From an uncultured Porphyromonadaceae bacterium (lineage in GTDB: Bacteria; Bacteroidota; Bacteroidia; Bacteroidales; UBA12481), in the NCBI GenBank assembly GCA_964355105.1, contig CAYHCO010000006.1, positions 102,378-166,377 of the forward strand: a stretch of 64,000 nt of DNA, in the 5' to 3' direction. The stretch's first letter is position 1, and each line of letters starts with the position of its first letter. The translations under genes and the position numbers were made by a program. Under the pieces are notes generated by a model. The model saw only the letters and a program-made list of their open reading frames with translations, was not told the origin of the DNA and ran no database searches. Positions 1 through 64,000 of the stretch are shown piece after piece.

Positions 1-2
1 TC

Positions 3-173
3 AAAAAAATCCTTGAGGAATGCGTTGCCAATGAAGACAAACGCCGGCCGGTCACCGATGATAAACTGGCGCTGATTCTCAAACAAAAAGGCTATATGAT
101 TGCCCGCAGAACCGTGGCAAAATACCGCGAACAGCTGAATTTGCCGGTTGCGCGTCTCAGAAAGGAACTTTAG
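3..173 (+). CDS. rpoN: RNA polymerase sigma-54 factor, C-terminal end (5'-partial at window edge)
   Basis: Frame 3 reads KKILEECVANEDKRRPVTDDKLALILKQKGYMIARRTVAKYREQLNLPVARLRKEL*. It contains the RpoN box ARRTVAKYRE after the HTH. TAG stop at 171-173. Confidence 0.85.
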   Translation, partial: KKILEECVANEDKRRPVTDDKLALILKQKGYMIARRTVAKYREQLNLPVARLRKEL

Positions 174-775
174 TGAAGCCATCGTTCATCATCTCCATTA
201 TTTTTCACCCGGTTTTCATGCCACTCGCGGGAGTGTTCATCCTGTTAACATACGGAGGCTGGCTCAACCTGCTCCCCTTGGAAGGGAAAACTTACATCTA
301 CCTGGTGGTTGGGATTACAACGGTTGTGCTTCCGATCATTATGATGCCCATTCTCCGTCATACCAAAATCATCTCCAATTACCTCCTCAAGGAGCAGAAC
401 GAACGTCGTATCCCCTACCTGATAGTGGCCCTGCTCTACCTGGTGGGAGCCTATGTGCTTCAGCGGGTTGATGCCCCGGTGATTATCTCGCTTTTCCTGA
501 ACGGGTCATCCATGGTGGTGCTTTCGGTAGCCATTGTCAACTGGCAATGGAAAGTGAGCGCGCACATGGCCGGCATCGGCGGCCTTACCGGAATGGTGCT
601 GGCTATTTCATTCAGGTGGATGCTCAATGAACAAATGATTGTCGCGCTGTTGTTTCTTGCCGCCGGACTGATTGGATACGCACGGCTGAAAAATGACGAC
701 CACACCCCGGCACAGGTATATGTGGGTTACCTGATGGGGTTCTGTATTAATTTCTTACTGATCAGGATTATCTAG
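173..775 (+). CDS. multi-pass membrane protein, PAP2-like (degenerate phosphatase motifs)
   Basis: 200-aa ORF with 5-6 hydrophobic helices. Motifs KEQNERRIP, SAHMAG and ARLKNDDHTPAQV resemble KX6RP / PSGH / SRX5HX3D of PAP2. GTG start overlaps the rpoN stop (TAGTG). Confidence 0.5.
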   Translation: MKPSFIISIIFHPVFMPLAGVFILLTYGGWLNLLPLEGKTYIYLVVGITTVVLPIIMMPILRHTKIISNYLLKEQNERRIPYLIVALLYLVGAYVLQRVDAPVIISLFLNGSSMVVLSVAIVNWQWKVSAHMAGIGGLTGMVLAISFRWMLNEQMIVALLFLAAGLIGYARLKNDDHTPAQVYVGYLMGFCINFLLIRII

Positions 776-782
776 ATGCAGG

Positions 783-1475
783 TCAGGCGACGAAAGTATA
801 TCCGACCCCTTTCACGGTCCGGATATTGTCGTCCCCGATTTTCTCTCTGACCTTCCGGATATGAACATCGATGGTCCGTTCACCCACAATCACCTCATCG
901 CCCCACACTGCCCGGTAAATATCATCGCGGGTGAAGACTTTTCCCGGGCGGCTTGCGAGCAGAAGCAACAGTTCGAATTCCTTTCGCGGCAGGTGCAGTT
1001 CCACTCCGGCACGCACAACCAGATACTTTTCCTTATCGATGGCCAGATCCCCGACCTGGATCAGATTACCAGCGGTGGTTCCGGTTTCGTTGACCGGTAA
1101 TCTTTTCAAAAGGGCTTTTATGCGGCTTACCAAAACTTTTGGTTTCACCGGTTTGGTAATATAATCATCAGCGCCCGCATCGAACCCGGCGACCTGTGAG
1201 TAATCTTCTCCCCTGGCAGTAAGGAAAGCGATCATTACGTTCTTGAGCTCGGGAAAACTTCTGAGCTTCTCGCAGGTTTCGATACCATCCATTCCCGGCA
1301 TCATCACGTCGAGCAATATCAGTTGCGGCAAAGTGGCACGGGCAATGCGAACTGCCTCGATACCGTTGCTGGCTACTTCCACTGCAAAACCCTCCTGACG
1401 AAGGTTGTAACCGAGGAATTCCAGGATGTCCGGTTCATCATCGACAAGCAGAATGCGGGTTTCCTCTGGATTCAT
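783..1475 (-). CDS. OmpR/PhoB-family DNA-binding response regulator
   Basis: Receiver domain (ILLVDDEPDILEFL, LILLDVMMPGMDG, TARGE, KP) plus winged-helix output (LPRKEFELLLLLASRPGKVFTRDDIYRAVWG, TIDVHIRKVREKI). 230 aa. Confidence 0.9.
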   Translation of the reverse strand: MNPEETRILLVDDEPDILEFLGYNLRQEGFAVEVASNGIEAVRIARATLPQLILLDVMMPGMDGIETCEKLRSFPELKNVMIAFLTARGEDYSQVAGFDAGADDYITKPVKPKVLVSRIKALLKRLPVNETGTTAGNLIQVGDLAIDKEKYLVVRAGVELHLPRKEFELLLLLASRPGKVFTRDDIYRAVWGDEVIVGERTIDVHIRKVREKIGDDNIRTVKGVGYTFVA

Positions 1476-1481
1476 TTTTCG

Positions 1482-2960
1482 CTAATTATTGTCTAAAGTT
1501 ATCTCACTTCCATCGGGAAATGTCATTTCCCACATAAAAAATTCATTAAACTCAGGGTGATCAGATAATTCGACGTATTGAATTTTATGAGACAGCTCGC
1601 GGGTATGGTTGCGAAACTCATCGGAATGGAGCCATAAGCGGGCTCCCAGACCGGAAGTATTTCCCGCCCTGATCTGCCGCTTTTCCAATCCCAGCGGGAT
1701 CAGTCCGATCCGGCCGGCCGACCAGTCGTGCAATGCATATCCAAACCCCCCAGCCATGTAAACCTGACGAATATCCACGGCTCCGATGCCGGCATCATGC
1801 ATCATTACTTTTATTCCGGCAGCAATGGCTCCCTTAGCCAGCTGAACTTCGCGGATATCCTGAGGGGTGAGCGCCAGATTTACCCAAGGAAGCTGCACGT
1901 CAGCCTCCAGATAACCCATCATATCGATTTTCCCTTCATCGAGCAGGAGTGCCACTCCATCCACCAGCCCCGACCCGCAGAGCCCGGCCGGCGGCTTGCC
2001 TCCAATAGTTTCAAAGCTGTCCGGTCCGATGGCGCACACGGCTCCCTCAACACCCGCCATACCGCATGATATCCGGGCTCCCTCAAAGGCGGGCCCGGCG
2101 GCGGTAGCACAGGCAAATATGGTATCACCATTCCACAACACCATTTCCCCATTGGTTCCGATATCCAGAAAGAGGCTCCATCCCTGTGGTGGATTGACCG
2201 CCACTGATGCAAGTCCGGCAACAATATCTGCGCCAACATAAGACGAGATGGAAGGCAGCAGCTCAATCTCCGCCGAGGCCAGTCGGGTAAATCCCGCTTC
2301 GGCACCGGAGAATTTTTGTTCAGCGAGGAAGACCGGGGTAAAAGGATAAACGGCTATACTTTCCGGATTATCACCCTTAAAAAGATGAAGCATGGTTGGG
2401 TTGCCAGTCACAGCCATCCGCCCTATCAAGGAGACTTCGAACCCCTTTTTCTTACAAATGGAGACGGCTGCTTCCTCTATAGATCTGACAATTTCACGAT
2501 TCAGTATTTTCGTTCCATCCGCATCTTCGCGACAGAATTGTATGCGGCTTACCACATCGGCACCGTAAGCATGCTGTGGGTTTGGGAATGAGGTAACTCC
2601 GAGATTCCGGTGATTGCGAAGATCCTCCAGAAATACCACCACGGTAGTTGTGCCCAGGTCGACCGCCAGCCCGAGAAATCTTGAAACATCATCCGGCAAA
2701 ATATCGGGTACCGGCTCCGGGTCAGGCCAGAAACTCTCGGTAAGCACTTGCATGGATGATGGTTGTGCCAGGTTAACCACCACTTCACCATCCGGGTAAT
2801 AATCGCATGACCGAACGACACCAACACCTTCCACTTCAACCTTGCATTTGCCGCAGATCCCCTTTCCGCCGCATGGCGCCTGGATATACTCACCGGCAGC
2901 CCGAATGGCGGAGAGCAGAGAGAGACCATTTTCTACCTTGATTTTTTGCTTTTGGGACAT
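1482..2960 (-). CDS. 2Fe-2S ferredoxin / ASKHA-ATPase fusion protein (DUF4445, RACo-like)
   Basis: N-terminal plant-type ferredoxin motif APCGGKGICGKCKV. ASKHA-like phosphate motifs follow (VDLGTTTVV, LDIGTNGEM, CGSGL). Start placed at ATG 2958-2960 (MSQKQKIKV); the longer ORF to 3041 runs into the divergent comF-like gene. Confidence 0.7.
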   Translation of the reverse strand: MSQKQKIKVENGLSLLSAIRAAGEYIQAPCGGKGICGKCKVEVEGVGVVRSCDYYPDGEVVVNLAQPSSMQVLTESFWPDPEPVPDILPDDVSRFLGLAVDLGTTTVVVFLEDLRNHRNLGVTSFPNPQHAYGADVVSRIQFCREDADGTKILNREIVRSIEEAAVSICKKKGFEVSLIGRMAVTGNPTMLHLFKGDNPESIAVYPFTPVFLAEQKFSGAEAGFTRLASAEIELLPSISSYVGADIVAGLASVAVNPPQGWSLFLDIGTNGEMVLWNGDTIFACATAAGPAFEGARISCGMAGVEGAVCAIGPDSFETIGGKPPAGLCGSGLVDGVALLLDEGKIDMMGYLEADVQLPWVNLALTPQDIREVQLAKGAIAAGIKVMMHDAGIGAVDIRQVYMAGGFGYALHDWSAGRIGLIPLGLEKRQIRAGNTSGLGARLWLHSDEFRNHTRELSHKIQYVELSDHPEFNEFFMWEMTFPDGSEITLDNN

Positions 2961-3055
2961 GAGGTAAATATAGGAATTAAGGAGGTGAAAATAGTTTGGG
3001 ATAAAATTCCATTCTGTTATGCACAATGCATCTATATACAAATAAGAACCTCCGC

Positions 3056-3745
3056 ATGAATCCCTTTTCCGACCTCCTGTCGCTCCTCCTTCCCCGCACC
3101 TGCCCTGCCTGTGGCCGTACTCTCAGGGAATGGGAGAAATGCCTTTGCCTGATATGCCTGGGCAGGCTGCCAGTAACAAATTTTCATCTCGACAGGGACA
3201 ATCAGATGGCTGAGATGTTCTGGGGAAGGGTTAAGCTGGTGCAGGCCATTGCCTGGTTCTATTTTCGCAAGGGATCAGCCTATCAGGATGTTTTGCATAA
3301 ACTGAAATACAATGACCGCCCGGATATTGGATTTTTGCTGGGCAGGCTGTACGGTTATGAACTTGGGGGAAGCGGCAGGTTTATCAGGCCCGACGTACTG
3401 GTACCGGTACCGTTGAACCTGAGGAAGCAGCGGAAGAGGGGATTCAACCAGAGTGAGGCCATAGCCAGAGGGTTGTCAGCCGGGCTAGGTATCACCCTGG
3501 ACTGCAGGGCACTCACGCGGCCGCATGCCACTTCAACACAAACGCGAAAAAGCAGGTACGACAGGTATTTGAATGTATCTGGAAAATTTGAGGTCAGGGA
3601 CCCGGCGATATTTGAAAACCGGCATGTTCTCCTGGTGGATGATGTGATTACCACCGGGGCAACACTGGAAGCTTGTGCGGAAGAGTTGTTGAAAATCCCC
3701 GGTGTACAGGTGAGCACGGCAGCCCTAGCCTGGGCAAGGCTCTAA
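3056..3745 (+). CDS. ComF-family phosphoribosyltransferase-domain protein
   Basis: N-terminal zinc-ribbon cysteines (CPACGRTL, CLICLGRLP) and C-terminal PRTase motif VLLVDDVITTGATLEA. Start at the internal ATG 3056. Confidence 0.8.
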   Translation: MNPFSDLLSLLLPRTCPACGRTLREWEKCLCLICLGRLPVTNFHLDRDNQMAEMFWGRVKLVQAIAWFYFRKGSAYQDVLHKLKYNDRPDIGFLLGRLYGYELGGSGRFIRPDVLVPVPLNLRKQRKRGFNQSEAIARGLSAGLGITLDCRALTRPHATSTQTRKSRYDRYLNVSGKFEVRDPAIFENRHVLLVDDVITTGATLEACAEELLKIPGVQVSTAALAWARL

Positions 3746-3800
3746 TGATCAGGAAACCAAAATGAAATCCAGGATTGCGGGATAAAGTCTATGATGATCC

Positions 3801-4367
3801 TCAGGGCACCATGAAGCCTTTGGAACCGGTTGATATTCCAGCCAGGGTAAGGGCCCTGTCGACCACCTGATTACAGAGATCCTGGATATTGGCCGGATGC
3901 TGGTAAAAGCCGGGTGAAGCGGGACAGATGATGCCACCGGCATCGGTTACGGTGAGCATGTTCTGGATGTGTATGCGGCTGTAGGGAGCCTCACGAACAA
4001 CCAGAACCAGTTTCCGACGTTCCTTAAGGATCACATCGGCAGCCCGCGACATCAGATCCTCAGCCATTCCGGCTGCGATGCGACCCAGTGTCCCCACCGA
4101 GCAGGGTATGATGATCATCGCATCATACCCTGCTGATCCGCTGGCTGGCGGGGCAAAAAAGGTCTTGGGAGAATAACGGGTAAAGGGAGACGTGTCCATG
4201 GGCACATCCGGCAATTCATAAGGCCACACTTTTTCCGCCGTTTCAGAAACAATGACGGCAACCTCCGCCGGCTCAGCGCTCAGTTCCCGCAGCTTGGCCA
4301 ACATGAGTTGAGCGTATATTGAACCGCTCGCCCCCGTTATTCCTATTATTATCTTTTTATTTATCAA
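3801..4367 (-). CDS. ubiX: flavin prenyltransferase UbiX (Pad1 family)
   Basis: 188 aa. Motifs KIIIGITGASGSIYA, IIPCSVGTLGRIAAGMAEDLMSRAADVILKERRKLVLVVREAP and CPASPGFY are typical of UbiX/Pad1 flavoproteins. Confidence 0.85.
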   Translation of the reverse strand: MINKKIIIGITGASGSIYAQLMLAKLRELSAEPAEVAVIVSETAEKVWPYELPDVPMDTSPFTRYSPKTFFAPPASGSAGYDAMIIIPCSVGTLGRIAAGMAEDLMSRAADVILKERRKLVLVVREAPYSRIHIQNMLTVTDAGGIICPASPGFYQHPANIQDLCNQVVDRALTLAGISTGSKGFMVP

Positions 4368-4390
4368 CTTTTTACTTATTCCTGAATTAG

Positions 4391-4430
4391 CAAATTATCG
4401 AATTGTCGAATTATCAAATTATCAAATTGG
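4391..4430. repeat. five tandem copies of an 8-bp unit CRAATTRT
   Basis: caaattat cgaattgt cgaattat caaattat caaattgg, read directly. It lies in the 66-bp gap between the FISUMP-domain gene stop (4434) and the ubiX start (4367). Confidence 0.8.
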
Positions 4431-4433
4431 TTT

Positions 4434-6002
4434 TTAATAATTTTTTAAGCACCGTACCGGTAACCCATTCAATTTCTGTGAGGTATCCTGCTGGAAAGCC
4501 GGCCGTCCGCGGTAAATCGAACGAATCATGGACAGGTGGGTCAAAAGGGGATTCGTGTTGACCGTGGAACTCCAGAAATACCCGGCACTTCCAAGATCAT
4601 AATATTTCCGTTCTGCAAAGATGATATAGCCGGAGAAGAGGGCCTGGAATCCGGAAAGGCCGCCTAATGCAAGCTGTGTTCCAGCCTGTGCTTCACCATC
4701 AACCGGATCGAGGAACAGTACGAGTTCATGCCATTCAGCATCAGTTGGTATGTGCCAGCCTTCCGGGCAAAGGCCTGCACTGCCAGCCGTGGTATCGTAT
4801 CCCATAGCTTCATTCCATTGATAGAGACCCCCGTAAAGCGCGCAATTGGCCGGATCATTCTTGTAGCAGTACTTCTCGGCCTTACCATTATCAACCTGGT
4901 TGCCATCATTCGGCTGTCCGTTGCTTGGATTGATCATGGTACCTATGTTCAGGTTCTGGGCCATCCAAATCTTCTCATTGATCTTGACCGACTTATATAC
5001 CTGCCCGTCACGGGTATCGGTAAATGAGGAAACCGGATATACCGAAGCATTTGTGGTGAAAGACCAGACCGGGCTGGAAACCTCATGGCCGTAAGGATCC
5101 CGCACAACAACTTTCCAATAATAGCGTGTCGAATATTCGAGAGGCAGGCACTCGTACAATGCACCCGACTTGTCAGTGGCAACTTTTGCCGGATTGGCAT
5201 CCAGCCCAAAATAAACGTCATATTTGAGGGAATCCTTATCCGGATCGATGCAGGTCCAGGAGAGTATCCCGAGCGTACTGGCTTTTACCGCAGCATCAGC
5301 CGGCGACGGATTCTTCGGAGCTTCCGGTGCCGTATTCATTGCACCCACATTCAAAACGTAAGTCTCGGTATCGGTGGATCCCTGGCTGTCCTTCACAATG
5401 ACGCCAACCGTATAGGAACCGGCAGCAGAATATTGGTGGGTGGCAGTCTTGACTTTCGAATAGTCGGTATCCCAGGTCCCGTCACCTTCAAAATCGAATC
5501 GCACCTGCAAGTCGGCTTTCTTGTCCTCGGCATCGCTGCATCCGGATGCGTCCATGGTGAAAGTATCCTGCAGGAAACCTGTTTTCGGGGAAACGGTCAA
5601 TGCGGCTTTTGGTGGGCGGTTATTCCACTGCACCTTTACAAAATCAGTATAGCGGGCGGTACTGCCTTTGGTATCCCTGACTTCGACCGTGATATATATC
5701 GTGCCGCCGGCCGTGAATTTATGCTTAACCAGTTTTGTCACGGAAAAATCCGTATCAAAAATTGAATCCGACTCCCAATCCCAGCGCACCTGAAGGTCGG
5801 CGGCAGGATCTTCGAGATCATTTACTCCGGAAGCATCAAAAGTAAAGGTAGTATCGACTGTACCAAACGACGGGGAAATCGTAAACGCAGCTTTAGGGGC
5901 TGTATTAGGTTCAGGCTTACAGGAATTAAGGAGGACAACAGACAGGACGGAAAGGGTAATCAGGCTGATTTTCATAAACTTAAAATCTTTCATGCTTTTC
6001 AT
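4434..6002 (-). CDS. surface lipoprotein with PKD-like repeats, Fn3-like segment and C-terminal FISUMP domain
   Basis: Lipoprotein signal ending LLNSC. Two PKD-like repeats (FTFDASGVNDLEDPAADLQVRWDWESD and FTMDASGCSDAEDKKADLQVRFDFEGDG). C-terminal FISUMP domain: FTDTRDGQVYKSVKI, WMAQNLN, CPEGWHIPTDAEWHEL, GYFWSST, VRCLK. Start among ATGs at 6002/5993/5975. Confidence 0.75.
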   Translation of the reverse strand: MKSMKDFKFMKISLITLSVLSVVLLNSCKPEPNTAPKAAFTISPSFGTVDTTFTFDASGVNDLEDPAADLQVRWDWESDSIFDTDFSVTKLVKHKFTAGGTIYITVEVRDTKGSTARYTDFVKVQWNNRPPKAALTVSPKTGFLQDTFTMDASGCSDAEDKKADLQVRFDFEGDGTWDTDYSKVKTATHQYSAAGSYTVGVIVKDSQGSTDTETYVLNVGAMNTAPEAPKNPSPADAAVKASTLGILSWTCIDPDKDSLKYDVYFGLDANPAKVATDKSGALYECLPLEYSTRYYWKVVVRDPYGHEVSSPVWSFTTNASVYPVSSFTDTRDGQVYKSVKINEKIWMAQNLNIGTMINPSNGQPNDGNQVDNGKAEKYCYKNDPANCALYGGLYQWNEAMGYDTTAGSAGLCPEGWHIPTDAEWHELVLFLDPVDGEAQAGTQLALGGLSGFQALFSGYIIFAERKYYDLGSAGYFWSSTVNTNPLLTHLSMIRSIYRGRPAFQQDTSQKLNGLPVRCLKNY

Positions 6003-6122
6003 GTTTTTCCTGATTAATTTGTTAGACATGCAAAGATAATAAAGAATAGGGTCATCCACCCCCCGCCCCCCGGCGGTTCAGGAATTGTTCACTACCTTTG
6101 CGTAGTTCAAAATTCCATCACC

Positions 6123-6614
6123 TTGAAAAGACAAATTATTATTTCGCTCATTCTGGCCGTAACCCTTGGTTTGGGATCCTGCAGCAAAGACGATGGTTCA
6201 GATTCCAACCTGACAGGCACCTGGGATATTACCACCCTTACCATCAAATCCTATACTGACGGAAATCTGGATATGACAATTTCTGAGGAGAATATTGGAT
6301 CAATGATCTTCAATGCAACCGGCGACGGATCTTTCAATATCAATGTAAATGTTATTGATTCGACACTCGGTATGACCGGTACTTTTGAATGGTATGAAAC
6401 CGGAGACAAGGTTTTCCTGACTATGAAAGATATGCGGGATTCCTTGATCACCAAGAATCTTGCCATAGGGTTCGACGTGGTAACCAATGGCACCGACAAG
6501 CAGGTATGGTCGATCGAGATGAGCTATTATGAGGATGGGATTGATCCTTTAACCGGAAATACAAAAAAACTGCTGAAGCGCCAGTATATGGAGATTGAAC
6601 TCAGGAAGGAGTGA
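6123..6614 (+). CDS. small lipoprotein, unknown function
   Basis: 163-aa ORF with SpII signal MKRQIIISLILAVTLGLGSCSKDD (TTG start). No recognisable catalytic motif. Confidence 0.5.
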   Translation: MKRQIIISLILAVTLGLGSCSKDDGSDSNLTGTWDITTLTIKSYTDGNLDMTISEENIGSMIFNATGDGSFNINVNVIDSTLGMTGTFEWYETGDKVFLTMKDMRDSLITKNLAIGFDVVTNGTDKQVWSIEMSYYEDGIDPLTGNTKKLLKRQYMEIELRKE

Positions 6615-7455
6615 CCTTGGTGAGATCGATGACCGCTGTAATCATGTATTGCGGATTTCCTGCTTTATCTTTTTCAAGATAGGAGGTGAGTTCGACGGTG
6701 ACGATCTTACCGCTTTTGTGAATGAATCTTTTTTCGAATTTAACCTGGGGTACTTTTCCGGACCGCAGCAAATTAATCTGCTCATTAGTTTTCTCAATAT
6801 CTTCAGGGTGAGTAATGGCCATCCAGGTCTTTGCCATAAGTTCCTCTTTGTTATAACCCAGTATTTTACACAAGGCTTTATTGACGTTCATCGATCCCTG
6901 CAGTCCAGTCATGGAAACGCCGATCGGCAGATGCTCGAAAAGGTTGCGGAATTTCGCCTCGCTTTCCCGTAATTCCACCTCCATTAATTTGTGTTCGGTG
7001 ATGTCGACCAGTGCGAGTAAACATTTCTGCTCCACCTCGGAGACAATTCCCTCAACATGAAGGTAAATAGGGTTATTATCCGGATTCCTGACAATCACTT
7101 CGCAGGATTCCTTGGAAGTCTTACGGTATAACCGTTTGAAGAAATTGTTGAATCCGGGTCGGCTTTCCTCGGCAATGAATTGGTTAAAATAACGGTTGAT
7201 CAAACTGGTCCGGTCTTTCGAAAGCATTTTGGCGCCATTGATATTCAACTCGCAGATCTTGCCATCAGGATCGAGACTGAAATACCCGGCTGGAGAGAAA
7301 TTGTAAATCTCAACGTAAAGGTCGGTATAGAGCTTGGCAACATTTTCAGCTTTTTCTCTGGCTTGGCGAAGCTCTTCCTGAAGAATTTCAGGAAGGCCGA
7401 TCTCTGGGCTTATCCCAGAGGCGACATCAGTAGCTTTCTTTATCTTTTTCTTCAT
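6601..7455 (-). CDS. PAS-domain protein (two PAS modules, no output domain)
   Basis: Coiled N-terminus, then PAS-like blocks (NFSPAGYFSLDPDGKICELN; LPIGVSMTGLQGSMNVNKALCKILGYNKEELMAKTWMAITHPEDIE; KRFIHKSGKIVTVELTS). No kinase, GGDEF or HTH region. Confidence 0.7.
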   Translation of the reverse strand: MKKKIKKATDVASGISPEIGLPEILQEELRQAREKAENVAKLYTDLYVEIYNFSPAGYFSLDPDGKICELNINGAKMLSKDRTSLINRYFNQFIAEESRPGFNNFFKRLYRKTSKESCEVIVRNPDNNPIYLHVEGIVSEVEQKCLLALVDITEHKLMEVELRESEAKFRNLFEHLPIGVSMTGLQGSMNVNKALCKILGYNKEELMAKTWMAITHPEDIEKTNEQINLLRSGKVPQVKFEKRFIHKSGKIVTVELTSYLEKDKAGNPQYMITAVIDLTKVTPS

Positions 7456-7522
7456 TGCCTATATTACCTTCCAACTGGGAGGTAATAATAACACTATTAG
7501 ATTAATGCCACAAGAAATATTG

Positions 7523-7540
7523 ATTGCATTGCAATGCAAT
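7523..7540. promoter_or_regulatory. 18-bp perfect palindrome ATTGCATTGCAATGCAAT in a divergent promoter region
   Basis: Read directly in the 158-bp gap between the PAS gene start (7455, minus) and the malQ start (7614, plus). Any binding function is inferred only. Confidence 0.3.
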
Positions 7541-7613
7541 TATCATTGTGATTTTGAATTTCTGATAAGTTAGCCGGGAATTTGGTAATTTCATTCCGTT
7601 AAATTACGGAACC

Positions 7614-10355
7614 ATGAATCTGCAATTTCAGATACACTATATAACACATCCGGGTCAGCATCTCCTGATATCCGGTTCTTTGCCCCAACTCGGTAAGGGT
7701 AAGCCCGGCAAGGCACCCCTGATGCACCTGACAGATCCCAAGACGGGCTTGTGGACCTTCCGGCTCAAGCTGGATAACCCAGGGGATTTCACCTACCGGT
7801 ATTTTGTCAGGGACGATAATTTCAACACCCAGATCGAAGAATGGGGCCCCGACAGGACTTTTAAAACTGAAGGCAGGGCAGAAAAAGTCATCTTACTCTC
7901 CGATCGTTGGAGGTCGCAGTCGGATCCTGATTTTGCACTTTATTCATCAGCCTTCACTCAGGCCATCCTAAAACCAGGCGGGCAGGTCAAGGTGCCGAAA
8001 GGGAAAGCTCCGGACAAGGCAGATTCTGTGGTTATCCGTTTTAAGCCGGATGTTATACGGGTAAAGCCCGGGCACCGGGTAGCGGTTGCCGGAAACGTAA
8101 AGGGATTGGGCAGCTGGTCGGAAAGCAAGGCAGTGGCCCTCGGAAACCAGAATCATCCGGAGTGGTGTGGGGAAATCAGGGTACCAGTAAACGAATTTCC
8201 GGTGCTTTATAAATACCTGATGCAGGATGAGCGGGGGAAATTCCTTTTCTGGGAAAAATCCTTCGATCGAAGTATCGCACTTCCGGAAGGTGAAAGACCC
8301 GATGTAATTGAAATCAGCGGTGACCGTTTTGATTTCCCCCAGTATCCCTGGAAAGGTGCAGGCATTGCCATACCGGTATTTTCACTTCGCAGGAATGACG
8401 GGTATGGGGTTGGCGAATTTACCGATCTCTGCCTGCTGGTCGACTGGGCAGTGCATATTGGGTTGAAAATTATCCAGATCCTTCCCATAAATGATACAGT
8501 AGCAACGCATACCTGGCAGGACTCCTATCCTTATGCGGCCATCTCGGTATATGCATTGCATCCGATGTACATTAACCTTTGCCGGATCGGCAAATTGAGT
8601 TCAGCCACCACCCAACAGATTATCGAGGCTCAGGGGAAATATCTTAACTCGCTGGAAAAAATAGACTATGAAGCGGTTATGAACCTGAAATCAAGGTTCT
8701 TCAAGCTTTTCTATGATCAGGACAAGCTCCGTTTCCTGAATGATCCCGAATTTCTTGAGTTTTTCATTCAAAATGATTACTGGCTGAAACCTTATGCCGT
8801 CTTTTCCTATTTGCGTGATCTGTTCAATACTCCGGATTTCAGCCGCTGGGGTGAATACAGTAATCCGACTCCCGAATTGATGGCAACCCTCACAGACGAG
8901 CAATCCGCTCATTACGATGAGATTGCGGTACATTATTTTATTCAGTTTCATGCATACCGGCAATTGCTCGAGGCAGCAAATTATGCCAGGGCTCACGGGG
9001 TAGTTCTGAAAGGTGACATCCCGATCGGGATTTACCGTAATAGTGTGGATGCCTGGCTCAATCCGGGATTGTACCACATGGACCGTCAGGCTGGCGCTCC
9101 ACCCGATGATTTCTCGAACAAAGGGCAGAACTGGCGTTTCCCTACTTACAACTGGGACGCTATGGCACTGGACAATTATTTCTGGTGGCAGCAGCGCCTC
9201 CGCCAGTTATCGGGCTATTTCGATGCATTCAGAATCGACCATATCCTGGGATTCTTCCGTATCTGGGAAATCCCTGCCTCACAGGTTGAGGGGCTCATGG
9301 GATACTTTAACCCCAGCCTTCCGTACTCCCGCGAAGAGCTTCAGGAACGTGGCCTCTGGTTCGATGAGGACCGGCTGTGCAAACCCTATATCAGGGACCA
9401 TTTTCTTTTTGAGCGATTTGGAGACCTGACAGAATTTGTCAAAACGAATTACCTCGAAGAATACTCACCCGGCTGTTACCGTATCCGGCCTGAATATGAT
9501 ACCCAAAGGAAGGTTGAAGAAAAGCTCTCACCTCAGCCCGATGCCAGCCCTGAGGCCAGAAACCGGATCGAAAGGATTATTAACGGTTTGTATTCCCTGA
9601 TCGCCGAGGTGGTATTTTTGGTTGCCCCGGAATCTGGCGGCAACGCATTTTTCCCAAGGAATGCCCTGCATTTTACTCGCTCTTATCTGGATCTCGACAG
9701 CCATGCACGCGGGATTATTGACCAGATCTACCTGGATTATTTTTATCGCAGGAATGAGGAATTCTGGCGCGATAAGGCCATGACTAAGCTTCCTGTGATA
9801 AAGAAAGCGACAAACATGCTTCTTTGCGGCGAGGATCTGGGAATGGTTCCGGCATGTGTTCCCAGCGTGATGAATGAGCTGGGGATCCTGAGTCTCGAGG
9901 TGCAGCGGATGCCGAAGAATCCAAAGATCACGTTCGGACATCCGGCTGATTATCCCTACCTTTCGGTTGCCACACCTTCATCGCACGACACATCGACCAT
10001 CCGTGGGTGGTGGGAGGAAGATCCGGGCCGTTCACAGCGATTTTACAATCAGAACCTGGGCAACTGGGGCTCCTCTCCCTTCGAATGCACAACCGATATT
10101 GTGCGTCAAATCATTACCCAGCATCTTTATTCACCCAGCATGTGGGCAATATTCCCGATACAGGACCTGCTTGGAATGGATGAGCAGCTGAGGCATCCTA
10201 ATCCGCACGCCGAACGCATTAACAATCCGGGAAATCCGAATCATTACTGGCGTTATCGGCTGCACCTGAATCTGGAAGATCTGCCGTTGCAGGAGGAATT
10301 CAATTCTTATCTGAAAGAGCTGATCAGGGATTCCGGTCGCCTGGATATTTACTGA
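7614..10355 (+). CDS. malQ: 4-alpha-glucanotransferase (amylomaltase, GH77) with N-terminal CBM20-like modules
   Basis: 913 aa. GH77 blocks: GVGEFTDL, LKGDIPIG, FRIDHILGFFRIWEIP, LLCGEDLGMVP, TPSSHDTSTIRGWW. Two N-terminal starch-binding-like modules (LLISGSLPQLG...W, VAVAGNVKGLGSW). Confidence 0.9.
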   Translation: MNLQFQIHYITHPGQHLLISGSLPQLGKGKPGKAPLMHLTDPKTGLWTFRLKLDNPGDFTYRYFVRDDNFNTQIEEWGPDRTFKTEGRAEKVILLSDRWRSQSDPDFALYSSAFTQAILKPGGQVKVPKGKAPDKADSVVIRFKPDVIRVKPGHRVAVAGNVKGLGSWSESKAVALGNQNHPEWCGEIRVPVNEFPVLYKYLMQDERGKFLFWEKSFDRSIALPEGERPDVIEISGDRFDFPQYPWKGAGIAIPVFSLRRNDGYGVGEFTDLCLLVDWAVHIGLKIIQILPINDTVATHTWQDSYPYAAISVYALHPMYINLCRIGKLSSATTQQIIEAQGKYLNSLEKIDYEAVMNLKSRFFKLFYDQDKLRFLNDPEFLEFFIQNDYWLKPYAVFSYLRDLFNTPDFSRWGEYSNPTPELMATLTDEQSAHYDEIAVHYFIQFHAYRQLLEAANYARAHGVVLKGDIPIGIYRNSVDAWLNPGLYHMDRQAGAPPDDFSNKGQNWRFPTYNWDAMALDNYFWWQQRLRQLSGYFDAFRIDHILGFFRIWEIPASQVEGLMGYFNPSLPYSREELQERGLWFDEDRLCKPYIRDHFLFERFGDLTEFVKTNYLEEYSPGCYRIRPEYDTQRKVEEKLSPQPDASPEARNRIERIINGLYSLIAEVVFLVAPESGGNAFFPRNALHFTRSYLDLDSHARGIIDQIYLDYFYRRNEEFWRDKAMTKLPVIKKATNMLLCGEDLGMVPACVPSVMNELGILSLEVQRMPKNPKITFGHPADYPYLSVATPSSHDTSTIRGWWEEDPGRSQRFYNQNLGNWGSSPFECTTDIVRQIITQHLYSPSMWAIFPIQDLLGMDEQLRHPNPHAERINNPGNPNHYWRYRLHLNLEDLPLQEEFNSYLKELIRDSGRLDIY

Positions 10356-11175
10356 AAGGGATGAACCGGGGAACACGCCTTTGATAATCGGCGTACCCGG
10401 GATATTTTCCCATCGATATGCTTTCGCTGAAATCACTGCTTCCCTTGAACAGCAGCACCAGAAGCACAGCACCCGCTGCTGACATGTTGAGCCATTCACC
10501 TGTGGCAGCAACGCTGAAAAAGTAAAATACGATCCATATTGCCTGCTCAGATGCATAATTCGGATGGCGGACAATAGCCCATAATCCCTTATTCGTAAAC
10601 CCCTTTTTCGTCCCTTTAGAGCTGTGAAAATTCCATTGCTGCTGATCGGCCACCGTTTCAATAACGATCAAAAGGAGCATGAGTCCGGCCAGCAGGGCAT
10701 CACCCCAGAACAGCGGTTTTCCACCCAGACTGAGGAGTGCCGGAAGTGTGATCAGCAGTACCAGAACCATCTGGTATATCGAAATAAACAGGAGATTGAA
10801 CAGAACCCATACCCAGTGTGCCTGAAAAACCGGTTTGCTCCGGAGAACAGCCCACCGGTAATCTTCCTCGCCACTCCAGATCTTTATGGAATAGCCTCCC
10901 CTCCTCCAAAAATTGAAAGAAAGGCGTATCCCCCAGATTGTGACCAGTGCAGCCATCAAAATCAGGCGGGGCTCGAATCCCGACTTGAAAGCGATGATCC
11001 AGGTATAAATGATTGGCATGATGCTCCAAAGCTTATCGACCTGGCTGTAATTCCGGGTAATGGAACTTACAATGAAACAGAGCATGGCCGTACCGAAGCA
11101 TACAACAATCAGAAGAATCAACAGGTCAGTCATAGAAAGGTTTTTAGGTGCGGCAACATAATAAATTTCCCCCAT
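10324..11175 (-). CDS. DUF1295 family membrane protein (steroid-5-alpha-reductase/ICMT-like)
   Basis: 283 aa, multiple TM helices, C-terminal motif GLWAIVRHPNYASEQAIW. The 3' end overlaps the malQ 3' end by 32 bp (convergent). Confidence 0.7.
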   Translation of the reverse strand: MGEIYYVAAPKNLSMTDLLILLIVVCFGTAMLCFIVSSITRNYSQVDKLWSIMPIIYTWIIAFKSGFEPRLILMAALVTIWGIRLSFNFWRRGGYSIKIWSGEEDYRWAVLRSKPVFQAHWVWVLFNLLFISIYQMVLVLLITLPALLSLGGKPLFWGDALLAGLMLLLIVIETVADQQQWNFHSSKGTKKGFTNKGLWAIVRHPNYASEQAIWIVFYFFSVAATGEWLNMSAAGAVLLVLLFKGSSDFSESISMGKYPGYADYQRRVPRFIPFSKYPGDRNP

Positions 11176-11227
11176 TTAAAATTCAGGCCCTTTTAAATGA
11201 AGCAACTTTAATAGATTTGCGTGTTCA

Positions 11228-11977
11228 ATGATGGAGCCCCCGTTACATATCGCACCGCCGATCAGGAGCCGTAATCTTTTCACGGATATCTGGTATTTCC
11301 TGTTGTTTAAACCGAAACAACAGACGCTTCAGAAATTTAAGAATGAAGCTGACCGAGAGAATTACAATAAAAGGATACTGCAGCGGTTGGGTATCAAGCC
11401 CGATGATTTTACCGTATTGAACATACACCGGATAGGGGTAAATGCGCCACCGAGCTACATGTTCAATGAACTGCTGAAATGGAGCGGCGACTCTACCTGC
11501 TGGCCAAACCATCTTGCCCGCGTCGACCGGATCAACGACAAGTTGGAGAACATCAGGATATTGCTGTTTGGCAAATCGAAATTAATCTTTGGATGGACAA
11601 AAATTCTGGGCGTCAAGCTTGTTCCCCTGTTCCTGATGAATTCCATAAAATTCAAGAAGGTTCCTGATTCCTATGATTTTGACAATGCCAGGTACCTGCT
11701 TTATGAGTGCAGCGGAGGTTATCCGATAGGATTTTTCTCGATGTATGTGAGGTCATCGATTGCCGAATTGGGTGAAACCGAGCCAACACAATTATTCCTT
11801 ATCGTAGGATTCAACTATTTCGGGAAAAAGAGCAAGGCAGTCAGCGGCCTTTTCAATATTCCCTGGCAGCAGATTCATAACCGGGTAACCTCAAATATTG
11901 TTTACCGGCTCAAACTGCTGTGCGAATGGAGGCTTAACAAAATCCACAACCAAACTGATCTTCTCGAGCATTTTTAA
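11228..11977 (+). CDS. hypothetical protein
   Basis: 249-aa ORF filling an otherwise empty interval. No motif recognised. Coding status rests on length and context only. Confidence 0.4.
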   Translation: MMEPPLHIAPPIRSRNLFTDIWYFLLFKPKQQTLQKFKNEADRENYNKRILQRLGIKPDDFTVLNIHRIGVNAPPSYMFNELLKWSGDSTCWPNHLARVDRINDKLENIRILLFGKSKLIFGWTKILGVKLVPLFLMNSIKFKKVPDSYDFDNARYLLYECSGGYPIGFFSMYVRSSIAELGETEPTQLFLIVGFNYFGKKSKAVSGLFNIPWQQIHNRVTSNIVYRLKLLCEWRLNKIHNQTDLLEHF

Positions 11978-11981
11978 TGTC

Positions 11982-12710
11982 TCAGTCTTTCACGCACCGC
12001 ACCGACATGCCGTTTTTCTTGCTACCTACCCCGTAGGATACGCTGTTGGAGAGGTAAAAATACACAGCATCAAGGTTATAGTAGTCGCCGGCCGGGGTAG
12101 ATGTCCAAAAGAATCCCATCTGGCCGAAATCGGTATACAGACCGCCGAAATCGCGCATACCACCCGGCAGGGCCGTAAATCCGCTGTCGTTGTTGGCGCC
12201 CTCATTGAGATACGCCCAGTGCGTGGTGCCAGTCTCACGGAGCTTATCGGAGGTTACCAACTCATAACCTCCCAGAAAGTTTACCATCGTTTCCCACTCG
12301 GCATCGGTTGGAACATGCCATCCCGTTGGGCACAGTTTGCGGGTATCGTGAAGTGCATAGAAGTTGTACAATTTTCCGTAAGTGGCAGCTTTTGCAGCAT
12401 TGCCGCCGTAATCGCAATAGGCCCCCGCTTCCATCTTGCTCCAGGGAAGGTTGTCGGCAATCTTCGAAATCGTGTCGCCATTGGTGTAATGAAGGACCCT
12501 GAGATTCTCGGCCATCCACGTTTGCGTGCCAACCGGAATAGTTTTATACACGTTGCCATTGACATCGGTGACAGTACCATAAGTGAGCTTCGAGTTGAAA
12601 ATCAGGCCATCGGTCGTGGCAGGGTCATCCTTCTTACAACCTGACAGAAGGATGGATACCAGGGTAACTGAAAGGAAAACGAAAAATGCGGATTTGATTT
12701 TGTTTGACAT
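11982..12710 (-). CDS. FISUMP-domain lipoprotein
   Basis: SpII signal MSNKIKSAFFVFLSVTLVSILLSGCKKDD. Then VTDVNGNVYKTIPVGTQTWMAENL, CPTGWHVPTDAEWETMV, GFFWTST, VRCVKD. Paralogous to the C-terminus of 4434..6002. Start at ATG 12710. Confidence 0.8.
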   Translation of the reverse strand: MSNKIKSAFFVFLSVTLVSILLSGCKKDDPATTDGLIFNSKLTYGTVTDVNGNVYKTIPVGTQTWMAENLRVLHYTNGDTISKIADNLPWSKMEAGAYCDYGGNAAKAATYGKLYNFYALHDTRKLCPTGWHVPTDAEWETMVNFLGGYELVTSDKLRETGTTHWAYLNEGANNDSGFTALPGGMRDFGGLYTDFGQMGFFWTSTPAGDYYNLDAVYFYLSNSVSYGVGSKKNGMSVRCVKD

Positions 12711-12729
12711 GGTGATTGGGTTTTCTTGT

Positions 12730-13743
12730 TTATCTGCGATCGCCGGACTGGCGTTCAATCATCCAGCCGGGATATTCGGGTGTCAGTTTACTGGCTTCGT
12801 TCAGGAGTGCCATTTCCTCAGCTGTCAAAAGTAGTGTGGTTGAATTGATGTTGTCGGTCAGCTGCTCAGGCTTGTTGGCACCTACAATTATGGTGGTTAC
12901 GTGCGGCTGATGCAGCAGCCAGGCCAAGGCGATCTGTGCAACCGTTACTTGATGTCCATCAGCGATATGTTGCATCACATCAATTATATCGAATGCCTTC
13001 TCCTTGTTGACTGGCGGAAAATCGAATCCTGAACGGCGACCGGCCTGTCCATCCATTGCCCGGTTGTATTTACCACTCAACAATCCGCCTGCAAGCGGAC
13101 TCCAGACCATCAGACCCAGTTTCTGGTCGTTGAGCATGGGTACGAGCTCCCTTTCCAGGTCGCGGCCGGCAAGGGTATAATAAGCCTGAAGGGATACGAA
13201 TTTATTCAGATGATTGTGTTCCGATATGCCCAGTGCTTTCATTATGTGCCACGCAGCCAGGTTGCTGCAACCGATATAGCGCACTTTGCCATTCCGAACG
13301 AGCGTATCTAGCGCCTCCAGGGTTTCCTGCATCGGAGTTTGGGGATCATACCCGTGTATCTGGTACAGGTCGATATAGTCCGTGTTCAGCCTTTTCAGGC
13401 TCTCATCGGCCTGCTGAAGGATATGCTTTCGGCTGAGTCCGGAATTGTTCGGTCCGGGGCCCATCTGTCCGCGCACTTTGGTAGCGATCACCAGGTCGTC
13501 GCGCTTTATGCCGAGATCCCGGATCGACTGGCCGGTAAGCTGTTCGCTGAGGCCTTCGCTGTATACGTTTGCCGTATCGATGAAATTAATCCCGCTGTCG
13601 ACTGCGATCTTCATCAGTTCATTCACCTTTTCCTGCGGCAGGGTTCCAATGGCTGTCCAGTAACCGCGACCGCCGAAAGTCATGGTACCCAAACAGAGCT
13701 CGGAAACTTTCAATCCGGTATTTCCCAATAATTTATATTTCAT
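12730..13743 (-). CDS. aldo/keto reductase
   Basis: MKYKLLGNTGLKVSELCLGTMTFGG, FIDTANVYS, DLYQIHGYD, VRYIGCSN. 337 aa. Confidence 0.9.
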   Translation of the reverse strand: MKYKLLGNTGLKVSELCLGTMTFGGRGYWTAIGTLPQEKVNELMKIAVDSGINFIDTANVYSEGLSEQLTGQSIRDLGIKRDDLVIATKVRGQMGPGPNNSGLSRKHILQQADESLKRLNTDYIDLYQIHGYDPQTPMQETLEALDTLVRNGKVRYIGCSNLAAWHIMKALGISEHNHLNKFVSLQAYYTLAGRDLERELVPMLNDQKLGLMVWSPLAGGLLSGKYNRAMDGQAGRRSGFDFPPVNKEKAFDIIDVMQHIADGHQVTVAQIALAWLLHQPHVTTIIVGANKPEQLTDNINSTTLLLTAEEMALLNEASKLTPEYPGWMIERQSGDRR

Positions 13744-13960
13744 GGTGTCTAATAAGGCTTTATCATTATTAACGATTCCTATTATCTAAAATTACTCCAT
13801 TTCCTGATACGGCGGAAAATTTTCCAGGCATCTGGTAAGGCAAAGCTTGAAAAACGTTGGAAAAATAAACCCATCTGTTCATAATCGGAGGTTTTTTTCG
13901 CTTTGTCTTGCAACAATATTGCGGTATTTTCGTAATGCTTTTTATCCTAAAACTTATACA

Positions 13961-16189
13961 ATGACAACAAGAAGAATATTGGCATCACTTACAATGATCC
14001 TGATTGTAATTTTTGCCGCGTGCAGGAAAGATGATTTTGTCGGGAAGGTCGGGATATGCCCGGTTGTTGTTTCCACCATTCCGGCAAATGGCGCTACCGG
14101 AGTTCCTGTAAACCAAGTCATTTCGGTCACCTTTAACGAGGAGATGAACCCTGCCACCATTAACGAGAATTCATTCTCCCTGAAAGCCACATCGAAAGTT
14201 AACGGGACGATCAGCTACGATGGTGACGGTCCGACCTTCTACTTTTTCCCGGCCACTCCGCTGTTGTATAAGACAACCTATACAGGCAAAGTTGCCACAA
14301 CGGTGAAAGACAAGACGGGGAATGCCCTGCAGAAGGAATATGTATGGAGTTTCACCACGGTTGAGCAATTTACCGTAAACGTGGCAGCGAATCCGACAGC
14401 CGGCGGGACGGTATCGGGTGGAGGAACCTATGATTCTGGATCCACGGTAACGGTTGTTGCCACGACTAATTCTGGATATACCTTTGCGAACTGGACCGAA
14501 GGGACCACCGTAGTATCCAGCGAACCGAACTATACTTTCACCCTCACAGGCAACCGCGACCTGGTTGCCAACTTTACAGAAAATATCAAGGTATATAATA
14601 TAACCCTTTCATCGAATCCGGCCAATGGAGGAACCACCTCAGGCGGTGGATCGTTCAACGCAGGCACTTCTATAACAGTAAAAGCTACACCGAATTCCGG
14701 GTTTATATTCGCTAACTGGACGGAAAACGGAGTTGTCGTTTCCTCTGACGCCAATTACGGATTTACGGTTAACGGCAACCGGAACCTGGTAGCCAACTTT
14801 ACCGAAGCTGCGAAAGTTTACAGTGTAGCCGTTTCAGCCAATCCGTCAGCCGGTGGTACGGTGACCGGAGGCGGAACCTTTACGGCAGGCTCATCGGTAA
14901 CGGTTGGAGCAACTGCAAACCCAGGATATGTATTTGACAACTGGACCGAGGGGAGCACGGTGATATCCACCAACGCCAATTATACCTTTACCATCAGCGA
15001 GAACCGCACCCTGGTTGCCAACTTCACCCTCAAGTCTTTCAATATAGCGGTTTCGGCCAATCCGGTGAATGCAGGGACAGCTACCGGTGGCGGAACATTC
15101 AGTTACGGCTCATCAGTTACCGTTTCAGCAACCCCCAACAAGAGCTTTGTTTTCAGCAACTGGACCGAGGGGACCATCGTGGTATCCACTGATGCGAATT
15201 ATACTTTCACCATCAGCGGCAATCGCAATCTGGTCGCCAACTTTGTTCCAAAAACCTACAGCATAGCCGTTTCGGCCAATCCTGCAGCCGGTGGAACCGT
15301 TACCGGAGGAGGAACATACAATGAAGAGGCATCAGCCACGGTAACCGCAACTGCTAATGCACATTACAGGTTTGCAAACTGGACAGAAGGAACTACCGTG
15401 GTATCCACGAATGCCAGTTACTCCTTTACCGTAAGCGCAAACCGGACACTGGTTGCGAATTTCACGAGGATTCCTGTCTGGGAAATCAATCTTACTTCCA
15501 CCCCTCCAAACTGGGGAACCACAACCGGCGGAGGATCGTTTGAGGAAGGCACCACCATAACCGTAAGTGCCAATGCCAATCAGGGATACTATTTTGCGGC
15601 CTGGACTGAAGGATACGATGTGGTCACCAACGATGCCAGCTACACCTTTACGGTCACCGGCAACCGTAACCTGATCGCGAACTTCAGGGAGACACCTGTA
15701 GTTAATACCCTTACGCTGGAGGCTAATCCGGTGATCGGTGGAACTGTTTCCGGCGGAGGATCCTTCAGCAGGGGAACTACCGTCACGGCAAAAGCCATCG
15801 CCAATGCCGGTTACAATTTTGTGAACTGGACCAACGGCTCCACAGTTGTATCGACATCAGATGTTTACACTTTCTCGATAACCCAAAACACTACGCTGGT
15901 TGCGAATTTTGCCAGGATTACCGACACCTATTGCGTACTTCTCTCAGCCAGCCCGGTTGAAGGCGGGACCCTCTCAGGAGGAGGAAATTATATCAAGGGG
16001 ACCACTGCCACCCTCGTTGCAACAGCTTTGGGCGATTATCACTTCGCCTACTGGTCAGAAAACGGAGTATCCGTTTCAATCAATGCCACCTATCGGTTTA
16101 CGGTAAATGAGAACCGGACACTCGTTGCCAATTTTATTAAGGGGCCACTCGGACAGGGTACTAAAAACGCTACAAAACGGAATCAATAA
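13961..16189 (+). CDS. surface lipoprotein: Ig-like (SbsA/Big_5-type) domain plus 8 tandem InlB-B-repeat-like domains
   Basis: SpII signal MTTRRILASLTMILIVIFAAC. Ig-like segment VVSTIPANGATGVPVNQVISVTFNEEMNPATIN. Then eight 73-75-aa repeats with consensus NPxxGGTVxGGGxYxxGSxVTVxAxxNxGYxFxNWTEGxxVVSxxxxYxFTxxxNRxLVANF. Confidence 0.75.
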   Translation: MTTRRILASLTMILIVIFAACRKDDFVGKVGICPVVVSTIPANGATGVPVNQVISVTFNEEMNPATINENSFSLKATSKVNGTISYDGDGPTFYFFPATPLLYKTTYTGKVATTVKDKTGNALQKEYVWSFTTVEQFTVNVAANPTAGGTVSGGGTYDSGSTVTVVATTNSGYTFANWTEGTTVVSSEPNYTFTLTGNRDLVANFTENIKVYNITLSSNPANGGTTSGGGSFNAGTSITVKATPNSGFIFANWTENGVVVSSDANYGFTVNGNRNLVANFTEAAKVYSVAVSANPSAGGTVTGGGTFTAGSSVTVGATANPGYVFDNWTEGSTVISTNANYTFTISENRTLVANFTLKSFNIAVSANPVNAGTATGGGTFSYGSSVTVSATPNKSFVFSNWTEGTIVVSTDANYTFTISGNRNLVANFVPKTYSIAVSANPAAGGTVTGGGTYNEEASATVTATANAHYRFANWTEGTTVVSTNASYSFTVSANRTLVANFTRIPVWEINLTSTPPNWGTTTGGGSFEEGTTITVSANANQGYYFAAWTEGYDVVTNDASYTFTVTGNRNLIANFRETPVVNTLTLEANPVIGGTVSGGGSFSRGTTVTAKAIANAGYNFVNWTNGSTVVSTSDVYTFSITQNTTLVANFARITDTYCVLLSASPVEGGTLSGGGNYIKGTTATLVATALGDYHFAYWSENGVSVSINATYRFTVNENRTLVANFIKGPLGQGTKNATKRNQ
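14368..16140 (+). repeat. 8 tandem coding repeats of about 222 bp inside the lipoprotein gene
   Basis: Repeat units begin at FTVNVAANP, YNITLSSNP, YSVAVSANP, FNIAVSANP, YSIAVSANP, EINLTSTPP, TLTLEANP and YCVLLSASP. Boundaries are approximate. Confidence 0.8.
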
Positions 16190-16207
16190 TCCTTAAAAAC
16201 TACCAAG

Positions 16208-18250
16208 ATGACCTTTAAAATAAAATCAACCATGGGATCACACAAAATGGGCTCCCTTAATAACCTGACCATCAAAAGCCTTCTGATCTGTGCTTTGGTT
16301 CTGGCAGGTATGCAGGCATCGGTTCAGGGTCAGGATACCATCAGGTATTCAAAACCTTCCTGGTGGTTTGGCGCAGCTGCGGGTGCAAACCTGAATTTTT
16401 ACCGCGGTTCGACACAGGAGTTGAATTCCACCCTCCTGGTGCCGGAAGTTTTCCACAACGGTAAAGGTATTGGACTCTTCGCAGCCCCGCTGGTTGAATA
16501 CCATCGTCCGGGCACCATGCTGGGATTCATGTTTCAGGCGGGCTACGACAGCCGCAAAGGGACCTGGGACCAGATCAAGACACCTTGCAATTGTCCTGCC
16601 GACCTGAATACCAATTTGAAATACGTAACGGTGGAACCCAGCTTACGTTTCGCACCCTTCAAATCCAGCTTTTACCTTTTTGCCGGTCCGCGCGTTGCAT
16701 ACAACCTGGGCAAATCGTTTACCTACTCTCTCAAGACCAATCCCGATATTCCCGAGCAGGTGGCCGAACCGGATGTTAAAGGGGATTTCAGTGAAATCAA
16801 TAAATGGTTGTTCTCGATGCAGGTTGGAGCCGGAGTCGACATTGCTCTCACCTCTGAATTTAAGAAAACGCAGTGGGCCTTGTCCCCATTCGTTTCCTAC
16901 CATCCCTATTTCGGTCAGGACCCTCGTGCTATCGAAACCTGGAATATAACAACCATCAGAGTTGGCGTTGCCCTGAAGCTGGGGCGTGGCAAGGCAATTC
17001 CCAAGCCTCCGAAACCAGAACCGCCGGTAATACCTGTGGTGGTTGAGCCGGATATTAAATTCATTGCGATCGTACCACCGAATATCCCTGCATCACAAAA
17101 TGTTAAAGAGATTTTCCCGCTGCGCAACTACATATTCTTCACCAAAGGGTCTACTAAAATTCCGGATCGCTATGTATTGCTGAACAAAGACGAGGTTAAG
17201 AACTTTAAGGAAGATCAGCTACAGGAGCTTGAGCCGAAGAAGATTCCGGGTCGCTCTGAAAGGCAGATGATCGTATATCACAATGTCCTGAACATCCTGG
17301 GTAACCGTATTTCAAAGAATCCTTCCTCCACGGTTAAACTGGTCGGTTCTTCAGAATTAGGCCCCAAGGATGGTTTGAAAATGGCGGAATCTGTAAAAGC
17401 TTACCTGGTGGACGTTTTTGAAATCGATCCTGCAAGAATTAAAACTGAAGGTCTGAGAAAACCAAGGATTCCTTCGGAGAAGCCGGGCGGTACGAGAGAG
17501 CTGGTTGAATTGCGTCAAAATGACCAGCGGGTTTCTATTGAATCCGGATCCCTGGATATTCTCACGGAATTTCAGACCGGCAGTGACGGTCCGCTGCGCC
17601 CGGTAGATATTTTTGCTACTCATGAGACCCCGGTTGAGGGCGATGTGAATTTCAAACTGGATGGAGCCGTGGATTCCCTGTCTTCCTGGTCGCTTGAAAT
17701 CGCAGACAACAGGGGCCAGATTATGAACTTCGGTCCATTTACCGGCAGCCAGGCAAACATACCTGCTAAATCGATCCTGAGTACTCCTGGCGAGGCTGAT
17801 TTCAAGGCTACCCTGGTTGGCCAGACCAAAGGCGGAAATAAGATTAAGCGAGAAACCAATCTGCGCATTGATCGCCGGATTCTGCCTGTTCCTGATGAGC
17901 TTACCAGGTTCAGCATCATTTATGAATTCGACAATGCCGACGCCATTAATGTTTACGAGCAGTACCTGCTCGACATCATCGTGCCGAAAATTCCCAAGAA
18001 CGGAAGGGTGGTCATCAGCGGATACACAGACATTATCGGAGAGGAAGCTCATAACCTGCAATTATCCATCAACCGCGCCAACGATGTTAAAAACATACTG
18101 GAAAGCGGATTGAAGAAAGCAGGGAGAAACGATGTGACTTTTGAGGTGCACGGATATGGTGAAGATCCTGCCAAAGCGCCTTTTGACAATAATTTGCCTG
18201 AAGAACACTTCTATAACCGAACCGTCATTATCGATCTGTTCAAAAAATAA
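16208..18250 (+). CDS. OmpA-family outer-membrane protein
   Basis: Signal peptide, then an aromatic-rich region with alternating pattern suggesting a beta-barrel. C-terminal OmpA/MotB domain: VVISGYTDIIGEEAHNLQLSINRANDVKNIL. Starts 18 bp after the repeat lipoprotein. Confidence 0.8.
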   Translation: MTFKIKSTMGSHKMGSLNNLTIKSLLICALVLAGMQASVQGQDTIRYSKPSWWFGAAAGANLNFYRGSTQELNSTLLVPEVFHNGKGIGLFAAPLVEYHRPGTMLGFMFQAGYDSRKGTWDQIKTPCNCPADLNTNLKYVTVEPSLRFAPFKSSFYLFAGPRVAYNLGKSFTYSLKTNPDIPEQVAEPDVKGDFSEINKWLFSMQVGAGVDIALTSEFKKTQWALSPFVSYHPYFGQDPRAIETWNITTIRVGVALKLGRGKAIPKPPKPEPPVIPVVVEPDIKFIAIVPPNIPASQNVKEIFPLRNYIFFTKGSTKIPDRYVLLNKDEVKNFKEDQLQELEPKKIPGRSERQMIVYHNVLNILGNRISKNPSSTVKLVGSSELGPKDGLKMAESVKAYLVDVFEIDPARIKTEGLRKPRIPSEKPGGTRELVELRQNDQRVSIESGSLDILTEFQTGSDGPLRPVDIFATHETPVEGDVNFKLDGAVDSLSSWSLEIADNRGQIMNFGPFTGSQANIPAKSILSTPGEADFKATLVGQTKGGNKIKRETNLRIDRRILPVPDELTRFSIIYEFDNADAINVYEQYLLDIIVPKIPKNGRVVISGYTDIIGEEAHNLQLSINRANDVKNILESGLKKAGRNDVTFEVHGYGEDPAKAPFDNNLPEEHFYNRTVIIDLFKK

Positions 18251-18262
18251 TCTGGGGAGGAG

Positions 18263-19279
18263 CTAACTGTAGTTCTTCAAAACCCGGGCAGCTTTAAGGG
18301 TAATCCATTTCGATGGTTGCCCTTTTTTTTCGATGTCTGCGACGAATTTGCCGTTGAACGAGTTCTCCATTTTCCAACGGGATAAGGAGTCTTTCTTGCC
18401 ATAAAGAATGTCGATGGCATCCTGCATGCGCGGGTCGCGGACATCGAGTTTGAGCAGGATCTCCAGTATTTCAAGGATGTCCGACTGGTACATCAATGGA
18501 AATCCGAGTCGCAGCCATCCGGGCTTTGAAACCGACTTGAGGTCATGGCTTTTTTTGTAAATATGATGGATCAGGAAGTATTCCACACCCTCGCTTATTG
18601 TCCTGATAGTCTCCGGTGAACGTAATTCAGGCGGTATTTCTGCGAGTGCCTTGAGCGCTTTTACGGCGCCGAGATGGCAGGTATGCTTTCCCCAGCACAT
18701 GATGTACTTTTCATAGGGATGACCTTTCAGGCCGGGTTCTTCCCCATCGTCGAACCGCTGATATTTCCTGATCCATGCGATAGCCCGCTTTACCCTTTCG
18801 TCATTCAGGTATCCCAGCCTGATCAGGCTCCAGGTGAGGTTGCCCGTGAGGCAGGGCACCACATACGTTGGCAGCCCCCCACCCGTCCGTTCACTTTTAT
18901 AGGTTGAAAACCCGCCGTACTCCTGCTCCTGCGAGTTTTCGAGGATAAATTCGCAAGCCCTGGCGATACGGGGATCCCGGCCATCGGCACCCAGCTCAGC
19001 CAGGATAATGAGCTGCCAGACGGTTCCAGTGTATTTGTCGGTATAGAATCTTTTCGGATCGCCCCAATAACCTTCAGGATTTTGATGCGAGAGTATTTCA
19101 GGAGCCTTCCCGAATTCCATGATGGCTGCCCTGGCCTTCCGGGCCACCCCGCTATCGGGAGATTCGCCCAGAAGGCCGGTCAGGGTAAAATACCGTACGG
19201 ACGGATTTTCCGTCTCAAGCAGCCAATTGATCGTATCCTCAGGCAGCCATTCGTTCACTTGGTTGATACGCACTGCCAA
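18263..19279 (-). CDS. prenyltransferase / squalene-cyclase-repeat (alpha/alpha toroid) protein
   Basis: 338 aa with QW-like motifs (SHQNPEGYWGD, SQEQEYGGFS) and repeated helical hairpin pattern. TTG start, or GTG at 19273. Confidence 0.5.
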   Translation of the reverse strand: MAVRINQVNEWLPEDTINWLLETENPSVRYFTLTGLLGESPDSGVARKARAAIMEFGKAPEILSHQNPEGYWGDPKRFYTDKYTGTVWQLIILAELGADGRDPRIARACEFILENSQEQEYGGFSTYKSERTGGGLPTYVVPCLTGNLTWSLIRLGYLNDERVKRAIAWIRKYQRFDDGEEPGLKGHPYEKYIMCWGKHTCHLGAVKALKALAEIPPELRSPETIRTISEGVEYFLIHHIYKKSHDLKSVSKPGWLRLGFPLMYQSDILEILEILLKLDVRDPRMQDAIDILYGKKDSLSRWKMENSFNGKFVADIEKKGQPSKWITLKAARVLKNYS

Positions 19280-20103
19280 CGGCCGTCACGCCAAACAAAA
19301 ATATCGACGAACTTTAAGGTGCCGCTGATGTTTTTCCCTTTGTAGGAACCCTTAAAAGTGTTCTTGCCTTTCACAATTGCGACATTATCGTACAGATTTA
19401 CGGACAAGTCGCTAAGAGTAGCTTTGGATTCGTACTTGTAATTGCCGGAAGTAATATCAGCGATTGCCTCCTGCTTGTTTTTCCAGTCCACCATCTCGTC
19501 GGAATAGCTATACTCATTGGCTAAAAGGAGGTCGAGGGCCTTGGCATCCTTGTTAAATGTGGCTGCGTTCCAGCTCTCTTCCAGTTTGGTAAACTCTTCG
19601 ACCAGGGAGGGCGAGGATTGTGGCAGGGTCATAATCTTGGTATCCGTTCCGTAATCCATGATGATTTTCCACTGCCCGTCGATTTTCTTCCACAGGGTGA
19701 TCCATTTGCCGACAAACTCCTGGGGACCGGAATCGGTGGTATACGAATAGCTGAAAGGACCGCTGTTCCAGGCAAAATCACCGGAAGCCGAGACTTCTAC
19801 GGTATCGCTGGAACCTTTGAATGTTGAACAAAACAGGGGATCCTGCAAGGATTTTTCAAAACTTGCCCTGATCTCAGCCGGAGTAGTGAAAAGTGGTTTA
19901 CCCCGATCCATAGAAATGGATTTAGGCGCAAACAACGCTTCGATCTTTCCGACATCCTTTGCATGCACGGCTGCAATCCAGTCATCGTTCAACTGGTTTA
20001 CTTTTGCTCCTTCGGCTTTGGTGTCCACAACCGGATTGCAGGCACTGCCTGTGAGCAGCAGGGCTCCGACGGCAAAAGCCATGAAAAATTTTGTAATCGA
20101 CAT
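19255..20103 (-). CDS. lipoprotein with two tandem NTF2-like (SnoaL/DUF4440) domains
   Basis: SpII signal LLLTGSAC. Domain 1: LNDDWIAAVHAKDVGKIEALFAPKSISM...KKIDGQWKII. Domain 2: LEESWNAATFNKDAKALDLLLANEYSYSD...FVDIFVWRDGRWQCV. Confidence 0.65.
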   Translation of the reverse strand: MSITKFFMAFAVGALLLTGSACNPVVDTKAEGAKVNQLNDDWIAAVHAKDVGKIEALFAPKSISMDRGKPLFTTPAEIRASFEKSLQDPLFCSTFKGSSDTVEVSASGDFAWNSGPFSYSYTTDSGPQEFVGKWITLWKKIDGQWKIIMDYGTDTKIMTLPQSSPSLVEEFTKLEESWNAATFNKDAKALDLLLANEYSYSDEMVDWKNKQEAIADITSGNYKYESKATLSDLSVNLYDNVAIVKGKNTFKGSYKGKNISGTLKFVDIFVWRDGRWQCVSTK

Positions 20104-20254
20104 AAATACCTCCGAATTAATGATTTGTTGGTCCTAAAAGGTAAGAATAATCCCTGAAATGGCAAAACAATGCCCGGCAAGGATCTGAACCTTCAGGAAG
20201 TTCACTCACATGCCGGGCACTGTGCCATCCGGAATTTCGGAGGCTTCTCAGACT

Positions 20255-21856
20255 TTAGTTCTTAATCACCTTTTTGGTAACCCTTTGTCCGTTTTCACTG
20301 ATAAAAGTTACGAAATACATTCCTGCCGAAAGTTTCGACACGTCAAGGGTAGTAGCGCCCGGCTGGAGATTATCCATACGCTGAACTTCCTGACCGTAAG
20401 CTGAGGTAACAACCACTGCCTTGAAATTCACGGCGGAATTGAAAGTCAGGGTATTGTTGAACGGAACCGGGTAGACATTTACCTCTTCCGAGATCGGAAT
20501 AACCTCAACACCTGAAGCTTTATCGCCCCATTTCAGGGTTGTTGGGGTAAACAGCGTATTAACAAGCACCCTGTTCGGGTCGCCTGCCCATTCGCCGCCG
20601 TCCCAGCCGCTTCCCTTGAAGAATTTGAAGTGATAGGTTCCAACTGGAATAGTCATGTCGATGGTGTAAATGCTGTCGGTATCCGCATCGGTCATTTCAC
20701 ATTTCTCATTGGTTCCCGGACCTGCCCAGGTACCGTAATCCCCTCCGAAATCACCGGCAACGTAAACTTTCTGGCCGGCTGTGAGACCTGAGCCCTTCAT
20801 GTTTACATTGATAACCTGAGTGGTTGGGGTGATCGGGTTAGGATCGTTGTTAATGATGAAATCATCGAAATAAAGCGTGATGTCCTCCGTCAGGCCAATC
20901 GGGTCGGCAAAGTCAGGCATAAAGGCAATAGTAGGATAGGTACCGGTTTTCGAAGTATAATCGAAAACAATATCCTGCCATCCGTTAAATACCGTTTGCG
21001 CATTCATTGATGGTGCTTCCATGGTACCGGCTGCTCCGCCTTCCAACTTAAATTTAACCGGACTGATGCGGGGCTTCCATACTTTAACGTGAACATACTT
21101 GTTGGTGGTCACGTCGACAGGGGTCGGCAACACTGACCAGAAACCTCCCCAGGGAACACCGTCTTTATCGCGGTTGAACTGCACGACGGTGCCGCTTTTG
21201 TTGATACCCGACTTGTCAGGATTGGGCACTGCCCTCATCCACATCTGGTCATCAGCACCACCGAGCATATAATTCAGGGCGATGTGCTCAAAATTTTCGA
21301 TGGTATAAGCAGCAGCACTTCCGACAGCCGGATCATTGTTAACGACGATATCATCGAAATAAATGACCAGATCTTCGGAAAGGCTCACCGGATCCTGAAA
21401 GTCCGGCATGAAGGCGATAGTCGGGTAGGTGCCAGTTTTTGAAGTAAAGTCAAAAACCATCTCCTGCCAGGCTCCGGTAACCGTTTGGGCGGTCATGGAT
21501 CCCTGTTCCAGGGTTCCTGCGGCTCCACCCTCCAGTTTAAACTTGATCGGGCTGATCCGTGTTTTCCAAACTTTTACGTGAACGTATTTGTTGGTGGTCA
21601 CATCAACAACCGTCGGCAATGCCGACCAGAATCCGCCCCATGGCACACCGTCCTTGTCGCGGACGAATTTTGCCACCCGGCCGCTGGTATTGATGCCGGT
21701 GGGATCAGGATTGGCCACGACGGTAAATGAGCTCAGGTCATTGGCTCCGCCAAGCATCGGGTTCAAACCGATGGTTTCGAAGTCTTCAATCACCTGTGCC
21801 TGCATAAAACCGGCAAAAGCCATCAACATGAATGAAACAAGTGTAAATTTTCTCAT
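20255..21856 (-). CDS. T9SS-secreted protein with duplicated about 160-aa domain, CBM-like module and type A C-terminal sorting domain
   Basis: Signal peptide. Two near-colinear repeats (IEDFETIGLNPMLGG...YFDDIVVNNDP and IENFEHIALNYMLGG...YFDDFIINNDP). C-terminal sorting domain: VYPVPFNNTLTFNS...GMYFVTFISENGQRVTKKVIKN. Confidence 0.75.
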   Translation of the reverse strand: MRKFTLVSFMLMAFAGFMQAQVIEDFETIGLNPMLGGANDLSSFTVVANPDPTGINTSGRVAKFVRDKDGVPWGGFWSALPTVVDVTTNKYVHVKVWKTRISPIKFKLEGGAAGTLEQGSMTAQTVTGAWQEMVFDFTSKTGTYPTIAFMPDFQDPVSLSEDLVIYFDDIVVNNDPAVGSAAAYTIENFEHIALNYMLGGADDQMWMRAVPNPDKSGINKSGTVVQFNRDKDGVPWGGFWSVLPTPVDVTTNKYVHVKVWKPRISPVKFKLEGGAAGTMEAPSMNAQTVFNGWQDIVFDYTSKTGTYPTIAFMPDFADPIGLTEDITLYFDDFIINNDPNPITPTTQVINVNMKGSGLTAGQKVYVAGDFGGDYGTWAGPGTNEKCEMTDADTDSIYTIDMTIPVGTYHFKFFKGSGWDGGEWAGDPNRVLVNTLFTPTTLKWGDKASGVEVIPISEEVNVYPVPFNNTLTFNSAVNFKAVVVTSAYGQEVQRMDNLQPGATTLDVSKLSAGMYFVTFISENGQRVTKKVIKN

Positions 21857-21958
21857 ATGCTAAAGTTTAAGTGAATACTCAGTTATCTAACCAAAGATAC
21901 ACAAAATAGTTCTTGGCTTCGCCGTAAATATTTTCGTTAAAGACTCTTTTATCCTTGT

Positions 21959-22558
21959 TTATTTATAGCCGTTGTTAATCACGTAATAGGGATTGATGAT
22001 GGTTACCAGGATCTTTTCCCCGGTAGTAAACCCTCCCCTTTTCATTCTCTTGGTTGCCTGATGAGATAGCTCGCCCAGAGCAATACCACATATCGGTGTA
22101 GTTATCAAATCATTAATAGAAGGCTGCTCGTTGATGGCTTCCAGAAAATATTCCCAGAATAGGGTATGGATAACATTGAAGGCTGCCGATTCCCAGAATC
22201 CGGCACCCTGGCTCCTGACCGCATTAAAAAAGAAGGAACCCTGGAGCGGATGCCCCACATAATTAACCACCCAGCCATCCTTGTCCCATACCGGAGGGGT
22301 AGTATAGGCCCTTTTCAGGTTGCTGCCCCAATACAGCCAGAATTTTTTCTCCCAGTTACTGAATTCCCTCGGCGAGAGGTAGAGGATGGTGCTGCTCAGT
22401 GCTTCCTGTGCAAGGATTTCCCCGGTGCCGATAAACGCACGCTTAGGGAATTTTGTTTCTTTCACGAACTGAGGCCTCGCGTCCGGCGCTAAAAAAGCAA
22501 GTATAAGAAGGGCAGCAAAAGCAGTCCGAAATATACAGAACATCCAATAGGTTCTCAT
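21959..22558 (-). CDS. DUF3943-like secreted/membrane protein
   Basis: 199 aa, hydrophobic N-terminus. The motif VGHPLQGSFFFNAVRSQG recalls DUF3943. The family call is from memory only. Confidence 0.4.
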   Translation of the reverse strand: MRTYWMFCIFRTAFAALLILAFLAPDARPQFVKETKFPKRAFIGTGEILAQEALSSTILYLSPREFSNWEKKFWLYWGSNLKRAYTTPPVWDKDGWVVNYVGHPLQGSFFFNAVRSQGAGFWESAAFNVIHTLFWEYFLEAINEQPSINDLITTPICGIALGELSHQATKRMKRGGFTTGEKILVTIINPYYVINNGYK

Positions 22559-22726
22559 ATTAAGGGGATTAAGGTGTTATACTTCACTGCTAATATAAAA
22601 GTTTTAACCTATTTCCCGAGAACAACAATCACCTTTAAAACAGGCATTAAGGCCTTTCTTGGCTTTGCCGTCCTCGCGGGTATACCGCATTTATAATGCA
22701 GTTTACCCAGGGCTCAGCGATCGCAA

Positions 22727-24334
22727 CTAGCTTTTAAGAGCCTTGTCGGCGGCAAGTTTACCGGTGAGAATAGAGATCGGAAGCCCAGCCGGACTGTATA
22801 CCCACTGTCCGGCCTGATAAACAGAGGGAATCAGCGTGTCAACGGATGAAGCAACGTTAAGTAACCTCGTCTCGGCCGGGATAAAAGGGTTGGTAAACGC
22901 CCAGCCGGTAATCCCCCCGTCTGTATTGCCTGTCAGCCGTTCAATCGTCAGCGGGGACGAGGAAAAACGTCCGGAAACCTTGCCGCTCAGACCGGGAAAT
23001 ATGCTCTCATCCAAAACACGGATAAAACTGAGTTCCAGAAAATCCTTGATTTCATCGGTCCAACCACAGTCGTCGATCTTTTTAGCCAGCTGGTAATCAT
23101 ACAATAAGCTTACGATCAGACCGGTTTTGCCTTCCGGTGCGAGGGTTTCGTCACGCAACACAGGAATGGCTATCTCGAAAGTATTCAGCCGGCAATAATC
23201 AAACAGGTATTCCTTAACCTGGTTTTTCATGGCTGTATCCTCCGGATGGCATTCCGGATCATTCAGGAACGCGTTAATCCTGTCCTTGGAAAGAGCTGTT
23301 AACCCTGATTTGTCGGGTGTATAAAAGAAGTGGCCGGTACAAACCTCGGCAAAGTATTCTTTTTTCTCATCTACGGTAAGATAAACGGTATACACGGAAT
23401 CACCGCCGCGCATGTCTTTCAGGACCGAACGCCTGGCTTTGATCCTCTCAGATAGTTTAAGATCTTTTAGCTCATCGGTGGGGATACAATTGTACAGTAA
23501 TTTGGTATCGGCAGCCCAGACAAGATGGTCATATTCAACCCGGTTGCCCAGATTGTCAATCACATATTTTTCCTCCGGATGCAGGCTTTCCACGGTCGAT
23601 TTGATCTGTATAACCCCGCCATGTGCTTGAATATATTCTGCCATCTTTTTGATCAGAGTGGCTGTGCCTCCCTTGGGATAGTGATAATCAAGATAAAGCC
23701 GGAAATAGCTGAGCGCAAAGGAAGTGGGCGTTTTTTGAAAGAAATGCTGGGCAATAATATCGATCAGTGCGCGGTTGTTGGTCAGACGGCTCAGGTAATC
23801 CTCCACCGGCTCCTTCAGGGCACTGATCTTCCTCACGGTAAAAAGGAACTTAAACACCCACGGCAATACCACCTTGAACAGGTATTTCCTGTCCTCCATC
23901 ATGTTCATGAATGCCGGATTATCCAGACCGTACAGGACATCCATATAATTCATGATTTTCCTGATCTCGCGAATAATCTTCTCTATATCCCTCTTGTTTT
24001 CAGGATAATGCTCCTTAAGAAAGTTCTCATATTGCAGGAGGCTGCCGCTATCCTCCAGCTTAAGTATGCTATTACCAATACCGATGGACACGTTGCTTTT
24101 AACGAAATCTATCTCAATGCCCAGCTGCCTCAGCATCGGGAAAACGATTCCCGAATTTTCAATCGACCGCAGTCCGGCGTCAAACCAGACTCCGTTGCGG
24201 CTAAAGGTTTGTACGAGTCCCCCAACTTCTGACTGTCGTTCAAACAATATTACAGACTTTCCCGCCCGCGACAGATATGCGGCGGACGTGAGGCCGGCAA
24301 TGCCACCTCCGACTATGATGCTGTCATACTTCAT
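22727..24334 (-). CDS. NAD(P)/FAD-dependent oxidoreductase, phytoene-desaturase (CrtI)-like family
   Basis: N-terminal dinucleotide fold IIVGGGIAGLTSAAYLSRAGKSVILFERQSEVGG. 535 aa. C-terminal GQWVYSPAGLP. Colinear paralog of the partial ORF at 63038. Confidence 0.85.
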   Translation of the reverse strand: MKYDSIIVGGGIAGLTSAAYLSRAGKSVILFERQSEVGGLVQTFSRNGVWFDAGLRSIENSGIVFPMLRQLGIEIDFVKSNVSIGIGNSILKLEDSGSLLQYENFLKEHYPENKRDIEKIIREIRKIMNYMDVLYGLDNPAFMNMMEDRKYLFKVVLPWVFKFLFTVRKISALKEPVEDYLSRLTNNRALIDIIAQHFFQKTPTSFALSYFRLYLDYHYPKGGTATLIKKMAEYIQAHGGVIQIKSTVESLHPEEKYVIDNLGNRVEYDHLVWAADTKLLYNCIPTDELKDLKLSERIKARRSVLKDMRGGDSVYTVYLTVDEKKEYFAEVCTGHFFYTPDKSGLTALSKDRINAFLNDPECHPEDTAMKNQVKEYLFDYCRLNTFEIAIPVLRDETLAPEGKTGLIVSLLYDYQLAKKIDDCGWTDEIKDFLELSFIRVLDESIFPGLSGKVSGRFSSSPLTIERLTGNTDGGITGWAFTNPFIPAETRLLNVASSVDTLIPSVYQAGQWVYSPAGLPISILTGKLAADKALKS

Positions 24335-25271
24335 AGAGGTTTTCCTGGTCTAAATGGGTTAATACCTTACTGATCTCAAATATCTGCTTGCCCAGCACCC
24401 TGTTCATCGCATGCGGGGCAGGTTTTTCTTCATTGGTCAGGTTAAAAAACTTACCGCTCACCCCTTCCATTTCCGGTGATGAGGCCAGGTAATAAATAGC
24501 TTCACCCGACACCTTCGGATTCTTCAGCATCGGCTGAATGATCAGGCGCGAGTAAAGATTGTACATGATGCCGTTGTTATGGCCAATGTTCGATTTTACG
24601 GCACCGGGATGCATCGCATTGATGGTTACGCCCTTGCCTGTTAATAGATCGTTCAATTCCCAGACGGTCATCATCTGGGCAATTTTGGAGGCACCGTATC
24701 CGCTGAGCCCTTTGTAGCGCCTGTTTGCCCAGCTGAGATCATTTATTCTCAATCCGTTAAACCGGTGTCCTTCAGAATTAACATCAATTATACGCGACGG
24801 GGCACTTTCCACCATTCGCTTAAGCAGCAAGCTGGTGATCAGAAATGAGGCCAGATGATTGACACCAAACGCCATTTCATGGCCGTCAGCAGTGAGTTGC
24901 CGCGTTGTCATATGTACGCCGGCATTATTAATCAGGACATCAATCCTTGGATAATTGGCAAGAATGGCTTCGGCAGCCTGCCTGACCTCACCAAGCCGGG
25001 TAAAGTCGGCCAGATAATAATCGGGCGAATGAGGAGATAACTGCCGGATCTCCTCGCAGAGTTGTTCAGCTTTAGCGCGGCTTCTGACGATCATAACAAT
25101 TTTTGCCCCCGCTCTGGCCAGCCTGACGGCAGCCTGATACCCTACCCCGGATGTGGTACCGGTAATCACGCACACTTTACCTTCCATGGATTCAGTGGAG
25201 TGCTTCTGCGGAAGCCGACCGACCGCGATAAAATTCAGTTCATCAGGTAATTCAAATAATTTCCTTTTCAT
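24324..25271 (-). CDS. short-chain dehydrogenase/reductase (retinol-dehydrogenase-like SDR)
   Basis: VITGTTSGVGYQAA (TGxxxGxG), NNAG, YGASK (YxxxK). Start overlaps the upstream stop (ATGA). Overlaps the downstream gene by 11 bp. Confidence 0.9.
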   Translation of the reverse strand: MKRKLFELPDELNFIAVGRLPQKHSTESMEGKVCVITGTTSGVGYQAAVRLARAGAKIVMIVRSRAKAEQLCEEIRQLSPHSPDYYLADFTRLGEVRQAAEAILANYPRIDVLINNAGVHMTTRQLTADGHEMAFGVNHLASFLITSLLLKRMVESAPSRIIDVNSEGHRFNGLRINDLSWANRRYKGLSGYGASKIAQMMTVWELNDLLTGKGVTINAMHPGAVKSNIGHNNGIMYNLYSRLIIQPMLKNPKVSGEAIYYLASSPEMEGVSGKFFNLTNEEKPAPHAMNRVLGKQIFEISKVLTHLDQENLYEV

Positions 25272-25756
25272 CAGCCGAACCTTTTGATTAAAAACCGACG
25301 GTACATCTTGCCGAATCTTGGAATATTATTGAATATATCGCCCCATAAATCATAATAATCACGCTGTTCAATGATCTGCCCATCGAGTATTCTGAGCTTT
25401 GTGGCACCATACATATGGGTGCTGGGATATTTTTTAAACATCATGGTCATGATCCATTCAAAAATGAACACGTCCCCATCCTGGGCGATTGTAACAATCT
25501 CCATATTAAGCTCCTTTGTCCGGGTAGTCAGGCGGGTACACATTTCCGTAAAAGCCTCAATGCCCTCAATGCGTTGTATCGTATCCTGGAAAACCAGGTC
25601 TTTATGGTAATAAGGGAATATGTGTGACCAGTCGGGCTTCCCCTGCGTATTGTATGTCCGAGACCACAATTCTTTAATCGTTTCGATATTAAGAACCTTC
25701 AGCTCAGGAACTTCTACATCACCCGGCTGTTTAAAATTCATCTCCTTATTTTCCAT
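25271..25756 (-). CDS. NTF2-like (SnoaL-type) protein
   Basis: 161 aa. Blocks ETIKELWSRTYNTQGKPDWSHIFPYY and RDYYDLWGDIFNNIPRFGKMYRRF are shared with the 61580..62053 paralog. Confidence 0.65.
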   Translation of the reverse strand: MENKEMNFKQPGDVEVPELKVLNIETIKELWSRTYNTQGKPDWSHIFPYYHKDLVFQDTIQRIEGIEAFTEMCTRLTTRTKELNMEIVTIAQDGDVFIFEWIMTMMFKKYPSTHMYGATKLRILDGQIIEQRDYYDLWGDIFNNIPRFGKMYRRFLIKRFG

Positions 25757-25927
25757 TTTTTGCAGTTAGGTCTACAGGTTTTCAGCGTTCAAGATATTCA
25801 AATTTATATATATCTGTATTCTTTCCAAATGCAAACAATCCACAGACCTAAAAGGTTGTGCAACAAGAAAGTTGAGATAATTAAATTTTGTATTTTCACT
25901 TTTACTAACCTATCAGGAGGAAAATAT

Positions 25928-26899
25928 ATGGAAACCAAAAGATTCTGGAAGATTGCCGGATGGATTGTGGTAGCTATTGGCGTATTGATTGGCGGAGCAC
26001 TGATATACCTCACCGGATTCAGGCTGAAAACTAAAGCCGCCGACATTAAGGTGGAAATAACTCCGGCCCGTGTGGAAGCCGGGAAATACCTGGCCAATCA
26101 TGTCATGGTATGTGTTGATTGTCATTCAGCCCGCGACTGGAGTCTATTCTCGGGTCCGCCAAAACCAGGTACCGAGGGTAGCGGCGGAGAAATATTTTCC
26201 GAAGATATGGGGTTTCCGGGCCGGTTTGTTGCGAGAAACATCACACCGTTTAACCTGAAAAACTGGACCGACGGGCAGCTGCTGAGGGCAATCACGGAGG
26301 GTGTGGACAATCGCAACATGCCACTTTTCCCGGTTATGCCGGCACCCTATTACGGCACGCTGGATCAGGAAGATATTTACTCGATCATTGCCTACCTGCG
26401 CACCATGCCTGAGAAAACCAATGTGTCTGAACCTTCCTATACCAGTTTTCCATTCAGCCTGATCATGTACATGATTCCGAAGAAAGCCGCATTTGTCGAT
26501 AAGCCCGCAAAAAGCGATACTGTGGCCTACGGGAAATACCTGTCCGCCGCTGCTGGCTGTGTGGAATGCCATACCGTAGCGCGCAGGGGAAAGATCGACC
26601 GGACGAAGGCCTATGCCGGTGGTCGCGAGTTTATCACTACATTAAAGACGGTAGTAGCTGCAAACATCACTCCATCAGTGACTACCGGCATTGGCCAGTG
26701 GACTGCTGAAGCCTTTATTGCCAGGTTCAAAGCATACGATCCGGCTGTTAATCCGCTTCCCAAAGCCCAGGATGTCGGGTTTAATACCGTGATGCCCTGG
26801 TCGATGTACGCAGGAATGGATTCGCTTGACCTGCATGCCATTTACCGCTACCTGCAAACCTTGGAGCCAGTGGAGAATACAGTGCAGAAAATCAGGTAA
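25928..26899 (+). CDS. membrane-anchored dihaem c-type cytochrome
   Basis: N-terminal TM helix WKIAGWIVVAIGVLIGGALIYL and two CxxCH motifs (CVDCH, CVECH). Start at ATG 25928, not the 25760 ORF extension. Confidence 0.8.
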   Translation: METKRFWKIAGWIVVAIGVLIGGALIYLTGFRLKTKAADIKVEITPARVEAGKYLANHVMVCVDCHSARDWSLFSGPPKPGTEGSGGEIFSEDMGFPGRFVARNITPFNLKNWTDGQLLRAITEGVDNRNMPLFPVMPAPYYGTLDQEDIYSIIAYLRTMPEKTNVSEPSYTSFPFSLIMYMIPKKAAFVDKPAKSDTVAYGKYLSAAAGCVECHTVARRGKIDRTKAYAGGREFITTLKTVVAANITPSVTTGIGQWTAEAFIARFKAYDPAVNPLPKAQDVGFNTVMPWSMYAGMDSLDLHAIYRYLQTLEPVENTVQKIR

Positions 26900-26909
26900 C
26901 CGTTCATTT

Positions 26910-27587
26910 TCAGAGCCCGGAACTGGTGATCGGCAGTAAATAATAGTAAATCGCAATAAAATGTGAAGCTGCGCCGGCAACCACCAAAAGGTGCCAGACG
27001 AGGTGGTGGTAATTAAAACGACCCAACCGATAGAAGAAAATGCCAATCGTATAGCATAAACCACCGATCAGTATCCAGATCAGGCCCATCAGCGTAAGAC
27101 TCTTGTAAAGCGGGACAATGGCTATTATAACCATCCAACCCATTGCCGCATAAAGAAGAATGTAAAAAAGATTGACCCCCTGATTGAACCGGGTCGGTTT
27201 AACCAGCTTGATAGTTATTCCGATAATTGCCAGACCCCACTCCAACCCGAAGATCACCCAACCAAAAGTTCCATGAAGCGCTACCAGGGTGAATGGCGTG
27301 TAGGTTCCGGCTATCAGGGTAAAAATTGCTATCTGATCAATGGTAAAAAAAACGTCCTTGGCTCTGCCTTGCTTAAGCCAGTGAGTCATCGTCGATGAGA
27401 AAAACAAAATGATCATGGTTACACCAAAAACCGCCGTACTCACGATGTGCCATGCATTTCCGATCCTGGCTGATTTTACAATAAGAAGTAACAGGGCAAC
27501 CGTTGCCAGAAGAGCTCCGGCCAGGTGAGACAATGCATTGGCCAGCTCCTCGTTCCTCGTGTATCTCGATTCGGGTTCAGTCATCAA
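26910..27587 (-). CDS. hemolysin III / PAQR family channel protein
   Basis: 225 aa, 7 predicted TM helices. N-terminal EELANALSHLAGALL and C-terminal HHLVWHLLVVAGAASHF. Confidence 0.85.
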   Translation of the reverse strand: MMTEPESRYTRNEELANALSHLAGALLATVALLLLIVKSARIGNAWHIVSTAVFGVTMIILFFSSTMTHWLKQGRAKDVFFTIDQIAIFTLIAGTYTPFTLVALHGTFGWVIFGLEWGLAIIGITIKLVKPTRFNQGVNLFYILLYAAMGWMVIIAIVPLYKSLTLMGLIWILIGGLCYTIGIFFYRLGRFNYHHLVWHLLVVAGAASHFIAIYYYLLPITSSGL

Positions 27588-27596
27588 TTTAGATTC

Positions 27597-28910
27597 CTAC
27601 CCCTTTTTCCAGTCGCGGTACTCGCGTGTCAGCCATGCAGGATTGCCGGTGCCGCTAGCAAAGCTGAGTTTAGCCGGATCCCACTTGATCGTCTCGTTAT
27701 GATAATAAAGCTGGTTCAGCAGGTGACAGCTGATTACCGTGCGACCGCCAACCTGTTCATTGGCAATCGGTTTCTTGCGTGTTTCCATGCAATCCAGGAA
27801 ATCCGAATAATGAGAAGTGCTGTTGTACAGTTTTATTTTCGCATCCTTCAGGAATTGCTCGTCAGCTTTTCTAAGCTCGGCATCCAACGTAGTTTCCTTG
27901 GTTGCCCCTCCGGTATATTCGGCAATCGTTTCGCCCTTGGAGATCATTTTGAAGGTTCCCCGGTTGACCATCACTTCGCCGTCGCTGCCAAAAAAGTGCA
28001 CCCCAAAACCCTGCTCCTTGCGGACCACGGTAATACCGTTGCCATATCGGAGTGTAGCTTCCCCATTGTTGAAAAATGCCTCCACCGGACCGCTGTCGTC
28101 CATGCCCAAACCCCACTGCGCGATATCCAGATGATGAGCACCCCAGTCGCCCACTCCACCGGTTCCATATTCGCGGTAATTACGCCAGGCAGGAAAATGG
28201 TTATGAATACCACGGGGACTCAGTATTGAATTGTAGGGCCGCATGGGTGCAGGTCCGAGCCAGAGATTCCAATCCAGACCGGGCTCCATCTCTTCTTCCG
28301 GAAGATCGCAGGGGGCAGGAGGTCCGCTGAAAACGGCTTCCACATGGTCGATGGTTCCGATGCATCCGTTGCGCACCAGCTCGCAGGCTATACGGAATTC
28401 CTTTGCCGACCTTTGCATCGAGCCGGTTTGCAGCACACGTTCATATTTTTCCACGCCATTCATCACGTCGATCGCCTCCTGAATATTATGCGTCAGCGGC
28501 TTCTCGCAAAACACGTCCTTGCCCTTCGCCAGCGCAGCCAAAATAATCATTGAATGCCAATGATCGGGAGTTGCGATGCAAACGGCATCGATATCCTTCC
28601 GGTCGAGCAATTCCCGGTAATCCTCGTATGCCTTGCACCCGGCGGCCCCTTTATGCGGATTGTCGTTATAATACTTGTCGGTCCATTTCTGTCCGTTGGT
28701 CCGGCGTGTGGTATCCACGTCGCACACCGCCAGAACCTGGGCCTCAGGTACGAATCGTGTGAGCAGGTAACGCGACTGTATTCCCATGCCGATAAAACCC
28801 ATGGTAATCCGGCTGTTAGGGGATTTCGACATGATGCACGAAGGAAGGATATACGGCACGGCCACCAGTGGAGCCAATGTCTTGATGAAGTTTCGGCGTG
28901 AGGTTTGCAT
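27597..28910 (-). CDS. Gfo/Idh/MocA-family oxidoreductase with twin-arginine signal
   Basis: TAT motif MQTSRRNFIKTLAP, Rossmann region GFIGMGIQSRY, EKPL motif (VFCEKPLTHN). 437 aa. Confidence 0.85.
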   Translation of the reverse strand: MQTSRRNFIKTLAPLVAVPYILPSCIMSKSPNSRITMGFIGMGIQSRYLLTRFVPEAQVLAVCDVDTTRRTNGQKWTDKYYNDNPHKGAAGCKAYEDYRELLDRKDIDAVCIATPDHWHSMIILAALAKGKDVFCEKPLTHNIQEAIDVMNGVEKYERVLQTGSMQRSAKEFRIACELVRNGCIGTIDHVEAVFSGPPAPCDLPEEEMEPGLDWNLWLGPAPMRPYNSILSPRGIHNHFPAWRNYREYGTGGVGDWGAHHLDIAQWGLGMDDSGPVEAFFNNGEATLRYGNGITVVRKEQGFGVHFFGSDGEVMVNRGTFKMISKGETIAEYTGGATKETTLDAELRKADEQFLKDAKIKLYNSTSHYSDFLDCMETRKKPIANEQVGGRTVISCHLLNQLYYHNETIKWDPAKLSFASGTGNPAWLTREYRDWKKG

Positions 28911-28967
28911 TTCGGAAAACGGGTTTAGTGATTTTCAATAAAGATATAGAAGATATAAATATCTGAA

Positions 28968-29885
28968 CTAATGCTGTATCGATTGGCCGCCCGCATATTT
29001 GAGAACGGTCCGGAAGATCGCCTCCAGCAGTCGCTCGAGATTCGATTTGCCGTTGTGGTTTATGTGGAGGCAGCCCGGCATCGAATTGATTTCACCCACG
29101 AGATACCCATCGGGGCCAAACAACAGATCGACACCGCACAACTTCACATCCATTGCTTTCACCACAGCTTTGGCAATCCTGACGGCTTCCGCATCGGGTT
29201 CCCAGTATTCACCCTGACCGCCCACCGAGATATTTGACCTGAAATCCTCGCCTTTTGAATTATCGCGAAGCACGCCAAATACCACCTCTCCGTCGCACAT
29301 GGTGATGCGGACATCGCGACCCTTGCTGGTGGCTACAAATTCCTGGGCGAGTAAGGTCTGGCCTGCGGTTTTGCAATACAGATCGTGAATATTCCGGAGT
29401 TCCTGAGCGGATTTGACCAGGCAAACCCCTTCCCCTTTCGACCCGTCGGGTAGCTTTACAACCATTGGGAAGCCGATCCGTTCGGCCAGCCAATCCAGTG
29501 ATGTATGCGCCTCCATCACCAGGGTTTTGGCTACCGGGATTCCCGCTTTCAACAAAATCTGGGCTGTATAGAGCTTATCGACCGACATAGCGATATTTTG
29601 AGCCTTGTGCGGCGAGAAAATTCCATGCATCTCCAACTGTCTCAGGAGGCTGAAATGAACCCAGTCCACTCCTTTCTCGAAAAGGCAGAGGGCAAAATCC
29701 GGTTTCGGGCGGTATTCTCCTTTTACATGCAGCTGCCCGATTTTATCCTCTGCCACTTCCAGACTGATATCTGAAAGATTCAGCTGCTCCAGCTTAAAGG
29801 GAAGATTACGGATCCTGGCGAGATCCTCGCCCGTGAAATAGCCCTGACCGTCTTTCTTATCTGAAATGATCCACCCGTTTAACAT
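28968..29885 (-). CDS. RimK-type ATP-grasp ligase
   Basis: ATP-grasp blocks: FPMVVKLPDGSKGEGVCLVKSAQEL, LLAQEFV, DVRITMCDGEVV, DFRSNISVGGQG, GVDLLFGPDGYLVGEINSMPG. 305 aa. Confidence 0.8.
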   Translation of the reverse strand: MLNGWIISDKKDGQGYFTGEDLARIRNLPFKLEQLNLSDISLEVAEDKIGQLHVKGEYRPKPDFALCLFEKGVDWVHFSLLRQLEMHGIFSPHKAQNIAMSVDKLYTAQILLKAGIPVAKTLVMEAHTSLDWLAERIGFPMVVKLPDGSKGEGVCLVKSAQELRNIHDLYCKTAGQTLLAQEFVATSKGRDVRITMCDGEVVFGVLRDNSKGEDFRSNISVGGQGEYWEPDAEAVRIAKAVVKAMDVKLCGVDLLFGPDGYLVGEINSMPGCLHINHNGKSNLERLLEAIFRTVLKYAGGQSIQH

Positions 29886-29901
29886 AACTATAGGTATTTA
29901 A

Positions 29902-31611
29902 TTATTTAATCCATTCATCATCAGGTTTTTCCCTGATCATTACCGGCAGCTTGACCTGTGTGGATGAACCTGTGATCCTGATTTTGGCATCATATAGCGC
30001 AGTCTGCCAGCCGGACCTCATCGGGATAATCCTGACAGGGTTCAGCAATTTATGCTCATTACACAAAATATCATATATAGAATTGGTTTCCATCAACCTT
30101 TTGTGTGTCTTTTCCGCTAGTGCCGACGGATCCCATCCGGCAACTGTTGCCGAAGTTTCGAGGTAACACAGATACCTTCGCTCATCCGGATCGGCATAAA
30201 TCTGGATCTGCACCGGAATCAGCCCCATCTTTCCGGCTATCTCCATTATGGCGTCCTGTACCAGGCTGGCCGGAATCTTTTCATCGCAGAGATTAAGCAC
30301 ATCGATGCTTTTATATTGGAAGACGATATTGGGAGTGTTGCCGGTGAAGCCCTCTACCCGCACGATATCATTCATATTGTAACGGTAAAGCCCTGACCAG
30401 GTGGTAACAACCAGTTCGTACGACTTCCCGTCCTCAAGCTGGTGTGCAAGGAGCGGTGCACCTCCATCTGCGGGCAGAAATTCGTAAAATGCGGTGTAAA
30501 CCGATAGCGTTCCGGCGGCATCGCCGGGTTTCGAGGGAATATTTATGCGAGCTTCGCTGGCTCCGTAACCCGCATCAAAAAAGGCTACCTGGTCTGACAG
30601 CATGGGTTTGAGGTCTTTAACGTAATGGCCAACGGTTGACGAGATCCAGAAGGCAACCAACTGCAGAGATGGCCAGTAATCCTTAGGTAACAGCGAACCT
30701 GTCTCTTCGAGCATCTCCTGAAGCTCAGCCGCCCGTTCAGGATCGGGCACAAGCATCGGAGCCAGTTTCTCCATGACCGGCTGGTCGATTATCAATGTGC
30801 TGCTTACCGTACCTGCTGCGATATCCCGAATTATTTCAGCTGCCCGGCCGGAAGCCAGCTGAATCAACCGGGCAAACCGTCCGGCATTATTCCCGATCAC
30901 CATCACCACATTTCGCTGAGCCAGCGCAAAACGCATCATGAGGTAATCACGGCTTTCGGCATCTTCATTAACCAGAATGCAGGCGGGTACTGCAAATTTC
31001 ATCCCGGGTCCTTCCGAGATATTCTGGTTCAGGGCTATGCCCGATGCAAAACCTACCGGTATGCCGGCCGAAGTGGGCGGACACGCCTGGGCATTGGAAA
31101 GGGGAAGCACGTAACCGTTTCTGTCGATCTTGGGAAAATTAACCGCCAGCTGCATTTTCCGGAAGCGCGAAACCATCTGTTTGGCTATGATGCCGGTCTG
31201 GCTTTCGGGCACAAGCTTTGACTTCCCAGCAGCGGTTCCACTGGTTTTTACAAACACCTGGGCCCGGCCCGGAAACAGAATATCCTCCGCACCCTCAGCC
31301 AAACGGTCGACAATCGTTTCGTAGTCATGCCAGTCTGAGATCGGTACCCTTTCGCGGAATTCATCAATGGAAGAAATATTCCCGAAACCGTATTTTCTGC
31401 CTGTTTCCGTATCGGCGGATGCCCTGAGAATCTGCTTAAGGACGGTCTCTTGTATCCTGGCTGGATCGGAAAAGCCTGTCATCGCCAGTCGCAAAAATTC
31501 AGGATCCGGCATCTTTTTCAACAGTTCGGGCAAACTGTACTTGTCAAAATCCGGATGATCATAAACAGGTTGGTTCATATCGATATTTTCTTTATTCATT
31601 ACCTGATCCAC
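29902..31611 (-). CDS. GH3-family acyl-acid amido synthetase-like adenylating enzyme (paralog B)
   Basis: GH3 signature blocks: VKTSGTAAGKSKLVPES, DAGYGASEARINIP, GLYRYNMNDIVRVEGFTGNTPNIVFQYK. 569 aa. Start overlaps the upstream paralog by 13 bp. Confidence 0.75.
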   Translation of the reverse strand: MDQVMNKENIDMNQPVYDHPDFDKYSLPELLKKMPDPEFLRLAMTGFSDPARIQETVLKQILRASADTETGRKYGFGNISSIDEFRERVPISDWHDYETIVDRLAEGAEDILFPGRAQVFVKTSGTAAGKSKLVPESQTGIIAKQMVSRFRKMQLAVNFPKIDRNGYVLPLSNAQACPPTSAGIPVGFASGIALNQNISEGPGMKFAVPACILVNEDAESRDYLMMRFALAQRNVVMVIGNNAGRFARLIQLASGRAAEIIRDIAAGTVSSTLIIDQPVMEKLAPMLVPDPERAAELQEMLEETGSLLPKDYWPSLQLVAFWISSTVGHYVKDLKPMLSDQVAFFDAGYGASEARINIPSKPGDAAGTLSVYTAFYEFLPADGGAPLLAHQLEDGKSYELVVTTWSGLYRYNMNDIVRVEGFTGNTPNIVFQYKSIDVLNLCDEKIPASLVQDAIMEIAGKMGLIPVQIQIYADPDERRYLCYLETSATVAGWDPSALAEKTHKRLMETNSIYDILCNEHKLLNPVRIIPMRSGWQTALYDAKIRITGSSTQVKLPVMIREKPDDEWIK

Positions 31612-33263
31612 TCAGGGGATGGCTTCTCACGAATCATGATCGGCAGTTTTACCTGCGTGGAACTTTGTCCGGCGCCGGTTTTTGCCTGGTAGAGCGATTC
31701 CTGCCAGCCTGTTTTCATCTCTATTATTCTCAGCGGGAAGAGAAGGTTTAACTTCACCATGATGAGATCGTAAATTTCCTGTTTTTCGGCCAGATCCGCA
31801 TTCGCCCGTGAGGCCAGCAGGCCGGCATCGAAACCCGATGTTTCCGGTGTCGGCTCCAGGTAACACTGGTATCTCCGTTCCTTTTCATCAGCAAACACCT
31901 GCACCTGAACCGGGTCGATGCCCAACGATTGTGCCACTTCGCGAATGGAATCATTCACGGCACCCGCCGGAACTTTCTCGTCGGCAATATTCAGGATCTC
32001 TCCCATCTTATATTGAAAAACAATATTTGGGGTTTTTCCGGTAAATCCCTGTACCTTAACCATATCCATCAGGTTATATCGATACAGGCCTGACCAGGTG
32101 GTGATAACCAGCCGGTAGCTTGCCTGGTCCTTAAGCTCATGGGCAAGGAGTGGTGTGCCTCCACTTTCAGGGATGAACTCATAGAAAGCAGTAAGCAGCG
32201 AAAGGACTCCGGCCGCCTTACCGGGTTCCGACGGGACATTGAATTTTCCTTCGCTGGCGCCGTAACCCATATCCATATACCTGGCACCTTCGGGCATCAT
32301 CGGCACGATATCCTTGATATAATGGCCGACTGAAGCCGAAAGCCAAAATGCAAGAAGTTGAAGCGAAGGCCAGTAATCCCTGGGCAAAATCCTGCCACCG
32401 GTCTGCTTGATGAGCCTGAGTTCGGCTGCCCGCGCTGGATCCGGCCGGACTCCGCTGAGCAATCTCTCACGCTGGGCAGGATCATCGATGCCTGCGCCGT
32501 CAACTGTTCCCCGTTCAATATCGAGGATGATATCATGACTGGCACCATCAGCGAAGTTTGCAAGCTCACGAATCCTTCCGGCATTGTTACCTGCGATCAT
32601 GACCACATCGGGTTGCTGGATAGCAAAACGCATCAGCAGGTAATCCCGTGAGCGATTTTCGGCGACTTCAAAAATGGCCATTGGAAAAGCAGTACGGATC
32701 GCACTACCGCCCTGCAGGCTTTGGTTCAGCGTGAGTCCCGATGCATACTGCACAGGTATGCCGCTGGCAGTCTTCGCTCCCCGGGTAGCGTTCGACAGTG
32801 GCAGGATGCAACCGCTCTGCAGAAGGCCGGGAAAGTGCCGGTTCAGCGCGATAAGCCTCAGGTTCATGACCGTATTCCTAGCTACAGCGCCCGGTCGGCT
32901 CTCGGGAATCAGTTTTGGTTTGGTTCCGGTCGTCCCGGAAGTCGCAACAAAGCATTCCGGAGCCCCAGGGAACAGGAGATCCTTCTCGCCGTTCGCCATC
33001 CTGTCGGAGTAGGGTTCAAAATCAGGCCACTCTCGAATGGGCACCCGTCGCTGAAAATCCAGGCTGTTTTGGATGGATTCAAAATTGTGCTGCCGGCCAA
33101 ATTCGGTATCCCTGGCAATATCAATAATTTGTTTTAAAACCAGTTCCTGAACCCGTGCGGGCTCCTCGCAACTCCCGGCAGCCAGCCGGGCCAAATCGCG
33201 AAGTCCGGATTCAGCCAGTAGATCCGGAATTCTCTTGTTATCGGTGAATAATTCGTCGATCAT
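31599..33263 (-). CDS. GH3-family acyl-acid amido synthetase-like adenylating enzyme (paralog A)
   Basis: VATSGTTGTKPKLIPES, DMGYGASEGKFNVP, GLYRYNLMDMVKVQGFTGKTPNIVFQYK. Colinear with 29902..31611. Confidence 0.75.
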   Translation of the reverse strand: MIDELFTDNKRIPDLLAESGLRDLARLAAGSCEEPARVQELVLKQIIDIARDTEFGRQHNFESIQNSLDFQRRVPIREWPDFEPYSDRMANGEKDLLFPGAPECFVATSGTTGTKPKLIPESRPGAVARNTVMNLRLIALNRHFPGLLQSGCILPLSNATRGAKTASGIPVQYASGLTLNQSLQGGSAIRTAFPMAIFEVAENRSRDYLLMRFAIQQPDVVMIAGNNAGRIRELANFADGASHDIILDIERGTVDGAGIDDPAQRERLLSGVRPDPARAAELRLIKQTGGRILPRDYWPSLQLLAFWLSASVGHYIKDIVPMMPEGARYMDMGYGASEGKFNVPSEPGKAAGVLSLLTAFYEFIPESGGTPLLAHELKDQASYRLVITTWSGLYRYNLMDMVKVQGFTGKTPNIVFQYKMGEILNIADEKVPAGAVNDSIREVAQSLGIDPVQVQVFADEKERRYQCYLEPTPETSGFDAGLLASRANADLAEKQEIYDLIMVKLNLLFPLRIIEMKTGWQESLYQAKTGAGQSSTQVKLPIMIREKPSPEWIR

Positions 33264-33275
33264 GCCTGAAAGAGT

Positions 33276-34718
33276 TTACACCATACGGTAATAAAGATCC
33301 CTGATATAATCCCGAAGTTCATTCGCCCTGGCACTGAACAGCTGGATCTTGTCGAAATCGAATTTCTGGTTCAGAAGATTAGTGTATATCAGATCCCACG
33401 ACCCTGAGGCGTTGGGTTTTATGCCGCAGAAAACGTAGCCGTTCTTAGCGAGCAGGCTATCCAGACCGGACGGCAGGTTCATTGCGGTTGGGATGATAAC
33501 ATTTACGGTAGCCATGGAATCCTGCGCCAGTGCCCGTGTATGCTTTCTTAAGGCCGTGTCGAAATCTTTTCCTGTTGCATCGATCATGAGCGAGGCACGT
33601 CGGGCCTCCTCATCCCTTTTCACCTCGGTCAGCGTTTCACCCGCCCAGGTATCCGAATCACAAATCAGCACATCGATGCTGATCCCGCCGGCAGTAAGCA
33701 GTTCTTTAATCAGGGTATAGTGTTCCTGCGGAACGTACATAGGCTTATCCTGCATCCGGCCGGTGATGGTAGCGTATGCGAAAATCAGGCTTTCGCGTGG
33801 ATTCATGTCGCCGTTGCTTCCCACAAAATCCGCTCGCTGGTACACTGAAAGTTCCAGCAGGCAAGGTGTGAATCCGGTCATGAATGCCTGGCTCGACTTA
33901 TGTGAGGTCACAGCTTTGATGTACAGAACCATAGCCGGATATTGCTCCACGACCGCCTCGCGGGTAGTCCTGACCAGCTGTATGAATGCCCTTGATCTTC
34001 GGTATTCCGGATCCACCATGGCCATACCCACTTCGCCCAGTTCGGAACTTTCGAAAAGGACCGCATTATGTCCGATGATTTTCCCCGTAGGGGTGACCGC
34101 TATCAGGGAAGCAATATTCCCCTTCTCAATGGCTTCGCTCAGCTTTTCAGGACTGTATGCAAACGATTTTGCGTAGGAATAGCGGTACGTATTGTATACT
34201 AAATTGATGATTCCCGGAACATCATCGCGGGTTGAACGCTTTACCAGGTATTCAGATTCTGTTTCCGTCCGGTTATTAGGCGCTGGCTCCCGGGTTACTT
34301 CGCTGAGTCTGGTAAAATTTCTGATTTTTGATCTGATCACCAGTTCCCAGCCGTTGCGGCCCAGGTTACGGAAATCCAGCTCTTCGCTGAAACTTCGCAG
34401 CAGGCGGAGCGATAACCCGTCGGCTGTGGCGTCCGCATCATCAATAGAAAAGTCGCGAATTTCACGTACATCCATCGGCCTTCCGTGGTTGGAGAACTGC
34501 CAGATCAGTCCGTCATCAGTTTCCATACAGCGCAAATGGAACATCTCACTGAAGTCCTGGTCGGGGATTCCGCCCATAATAAAGGAAAAAGCCTCCTCAC
34601 CAAGCAAACGCAGCCTCATTTGTTCCGAGCCGTCGGCCCCGTAACTGGTGCCGGCTGCCTCCATGAAGGAAGCCACAACATTGGCAAAATCAACCTGGTA
34701 GGGAACAACGATTTCCAT
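33276..34718 (-). CDS. GNAT-type acyltransferase with N-terminal RsbW/HATPase-like domain
   Basis: The N-terminal about 130 aa resemble anti-sigma kinase-like folds (GLSLRLLRSFSEELDFRNLGRNGWELVI). Central GNAT-like block IGHNAVLFESSELGEVGMAMVDPEYRRSRAFIQLV. 480 aa. The domain calls are tentative. Confidence 0.55.
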   Translation of the reverse strand: MEIVVPYQVDFANVVASFMEAAGTSYGADGSEQMRLRLLGEEAFSFIMGGIPDQDFSEMFHLRCMETDDGLIWQFSNHGRPMDVREIRDFSIDDADATADGLSLRLLRSFSEELDFRNLGRNGWELVIRSKIRNFTRLSEVTREPAPNNRTETESEYLVKRSTRDDVPGIINLVYNTYRYSYAKSFAYSPEKLSEAIEKGNIASLIAVTPTGKIIGHNAVLFESSELGEVGMAMVDPEYRRSRAFIQLVRTTREAVVEQYPAMVLYIKAVTSHKSSQAFMTGFTPCLLELSVYQRADFVGSNGDMNPRESLIFAYATITGRMQDKPMYVPQEHYTLIKELLTAGGISIDVLICDSDTWAGETLTEVKRDEEARRASLMIDATGKDFDTALRKHTRALAQDSMATVNVIIPTAMNLPSGLDSLLAKNGYVFCGIKPNASGSWDLIYTNLLNQKFDFDKIQLFSARANELRDYIRDLYYRMV

Positions 34719-34772
34719 TTTAGACGAACAATTGAGGTTCAGACAAAGAGCTTGCCGATCGGTCGTCTAAAA
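34718..34772 (-). promoter_or_regulatory. leader stem-loop abutting the GNAT start codon
   Basis: TTTTAGACGA (34718-34727) and TCGTCTAAAA (34763-34772) are perfect reverse complements, 35 nt apart. On the minus-strand transcript the 3' arm ends on the A of the AUG. Confidence 0.3.
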
Positions 34773-34786
34773 TTAGGAAAGTTTAC

Positions 34787-36691
34787 CTATTGAATCACCA
34801 GTCGTCGCGTATTGGTAAAATCCCCGGCTTTGATGGTATAGAAATAGACGCCCGACCCCAGGTCGCCCAAATCCAGGCTAACCGAATGTTTACCGGCCGG
34901 CATCATGCCCTGGTTGATTATTTTCACCTTACGCCCCGAAAGATCCATAACATCGAAAGTTACCTTGGATCCGGCTGCCAGCTCATAGCTGATTTCAGTA
35001 GTGCGGCTGAAGGGGTTCGGGTAATTCTGCCCGAGGAATGACTGAGCCTCGATCGGACCGGTGCCATCATTAATATTGCGATGATCGTTCAGGTTCAGAC
35101 GGATCATCAGGTTTCGTTTCCCGATAAAATCGCCGAGACCGGTTTCCCAGCTTCCCTCGTAGAATCCAATGGCTGTCGACTCGATCAGTTTCACGGAGTT
35201 GTCGGTACCAATTTCGAGCCCTTTGTTACGGCGCACCAGATATTCCTCGTTCAGGTTGTCGAAGGTGATTCCGGCATAAACCAGATCCCCTTTTGTCAGG
35301 AATTCCGATTCACCGTCCTTGTCAAACGGCAGGGTAACCCAGGTATTGAAATCAGCCGAATCCAACTGGATGGTTTCGGTCGACAAAAGCTCAAACGGAG
35401 TAGGATCCGACTGCCCTACCGGGACATAATAGAGTGAATACCGGTAATTTATAAATTGATCAGCCTTCCCACCTGCAATAAACACAGAGATCGAGCTCAC
35501 TTCACAATCATTGTATATCGGTAGGATCGATCCATTGAAGAAACCGACATTGGATGTGGCATTGGCATTGTAACGCTCCTTGGTAAACGACCAGGCCAGG
35601 TCGTTCGAATCATCGGCACGGGAATAAATACTGTCGGTGACGTTGAAGTAAACCTCCTTTTTATTGTCGGCCGGTTTTTCATCCACGAATTTCGACTTGA
35701 ATTCCATTGCCAGTTTGTAATGACCGAATTCGGCCGGTGAATAACGGTCTGCAATTCTGACCGTATCTGTTACCAGCACTGCAACATCCTTCTTTGGCGA
35801 CATCACATGAAAAACGCTGTTTCCGTTTTTGGTTATATCCAGATCCAGGTATACATCTTCCTGATCATATTCACCAAAATTAAGTCCCATTGTTTCGAAA
35901 TTGAAGAACCCGTTGGTACCGGTCAGCTGCGATTTCGGGATATTGTAAATCCAGGACACGTTGGTATTCGGATCATTATCATCCCATTCCATCTTGGCAT
36001 AACTGATTTTCAAATCATTGTTGTAAGCCTCTGCAAGGGAAAAATCATCGATTGCCCAATAGTAATATGCTGAATTCATCCAGTGCAGCCTCATTTTCAC
36101 ATCAGACATACCTGCGGCCACATCAGAGATATTCACCTCCATGATAGCCGGCACTCCCTTAGGCCTGTCGAGGGGCCTGTCTTTATGACCGGCGCCGAAG
36201 TTTACACTGTAGGTCGCAGAATGCACCCAATTGTCGACACTGATTTCCAGAAACATATCCACCGGCGATGAACCCATAAAATGCGTTTCATACTTTACTA
36301 CCACTGATGAATGAGCGCTGCAGTTCATGGTGGGAAAAACAACCGAGTTATTCACCTGAATCTCAGGAGCCCCAACGGTTTGGAACAGTTCCATAAAAAG
36401 CGCAAGGCATCCGTTATCCATGGTTGTTGACTGGAGCATCGGGTCCTGGGTTAAGCGTCCCACAAAAGGCCCTTTCCACCAGACAAAGTTGGTGCCCTGA
36501 TCTTTAGGATCCAGGAACGAATATCCGGCCGGTGCTGTCCAGCCTTTCGGATCGGCAGGGTTTTCCCAGCCAAATGTTTCGGTGTAGAATATTTTCCCGT
36601 CGCCGTTGGCAATGGGAGTCTGCCCTTGCACTTCAGTCACAGCCAGTAAACAGGCCAATACCACCAGAAGCTTAAATACTTTCATGTTCAT
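34787..36691 (-). CDS. T9SS-secreted protein of unknown function
   Basis: Signal peptide MKVFKLLVVLACLLAVTEVQG. Canonical sorting domain at the C-terminus: NYPNPFSRTTEISYEL...GVYFYTIKAGDFTNTRRLVIQ. Confidence 0.75.
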   Translation of the reverse strand: MNMKVFKLLVVLACLLAVTEVQGQTPIANGDGKIFYTETFGWENPADPKGWTAPAGYSFLDPKDQGTNFVWWKGPFVGRLTQDPMLQSTTMDNGCLALFMELFQTVGAPEIQVNNSVVFPTMNCSAHSSVVVKYETHFMGSSPVDMFLEISVDNWVHSATYSVNFGAGHKDRPLDRPKGVPAIMEVNISDVAAGMSDVKMRLHWMNSAYYYWAIDDFSLAEAYNNDLKISYAKMEWDDNDPNTNVSWIYNIPKSQLTGTNGFFNFETMGLNFGEYDQEDVYLDLDITKNGNSVFHVMSPKKDVAVLVTDTVRIADRYSPAEFGHYKLAMEFKSKFVDEKPADNKKEVYFNVTDSIYSRADDSNDLAWSFTKERYNANATSNVGFFNGSILPIYNDCEVSSISVFIAGGKADQFINYRYSLYYVPVGQSDPTPFELLSTETIQLDSADFNTWVTLPFDKDGESEFLTKGDLVYAGITFDNLNEEYLVRRNKGLEIGTDNSVKLIESTAIGFYEGSWETGLGDFIGKRNLMIRLNLNDHRNINDGTGPIEAQSFLGQNYPNPFSRTTEISYELAAGSKVTFDVMDLSGRKVKIINQGMMPAGKHSVSLDLGDLGSGVYFYTIKAGDFTNTRRLVIQ

Positions 36692-36872
36692 GAGATTTAG
36701 TAACGCAATATACCTTTTAAGTGAATTGCCGCGACTCAATCCTTTTGCCTCAAGTGTGTATTAATTTGATGGCTGTCGATTCTTGATTCACCGGTATTTC
36801 TACTGAATTGACCGAAATGAAAATGCGCGGATCATGGTTGACCTGTACTTTTGATCAGAAATTCAATCGAAC

Positions 36873-38360
36873 ATGAAAAAGAAGGTTGTAATAATTGGTG
36901 GCGGAGTTGCCGGGTTATCAGCCGGGATCTATTCGGCCATGAACGGGTTTGATACTGAAATCCTGGAGATGCATACGGTGGCAGGCGGCCAGTGCACCGC
37001 CTGGGACCGGAAGAAATACCGGTTTGATTATTGCCTCCACTGGCTGGTGGGAACATCCAAAGGGGCTTTTCACGAAATCTGGAAGGAAACCAATGTCATA
37101 AACAGCGAAACGGTGATCGTGAACCACAAGATCCATTCGAGGATCCTCGACCGGGAAGGGAATGAGTTCTATATTTACTCTGATATTGACCGCTGGGAAA
37201 AATACCTGCTCGAAATTGCGCCTGAAGATGAGAGCCCCATTAGAAGAATGTGCCGTGACATGCGCACGAGTGCACTCCTGGAACCCTTTGCCCTGCCGCC
37301 CGAATTGCGCAGTCCGCTCGATTATATCAGGATTCTGCCAACCATGCTTCCTATTGCCAATGTGGTCAGAAAATTTGGCCGCCTTACCTGCAAAGAATAT
37401 TTTGATAAGCTAAACTTCAGCAACGAAAAAATCAGATCGATTCTATATTCCATGTATGGCGACCGGAATTTTTCGGCACTGGCTTTTATTTTCATGCTCG
37501 GCTGGTTTCATCAGAAAAATGCCGGATACATCATAGGCGGATCGTACCCGCTGGCGCAGCGAATGCTGGAAAAGTTTGAAAGTCTGGGCGGAAAAATATC
37601 CTATAAAAAGAGAGTCGCCAAAATAATTGTTGAGAACGATGTTGCCCGGGGAGTGCTGCTTACCGACGGATCCCGGATCGAGGCCGATTACGTGATCGGT
37701 GCAGCCGATGGATATTCCACCATCTATAAAATGCTGGATGCCGCGTACGTATCGAAACAAATCGATTTTGCCTATAATAACTGGGAACTCTTTACTCCCA
37801 TTGTTCAGGTTTCGTTCGGTATCAATCAGGTTATTAAAGCCGAAGAGCCGATCCTTATCAATTTATCGAAAGATCTGATGATCGGGCGCACCCGGTTGGA
37901 GAACGGTTACAACATCATGAATTATGCCCATGACCCGACGATGGCTCCCGAAGGGAAAACGACCATTGTTTTGCGGTATGAAAGTCCTTGGAAACTATGG
38001 GAGAATCTCGACGGGGAAGAATACAAAAACGAAAAGCTTCAGATTGAGAATGATGCGACTGCATTGCTGGAGAAAGAATTTCCGGGAATTTCAAAGTTCA
38101 TCGAGGTGATTGATGTGGCGACTCCCAAAACCGATGTCAAATATACCGGAGTGAAGGATGGCGCTTACGAGGGCTTTATGCCATCAAAAGAGAACATGAT
38201 GAAATCGTTGAAAATGAAACTTCCCAAACTTCAGAACTTCTACTTGGCCGGTCAGTGGTTATTCCCCGGCGGCGGGCTTCCACCCGCTGCACAGACCGGA
38301 AAATGGGCCGTGCAGTTGATTTGCAGGAAAGAGAACCGGAAGTTTGTTTCCAATAAATAA
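36873..38360 (+). CDS. NAD(P)/FAD-dependent oxidoreductase, CrtI/phytoene-desaturase-like (third in window)
   Basis: VVIIGGGVAGLSAGIYSAMNGFDTEILEMHTVAGG dinucleotide fold. 495 aa. C-terminal AGQWLFPGGGLPPA. Confidence 0.85.
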   Translation: MKKKVVIIGGGVAGLSAGIYSAMNGFDTEILEMHTVAGGQCTAWDRKKYRFDYCLHWLVGTSKGAFHEIWKETNVINSETVIVNHKIHSRILDREGNEFYIYSDIDRWEKYLLEIAPEDESPIRRMCRDMRTSALLEPFALPPELRSPLDYIRILPTMLPIANVVRKFGRLTCKEYFDKLNFSNEKIRSILYSMYGDRNFSALAFIFMLGWFHQKNAGYIIGGSYPLAQRMLEKFESLGGKISYKKRVAKIIVENDVARGVLLTDGSRIEADYVIGAADGYSTIYKMLDAAYVSKQIDFAYNNWELFTPIVQVSFGINQVIKAEEPILINLSKDLMIGRTRLENGYNIMNYAHDPTMAPEGKTTIVLRYESPWKLWENLDGEEYKNEKLQIENDATALLEKEFPGISKFIEVIDVATPKTDVKYTGVKDGAYEGFMPSKENMMKSLKMKLPKLQNFYLAGQWLFPGGGLPPAAQTGKWAVQLICRKENRKFVSNK

Positions 38361-38422
38361 GGTAAGCCAGGCAGCAACAGTCAATACTTTTCAAGTTTCA
38401 ATATCCGGATATCGGCTGTAAT

Positions 38423-41400
38423 TTATTTAAAATCGATCTGCCACTTAACGGTGGCATTTTTGCCGGATTCGATTTTTATCCTGAATAAGCCATTGTCACT
38501 TTTTGTTAATGAAATTCTTGCATCCGGATTTGAACAGGATACTTGCTCCGGTGCAAAACCATCCGGGGCAATAGTCAGGACATAAGGATCGCCGCCGACC
38601 ACATTGCTCGTTCCCGACAGGATTTTCCTTCCGTTGTCCCATTTTTCATCGGACATATCAAGATATCCCTGCATGATATGGCGGTCAGCAGATAATACCC
38701 GGGGATGGGCTGTTACTTCCCTTACCGACATCATTCGTGCCTCTCCCGGTCGGAGTTTCTGCTCCAGCCGGTCGGATCCTTTATATATGCCGATATAATT
38801 ATCATTCCAGAAATCGTAAACATAATAGGCTTTGTGGGGATCAAGCCCGAGCGCACCCTCCACGGTTTCGCCGGCCAGGTTGATGCCAATGTTTTTTTCG
38901 TGCTCAAAATCGCCGTTGTAAAAGGTCAGCTGGTGCCATCCTTCATCAACCTTGAAATCGTAAACCGTAGGATAGTCGCTTACGAAGGCATCAATTGGCC
39001 TGGCGGTTCTGTTCTCCACCGGATAAGGAAAAGTGCGGGTAAGGTCGCGTAATGTTTCAGGCGAAAATTGGGAGTAACTGTTTGCCAGAAGCAGACGACC
39101 AGTAGTCACGAAGGCCATGGTCACGACCGCACGCACCTGATCCCTGCTTCCCTGCAGGCGGGCAATATTCTTGGAATCCGTATCCTGATTGTACAGAACC
39201 CGGTTTTTGTACCAGCGCAGTCCGCAGCGGGTAACCGTGATTTTATCCATCTGGTCGGTATCATTCTCCGTGCGCATGGAAGCAACGAATCCTATTGCCA
39301 CATCGCTTCCCCTCTCCATATTGCGCTCATCTACATAGGATTCCGGGCCCAGACCTTCGTAGGGCATCCGGAAGATATTCCGGTAAGCTGCCGCCGTAGT
39401 TGAATAGGGATCCTCCATGCCACCTCCTGAAGCCCATCCCGAGAACGGATAATCGAACATCAGGCCCTTGATGCCGCCGGATGCAAGGTTTTTATACACC
39501 TCCTTCAGATGGCTTAGGAAACCCGGATCGGTATAATCATATCCCCACACAATTCGGTTCCGGGTCCAGGTTTGATTCCATGATTTAAACATTTCGCCGG
39601 CCGTATCCTGGGGTGCACCTACCCATGCGTAGGTTTTGTTGAAGAGCATGTGCCCGGGGAAAGCTTTGGCATAATCCTCCGACCTGAATCCGGTTTGAAA
39701 ATAGGTAATCGGGATCCCACCCAGGTTGGTCACCGCCTTACCCCATTTTTCTGACGTTTCGTAAGGTGCTAAATAGCGCCCGTTCTGGCTGGCATTCAGA
39801 TCAGTCTCCGCCATCTGCCAGTGCTTGTCGTCCCACCAGCCCTGCTGGTTGTCAGGCAGATAAGAATCAGGCACCAAACGCACGGCAGCCCGGCTGTAAT
39901 TCAGAAAACCGCTTTCAGCAATAATGCCCATCTCTTTAACGGCCCCTGGGGTATTGTTTTTTGCCACTCCTCCGCCATAATCGCTCACTTCAGCGTACCA
40001 GAGGCATACCGATGGGAAATCATACATGCTCAGTTTGATATCCTGGGCCTTGCTGACAAGCAGCCCGTATTGTTCGAGGGCTTCGAAAGGATCGGGGCGG
40101 GTTACATCGATATAAAATTGATCGTCAGGAATATAGGTTGTTCCCGGATCCACTTTTTTACCCACAGGATCCAAAGCAAACAAGCTCGCCGTATATTCCC
40201 TTCTTGGCCTCACACACTCATTAATCTGAGTAAGCTGATCCTTCAACAGAGGCTCATAATTGCCATCGCGGAGCCAAAACTCATTCAGATAAACATTCGG
40301 ATCCTTCGCGTTGTTTTCGTAATCACCTGCCGCATGTTCCACCACCAATTGAAATGCGCCTGCCTCTACTGCATCCGCTGGCACCAGCATCTCCACCTGT
40401 TCAACATCCTCTTTTTTCACCCCATCAAAACGAGGGAGGAGCTGATTTTCCAAAAGAGGCATCCTGATAAGCTTATAATCTTTCATGAATTCCACAAAGA
40501 CTGACTGCCGGTGATCTTTTCGATCGCCATGCCTCAGACCTCTCCACCAGGAGAAACCCAGAAGATATGGCTTTCCCTTGTCAAGATTTTTAATGTCCAG
40601 GATGATTTTCTCCGGGTCCATGGCTGAAGTTGCCGTTTCAGTGCATCTGAACTCATGGTTCTGCCAGGTTTGTTTGAGAGTACCCTTCACCAGTTCCAGC
40701 TTTTCGCCGCTTGCCGACTCGTCCGATTTATCATCCGGCAGGTTCAGATAGCACAACAAGCTGCTTTTATCATCAATACCCTTTTCCAGTTCTACTGGGC
40801 GGCTTTGCGCCATGGAAGCAAATTTTTCAAAATCGGAGTAGGTCAGTCCGCCCATCACCAGAGTTTGCCGCAGCTGGCCTTTGCCGAAAGTCAGGAGGAT
40901 ATTGTTCCGCGACTTGAGGGCGTATTCCCTGGTCAATGGGGAATACATCCTTAGACCATATTCAAGCGGTTCTCCGCCGCTGAAACCGTCGATCATGGCG
41001 AAATTCTCCGGGAAGACCGTTCCGTCGTAGGCCATTCCACCGGCCAAAGCATGGATTTCCTTGACCTGAATAGATTCAGCCGTTGTATTATCGATCCCGC
41101 CCGATATCGTAAAATATCCCTCGTTTTCATAGAGTGTGAACCGGAAGAGCATCCGCGGCTGATTATCCGATTCAATTTTAAGTGACAGTGCCATCCCTTT
41201 GCCCGGATCATCTGAAACCGATTGTTTTTCCCAGGTGAACCGGGTGTTTGCATCTCCGGACGACCAGTTATTTATCTTGAGGACAGCATCCCTGATCGGG
41301 ATTGTATTATCCTTAAGGTTCCTGATGCTGTATTTTCCATCCACCAGGTTAAAACTCAGGCTCACCAACTCATTTTTAAGGACCACCGCATCGCCGTCAC

Positions 41401-41494
41401 GTTTGACTTTCACTCCCTCAGTACAGGAAGCTGAAAGCATAACCAGGGCCGACAACAATGCTCCAACGATCAATAAATGTCTGATTTTCTTCAT
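38423..41494 (-). CDS. large lipoprotein, putative glycoside hydrolase (alpha-galactosidase-like TIM barrel suspected)
   Basis: 1023 aa. SpII signal LVMLSASC. The central region (GGIKGLMFDY, ASMRTENDTD) loosely recalls clan GH-D motifs. It is the last gene of the Sus-like operon. Family not established. Confidence 0.4.
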   Translation of the reverse strand: MKKIRHLLIVGALLSALVMLSASCTEGVKVKRDGDAVVLKNELVSLSFNLVDGKYSIRNLKDNTIPIRDAVLKINNWSSGDANTRFTWEKQSVSDDPGKGMALSLKIESDNQPRMLFRFTLYENEGYFTISGGIDNTTAESIQVKEIHALAGGMAYDGTVFPENFAMIDGFSGGEPLEYGLRMYSPLTREYALKSRNNILLTFGKGQLRQTLVMGGLTYSDFEKFASMAQSRPVELEKGIDDKSSLLCYLNLPDDKSDESASGEKLELVKGTLKQTWQNHEFRCTETATSAMDPEKIILDIKNLDKGKPYLLGFSWWRGLRHGDRKDHRQSVFVEFMKDYKLIRMPLLENQLLPRFDGVKKEDVEQVEMLVPADAVEAGAFQLVVEHAAGDYENNAKDPNVYLNEFWLRDGNYEPLLKDQLTQINECVRPRREYTASLFALDPVGKKVDPGTTYIPDDQFYIDVTRPDPFEALEQYGLLVSKAQDIKLSMYDFPSVCLWYAEVSDYGGGVAKNNTPGAVKEMGIIAESGFLNYSRAAVRLVPDSYLPDNQQGWWDDKHWQMAETDLNASQNGRYLAPYETSEKWGKAVTNLGGIPITYFQTGFRSEDYAKAFPGHMLFNKTYAWVGAPQDTAGEMFKSWNQTWTRNRIVWGYDYTDPGFLSHLKEVYKNLASGGIKGLMFDYPFSGWASGGGMEDPYSTTAAAYRNIFRMPYEGLGPESYVDERNMERGSDVAIGFVASMRTENDTDQMDKITVTRCGLRWYKNRVLYNQDTDSKNIARLQGSRDQVRAVVTMAFVTTGRLLLANSYSQFSPETLRDLTRTFPYPVENRTARPIDAFVSDYPTVYDFKVDEGWHQLTFYNGDFEHEKNIGINLAGETVEGALGLDPHKAYYVYDFWNDNYIGIYKGSDRLEQKLRPGEARMMSVREVTAHPRVLSADRHIMQGYLDMSDEKWDNGRKILSGTSNVVGGDPYVLTIAPDGFAPEQVSCSNPDARISLTKSDNGLFRIKIESGKNATVKWQIDFK

Positions 41495-41597
41495 AGCAGG
41501 TGAAAATAAGGCTTTTGGCGGGAAAAACCAGCTATCTTATTTACCCTGTTTGGTCAATATCTTCCACCAGGACACCACCGATTTCCCACCGGGGTGT

Positions 41598-43157
41598 CTA
41601 TGGCCTTCTCATAAATTTAACTGTGCGTGTGTACCTGGTGTTTTCAATAACCAGAATATAAATGCCCGGCTTAAGAAATGAAATATCCACTGCCATTTGC
41701 ATTCCCACGGAATCACTGCAATAAACTTTATTGGAACACAAATTGTAAATTGAAATGCGATTGTTTTCTCCGGGCAAATTTGCGGTTATCCGGTCATCAT
41801 TGACCCTGATTGAAAAATCAAAGTCGGAATCATTGGTTTTCGGATTGGTGCTGAGGTTAAAATCCAGGTTAACCTTCACTTTTTCAGATTTGGTTACCCT
41901 ATCATTATCATCAACAAAAGCGGTTTGTATTTGGTATTCACCCTTTTGGGTTGTCGTCCAGCTCAATTCGAACGGAAAGGTATTATCATATCCCGCCAGT
42001 ACATCATTAACATAAAATTCGACCCTTTTAACGGTTGCTTTCAGGTTTTGAGCGCTGGTCTTTATGGTGAAGCCCGGATCATGTATCGTGCTTCCGTCAA
42101 GGGGTGCATCAATTTTTGCGCTGGCGGGTACTGTATTCTCCGCATCAAAAAATGTAATGGTCCGCGTCTCAAAGTTCCTGAATGAAAAATCCTTCGCAAT
42201 GTCCGCATAATATATCCTGGCAATTTGTCCCGCTTCCACATCGGTATTTCCGATGATTGTCGGATACCAAGCTTGTCCGGATATGGCGGAAGAGATTATT
42301 GCCTGGGGCTGTTCCCAGATTACCCCATCTTTGCTTACAGAAAGATATATCCGTGCGGGTGCCCATCCATGCCATACCATGACCCATTTATTGAGATAGG
42401 TATTCCAATGAACGGAAGGGTTACCGCCAGGGTAATTTTGCAAACCCGGCAAAGGCATTTGTTCTCCTCTCAAACCGTCTTGCGTAAAATCTCCGTAATA
42501 ATACTTTTTCCATGTTCCCGGTGCCCCAAGCGGGTCGGTGGAGATGGCCATTGAAATCCAGTGTTCCTGGAAATAACACATCCAGCGTTTATTAATATGA
42601 TCCCAAACAACACAGCAATCCCCGGTGCCTCCCCACGTGGGTGAGTTTGGTTTGGCTATTGAGCTGGTAATTATTTGCCTGCCTCCCGACCAACTTTTCC
42701 CTTTATCAGCCGAGTAGGTCACCCCCAACGATTTCCAGGCAATGTCGTTTGATGTATGAGGATACCAATGATCTTCTGCATGGTAAAAACCAACAAAACT
42801 ATCCTGGCTTACGCGAAATACCGACATTAGCCATGATCCGCCATTGTCCCATGAATTGAAATTCCCCCGCCCGCCGAACACAGCACTTCGGGGTGAAAGT
42901 TCTTCCTGATCTTCAACAAATTGGGATCGGCCAACGCTTCTGTGAGACTCAAATTCCGCCCAGAACATAATATATCCCTCCTCATCGGGAACTACACTGA
43001 TATGTCCATCCGGATACCAGCTGAAAAGCGGATAACCAATTTTGTTTTGAACCCTATCTGCCGGCGAGAGTACTGCAGACCATTGTCCGTAAGTCATTCC
43101 CGCGGCTGCAAAAAGCACGATCAGTGAACAGATTAATCTGTTGGGTGTATTTTTCAT
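41598..43157 (-). CDS. T9SS-secreted Asp-box (BNR) beta-propeller-like protein with Ig-like domain
   Basis: Signal peptide MKNTPNRLICSLIVLFAAAGMTYG. Asp-box SADKGKSW. Ig-like segment VKRVEFYVNDVLAG. T9SS sorting domain ISIYNLCSNKVY...PGIYILVIENTRYTRTVKF. Start at ATG 43155-43157. Confidence 0.6.
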   Translation of the reverse strand: MKNTPNRLICSLIVLFAAAGMTYGQWSAVLSPADRVQNKIGYPLFSWYPDGHISVVPDEEGYIMFWAEFESHRSVGRSQFVEDQEELSPRSAVFGGRGNFNSWDNGGSWLMSVFRVSQDSFVGFYHAEDHWYPHTSNDIAWKSLGVTYSADKGKSWSGGRQIITSSIAKPNSPTWGGTGDCCVVWDHINKRWMCYFQEHWISMAISTDPLGAPGTWKKYYYGDFTQDGLRGEQMPLPGLQNYPGGNPSVHWNTYLNKWVMVWHGWAPARIYLSVSKDGVIWEQPQAIISSAISGQAWYPTIIGNTDVEAGQIARIYYADIAKDFSFRNFETRTITFFDAENTVPASAKIDAPLDGSTIHDPGFTIKTSAQNLKATVKRVEFYVNDVLAGYDNTFPFELSWTTTQKGEYQIQTAFVDDNDRVTKSEKVKVNLDFNLSTNPKTNDSDFDFSIRVNDDRITANLPGENNRISIYNLCSNKVYCSDSVGMQMAVDISFLKPGIYILVIENTRYTRTVKFMRRP

Positions 43158-43170
43158 TTCCAAAATAATG

Positions 43171-43199
43171 AAAAAAAGAAAAGGGATTTCTCCCTTTTC
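43171..43199 (-). terminator. intrinsic terminator-like hairpin after susD-like gene
   Basis: On the minus strand, GAAAAGGGA-GAAA-TCCCTTTTC forms a 9-bp stem with a 4-nt loop (43178-43199), followed by TTTTTTT (43171-43177). It sits between the SusD stop (43226) and the next start (43157). Confidence 0.55.
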
Positions 43200-43225
43200 T
43201 CTCTCATTTATTGTTTACCATCAAG

Positions 43226-44725
43226 CTAATATCCGGGATTTTGTTCTAAATCCCCGTTACTGATTTTTATTTCCCTGTCTGGAATTGGAAATAAAACATG
43301 ATGATCTTTTATATTGGCAGCCGCTATCGGGTTGCCTTCGCCAGTTGATTGAACGGCGCTAACCAATAAACCATATCTGGCCAAATCTGTCCATCTGTGT
43401 CCTTCAAAACACAATTCCCACTTCCTTTCGTTCAGTACAGCCGTCAGAAAGTCAGCTCCCGACAATCCGGCGAGATTGCTGAGGCCGGCTCTTTGCCTTA
43501 CCCGGTTAATTGCCGCGTAGGCATCCGCATTTGGGGACCCGGCTTGACGACACTGCGCTTCAGCATATACTAACAACACATCTGCAAACCTTGTGATGGG
43601 AAAATTGAACGGAGATTGCCACTCTGTTGCATACCCCCTGGTGGCAGGATTTGGATCATGCCTCCATTTATAGGCGTAATAAATCCCGTCGTTGGTTGGC
43701 TCCGTATTTCCCTCAGCATCGATAACGAGATAATCAACAATATTGTAATCTCTTCTCAAGTCACCTGTCTGGTAAGAACGGTACAATTCAGGCATAGCCC
43801 TGCAGATTGAATAAGCGATAGTATTGGTGTATCTTCCCGGAGGTCCGTCCCAGGTAGCTACCTGACCGCCCTCGTTATCAGAGGCGATGTATTCCGCACT
43901 AAAAATATATTCTGCTCCATGCTCATGCGTCAGTGAAAAAATGTCCTTGTAAACAGGCTCAAGGTCATAAACACCGGCATCAATTACTTCCTTGGCATAT
44001 TGAGCGGCTTTGGCAGCTGCACTCGCATCCTTCATAGGTTCGCCTGCCATTTGCAGATAGGCTTTTGCCAGTAATGATTTTGCCGAGTAATAATTTGCCC
44101 GACCGGGCTCATTGGAAACCGGAAGGTTTTCAATGGCCGTTTCGTAATCATCAATCACCCTCTGATAGGTTTCAGCCAGTGTACTTCGAATGTTCCTGAA
44201 CTCATTTAAATTGGTTTCGTCCGTAATGATCGGCACTCCGCCAAAATAACGGGCTAATTGGAAATAGTAAAAGCCTCTGAGAAAACTGGCTTCTCCCAAA
44301 ATCCGGTTTCTGGTATCCGCCTGAATTTCAACACTGGTGTTTTTGATCTTTCCAATAACAATATTGCATCTTGAGATACCGACATATTGCATTTGCCAAA
44401 CTGAATTGGGTATTCTTGAAAATGCAGAGTAGGTATAGTTGCTTACCTCCTTACCGGTGGCATCCCAAAATCCCTGATTCACATACATTTCATCTGTTCC
44501 GGCACGACCCATCATCATCAGGCCTTTGAAATAGGTTCCAAAACCCCGGTCAAGCTGATGAACCGCAATGGGATCGTACGCACCGTTCAGTGCCAATTCA
44601 AAGTCTTCAACCGTTTCGAAGAAGTTTCCGAGAACCAGATTGCTCTTGGGTGTTATATCCAATTGCTTTTCGCAAGCTGAGAAGAATATAACGGCAGTTA
44701 GTATATAAAATAGTTTTTTCATCAC
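43226..44725 (-). CDS. RagB/SusD-family nutrient-binding outer-membrane lipoprotein
   Basis: SpII signal MMKKLFYILTAVIFFSAC. 499 aa. SusD-like helical composition. Starts 10 bp downstream of the SusC-like gene. Confidence 0.9.
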   Translation of the reverse strand: MMKKLFYILTAVIFFSACEKQLDITPKSNLVLGNFFETVEDFELALNGAYDPIAVHQLDRGFGTYFKGLMMMGRAGTDEMYVNQGFWDATGKEVSNYTYSAFSRIPNSVWQMQYVGISRCNIVIGKIKNTSVEIQADTRNRILGEASFLRGFYYFQLARYFGGVPIITDETNLNEFRNIRSTLAETYQRVIDDYETAIENLPVSNEPGRANYYSAKSLLAKAYLQMAGEPMKDASAAAKAAQYAKEVIDAGVYDLEPVYKDIFSLTHEHGAEYIFSAEYIASDNEGGQVATWDGPPGRYTNTIAYSICRAMPELYRSYQTGDLRRDYNIVDYLVIDAEGNTEPTNDGIYYAYKWRHDPNPATRGYATEWQSPFNFPITRFADVLLVYAEAQCRQAGSPNADAYAAINRVRQRAGLSNLAGLSGADFLTAVLNERKWELCFEGHRWTDLARYGLLVSAVQSTGEGNPIAAANIKDHHVLFPIPDREIKISNGDLEQNPGY

Positions 44726-44735
44726 TTCTTATTTA

Positions 44736-47700
44736 TTAAAATTCAACATTCAATCCCAACATGATAGTTCTCGCCCTGGGGAATCCGCCGTAATCAAAAC
44801 CCTGGACAAAAGGATAACGCCAATCCACCTGGTTGGAAGTGACTTCCGGGTCGTATCCCGTATACTTTGTAATTAAGGCAAGATTGTTAGCAGCCACATA
44901 AACCTTCGCTTTCTTGATTTTTATAGCAGATGTCCATCTTGAAGGCAGTATATATCCGAGTCTTAAGGTCTGCAGACGTATAAATGAACCGTCTTCTACC
45001 AAATAATCGGCGGGACGCAAGGAAGGAACTCTTGCATATTGCCGGCTGTCAGGATTTTCTTCGCTCCATCGTTCGGTCCAGTCGGAAGTTTGATTCGCAC
45101 TGGAACCGGGGAAGGAGGAAATACGGGTTTTAGTCGCATTGAAAACCTTGTTTCCATAGCTGTATTGAAGCACGACATCCAGCGTGAAGCCTTTATAGGA
45201 AAAACTGTTATTCCATGATCCAAATATTTTGGGAGTGGTATTTCCCAGAACAGTCCGGTCGAAGCCATCAATCACACCGTCTTCATTGAGGTCCTTGTAT
45301 TTGATGTCTCCCGGAATCTCACCAGCACCGGCGGTTGGCACTCCCACTTTGGGAGATCCGTCGGCATTAAAGTCTTCCGGCAAATAAATACCATTGGTCT
45401 GATAGCCATACAGGTCATTAATCGACCCACCGACTTGCAGAATCACCTCATCGGTTGATATGGCATCAAAATTCACGTCAATGTAGATAGGCTGACCATC
45501 GTTGCCCAATGCCTTTATTTCATTTTTCATGGTTGTGGCAAACAATCTTGAAGTCCAGCCAAAACCCCGGGATGTTAGTAGATCATAGGTAGCGGATACC
45601 TCAAACCCTCTGTTTTGAATCTCACCAACATTGAACCAACCGGAGGAAAAACCGGTGGAAATTGAAACGGGGGTCAGCAACAACAAATTACTGGTATTTT
45701 TAACAAAATAGTCGGCTGTAATACTCAGCTTGTTGTTAAAGATCCCAAAATCGACACCGGCATTGAACTGGGTTGTTGTTTCCCAGGAAAGGTCTCTGTT
45801 TTCAAGGTTCAGCGGACTTACACCATTAACAAACCCGCCGTTAAAATTGTAATTGGAATATTGCTGGTCGAGCAAAGCTCCCTGGATGGGCACATTCGCA
45901 TTACCCACCTGACCGATACTCGTTCTCAGTTTTAATTCTGAAACAACATCAGAGTCAACAAGGAAAGATTCATTTTTCAGGTTCCAGCCCAGCGCTGCGG
46001 AATAAAAATCGCCCCATTTATCATTGATAAAGCGTGAAGTTCCGTCCTTTCTGTAAGAAATCGTCGCAAGATATTTGTTGTCGTAAGCGTAATTGGCCCG
46101 CGAAAGAAACGATACCATAAAAAGCTCATCGACAGCAGAAGAAGCGAGAAACTCCGCGGCACCCTGCAATGAATTGTAACCCAGTTTTTCATTCCGAAAA
46201 TCGCGACCTTCAGTCCGATAGAACTCATTCCGGTCCTTCTGGAAGGAAATCCCGCTGAGAAAGGTCAGGTTATGTTTATTAAAGCTCTTTGCCAGTGTAA
46301 AGTAGTTTTCGTTCACATAGTTGGTAGCATTGGAACTGGCTGCAGTGGCAACGCCATTATTCAGGCTTCCCCATGGGGTGTTTTTGGAATAAAACTGCTG
46401 ATCTTTCAGATTGAAAATGTCGATACCGAGTGTTGATCTGAACGATAACCAGTCGGTAATTTCATAATTCGCATACAGGTTTGCGATGGTGCGGTTGATG
46501 GTCTTATCCAGTCTGGTATTCCTCGCTATATTATCAGGATTGCTTAAGTTCGAAGCAAGATAGCTGTCGAGAAGTATCTGTGGAACTCCCGCTCTGCGAA
46601 AACGAGCCTGTGTATTGTTATCCATTCTGAAAGGGTTCTCGAATAATGCAGATATAACCACCCCGGCAGCAGTACCTTCGCGGCCGTCGGTCGGCACCCC
46701 GTTGTTGATGATCTTACTCAGGGTCAGGTTAGCCCCGGCAGTCAGTTTATCGGAGAAATTATGGTCGATGGAAATCCGGTTGGAAAACTTCTCGAAATTG
46801 GTTTCCATCAACACGGATTTATCCTGATTGTATAAGGTGGAAATCACATAGCTTGTTTTCTCGGTTTTGCCCTGCATCATCAAAGAGTGATTCTGAACGA
46901 TTCCCCTGCGGTAGATCTCATCCTGCCAGTTAGTATTCATCTTATCCGCATCTGGGAAAATGTAGGGAGTTCCGTCGGGTGCCGTAAAAAGTCGATTGGT
47001 TGGGTTTTGTTTTTGCTGATACTGCGCGTAATCACTAAAATCCATCACATCGATCCTTTTTTTCATTTCCTGAACACCGTAGTAGCTGTTATAGGTAATC
47101 CCTGATTCACCTTTTCTCCCTTTCTTGGTGGTAATCATGATGACGCCGTTGGCCCCCCTGTTACCATAAATCGCAGTTGCAGATGCATCCTTCAGGACTT
47201 GTATCGATTCAATGTCATCAGGGTTGATATAGGAGAAAGAGCTCATCTGGGCAGAAAACCCTTCCAGGCCTCCTCCACCGGAGGTAGCTACCTCGCTAAT
47301 TGGAAAACCATCCACAACGATTAGTGGCTGGGAGCTTCCGCTAACTGAAGAAATTCCCCTGATATTCATTTTAGTGGCTGCTCCCGGCTGCCCCCCGGTT
47401 GAGCTGATTGAAAGGCCGGCGACCTGACCCTGCAAAGCCTCCTCAATATTGGTAATCGGTCTGTCCTTCATCACCTCGGGATTTACCGAAGAAACTGCAC
47501 CGGTGACATTGGCACGTTTCTGAGTTCCGTATCCTACTACAACCACTTCATTCATTCTGGTAACGTCCTCCTCCAGTACGACGTTTATTTTACGGTTTTG
47601 CCCAATGGTAACCTCCTGTGACTTATATCCAATGAATGAAAAGATGAGTACAGACGAGGACCCTCTGACCGAAATCGAATAATTTCCATTGGCATCAGCA

Positions 47701-47867
47701 ATGGTACCTTTTGTAGTGCCTTTCTCAGCAATTGAAACCGCCGGGATAGCATTTCCCATCTTGTCCCTTACCGCACCCGTAACCAATATTTCCTGAGCGA
47801 AAAGTGTGGAAAAATTGAAAAGGACCAGTACAGCCAGGACTAGAATTGTATTTAATTTCCGACTCAT
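44736..47867 (-). CDS. SusC/RagA-family TonB-dependent outer-membrane transporter
   Basis: CarboxypepD_reg-like N-domain ([37 protein letters not shown]). Plug region ([52 protein letters not shown]). C-terminal ...LGLNVEF. 1043 aa. Confidence 0.92.
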   Translation of the reverse strand: [1043 protein letters not shown]

Positions 47868-47902
47868 GATCTTATTTTTTAGAAGTTTTATTTAATTATC
47901 AG

Positions 47903-49054
47903 CTATTCAACAATCTTTACCGAGATCTCATCGATATAAACCTTGCTGTCGGCATCTCCGCCCAGGATAATATCCGGGAAGAAGTTGCTTCTTGTTTTTC
48001 CGTTATCCGGCACAATAACCCGGATGGAAACTTTGGTCCATGTAGTGGTAATATTCAAGGGAAGAGTAAGTCCGGAAATGTCATAAAATTCTTCATATCC
48101 CTCAGCGACACCTGTTTTCGCGAATACCGGGCTCCATTCAGGCAAATGGTTAACTCCTCTGAAAACATCCAATCGAATAGGACTTTCGGCCCTTACATAC
48201 ATACTAACGGTATATTCATGGCCATTTTCAAGGGCAATCATATTGTTCGGGAAGTCGCGACTTATGATCTGACCCCAGCCCCACGCGCCTTTGAAATCAA
48301 TGAAAGAGGTAAAATCAGTTCCATTGGCTCCGCCAGCCACCACGGTGTATGGGAAGGCTGATCCCTTCCAGGTTTGCCAATCCACAGCATTTCCAATGCC
48401 GGTCTCAAAATTACCATTCAGACAAAGCTCGGGAGGACCTACCTGCAAACTCGCTTCCTTCGTTGCGGTGCTGCCATCCGCTGCCCTGGAGATCGTCAGT
48501 TTTACCTTAACAGGATTATTCACGTTAAAAACCACGGTTGGATTTTGGTCTGTTGATGTTGCAGGCACCCCACCTTCAAACTCCCAATTCCAACCCGTAG
48601 GCTGACCAATTGATTTGTCAGTGAAAGTTACTGACTCACCGACCTTGATTTTTGTGGCTGACATATCAAAACCAGCAACCAAAATGGGGAACACCGTAAT
48701 CGCAAAGTTCATGGTTTCGGTGGTTCCATCATAATACACAACTTTCAGGCTTGGGGTTATAGCTCCTTCGTCGGAGAAGATAACCTCAACTTCCGGCTTG
48801 TCAGATGTTGCCGGATCGCCCCCGGGGAAAGTCCACAAGCGGTTTTCCACACCCAGTGACAGATCGGTAAAGGTGATGCTGCCCCCATTGGCTACAGTCG
48901 CCTTTGACGACGATATTGCCTTCAATTCCTTCGTTGTTTCCTGCTTTTTCCCATAATCCTTTTCACAGGAACTCAGGAAAAAAAGCGGCATGATTGCAAG
49001 AATGAGCAAGTACTTCAGAGAAGTATTCCGCTGTAATAACCAGTTGTTTCTCAT
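47903..49054 (-). CDS. lipoprotein with two PKD domains and a CBM4/9-like module (surface glycan-binding candidate)
   Basis: SpII signal FFLSSCEKD. PKD blocks ITFTDLSLGVENRLWTFPGGDPATS and VTFTDKSIGQPTGWNWEFEGGVPATS. C-terminal LCLNGNFETG...IDEISV. Confidence 0.7.
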   Translation of the reverse strand: MRNNWLLQRNTSLKYLLILAIMPLFFLSSCEKDYGKKQETTKELKAISSSKATVANGGSITFTDLSLGVENRLWTFPGGDPATSDKPEVEVIFSDEGAITPSLKVVYYDGTTETMNFAITVFPILVAGFDMSATKIKVGESVTFTDKSIGQPTGWNWEFEGGVPATSTDQNPTVVFNVNNPVKVKLTISRAADGSTATKEASLQVGPPELCLNGNFETGIGNAVDWQTWKGSAFPYTVVAGGANGTDFTSFIDFKGAWGWGQIISRDFPNNMIALENGHEYTVSMYVRAESPIRLDVFRGVNHLPEWSPVFAKTGVAEGYEEFYDISGLTLPLNITTTWTKVSIRVIVPDNGKTRSNFFPDIILGGDADSKVYIDEISVKIVE

Positions 49055-49064
49055 AGTAATCGAT

Positions 49065-50948
49065 TTAATTTGTTAAATGCCTGTTTTCCGATAGGTGAAT
49101 ATCTGTTGATTTCGAGTCAATTTTAATTGATCCTGTCTTGCTATTGAGCGCCTGATAAGAGTTGCCTTTTATTGAAATCCGGTTGCAATTCTCAATCCTG
49201 AGATTTGGCACCTCAGGGAATATCGGCGGATAGGTTGCTGTTTGTGTAATCTGATTACCCTCAAAACTCAGTCCGTCAACCGAAATGGCCCACAATATAG
49301 ATGCGTCAAAGGTATTGATGGTGTTATTCCGAATAGTGATATTCCGGCTGTATTTACCCACGATATGGTCGGGAGACTCGTAGGCCGGACCGATTTGAAT
49401 CAGCGCCTGAGCTCCGTTCCCTCCATATACACAATCCTGAAAAATATTATTTTCAATCAACAAGTTATTGCAAGGGCCCGATTCATTCCAAAGCCCCAGA
49501 TCACCGGTGATCAGCAAGGCGCACATTTGTGAAGAAAAATAATTATCGCGGATAATGACCGGTCGGGGTGTTGAAATCAGAAGACTTCTGGCCCGGTTAT
49601 TTCGGACAATCGTGTTTTCTATAATTGCCGAAGGATACCATGAAATATTTTCCACACCGTAGTATAGTTCGACCTTGCCCTTAATGGATTCGTTGAAAGT
49701 TAATATTGAGATTTTTTCGTTAACGCGCTCCACCTGGGTCAGCACAAGGGGTTCCGTGGTGGGGACCAAAAAATCCTTATGGATGATTTGGACGCTGTCC
49801 CCAACTTCGCCAAACAAATAATCATTTTGATGGGGATGGTATGTTTCGACGGCAAGTCGGTGATCATCCAAAATTTTGTTTACCCTGACATAGGTACCAT
49901 GTATATTGGTTGCATCGTCGAGCATGTTCTCAAATGTGCAATTCCTGATCGTAATTAAGCCTTTACAGTTGCAAAAATGGGTTGCATCCGCCGTGGTGGT
50001 TACCAGGCGTTTGTCTCCGGCCTTCAATACCACGTTAAATCCATCCAGGGTTATGTCAGCGCAGCGTTCAGCAATCAAGCCCATCGCCCCGGCATGGTAA
50101 ACGTTAACATCCTTAAAATAAATGTCCTGACTCTTAAATAATCGAAATCCCGGGTTTTGGCGATTGTACAGGTACTCACCTATAGAAATGAAGACCGTTC
50201 CAACCGGCGGCACTTTGGGGTAACGAGTGGTTAACCTTACGGTACCCGGTACCAATTCCACGGCTGGAAAAGGGAATACGTCAAATCCGCTGTATTTCTC
50301 ATGGTCGTACAAAGGTGCCTTTGTTGCCTGGTCCCATATAATGTTTAACCCGACTAACTGGTCGTACTTCTCTCCCTTGGTAAAAGCAAATCCATATTTC
50401 TGTTCGTAGGGCGAGTTTTCCCGTTCCAATGAAAGATAGAGATGTCCGTCACTTATTTTATAAGGCGTTTGTATTTCTATGTCGAAAGTATTTTCAGCCT
50501 GGTTATTGTTTACCACATTGCCCTGTAAATGGAAAGGCACTTCCCAGTTTATGCTTAGGTTTTTGATCGTAAGGTCTTTACTCTCTTCAATTATAAAAGG
50601 AAGCATCTTCCCGTGAAAGATGAATTCAGACCCGTTGCCATCGATTTCAAAGCCGGCCATACCAATCAGCGGGAATGCCGTCCTTCTCAAACCATTATCA
50701 TTGTTGGTAATGGCGCAATACCGGTCAGGAGCGAACGTCGGATAGAAATGATAGGTCCCTTTAGGAAATGTTAATTTAGCGATCCCCTTCTGCCTGCACT
50801 CCCTGATAGCCTGAACAACGACAGGCGTTGCATCGCTGCAATCAAGAATACCCCTGTCGCCCAAATACAGTTCACCTATACTCTCGTTCGATGTACAGCC
50901 AAAACATGTCAGGAGGATCAGCAGGAAGGAAGTGTTCTTTTTGACCAT
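49065..50948 (-). CDS. right-handed beta-helix glycoside hydrolase, GH110-like (alpha-1,3-galactosidase family suspected)
   Basis: Lipoprotein signal LLILLTCFGC. The N-terminal block ATPVVVQAIRECRQKGIAKLTFPKGTYHFYP...ITNNDNGLRRTAFPLIGMAGFEIDGNGSEFIFHG resembles GH110 enzymes as I recall them. Repeated NN/IxN beta-helix rungs follow. Confidence 0.5.
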   Translation of the reverse strand: MVKKNTSFLLILLTCFGCTSNESIGELYLGDRGILDCSDATPVVVQAIRECRQKGIAKLTFPKGTYHFYPTFAPDRYCAITNNDNGLRRTAFPLIGMAGFEIDGNGSEFIFHGKMLPFIIEESKDLTIKNLSINWEVPFHLQGNVVNNNQAENTFDIEIQTPYKISDGHLYLSLERENSPYEQKYGFAFTKGEKYDQLVGLNIIWDQATKAPLYDHEKYSGFDVFPFPAVELVPGTVRLTTRYPKVPPVGTVFISIGEYLYNRQNPGFRLFKSQDIYFKDVNVYHAGAMGLIAERCADITLDGFNVVLKAGDKRLVTTTADATHFCNCKGLITIRNCTFENMLDDATNIHGTYVRVNKILDDHRLAVETYHPHQNDYLFGEVGDSVQIIHKDFLVPTTEPLVLTQVERVNEKISILTFNESIKGKVELYYGVENISWYPSAIIENTIVRNNRARSLLISTPRPVIIRDNYFSSQMCALLITGDLGLWNESGPCNNLLIENNIFQDCVYGGNGAQALIQIGPAYESPDHIVGKYSRNITIRNNTINTFDASILWAISVDGLSFEGNQITQTATYPPIFPEVPNLRIENCNRISIKGNSYQALNSKTGSIKIDSKSTDIHLSENRHLTN

Positions 50949-51224
50949 AGGTTTTCAGCTAGTTACGGTTGGTTAATTTTTGGTTGAAAATTATTGCGAA
51001 AGAGAGGATCGAACCGCCTGTGCTGTAACAAGAACAGTTGCAAATGTAACATTGCCATATCGACCCCTAATGAGTTTTAAATTCTTGTATTTCAAGCTAT
51101 TTCGACCGAGTAAGCCGCCGGTTTGGTAATCAGTTCATGGAATCCCGAACAGAAAATGACCGTTTGCCCGGGGTGAACATGCAGAATGTTTGGCTATTTT
51201 CACCATCGGTAAATCGAGGTAAAC

Positions 51225-54200
51225 ATGAGAATGTCTTTGATAATAATCCGGTTACTGGTGGCACTGCTGATCATTGCACTTCCAGTTCGGCGGAGCGAGG
51301 CGCAATTGCTTTTTAATCGTTTAACCGTCAATGACGGACTTTCGCAGCATGATGTCAGTTGCATCCTGCAGGATAGTTATGGATTTATCTGGATAGGAAC
51401 TTACGATGGATTGAACCGTTTCGATGGGTATAATGTTGAGAATTACTCTTCCTTAAGCAAGAATCCTGAAAGCATATCGGGCAACCGGATCATTTGCCTG
51501 TTCGAAGATTCACAAAAACGCTTATGGATTGGAACGGATGGAGAAGGACTAAACTATTTCGACTTAAGAACCGAACGCTTCAACCGGATTGAAACCCCCC
51601 AAGGATTCCGGGTCATCAATGATCTGGCTGAAGACAGGAACGGAGACCTCCTGGTGGCTACGTCGAATGGCGTTCTCAAAATCAAACAATCTCCCGCCCT
51701 GTCATCCCCGGAACTTCTTCAACTGCCTTTAACCAGCATGATAATCAATCAAATAGCTATAAGTAAGTCCGGGGTTTTCTTTGCCACAAACGATGGACTT
51801 TGGCAGATGAAAGATGACCTGTGCAAACAGGTTGAAGGAACCGGGAACAGGTTCATTACTTCCGTCATTGCCGACATTGATGAAAAGATCTGGTTTGGGG
51901 CACAAGGCTTTCTGGGATATCTCTCCAGTCAGAATGATTTTTCCAACCTGGCAGAAATCGCAATCGGAGACGAGGCTGAAATCACTTCGCTTTGTGCATC
52001 GGAGGATAATAGTACCATTTGGGTTGGCACCTTAAAAAACGGACTCTATAAGCTTGATATTTCCGAAAAGCGGATTACCGATAACATTACAAGCGACTAC
52101 AAGCAGGATAGAAGCCTGTTAACCAATAGTATCCTGTCGCAGTATTGCGACCATTCCAATACCCTGTGGGTGGCAAACAGGAAAGGGGTATGCTATGCCG
52201 CCCTATCCATCAAAAACTTCGAACAGATCCCCCTCAACCTGGATCTCTCTTCATCCCGGCATATACGGACACTATTATATAGTAAACAGAATATTTATTT
52301 CGGAATACAAAATGAGGGATGCTTCGTTTTCAACATTGGAAAGCAGGTCACCACCAAACTTGATCTGCCCCGCAACATCTTCCCCAATCATTTCGACAAA
52401 TACGACAACAATATCTACCTGATGAGTAATCTGGGTGTGTTTTATTCGGGTGAAAACGAGCACAATTTCAGGCAACTCAAGCTAACCACGGGGCATGAAG
52501 AAAGTCAGACTCCGAATGTTTTTTCCATGTGCCGGGATAAGTCCGGGAATTTCTATTACGGCACCTATAACGGGCTAATCATCCAATCGCAAGGTGAATG
52601 CGACTGGGCCCATTACCTGTATGAAAAGGCTGATTTGCTTCGCAACAAACGCATCTTCACACTTTTATACGATAGTTTAGCCAATTGTATATGGGTCGGG
52701 ACCATTTCTGACGGGATCTACAAAATCAACCTGACCGAACAGGGGAAATTGCAATCGCTGGAATGGTATAACCGCTCCATGTCAAATGATTACCATCTTG
52801 CCAACAACACAATCTGGTGTTTTTATACCGATCAAAACCACAACGTATGGGCGGGCACCGATGCCGGGTTATTATTAAAGCGAAAGGGAACGAATGAGTT
52901 TTCCCAGATATCGGTCCAGGGAGTCATTGATAAAAAGATTATGGCGATCATTGAGGATCGGCAGGGGAATTTGTGGCTCAGCAATTCACAGGGGATCATT
53001 TCCTATTCTCCGGAATCTCAGCAGGTCCAGACATATTCCTATAGTGACGGGTTATCAACCAGCACGTTTACCGAGGGAGTTGATCAGGACGAAGCAGGCC
53101 GTTTGTATTTTGCCAGTATCAACGGGATCAATGTATTTAATCCGGCCACCATCAGTCAGAGTAATCAAGTCAACGACGTTTTCTTCACCGGCCTAAAAGT
53201 GCACCAGAGTTATATTAAGCCCCAATTGCCTTATCTGGGAAGCGTAATTGCAAAAAAAACGATCAATGAGACAGATTTGATCCGGATAAACTACCGGCAA
53301 AACAATTTTTCGTTTGAATTTGCCGGAACTAACTTCATCAATGCTGAAGAGAACGAGTTCAGGTATAAACTGCAAGGATATGATCCGGAATGGATTCTAA
53401 CAACGGGGAAGCATCCTGTGGCCAGCTATTCAAATCTTGACCCCGACGATTACACCTTTATTGTTGAAGCAGCCAACGATGATGGAATGTGGAGTAATGA
53501 TCCGAAAACAATTCGGGTAAAGGTTACTCCAGCCCCATGGAAAACCCTTTGGGCTTACCTGATATACAGCACTATAGGAATCACTCTGCTGGTTGTTTTT
53601 CTCTATTTCCTTTTTAATCGTCAGAAGCTGATGCACCAGATTAATATTGACCAGCTGAATCGTGAAAAGGAACATAAACTGAATGAATATAAACTCATGT
53701 TTTTCACGGATGTAGCCCATGAGTTCAAAACACCCCTGTCCCTGATTATCGGTCCGCTGAATGATTTAATGGAAAAAGACCTGATCAAGGAAAGAAAAGA
53801 ATTCTGTTTCCAGGTTATTTCGAGAAATACAAAGCGGATGATGTTCCTGGTAAACCAGTTACTCGATTTCAGAAAGATTAATGCTGATATAAATATTCTT
53901 CAGGTCAGGGAAAACAACCTCACTGAATTCATACAAAACACAACAAAGGCGTTTTTATGGCAGGCTCAAAATGAAGACATTCATTTTAATATACTGGTTC
54001 CAAAAGATTTCATGTGTTATTTCGACTCCAACATCACCGAAAAAGTCCTCTATAACATGATATCCAATGCCTTTAAACACACCCCCAAAAAAGGGATTAT
54101 CGAACTGGAAGTCAAACCTGTGTGGAAAGATCAGCTGCAAATGGTGAATATCATGGTACGCGACAGTGGCAAGGGCATCCCGGTTGAAGAAAAGAACAAG

Positions 54201-55229
54201 ATCTTTGAACGATTTTTCCACGGTAAAGATCGCTACTCCTCCGGCATAGGGCTTCATCTCAGCTACACACTCATTAAGGCGCACCGGGGTGAAATAACCG
54301 TTTCGGACAGCAAATACGGCGGTGCCGAATTCATCCTTTCCATACCGGTCTCGCAAAGTGCATTCACTGAGGAAGAGCTGAAAAGTGGTGAAGCTTTAAA
54401 CGAGTGGCCACAGGATTTCTTTAACGGCAGGAATCATGAGGCTAAAGTAACCGCTCCAGAGCGTGAACGGGTGCTGATCGTTGAGGATGATCACGATTTG
54501 AGGGCTTACCTCAATAATTGTCTGCAATCGCGATATCATGTCAGTGAAGCATCCAACGGTATTGAGGGAATAAAAATCGCCATGAAAGAACTGCCCGACA
54601 TCATTATCACCGATGTGATGATGCCCGAGATGGATGGGATTGACATGTGCAGGCAAATCAAAAACTCGATTGAAACATCACACATCCCTATACTGATGCT
54701 TACTGCGAAATCAGATGAGGAATATCAGAAGGATGGTTTGGAATCAGGAGCCTGGGATTACATAACAAAACCCTTCAATACGGGTGCTCTGCTGAAAAAG
54801 ATCGACAACATCATTGAAACCCGGAACCGGTTTAAAACATTTCTGGTTTCACAGAATATTACCGTCGAGGTTAAGAACCACTATACCACCTTCGACCAGA
54901 AAATCATCAGCAAATTAACTGAAACGATCCAGCTGCACCTCGACGATGCAGAGTATTCGGTCGAGGAATTGGCCAGGGAAATCGGGTTAAGCAGGATGCA
55001 GTTGCACAGAAAACTCAAGACGTTGATTGGCCAGACCACCACCGGCTTCATCAATTCAATGCGCATTTCGCACGCCCGGTATCTGTTTGACAATGGATGC
55101 GACCGGATACAGGATGCGATGACAGCAGTTGGCATAAACAGCTACTCCCACTTTAATAATATCTTCAGGAAGATTGTCGGGGAAAGCCCGTCAGAATACC
55201 TGGCAAAAGTTAAAAAGAGACAAACGTAA
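51225..55229 (+). CDS. hybrid two-component system sensor kinase/response regulator with AraC-type HTH (HTCS)
   Basis: 1334 aa. Periplasmic propeller repeats (IWIGTYDGLNRF, LWIGTDGEGLNYF...) and a Y_Y_Y region. TM helix. HisKA FTDVAHEFKTPLSLI. HATPase (DSGKGIP, GIGLHL). Receiver VLIVEDDHDLRAYL...IITDVMMPEMDG. C-terminal AraC HTH. Confidence 0.92.
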   Translation: MRMSLIIIRLLVALLIIALPVRRSEAQLLFNRLTVNDGLSQHDVSCILQDSYGFIWIGTYDGLNRFDGYNVENYSSLSKNPESISGNRIICLFEDSQKRLWIGTDGEGLNYFDLRTERFNRIETPQGFRVINDLAEDRNGDLLVATSNGVLKIKQSPALSSPELLQLPLTSMIINQIAISKSGVFFATNDGLWQMKDDLCKQVEGTGNRFITSVIADIDEKIWFGAQGFLGYLSSQNDFSNLAEIAIGDEAEITSLCASEDNSTIWVGTLKNGLYKLDISEKRITDNITSDYKQDRSLLTNSILSQYCDHSNTLWVANRKGVCYAALSIKNFEQIPLNLDLSSSRHIRTLLYSKQNIYFGIQNEGCFVFNIGKQVTTKLDLPRNIFPNHFDKYDNNIYLMSNLGVFYSGENEHNFRQLKLTTGHEESQTPNVFSMCRDKSGNFYYGTYNGLIIQSQGECDWAHYLYEKADLLRNKRIFTLLYDSLANCIWVGTISDGIYKINLTEQGKLQSLEWYNRSMSNDYHLANNTIWCFYTDQNHNVWAGTDAGLLLKRKGTNEFSQISVQGVIDKKIMAIIEDRQGNLWLSNSQGIISYSPESQQVQTYSYSDGLSTSTFTEGVDQDEAGRLYFASINGINVFNPATISQSNQVNDVFFTGLKVHQSYIKPQLPYLGSVIAKKTINETDLIRINYRQNNFSFEFAGTNFINAEENEFRYKLQGYDPEWILTTGKHPVASYSNLDPDDYTFIVEAANDDGMWSNDPKTIRVKVTPAPWKTLWAYLIYSTIGITLLVVFLYFLFNRQKLMHQINIDQLNREKEHKLNEYKLMFFTDVAHEFKTPLSLIIGPLNDLMEKDLIKERKEFCFQVISRNTKRMMFLVNQLLDFRKINADINILQVRENNLTEFIQNTTKAFLWQAQNEDIHFNILVPKDFMCYFDSNITEKVLYNMISNAFKHTPKKGIIELEVKPVWKDQLQMVNIMVRDSGKGIPVEEKNKIFERFFHGKDRYSSGIGLHLSYTLIKAHRGEITVSDSKYGGAEFILSIPVSQSAFTEEELKSGEALNEWPQDFFNGRNHEAKVTAPERERVLIVEDDHDLRAYLNNCLQSRYHVSEASNGIEGIKIAMKELPDIIITDVMMPEMDGIDMCRQIKNSIETSHIPILMLTAKSDEEYQKDGLESGAWDYITKPFNTGALLKKIDNIIETRNRFKTFLVSQNITVEVKNHYTTFDQKIISKLTETIQLHLDDAEYSVEELAREIGLSRMQLHRKLKTLIGQTTTGFINSMRISHARYLFDNGCDRIQDAMTAVGINSYSHFNNIFRKIVGESPSEYLAKVKKRQT

Positions 55230-55242
55230 CTAAGTTAAAAAC

Positions 55243-57477
55243 ATGAAAAAATCAGCTTGGCTTTACCTGTTCCTGATCATGGCCTTTTCGACTGAGACCT
55301 ATTCACAGGAAAACATCAATAAAAACTTATTCAGGCCGTTAACTGAAGAGTTGCCTACACCGAACCAGTACCGGACAGCCAGCGGTCGTCCCGGAAGCGG
55401 ATATTTCCAGCAACAGGTCGACTACCTGATGGATATCAAACTCGATGAGATAAAAAAGACGGTTTCAGGTACCGAGGTGATTACTTACAGGAACAATTCC
55501 CCGGAAACGCTGAGCTACCTCTATATCCAGCTCGACCAGAATATTTATGAGCCAAATTCCCTGGGGAGTAAAATCGGAACTTCCGAAATGGCCATCCAGC
55601 AGTCCGCATCAAACATCATGCGGATGAACAGCAAGTTTGACGGTGGTTTCCAGCTGGGTGCGGTTACCTCCGGCGACGGCACAGTTCTTCAAACAGTCAA
55701 GAACCACACGATACTGAAAATTCTGCTTAATGCCCCCCTGCTACCCGGCAAATCGACGCAGTTAAACCTGAAATGGGAATATAACCTGAACAATATGAGA
55801 ACGCAGGGAGGCCGGTCGGGGTATGATCCTTTCGAGGGCCAGGATGAAAGCACTTATGCCATTGCGCAGTTTTACCCGCGTTTATGCGTTTTCAATGATC
55901 AGGGATGGCAGATCAAGCAATTTATTGATGCTGAATTCGCCCTGGAATTCGGCAATTTTGATGTGACCATTACCGTACCCGCTGACCATACCGTGGCGGC
56001 TACCGGTGTACTGCAGAATGGCAGCACGGTTTTGACCCCCAAAATGGCTGCGAGGCTTGAGCAGGCAAAAAAATCTGAAGTGCCGGTGTTCATAATAACA
56101 GAAGATGAGGCTATAACCAATGAGAAGAGCCGGTCTACCCAGTCGAAAAGCTGGCGTTTCAAGGCTGAGAATGTTCGTGATTTTGCCTTTGCCAGCTCCC
56201 GCAAATTCATCTGGGATGCCATGAGTGTTCCTTTCAAGAATAATCGCGTGCTGGCCATGTCGTTTTATTCCCGGGAGAGCAACCCGTTGTGGAGCCAGTA
56301 TGCGGTAAAAACCGTTGCCCATACCATCAGGTCCTATTCAAAATACACCTTCGATTATCCCTACCCCGTGGCACAGGCGGTTGATGCAAGCCTCGGCATG
56401 GAATACCCGATGATTGCCTTCTGCGGCGGACGGCCGAATGCCGATGGCAGTTATGCCAAAGGAACGCGCGACTGGGTTATCGGTGTGATCAGGCATGAAG
56501 TCGGGCACAATTATTTTCCGATGATCGTGAACAGCGATGAGAGGCAATGGGCCTGGATGGACGAAGGATTCAACATTTTCATCCAGGGAATTTCCGAGCG
56601 CGATTGGGACCTTAACCAGAGCTGGTCGGGCAAACCCACTGAAATGATCGGGTACATGAACAGCCCCAAAAACACCCAGGTACCCCTCATGACCGATGCC
56701 GATGCATTGCTGCAGGGAGGGATGAACAGTTACCGCAAGCCGGCGTCGGGCCTCAATATCCTCCGTGAAACCATCCTGGGTCGCGAGCTGTTCGATCAGG
56801 CTTTTAAGGAATACGCCAGTACTTGGATGTTCAAGCATCCGCAGCCCGCCGATTTCTTTCGCATCATGGAAGATGCCTCCGGTGTGGACCTCGACTGGTT
56901 CTGGCGCGAATGGTTCTTCACAACCGATCATGTTGACCTGTCCATCAGCAATGTGACTGTTTTTGAGCCAGTTTTTGATGAGCAATCAGCCATGAAGGCA
57001 GCACAATACAAAAGTAAGCTGATCAGACCCGACATTGCCACCATCCGCGATCGGGGTCAGTTTGTAAGCGAGATCGACCGCGACAAGAGCCTGCGTGACA
57101 AGTACAATGAACCCGAACCGGTATTAACGGCCGAAGAGAAAACCAGAATCGATGCGCTTTACAGCAAATTGACACCTGATGAGATCAAACAACTCAGCAG
57201 CGGTCAGCGGTATTATCAGATCACCTTCAAGGCACTGGGCGGCATGATCATGCCGCTGGTCATCGAATTCGAATTTGAAGATGGGACCACGGATGAAGTC
57301 CGGATACCGGCCGAGATCTGGCTCAGGAATCAGGAGGAGGTCACTAAGGTTTTCATATATGACAAGGAGGTCCGGACTGTCACGCTCGACCCGCACCAGG
57401 AAACCGCCGATGTGGATCCCTCGAATAACCGGTGGCCCCGAAGGACTGACCGGGTATTCTTCACTATACGGAAGTAG
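55243..57477 (+). CDS. M1-family zinc metallopeptidase (aminopeptidase N-like)
   Basis: Signal peptide. Gluzincin motif HEVGHNYFPMIVNSDERQWAWMDEGF (HExxH-x18-E). 744 aa. Confidence 0.85.
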   Translation: MKKSAWLYLFLIMAFSTETYSQENINKNLFRPLTEELPTPNQYRTASGRPGSGYFQQQVDYLMDIKLDEIKKTVSGTEVITYRNNSPETLSYLYIQLDQNIYEPNSLGSKIGTSEMAIQQSASNIMRMNSKFDGGFQLGAVTSGDGTVLQTVKNHTILKILLNAPLLPGKSTQLNLKWEYNLNNMRTQGGRSGYDPFEGQDESTYAIAQFYPRLCVFNDQGWQIKQFIDAEFALEFGNFDVTITVPADHTVAATGVLQNGSTVLTPKMAARLEQAKKSEVPVFIITEDEAITNEKSRSTQSKSWRFKAENVRDFAFASSRKFIWDAMSVPFKNNRVLAMSFYSRESNPLWSQYAVKTVAHTIRSYSKYTFDYPYPVAQAVDASLGMEYPMIAFCGGRPNADGSYAKGTRDWVIGVIRHEVGHNYFPMIVNSDERQWAWMDEGFNIFIQGISERDWDLNQSWSGKPTEMIGYMNSPKNTQVPLMTDADALLQGGMNSYRKPASGLNILRETILGRELFDQAFKEYASTWMFKHPQPADFFRIMEDASGVDLDWFWREWFFTTDHVDLSISNVTVFEPVFDEQSAMKAAQYKSKLIRPDIATIRDRGQFVSEIDRDKSLRDKYNEPEPVLTAEEKTRIDALYSKLTPDEIKQLSSGQRYYQITFKALGGMIMPLVIEFEFEDGTTDEVRIPAEIWLRNQEEVTKVFIYDKEVRTVTLDPHQETADVDPSNNRWPRRTDRVFFTIRK

Positions 57478-64000: not shown

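Follow-up and report, generated by a model that had tools for sequence, protein, structure and literature searches.

A GNAT-GH3-GH3-RimK gene cassette from an uncultured Porphyromonadaceae bacterium with a possible role in the synthesis of amide conjugates

Four tightly packed genes were called on the minus strand between positions 28968 and 34718 of the window (the whole analysed stretch of 64,000 nucleotides from an uncultured Porphyromonadaceae bacterium). They encode a 480-aa protein with an RsbW-like domain, a GNAT domain and a putative degenerate second GNAT-like domain, here named HG480, two GH3 enzymes and a RimK-family ligase (Table 1). The placement of the four genes and the gaps of 12 bp (HG480/GH3-A) and 16 bp (GH3-B/RimK) agree with a preliminary description of this DNA, although the first gene starts at the ATG at 34718 and not at the region edge of 34772 given there. 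The 13-bp overlap which it reported between the GH3 genes holds if GH3-B starts at the GTG at 31611. This start is ambiguous: the in-frame ATG at 31599 would share 1 nt with the stop of GH3-A (TAATG), and the ATG at 31578, chosen by public gene callers, leaves a 20-bp gap. The two genes are tightly packed whichever start applies. The 68-bp spacer begins after the stop of an upstream T9SS gene and is the sole place for a cassette-specific promoter. One weak sigma-70-like match was found at 34746-34717, and shuffled sequence scores no worse. Scans for promoters and terminators gave no more matches than shuffled sequence did and have no bearing on transcript structure, and no riboswitch was matched in Rfam at E<=1 within 26000-38000.

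Table 1. Positions in the window of the cassette genes, the HG480 domains and the upstream spacer.
Feature	Position	Strand	Remarks
HG480	33276..34718	-	480-aa three-domain protein; first gene of the cassette
RsbW/HATPase_c_2-like (GHKL) domain	34314..34718	-	HG480 residues ~1-135
GNAT-fold acyltransferase domain	33759..34247	-	HG480 residues ~158-320
Putative degenerate second GNAT-like domain	33279..33752	-	HG480 residues 323-480; compact alpha/beta
GH3-A	31599..33263	-	554 aa; adenylate-forming acyl-acid amido synthetase
GH3-B	29902..31611	-	569 aa counted from the most upstream GTG; second GH3 amido synthetase
RimK-family ATP-grasp ligase	28968..29885	-	305 aa; alpha-L-glutamate-ligase type
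Spacer upstream of HG480	34719..34786	-	68 bp, intergenic

GH3-A and GH3-B share 50% identity and match the models PF03321 (GH3 N-domain; 2.8e-57 and 3.7e-61, respectively) and GH3_M (3.8e-17 and 5.6e-20), and GH3_C was matched in GH3-B at 2.1e-4. The motifs TSGT(T/A)xGKxKLxP, GYGASE, SGLYRYNxxD and the C-terminal QVKLP are legible in both and align with plant GH3 structures, which confirms the two paralogues and the motif blocks described earlier. Moreover, GH3-A aligns end-to-end with Vitis GH3-1 (4b2g, 1.1e-26), the P-loop, YxASE, YRYxxGD and QxKxP being covered, and every catalytic motif is intact. In the plant enzymes and in OlsH of Singulisphaera acidiphila a carboxylate reacts with ATP to an acyl-AMP and then forms an amide with an amino acid, and OlsH thereby produces N-acyl-ornithine, its substrates being free fatty acid, ornithine and ATP (PMC12493201). 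OlsH, described in 2025, is the sole characterised bacterial GH3, and the earlier statement that no pathway is assigned to bacterial GH3s no longer holds. Its model is the only one of NCBIfam matched by the GH3s of the window, the scores being 63 and 57 bits, where the cutoff is 620, and the matches being confined to the N-terminal nucleotide-binding region; judged by sequence, they are not OlsH orthologues.

The RimK-like ligase matched PF08443 (4.3e-34) and the family model TIGR00768 rimK_fam (154.8 bits, cutoff 143.4), as expected from its earlier assignment to the RimK-type ATP-grasp enzymes, and scored far under every cutoff of the NCBIfam equivalog models for RimK, LysX, MptN and CofF. 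Its best PDB matches are to E. coli RimK (5zct and 4iwx, about 4e-24), the alignment including the ATP and Mg residues. Enzymes of this family add L-glutamate to a carboxylate via an acyl-phosphate, and the substrates of RimK itself and of LysX/ArgX are proteins, at their C-termini, and not small molecules. All three ligases of the window retain their catalytic motifs; in a sister assembly (L002) a 13-bp difference splits the RimK gene.

HG480 itself matched no Pfam or NCBIfam model at E<=0.01 (HATPase_c_2 gave 13.2 bits, cutoff 27.4, and its GNAT score was under threshold). Its homologues, 60 of which were found, match HATPase_c_2 in 22 of 26 cases (best 3.6e-8) and, weakly, GNAT models in seven of the 26. 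The family is large and uncharacterised, comprising 451 cluster representatives with E<=1e-30, almost all of them of full length (about 480-510 aa), and its members bear only source names such as 'ATP-binding protein' or 'anti-sigma regulatory factor/GNAT'. The AF2 model of HG480 (pLDDT 80.9) resembles both GNATs and RsbW in Foldseek, the N-domain matching RsbW 6m36_A with a TMt of 0.86, and the N-domain of a distant homologue (L049) matches the same structure at 1.2e-11 with the N-box, G1 and G2 aligned. G79, P81 and G123 are invariant family-wide. According to column statistics the N-box Asn is missing in about two thirds of the relatives and in HG480, where Phe46 occupies its column; because of this loss, kinase or ATPase activity of the window protein is doubtful and its RsbW-like domain is probably non-catalytic.

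The GNAT domain matched GNATs with a Foldseek probability of 1.0 (PA4794, 5e-8; RimI 5isv, TMt 0.79; CBU0801, TMt 0.81), and the HG480 profile reached GNAT 3lod in the PDB at an E of 0.11. Residues of this domain are near-invariant across 184 relatives, which places it under a catalytic-type constraint; the family-specific conserved ones are E229, R240, H273, S276, Q277, R308, E309 and S310. Both glycines of the Q/RxxGxG/A acyl-CoA loop are replaced in HG480 (R-R-S-R-A-F). Residues 323-480, modelled alone (pLDDT 92.7), gave their best Foldseek matches, weakly, to GNATs (3dns, 4.4e-4; RimI 2cnm, 8.9e-4; TM 0.4-0.47 over ~100 columns), and the full-length model matched the tandem-GNAT proteins 2wpx, 9en3 and 3c26. 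No significant sequence repeat was detected in HG480 by hhalign. The modelled C-domain thus appears to resemble a degenerate second GNAT-like fold, which would give a tandem-GNAT arrangement. The previously proposed fusion of RsbW/HATPase-like and GNAT domains is borne out by the Pfam matches of the homologues, the AF2/Foldseek comparisons and the L049 match.

The cassette is shared by at least four phyla of bacteria, at times as one fused protein. The order HG480-GH3-GH3-RimK is also present in the Bacteroidota MAGs L007, L009, L010/L030 and L016/L034, with an MFS gene next in each, and synteny was found in 11 of the 20 non-redundant groups of HG480 loci. The orthologue of GH3-A in L009, L010 and L016 is their first GH3, and the GH3 duplication was placed inside the Bacteroidota lineage. 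Gut and rumen Bacteroidales carry rearranged cassettes ([RimK]-GH3-MFS-[GH3]-HG480). RimK::GH3 fusions form 24 protein clusters, found in Sporomusa, Desulfobacterales and Verrucomicrobia; the fused protein has ~855 aa and, as a RimK-GH3-GH3 fusion seen once, 1411 aa. A full-length HG480 homologue (24-36% identity) adjoins the fusion in six of the seven loci examined, often with overlapping start and stop, and an MFS gene does so in five of the seven. Several loci, that of the window included, border polysaccharide-utilisation loci (PULs); no such context was seen at the Sporomusa, Desulfobacterales and Verrucomicrobia loci.

The enzyme block of the preliminary description therefore recurs, but its set of four genes missed a fifth partner, a DHA1-type MFS efflux pump (Bcr/CflA/EmrD subtype) which is present in most other loci. 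The pump is absent from the locus and from the 64-kb window, and without it the product may stay intracellular in this organism, or the cassette may be incomplete. Gene content is graded, from HG480 with MFS (L029), through the addition of one GH3 (L024 type) or of GH3 and RimK (fusion loci), to two GH3 and RimK (L010 type). A comparison of the related contigs L029 and L010 shows the GH3-GH3-RimK block as a precise 4.25-kb indel lying between HG480 and the MFS gene, and together these observations fit a stepwise extension of a core product. HG480 is also found alone, with a Cache lipoprotein or beside unrelated neighbours. As it occurs without any ligase it is not simply the tailoring enzyme of the ligases, and it may have a ligase-independent function such as resistance or regulation.

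On balance we favour, with moderate confidence, the explanation that this region forms the enzyme block of an amide-ligase pathway, conserved and modular and independent of NRPS and ribosome, which leads to a small conjugate, an N-capped acyl-amino acid or short peptide. In a first step, the GNAT domain of HG480 would N-acylate an amino acid or amine from acyl-CoA, probably with acetyl or another acyl group of short or medium length, and so provide a blocked 'acid' starter. GH3-A and then GH3-B would each adenylate a carboxylate that is free on the growing molecule and couple it to a further amino acid at the amino group of the latter, after which the RimK-type enzyme would turn the new C-terminal carboxylate into an acyl-phosphate and add at least one glutamate-like residue. 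In most genomes the product would leave the cell through the MFS pump. The ligases and HG480 probably form a physical complex, and the RsbW-like domain is more likely to have a docking or regulatory role than to be a kinase. This order of steps and the chemical product are what we infer. The cassettes hold no conserved precursor-peptide ORF and no gene that supplies an unusual building block, and PADLOC matched no known defence system at the locus. The cassette is uncharacterised, no cluster of the same composition having been found in the papers searched, NCBIfam, PADLOC or Rfam, as the preliminary description had supposed. Its proposal of a ribosome-independent amide-conjugate pathway is strengthened, given also that the ORFs match GH3, ATP-grasp, GNAT and HATPase_c_2 models or folds and that the ligase and HG480 genes are neighbours, or even fused, in related and unrelated genomes.

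Synthesis of lipo-amino acids or lipopeptides, with the GH3s adenylating free fatty acids and attaching amino acids, RimK adding glutamate, the MFS protein flipping or exporting the product and HG480 acylating or capping it, is a sub-case of this explanation with a different acyl substrate, and an unlikely one. The activity of OlsH and its standing as the only matched NCBIfam model argue for it, as do two independent loci with patatin-like lipases, enzymes that liberate free fatty acids (L029, HG480x2-MFS-patatin; L053, RimK::GH3-MFS convergent with patatin-GH3) and a Foldseek match of HG480 to the histidine N-acyltransferase 9emp with its N-myristoyl product bound. However, the OlsH matches are low and partial, an OlsI-type O-acyltransferase is not in the cassette, patatin is restricted to 2 of the roughly 27 distinct loci, and the MFS protein is of the drug/H+ antiporter type and not an LplT-type lipid flippase. 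Conjugative detoxification seems more doubtful still. The GH3s would couple exogenous or toxic carboxylic acids to amino acids (phenolic acids freed in plant-polysaccharide breakdown being examples), glutamate would raise polarity, the MFS pump would expel the conjugate and HG480 would acetylate or sense. In plants, conjugation by GH3s serves to inactivate hormones and auxinic herbicides (PMC12493201), the cassette MFS falls in multidrug-efflux subfamilies and the closest GNAT folds include drug or antimetabolite acetyltransferases (PA4794 with chloramphenicol, TTR 1ghe, ArsN 5wph, BAR 5t7d). The neighbouring PULs would also agree, but in Bacteroidota such adjacency is expected by chance and the loci of the other groups lack it. 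Moreover, the tight fusion of RimK to one or two GH3 modules is more reminiscent of an assembly line than of a broad-spectrum detoxifier, and no regulator or sensor is consistently linked.

Resistance-type N-acetylation has parallels in microcin C MccE/MccC, tabtoxin TTR and phosphinothricin PAT, and HG480 and the MFS pump could likewise be a self-protection pair, HG480 not being biosynthetic: the ligases would make a peptide antimetabolite whose toxic free amino-acid form the GNAT would N-acetylate. The occurrence of the pair without ligases and the clean indel are as expected if non-producers keep resistance genes, and the fold neighbours of HG480 include TTR, BAR, ArsN and PA4866-type glutamate-analogue acetyltransferases. 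Nevertheless we regard this as improbable, since no locus contains genes for warhead biosynthesis, HG480 heads the operon and is coupled in translation to the ligase fusion, as would be more typical of a pathway subunit, and it is also found with neither MFS nor ligases. Very improbable is a role in protein or peptide tail modification or signalling, whereby the RimK-like and GH3 enzymes would add residues to a protein C-terminus or side chain and HG480 would be an RsbW-like partner-switching kinase and protein acetyltransferase. The protein substrates of RimK, LysX and ArgX, the best PDB match to RimK itself, GNAT fold neighbours such as the protein N-terminal acetyltransferases RimI, Ard1 and NatA, and the homology of the N-domain to the anti-sigma kinase RsbW are consistent with it. 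Against it, the most frequent extra partner is a multidrug-type MFS exporter, the RimK and LysX equivalog scores are low, neither a conserved small ORF nor a carrier protein (LysW-like, S6-like) was found within the cassettes or close to them, the neighbourhood has no conserved STAS or sigma-factor partner, and the N-box Asn that RsbW-type ATP binding needs has been lost. Finally, that unrelated genes lie together by chance, or that the ORFs are misannotated, has no observation in its favour, the promoter and terminator scans being uninformative, and is scarcely conceivable, being refuted by the synteny, the block indel and the fusions in three or more other phyla.

The preferred amide-conjugate pathway can be set beside two known systems. 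It differs from OlsH, a fatty-acid/ornithine GH3 under whose model cutoff both GH3s of the window fall far short. Its likeness is to the E-64 pathway, where an ATP-grasp enzyme and an adenylating amide synthetase, also paired in the cassette of the window, constitute a proven small-peptide logic (PMC12568646).

The four-gene GNAT-GH3-GH3-RimK arrangement reported in the preliminary description was confirmed both by the ORFs and by domain matches. The genes encoding the protein HG480, the paralogous GH3 amido synthetases GH3-A and GH3-B and the RimK-like ATP-grasp ligase are four ORFs placed head to tail on the minus strand. The gaps of 12 bp (HG480/GH3-A) and 16 bp (GH3-B/RimK) were obtained with the same values from the ORF coordinates. 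The 13-bp overlap also claimed, between the two GH3 genes, holds if the GTG start of GH3-B is used, but not with the in-frame ATG at 31599 or with the ATG at 31578, which is the start picked by public gene callers. The former ATG shares a TAATG with the GH3-A stop (window 31597-31601), an overlap which suggests that the two genes may be translationally coupled; in the loci with fused ligases the ligase gene start is likewise overlapped by HG480. The right-hand limit had been placed at 34772, but this position falls within a 68-bp spacer and the HG480 ORF begins at 34718.

Open reading frames of the cassette in the window
Feature	Position	Strand	Description
HG480	33276-34718	minus	ORF, 480 aa
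GH3-A	31599-33263	minus	ORF, 554 aa
GH3-B	29902-31611	minus	ORF, 569 aa counted from first GTG
RimK-like protein	28968-29885	minus	ORF, 305 aa

The window, a Bacteroidota metagenome contig, carries SusC/D genes, genes for T9SS cargo proteins and one for a hybrid two-component regulator, and its sequence is identical to ENA assemblies ERZ4201063/64. In the sister assembly ERZ4201064 (L002:14834-15764, equivalent to window 28968-29885) the RimK gene is split into ORFs of 107 and 206 aa by a 13-bp length difference, the contig being otherwise identical; the cause is pseudogenisation at the population level or else a fault of the assembly. The cassette has a T9SS-sorted 650-aa protein encoded upstream and, on its downstream side, a Tat-signal GFO/IDH/MocA oxidoreductase followed by a TrhA/HlyIII protein. 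None of these three accompanies the cassette in the other genomes compared. Within window 25760-28910, the Tat-signal protein resembles the BT_2158 glycoside 3-dehydrogenase family (2e-46, under cutoff) and has a cytochrome-c-domain gene nearby on the opposite strand; the two may act together in oxidising sugars in the periplasm, with no relation to the cassette. The 650-aa protein (34787-36739), with only a T9SS sorting tail, and a 1023-aa protein without Pfam domain (38423-41494) are encoded between the cassette on one side and a SusC/SusD/Big_7 PUL on the other, with an amine-oxidase-like flavoprotein gene (36873-38360, plus strand) between them. The RACo-type corrinoid reductive activase homologue (Fer2 and RACo domains, 1482-3041) and the GH77 4-alpha-glucanotransferase bearing a CBM20 (7614-10355) are ordinary metabolic genes. 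Promoter and terminator scans were indistinguishable from shuffled sequence, and Rfam searches of the window (E<=1) and of 16 related loci matched no riboswitch or leader. The four proteins had no match to PADLOC-DB 2.0 defence models at E<=0.01, and the locus is likewise unmarked by NCBIfam equivalogs and Rfam elements. A tblastn search of PLSDB plasmids with HG480 gave no match.

Membership of the GH3 family was tested with PF03321/PF23571/PF23572. The N-terminal and central domains were recognised in GH3-B (207.4 and 71.7 bits) and in GH3-A (194.7 and 62.6 bits; cutoff 23.6). The C-terminal domain scored 22.4 bits in GH3-B against a gathering threshold of 23.6 and was not matched in GH3-A at E<=0.01; along this region the alignment with plant GH3 runs as far as residue 548, with QVKLP opposite QYKVP. 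Both proteins align end to end with the plant crystal-structure sequences VvGH3-1 (4b2g), AtGH3.12/PBS3 (4epm) and JAR1 (4epl), with E values from 1e-26 to 9e-17, and keep the P-loop, YGASE, YRYNxxD and QVKLP. When the nucleotide-binding motifs (S/T)SGT(T/S)xGxxK, YxxSE and YRxxD were sought in alignment with 4b2g, GH3-A presented ATSGTTGTKPK, GYGASE and YRYNLMD and GH3-B presented KTSGTAAGKSK, GYGASE and YRYNMND. The P-loop, YxASE, YRYxxD and C-terminal QxKxP motifs are common to both groups, and the window enzymes are expected to perform the same two-step chemistry as plant GH3, in which an acyl-AMP is formed and then an amide with an amino acid. Nevertheless the sequences are distant and the relationship is recognised at the Pfam-family level only. 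The window type also differs from plant GH3s in being bacterial and duplicated in tandem, in sharing an operon or a polypeptide with an ATP-grasp ligase, and in its link with an efflux pump. GH3-A and GH3-B share 50% identity, and GH3 duplication has occurred in at least two independent events.

The RimK-like protein passed the TIGR00768 RimK subfamily model (154.8 bits, cutoff 143.4) and scored 118.2 bits on PF08443. The ATP-grasp residues looked for (ATP-binding Lys, D/E/N Mg ligands and FRSN loop) aligned with those of E. coli RimK 5zct and 4iwx as VVKLxxGSxGxGV, QEF, DFRSNxxxGG, GVDLL and EINSxPG, so the window ligase has both the subfamily score and the catalytic residues in common with the RimK family. 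All equivalog cutoffs were missed, which rules out identity as RimK proper (NF007764, 93.3 bits, cutoff 331), LysX (TIGR02144, 101.1/275.6), MptN (87.5/350) or CofF (68.3/300). In addition, unlike RimK and LysX, the window ligase has no S6- or LysW-type substrate gene nearby.

Direct Pfam and NCBIfam scans of HG480 gave no match, and its domains were revealed by homologue-wise scans, structure prediction and one distant homologue. Pfam recognised HATPase_c_2 (PF13581) in 22 of 26 HG480 homologues and GNAT models in seven. The AF2 model (pLDDT 80.9) retrieved with Foldseek many GNATs at probability 1.0 (TMt up to 0.81) and also RsbW (6m36_A, TMt 0.86). By sequence, HG480 itself reached 13.4 bits on Acetyltransf_9 (cutoff 25), the best homologue E 7.5e-4 on Pfam GNAT, and the family profile against PDB sequences gave a marginal GNAT match alone (E 0.11). 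Over 184 relatives the near-invariant GNAT-domain residues are E229, R240, H273, S276, Q277, R308, E309 and S310. In the acyl-CoA loop (Q/R-x-x-G-x-G/A), which in the window reads R240-R-S-R-A-F, the Arg is retained in 171/184 relatives, and the first Gly position is Gly in 73/184 and Arg in HG480. The C-terminal 158 residues modelled alone (pLDDT 92.7) showed weak Foldseek likeness to a second GNAT fold, and hhalign found no significant sequence repeat between this domain and the GNAT domain. The second GNAT-like assignment therefore comes only from that weak match, by which the C-terminal domain is weakly predicted to be degenerate GNAT-like. The architecture proposed earlier, an RsbW-like N-domain followed by a GNAT, was correct according to the homologue Pfam matches, Foldseek and the RsbW match, and to it the degenerate GNAT-like domain is added.

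The N-domain of the HG480 family is homologous to RsbW/SpoIIAB; in the HG480 homologue of a Desulfobacterales locus (L049) it matches RsbW 6m36_A at 1.2e-11 with the N-box, G1 and G2 aligned. In contrast to RsbW, the window HG480 has Phe46 at the N-box Asn column and N77-H-G79-R-P81 instead of DxGxG, and its N-domain is fused to tandem GNAT-like domains; the N-box Asn is present in about a third of the relatives (65/184). No RsbV/STAS or sigma-factor partner was found in the cassette loci. The HG480 family comprises 2002 representatives at E<=1e-3 and 451 at <=1e-30, and nearly all of the best-scoring 150 are full-length (480-510 aa); the only annotations are 'ATP-binding protein' or 'anti-sigma factor/GNAT'. 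The cassette defines a large unannotated family (RsbW-like, GNAT, GNAT-like) of at least 451 cluster representatives. HG480 is also found with unrelated neighbours, and HG480-only loci have no recurring neighbour theme (xylose-isomerase-like TIM barrel, LDH, P450, Crp regulator). The Lentimicrobiaceae-type MAG loci L013, L014, L021, L027, L028 and L031 carry HG480 without ligases. In these loci (e.g. L014:7998-11046) a 338-aa lipoprotein with two sCache_2 domains follows 20 bp past HG480, and there are also a 185-aa lipoprotein encoded convergently and a TonB_C protein encoded upstream.

When collections of genomes and metagenomes were scanned with the HG480 profile, 37 loci were obtained, in 20 non-redundant groups. 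The exact order HG480(x1-2)-GH3-GH3-RimK occurs in L007, L009, L010/L030 and L016/L034 and in the truncated contigs L006, L008 and L011, and an MFS transporter gene comes next wherever the sequence continues. Gut and rumen Bacteroidales MAGs (Prevotella, Phocaeicola, Parabacteroides) have the order [RimK]-GH3-MFS-[GH3]-HG480. Sporomusa malonica encodes, next after its HG480 homologue, an 855-aa RimK::GH3 fusion. Fusions of this kind are found in 24 protein clusters, Desulfobacterales and Verrucomicrobia MAGs among them, and the sources searched describe none for any RimK-family member already known. Of the seven fusion loci examined, six have a full-length HG480 homologue (24-36% identity) next to the fusion, often with overlapping stop and start, and five have an adjacent MFS gene, Sporomusa having a divergent MatE instead. 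These Rosetta-stone fusions imply that the three ligases and HG480 are one functional unit. Chance adjacency of the four genes is excluded, given the synteny in related MAGs and the RimK::GH3 fusions in other phyla. Cultured carriers of the fused version are Sporomusa malonica, S. silvacetica DSM 10669 and Azotosporobacter soli, which leaves the hypothesis open to bench test.

In one locus (L051:4561-8796, P0068) the three ligases that are separate in the window are a single 1411-aa RimK-GH3-GH3 polypeptide; its gene lies next to those of an HG480 homologue and an MFS protein, with a long acetyl-CoA-synthetase-like gene divergent upstream. In another (L052:10794-14531), genes for an Asp/Glu racemase, a sodium:dicarboxylate (Glu/Asp) symporter and two amino-acid-binding proteins lie directly downstream of HG480-RimK::GH3-MFS and convergent to it. 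These neighbours, seen in this one locus, may hint at Glu/Asp, perhaps in the D-form, as building blocks.

The cassette MFS proteins belong to the drug/H+ antiporter efflux subfamilies (Bcr/CflA, EmrD), and a DHA1-type gene of about 413 aa is placed downstream of RimK in every other full cassette (L007, L009, L010, L016, L030, L034). In the window (26910-28967) the GFO/IDH/MocA gene is found instead 57 bp past RimK, followed by TrhA/HlyIII, and tblastn over the 64 kb found no MFS homologue. The single match was an artefact, an over-extended ORF overlapping RimK. The gene content of the loci is graded, from HG480x2-MFS(-patatin) in L029 and GH3-MFS-HG480 of the L024 type to HG480 with RimK::GH3 and MFS in the fusion loci and HG480 with two GH3, RimK and MFS of the L010 type. 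Comparison of L029:8988-13188 with L010:6549-14979 showed DNA identities of 86% over the HG480 pair and 80% over the MFS gene, and a clean presence/absence of 4.25 kb (GH3-GH3-RimK) in L010 where L029 has 18 bp. This clean indel indicates that the ligase block acts as a sub-module which can be inserted between HG480, the constant part, and its exporter. Patatin-like phospholipase genes adjoin cassette variants in two unrelated loci, after the MFS gene in L029 (13170-14018) and in an operon with a separate GH3 in L053 (10869-13417); they offer hints of a free-fatty-acid substrate.

GNAT enzymes move an acyl group to an amine, GH3 enzymes each form one amide bond via an acyl-adenylate, and RimK-type enzymes add Glu to a carboxylate via an acyl-phosphate. 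As a GH3 product, being an acyl-amino acid, exposes a new alpha-carboxylate, which is a RimK-type substrate, and an N-acylated amino acid suits GH3, the most economical order would be that the HG480 GNAT caps a starter, the GH3 enzyme or enzymes extend it, the RimK-like enzyme adds glutamate and the MFS protein exports the product. Both the graded series of gene content and the 4.25-kb indel agree with such an order. Mammalian RIMKLA and RIMKLB produce N-acetyl-aspartyl-glutamate and beta-citrylglutamate, and in the sequence NAT8L (an acetyltransferase) then RIMKLA, Glu is added to an N-acetyl amino acid, which parallels the proposed GNAT-ligase order. The amide-conjugate pathway put forward in the preliminary description is upheld in outline. 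What the analysis shows is which domains are present, that their motifs are kept, and the synteny, the fusions and the indel, while the substrates, step order and export are what we infer.

It is possible, and we propose it tentatively, that HG480, GH3 and RimK are a physically coupled ligase assembly line making a new class of secreted, N-capped and glutamate-tailed oligo-amides. A version with a fatty acid, in which the product is an aminolipid or lipopeptide, has the precedent of OlsH (PMC12493201) and the two patatin associations (L029, L053) in its favour, and we consider it unlikely. That the cassette serves conjugative detoxification with efflux is somewhat more doubtful than this, and that HG480 and MFS form an immunity pair is improbable. 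Modification of protein tails appears very improbable, as it is opposed by the association with an exporter, the RimK and LysX equivalog scores below threshold, the degenerate kinase motifs and the failure to find a conserved small ORF or carrier protein across the loci. The small-ORF search for a precursor peptide gave ORFs shared only among near-identical loci and none across divergent ones; a RiPP/graspetide system is ruled out by this and by cassette gaps of <=16 bp.

If the ligase assembly line exists, it would be made of separate subunits in Bacteroidota and of one polypeptide elsewhere, the secretors would be spread over four phyla or more, with Prevotella, Phocaeicola and Parabacteroides of gut and rumen among them, and the number of GH3 and RimK units placed between HG480, as starter enzyme, and the MFS exporter would set the product length in a modular way. 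The pseudo-kinase RsbW-like domain would then be a docking or gating element. Moreover this would be the first pathway-level role, beyond aminolipids, for the large Bacteroidota GH3 expansion. A secreted small amide would imply a new NRPS-independent enzyme logic, with a GH3 adenylating ligase and an ATP-grasp ligase, and a new metabolite class in gut, rumen and sediment microbiomes.

The view held earlier that no pathway is assigned to bacterial GH3s is outdated, since OlsH of Singulisphaera acidiphila, a GH3-like lyso-ornithine-lipid synthetase and the sole bacterial GH3 with known function, was characterised in 2025 (PMC12493201). The same work reported more than 7500 bacterial GH3 matches, almost 90% of them in Bacteroidota, stated that the roles of the thousands in Bacteroidota are unknown and did not mention ATP-grasp partners (PMC12493201). 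OlsH is ATP-dependent and uses a free acid and an amino acid, as is expected of the window GH3s, and its model (NF052613) is the only one in NCBIfam that they touch. However, their scores of 63.4 and 56.7 bits are far under the 620-bit equivalog cutoff and cover N-terminal stretches alone. The OlsH system also has OlsI (an alpha/beta-hydrolase O-acyltransferase) and OlsG, whereas the window has neither and the partners are RimK and HG480, with MFS elsewhere. Neither the window cassette nor any of the related loci examined had an alpha/beta-hydrolase gene. With such scores and no OlsI partner, GH3-A and GH3-B are ruled out as OlsH orthologues, and the cassette gives bacterial GH3 enzymes another context, distinct from that of OlsH and open to direct test, backed by the RimK fusions and a dedicated exporter.

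N-acetylglutaminylglutamine amide synthetase (Ngg, a GNAT::ATP-grasp protein, TIGR03103) has in common with the cassette the pairing of GNAT and ATP-grasp, and it yields an N-acetylated dipeptide. However, the domain order and partners differ, with GH3s in the cassette and no AsnO amidotransferase, and this identity is ruled out by the absence of AsnO and a score of 23.9 bits against a cutoff of 569. Dapdiamide DdaG/DdaF and the L-amino-acid ligases of bacilysin and tabtoxin are ligase-only small-peptide pathways, and the logic proposed for the cassette matches that of dapdiamide and of the NAT8L/RIMKLA route to N-acetyl-aspartyl-glutamate. It also matches the ligase-only pathway of E-64, an NRPS-independent peptide pathway with an ATP-grasp and an amide-bond synthetase (PMC12568646). 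Such pathways employ one stand-alone ATP-dependent amide ligase after another, drawn from two mechanistic classes of which one forms adenylates and the other acyl-phosphates; an exporter is usually present and a GNAT sometimes, and the cassette has the same architecture. The cassette differs from them in that its adenylating enzyme is of GH3 type and not ANL acyl-CoA-synthetase-like or ABS, in having no warhead-forming enzymes, in the extra RsbW-GNAT-GNAT protein and in its spread over several phyla. The literature searches, gut and Bacteroides included, found no bacterial cluster described as combining GH3 with RimK, ATP-grasp or GNAT. We rate the cassette as a system of a known kind, small-amide biosynthesis by stand-alone ligases, in which the combination of enzymes, the fusions and the three-domain HG480 family are new.
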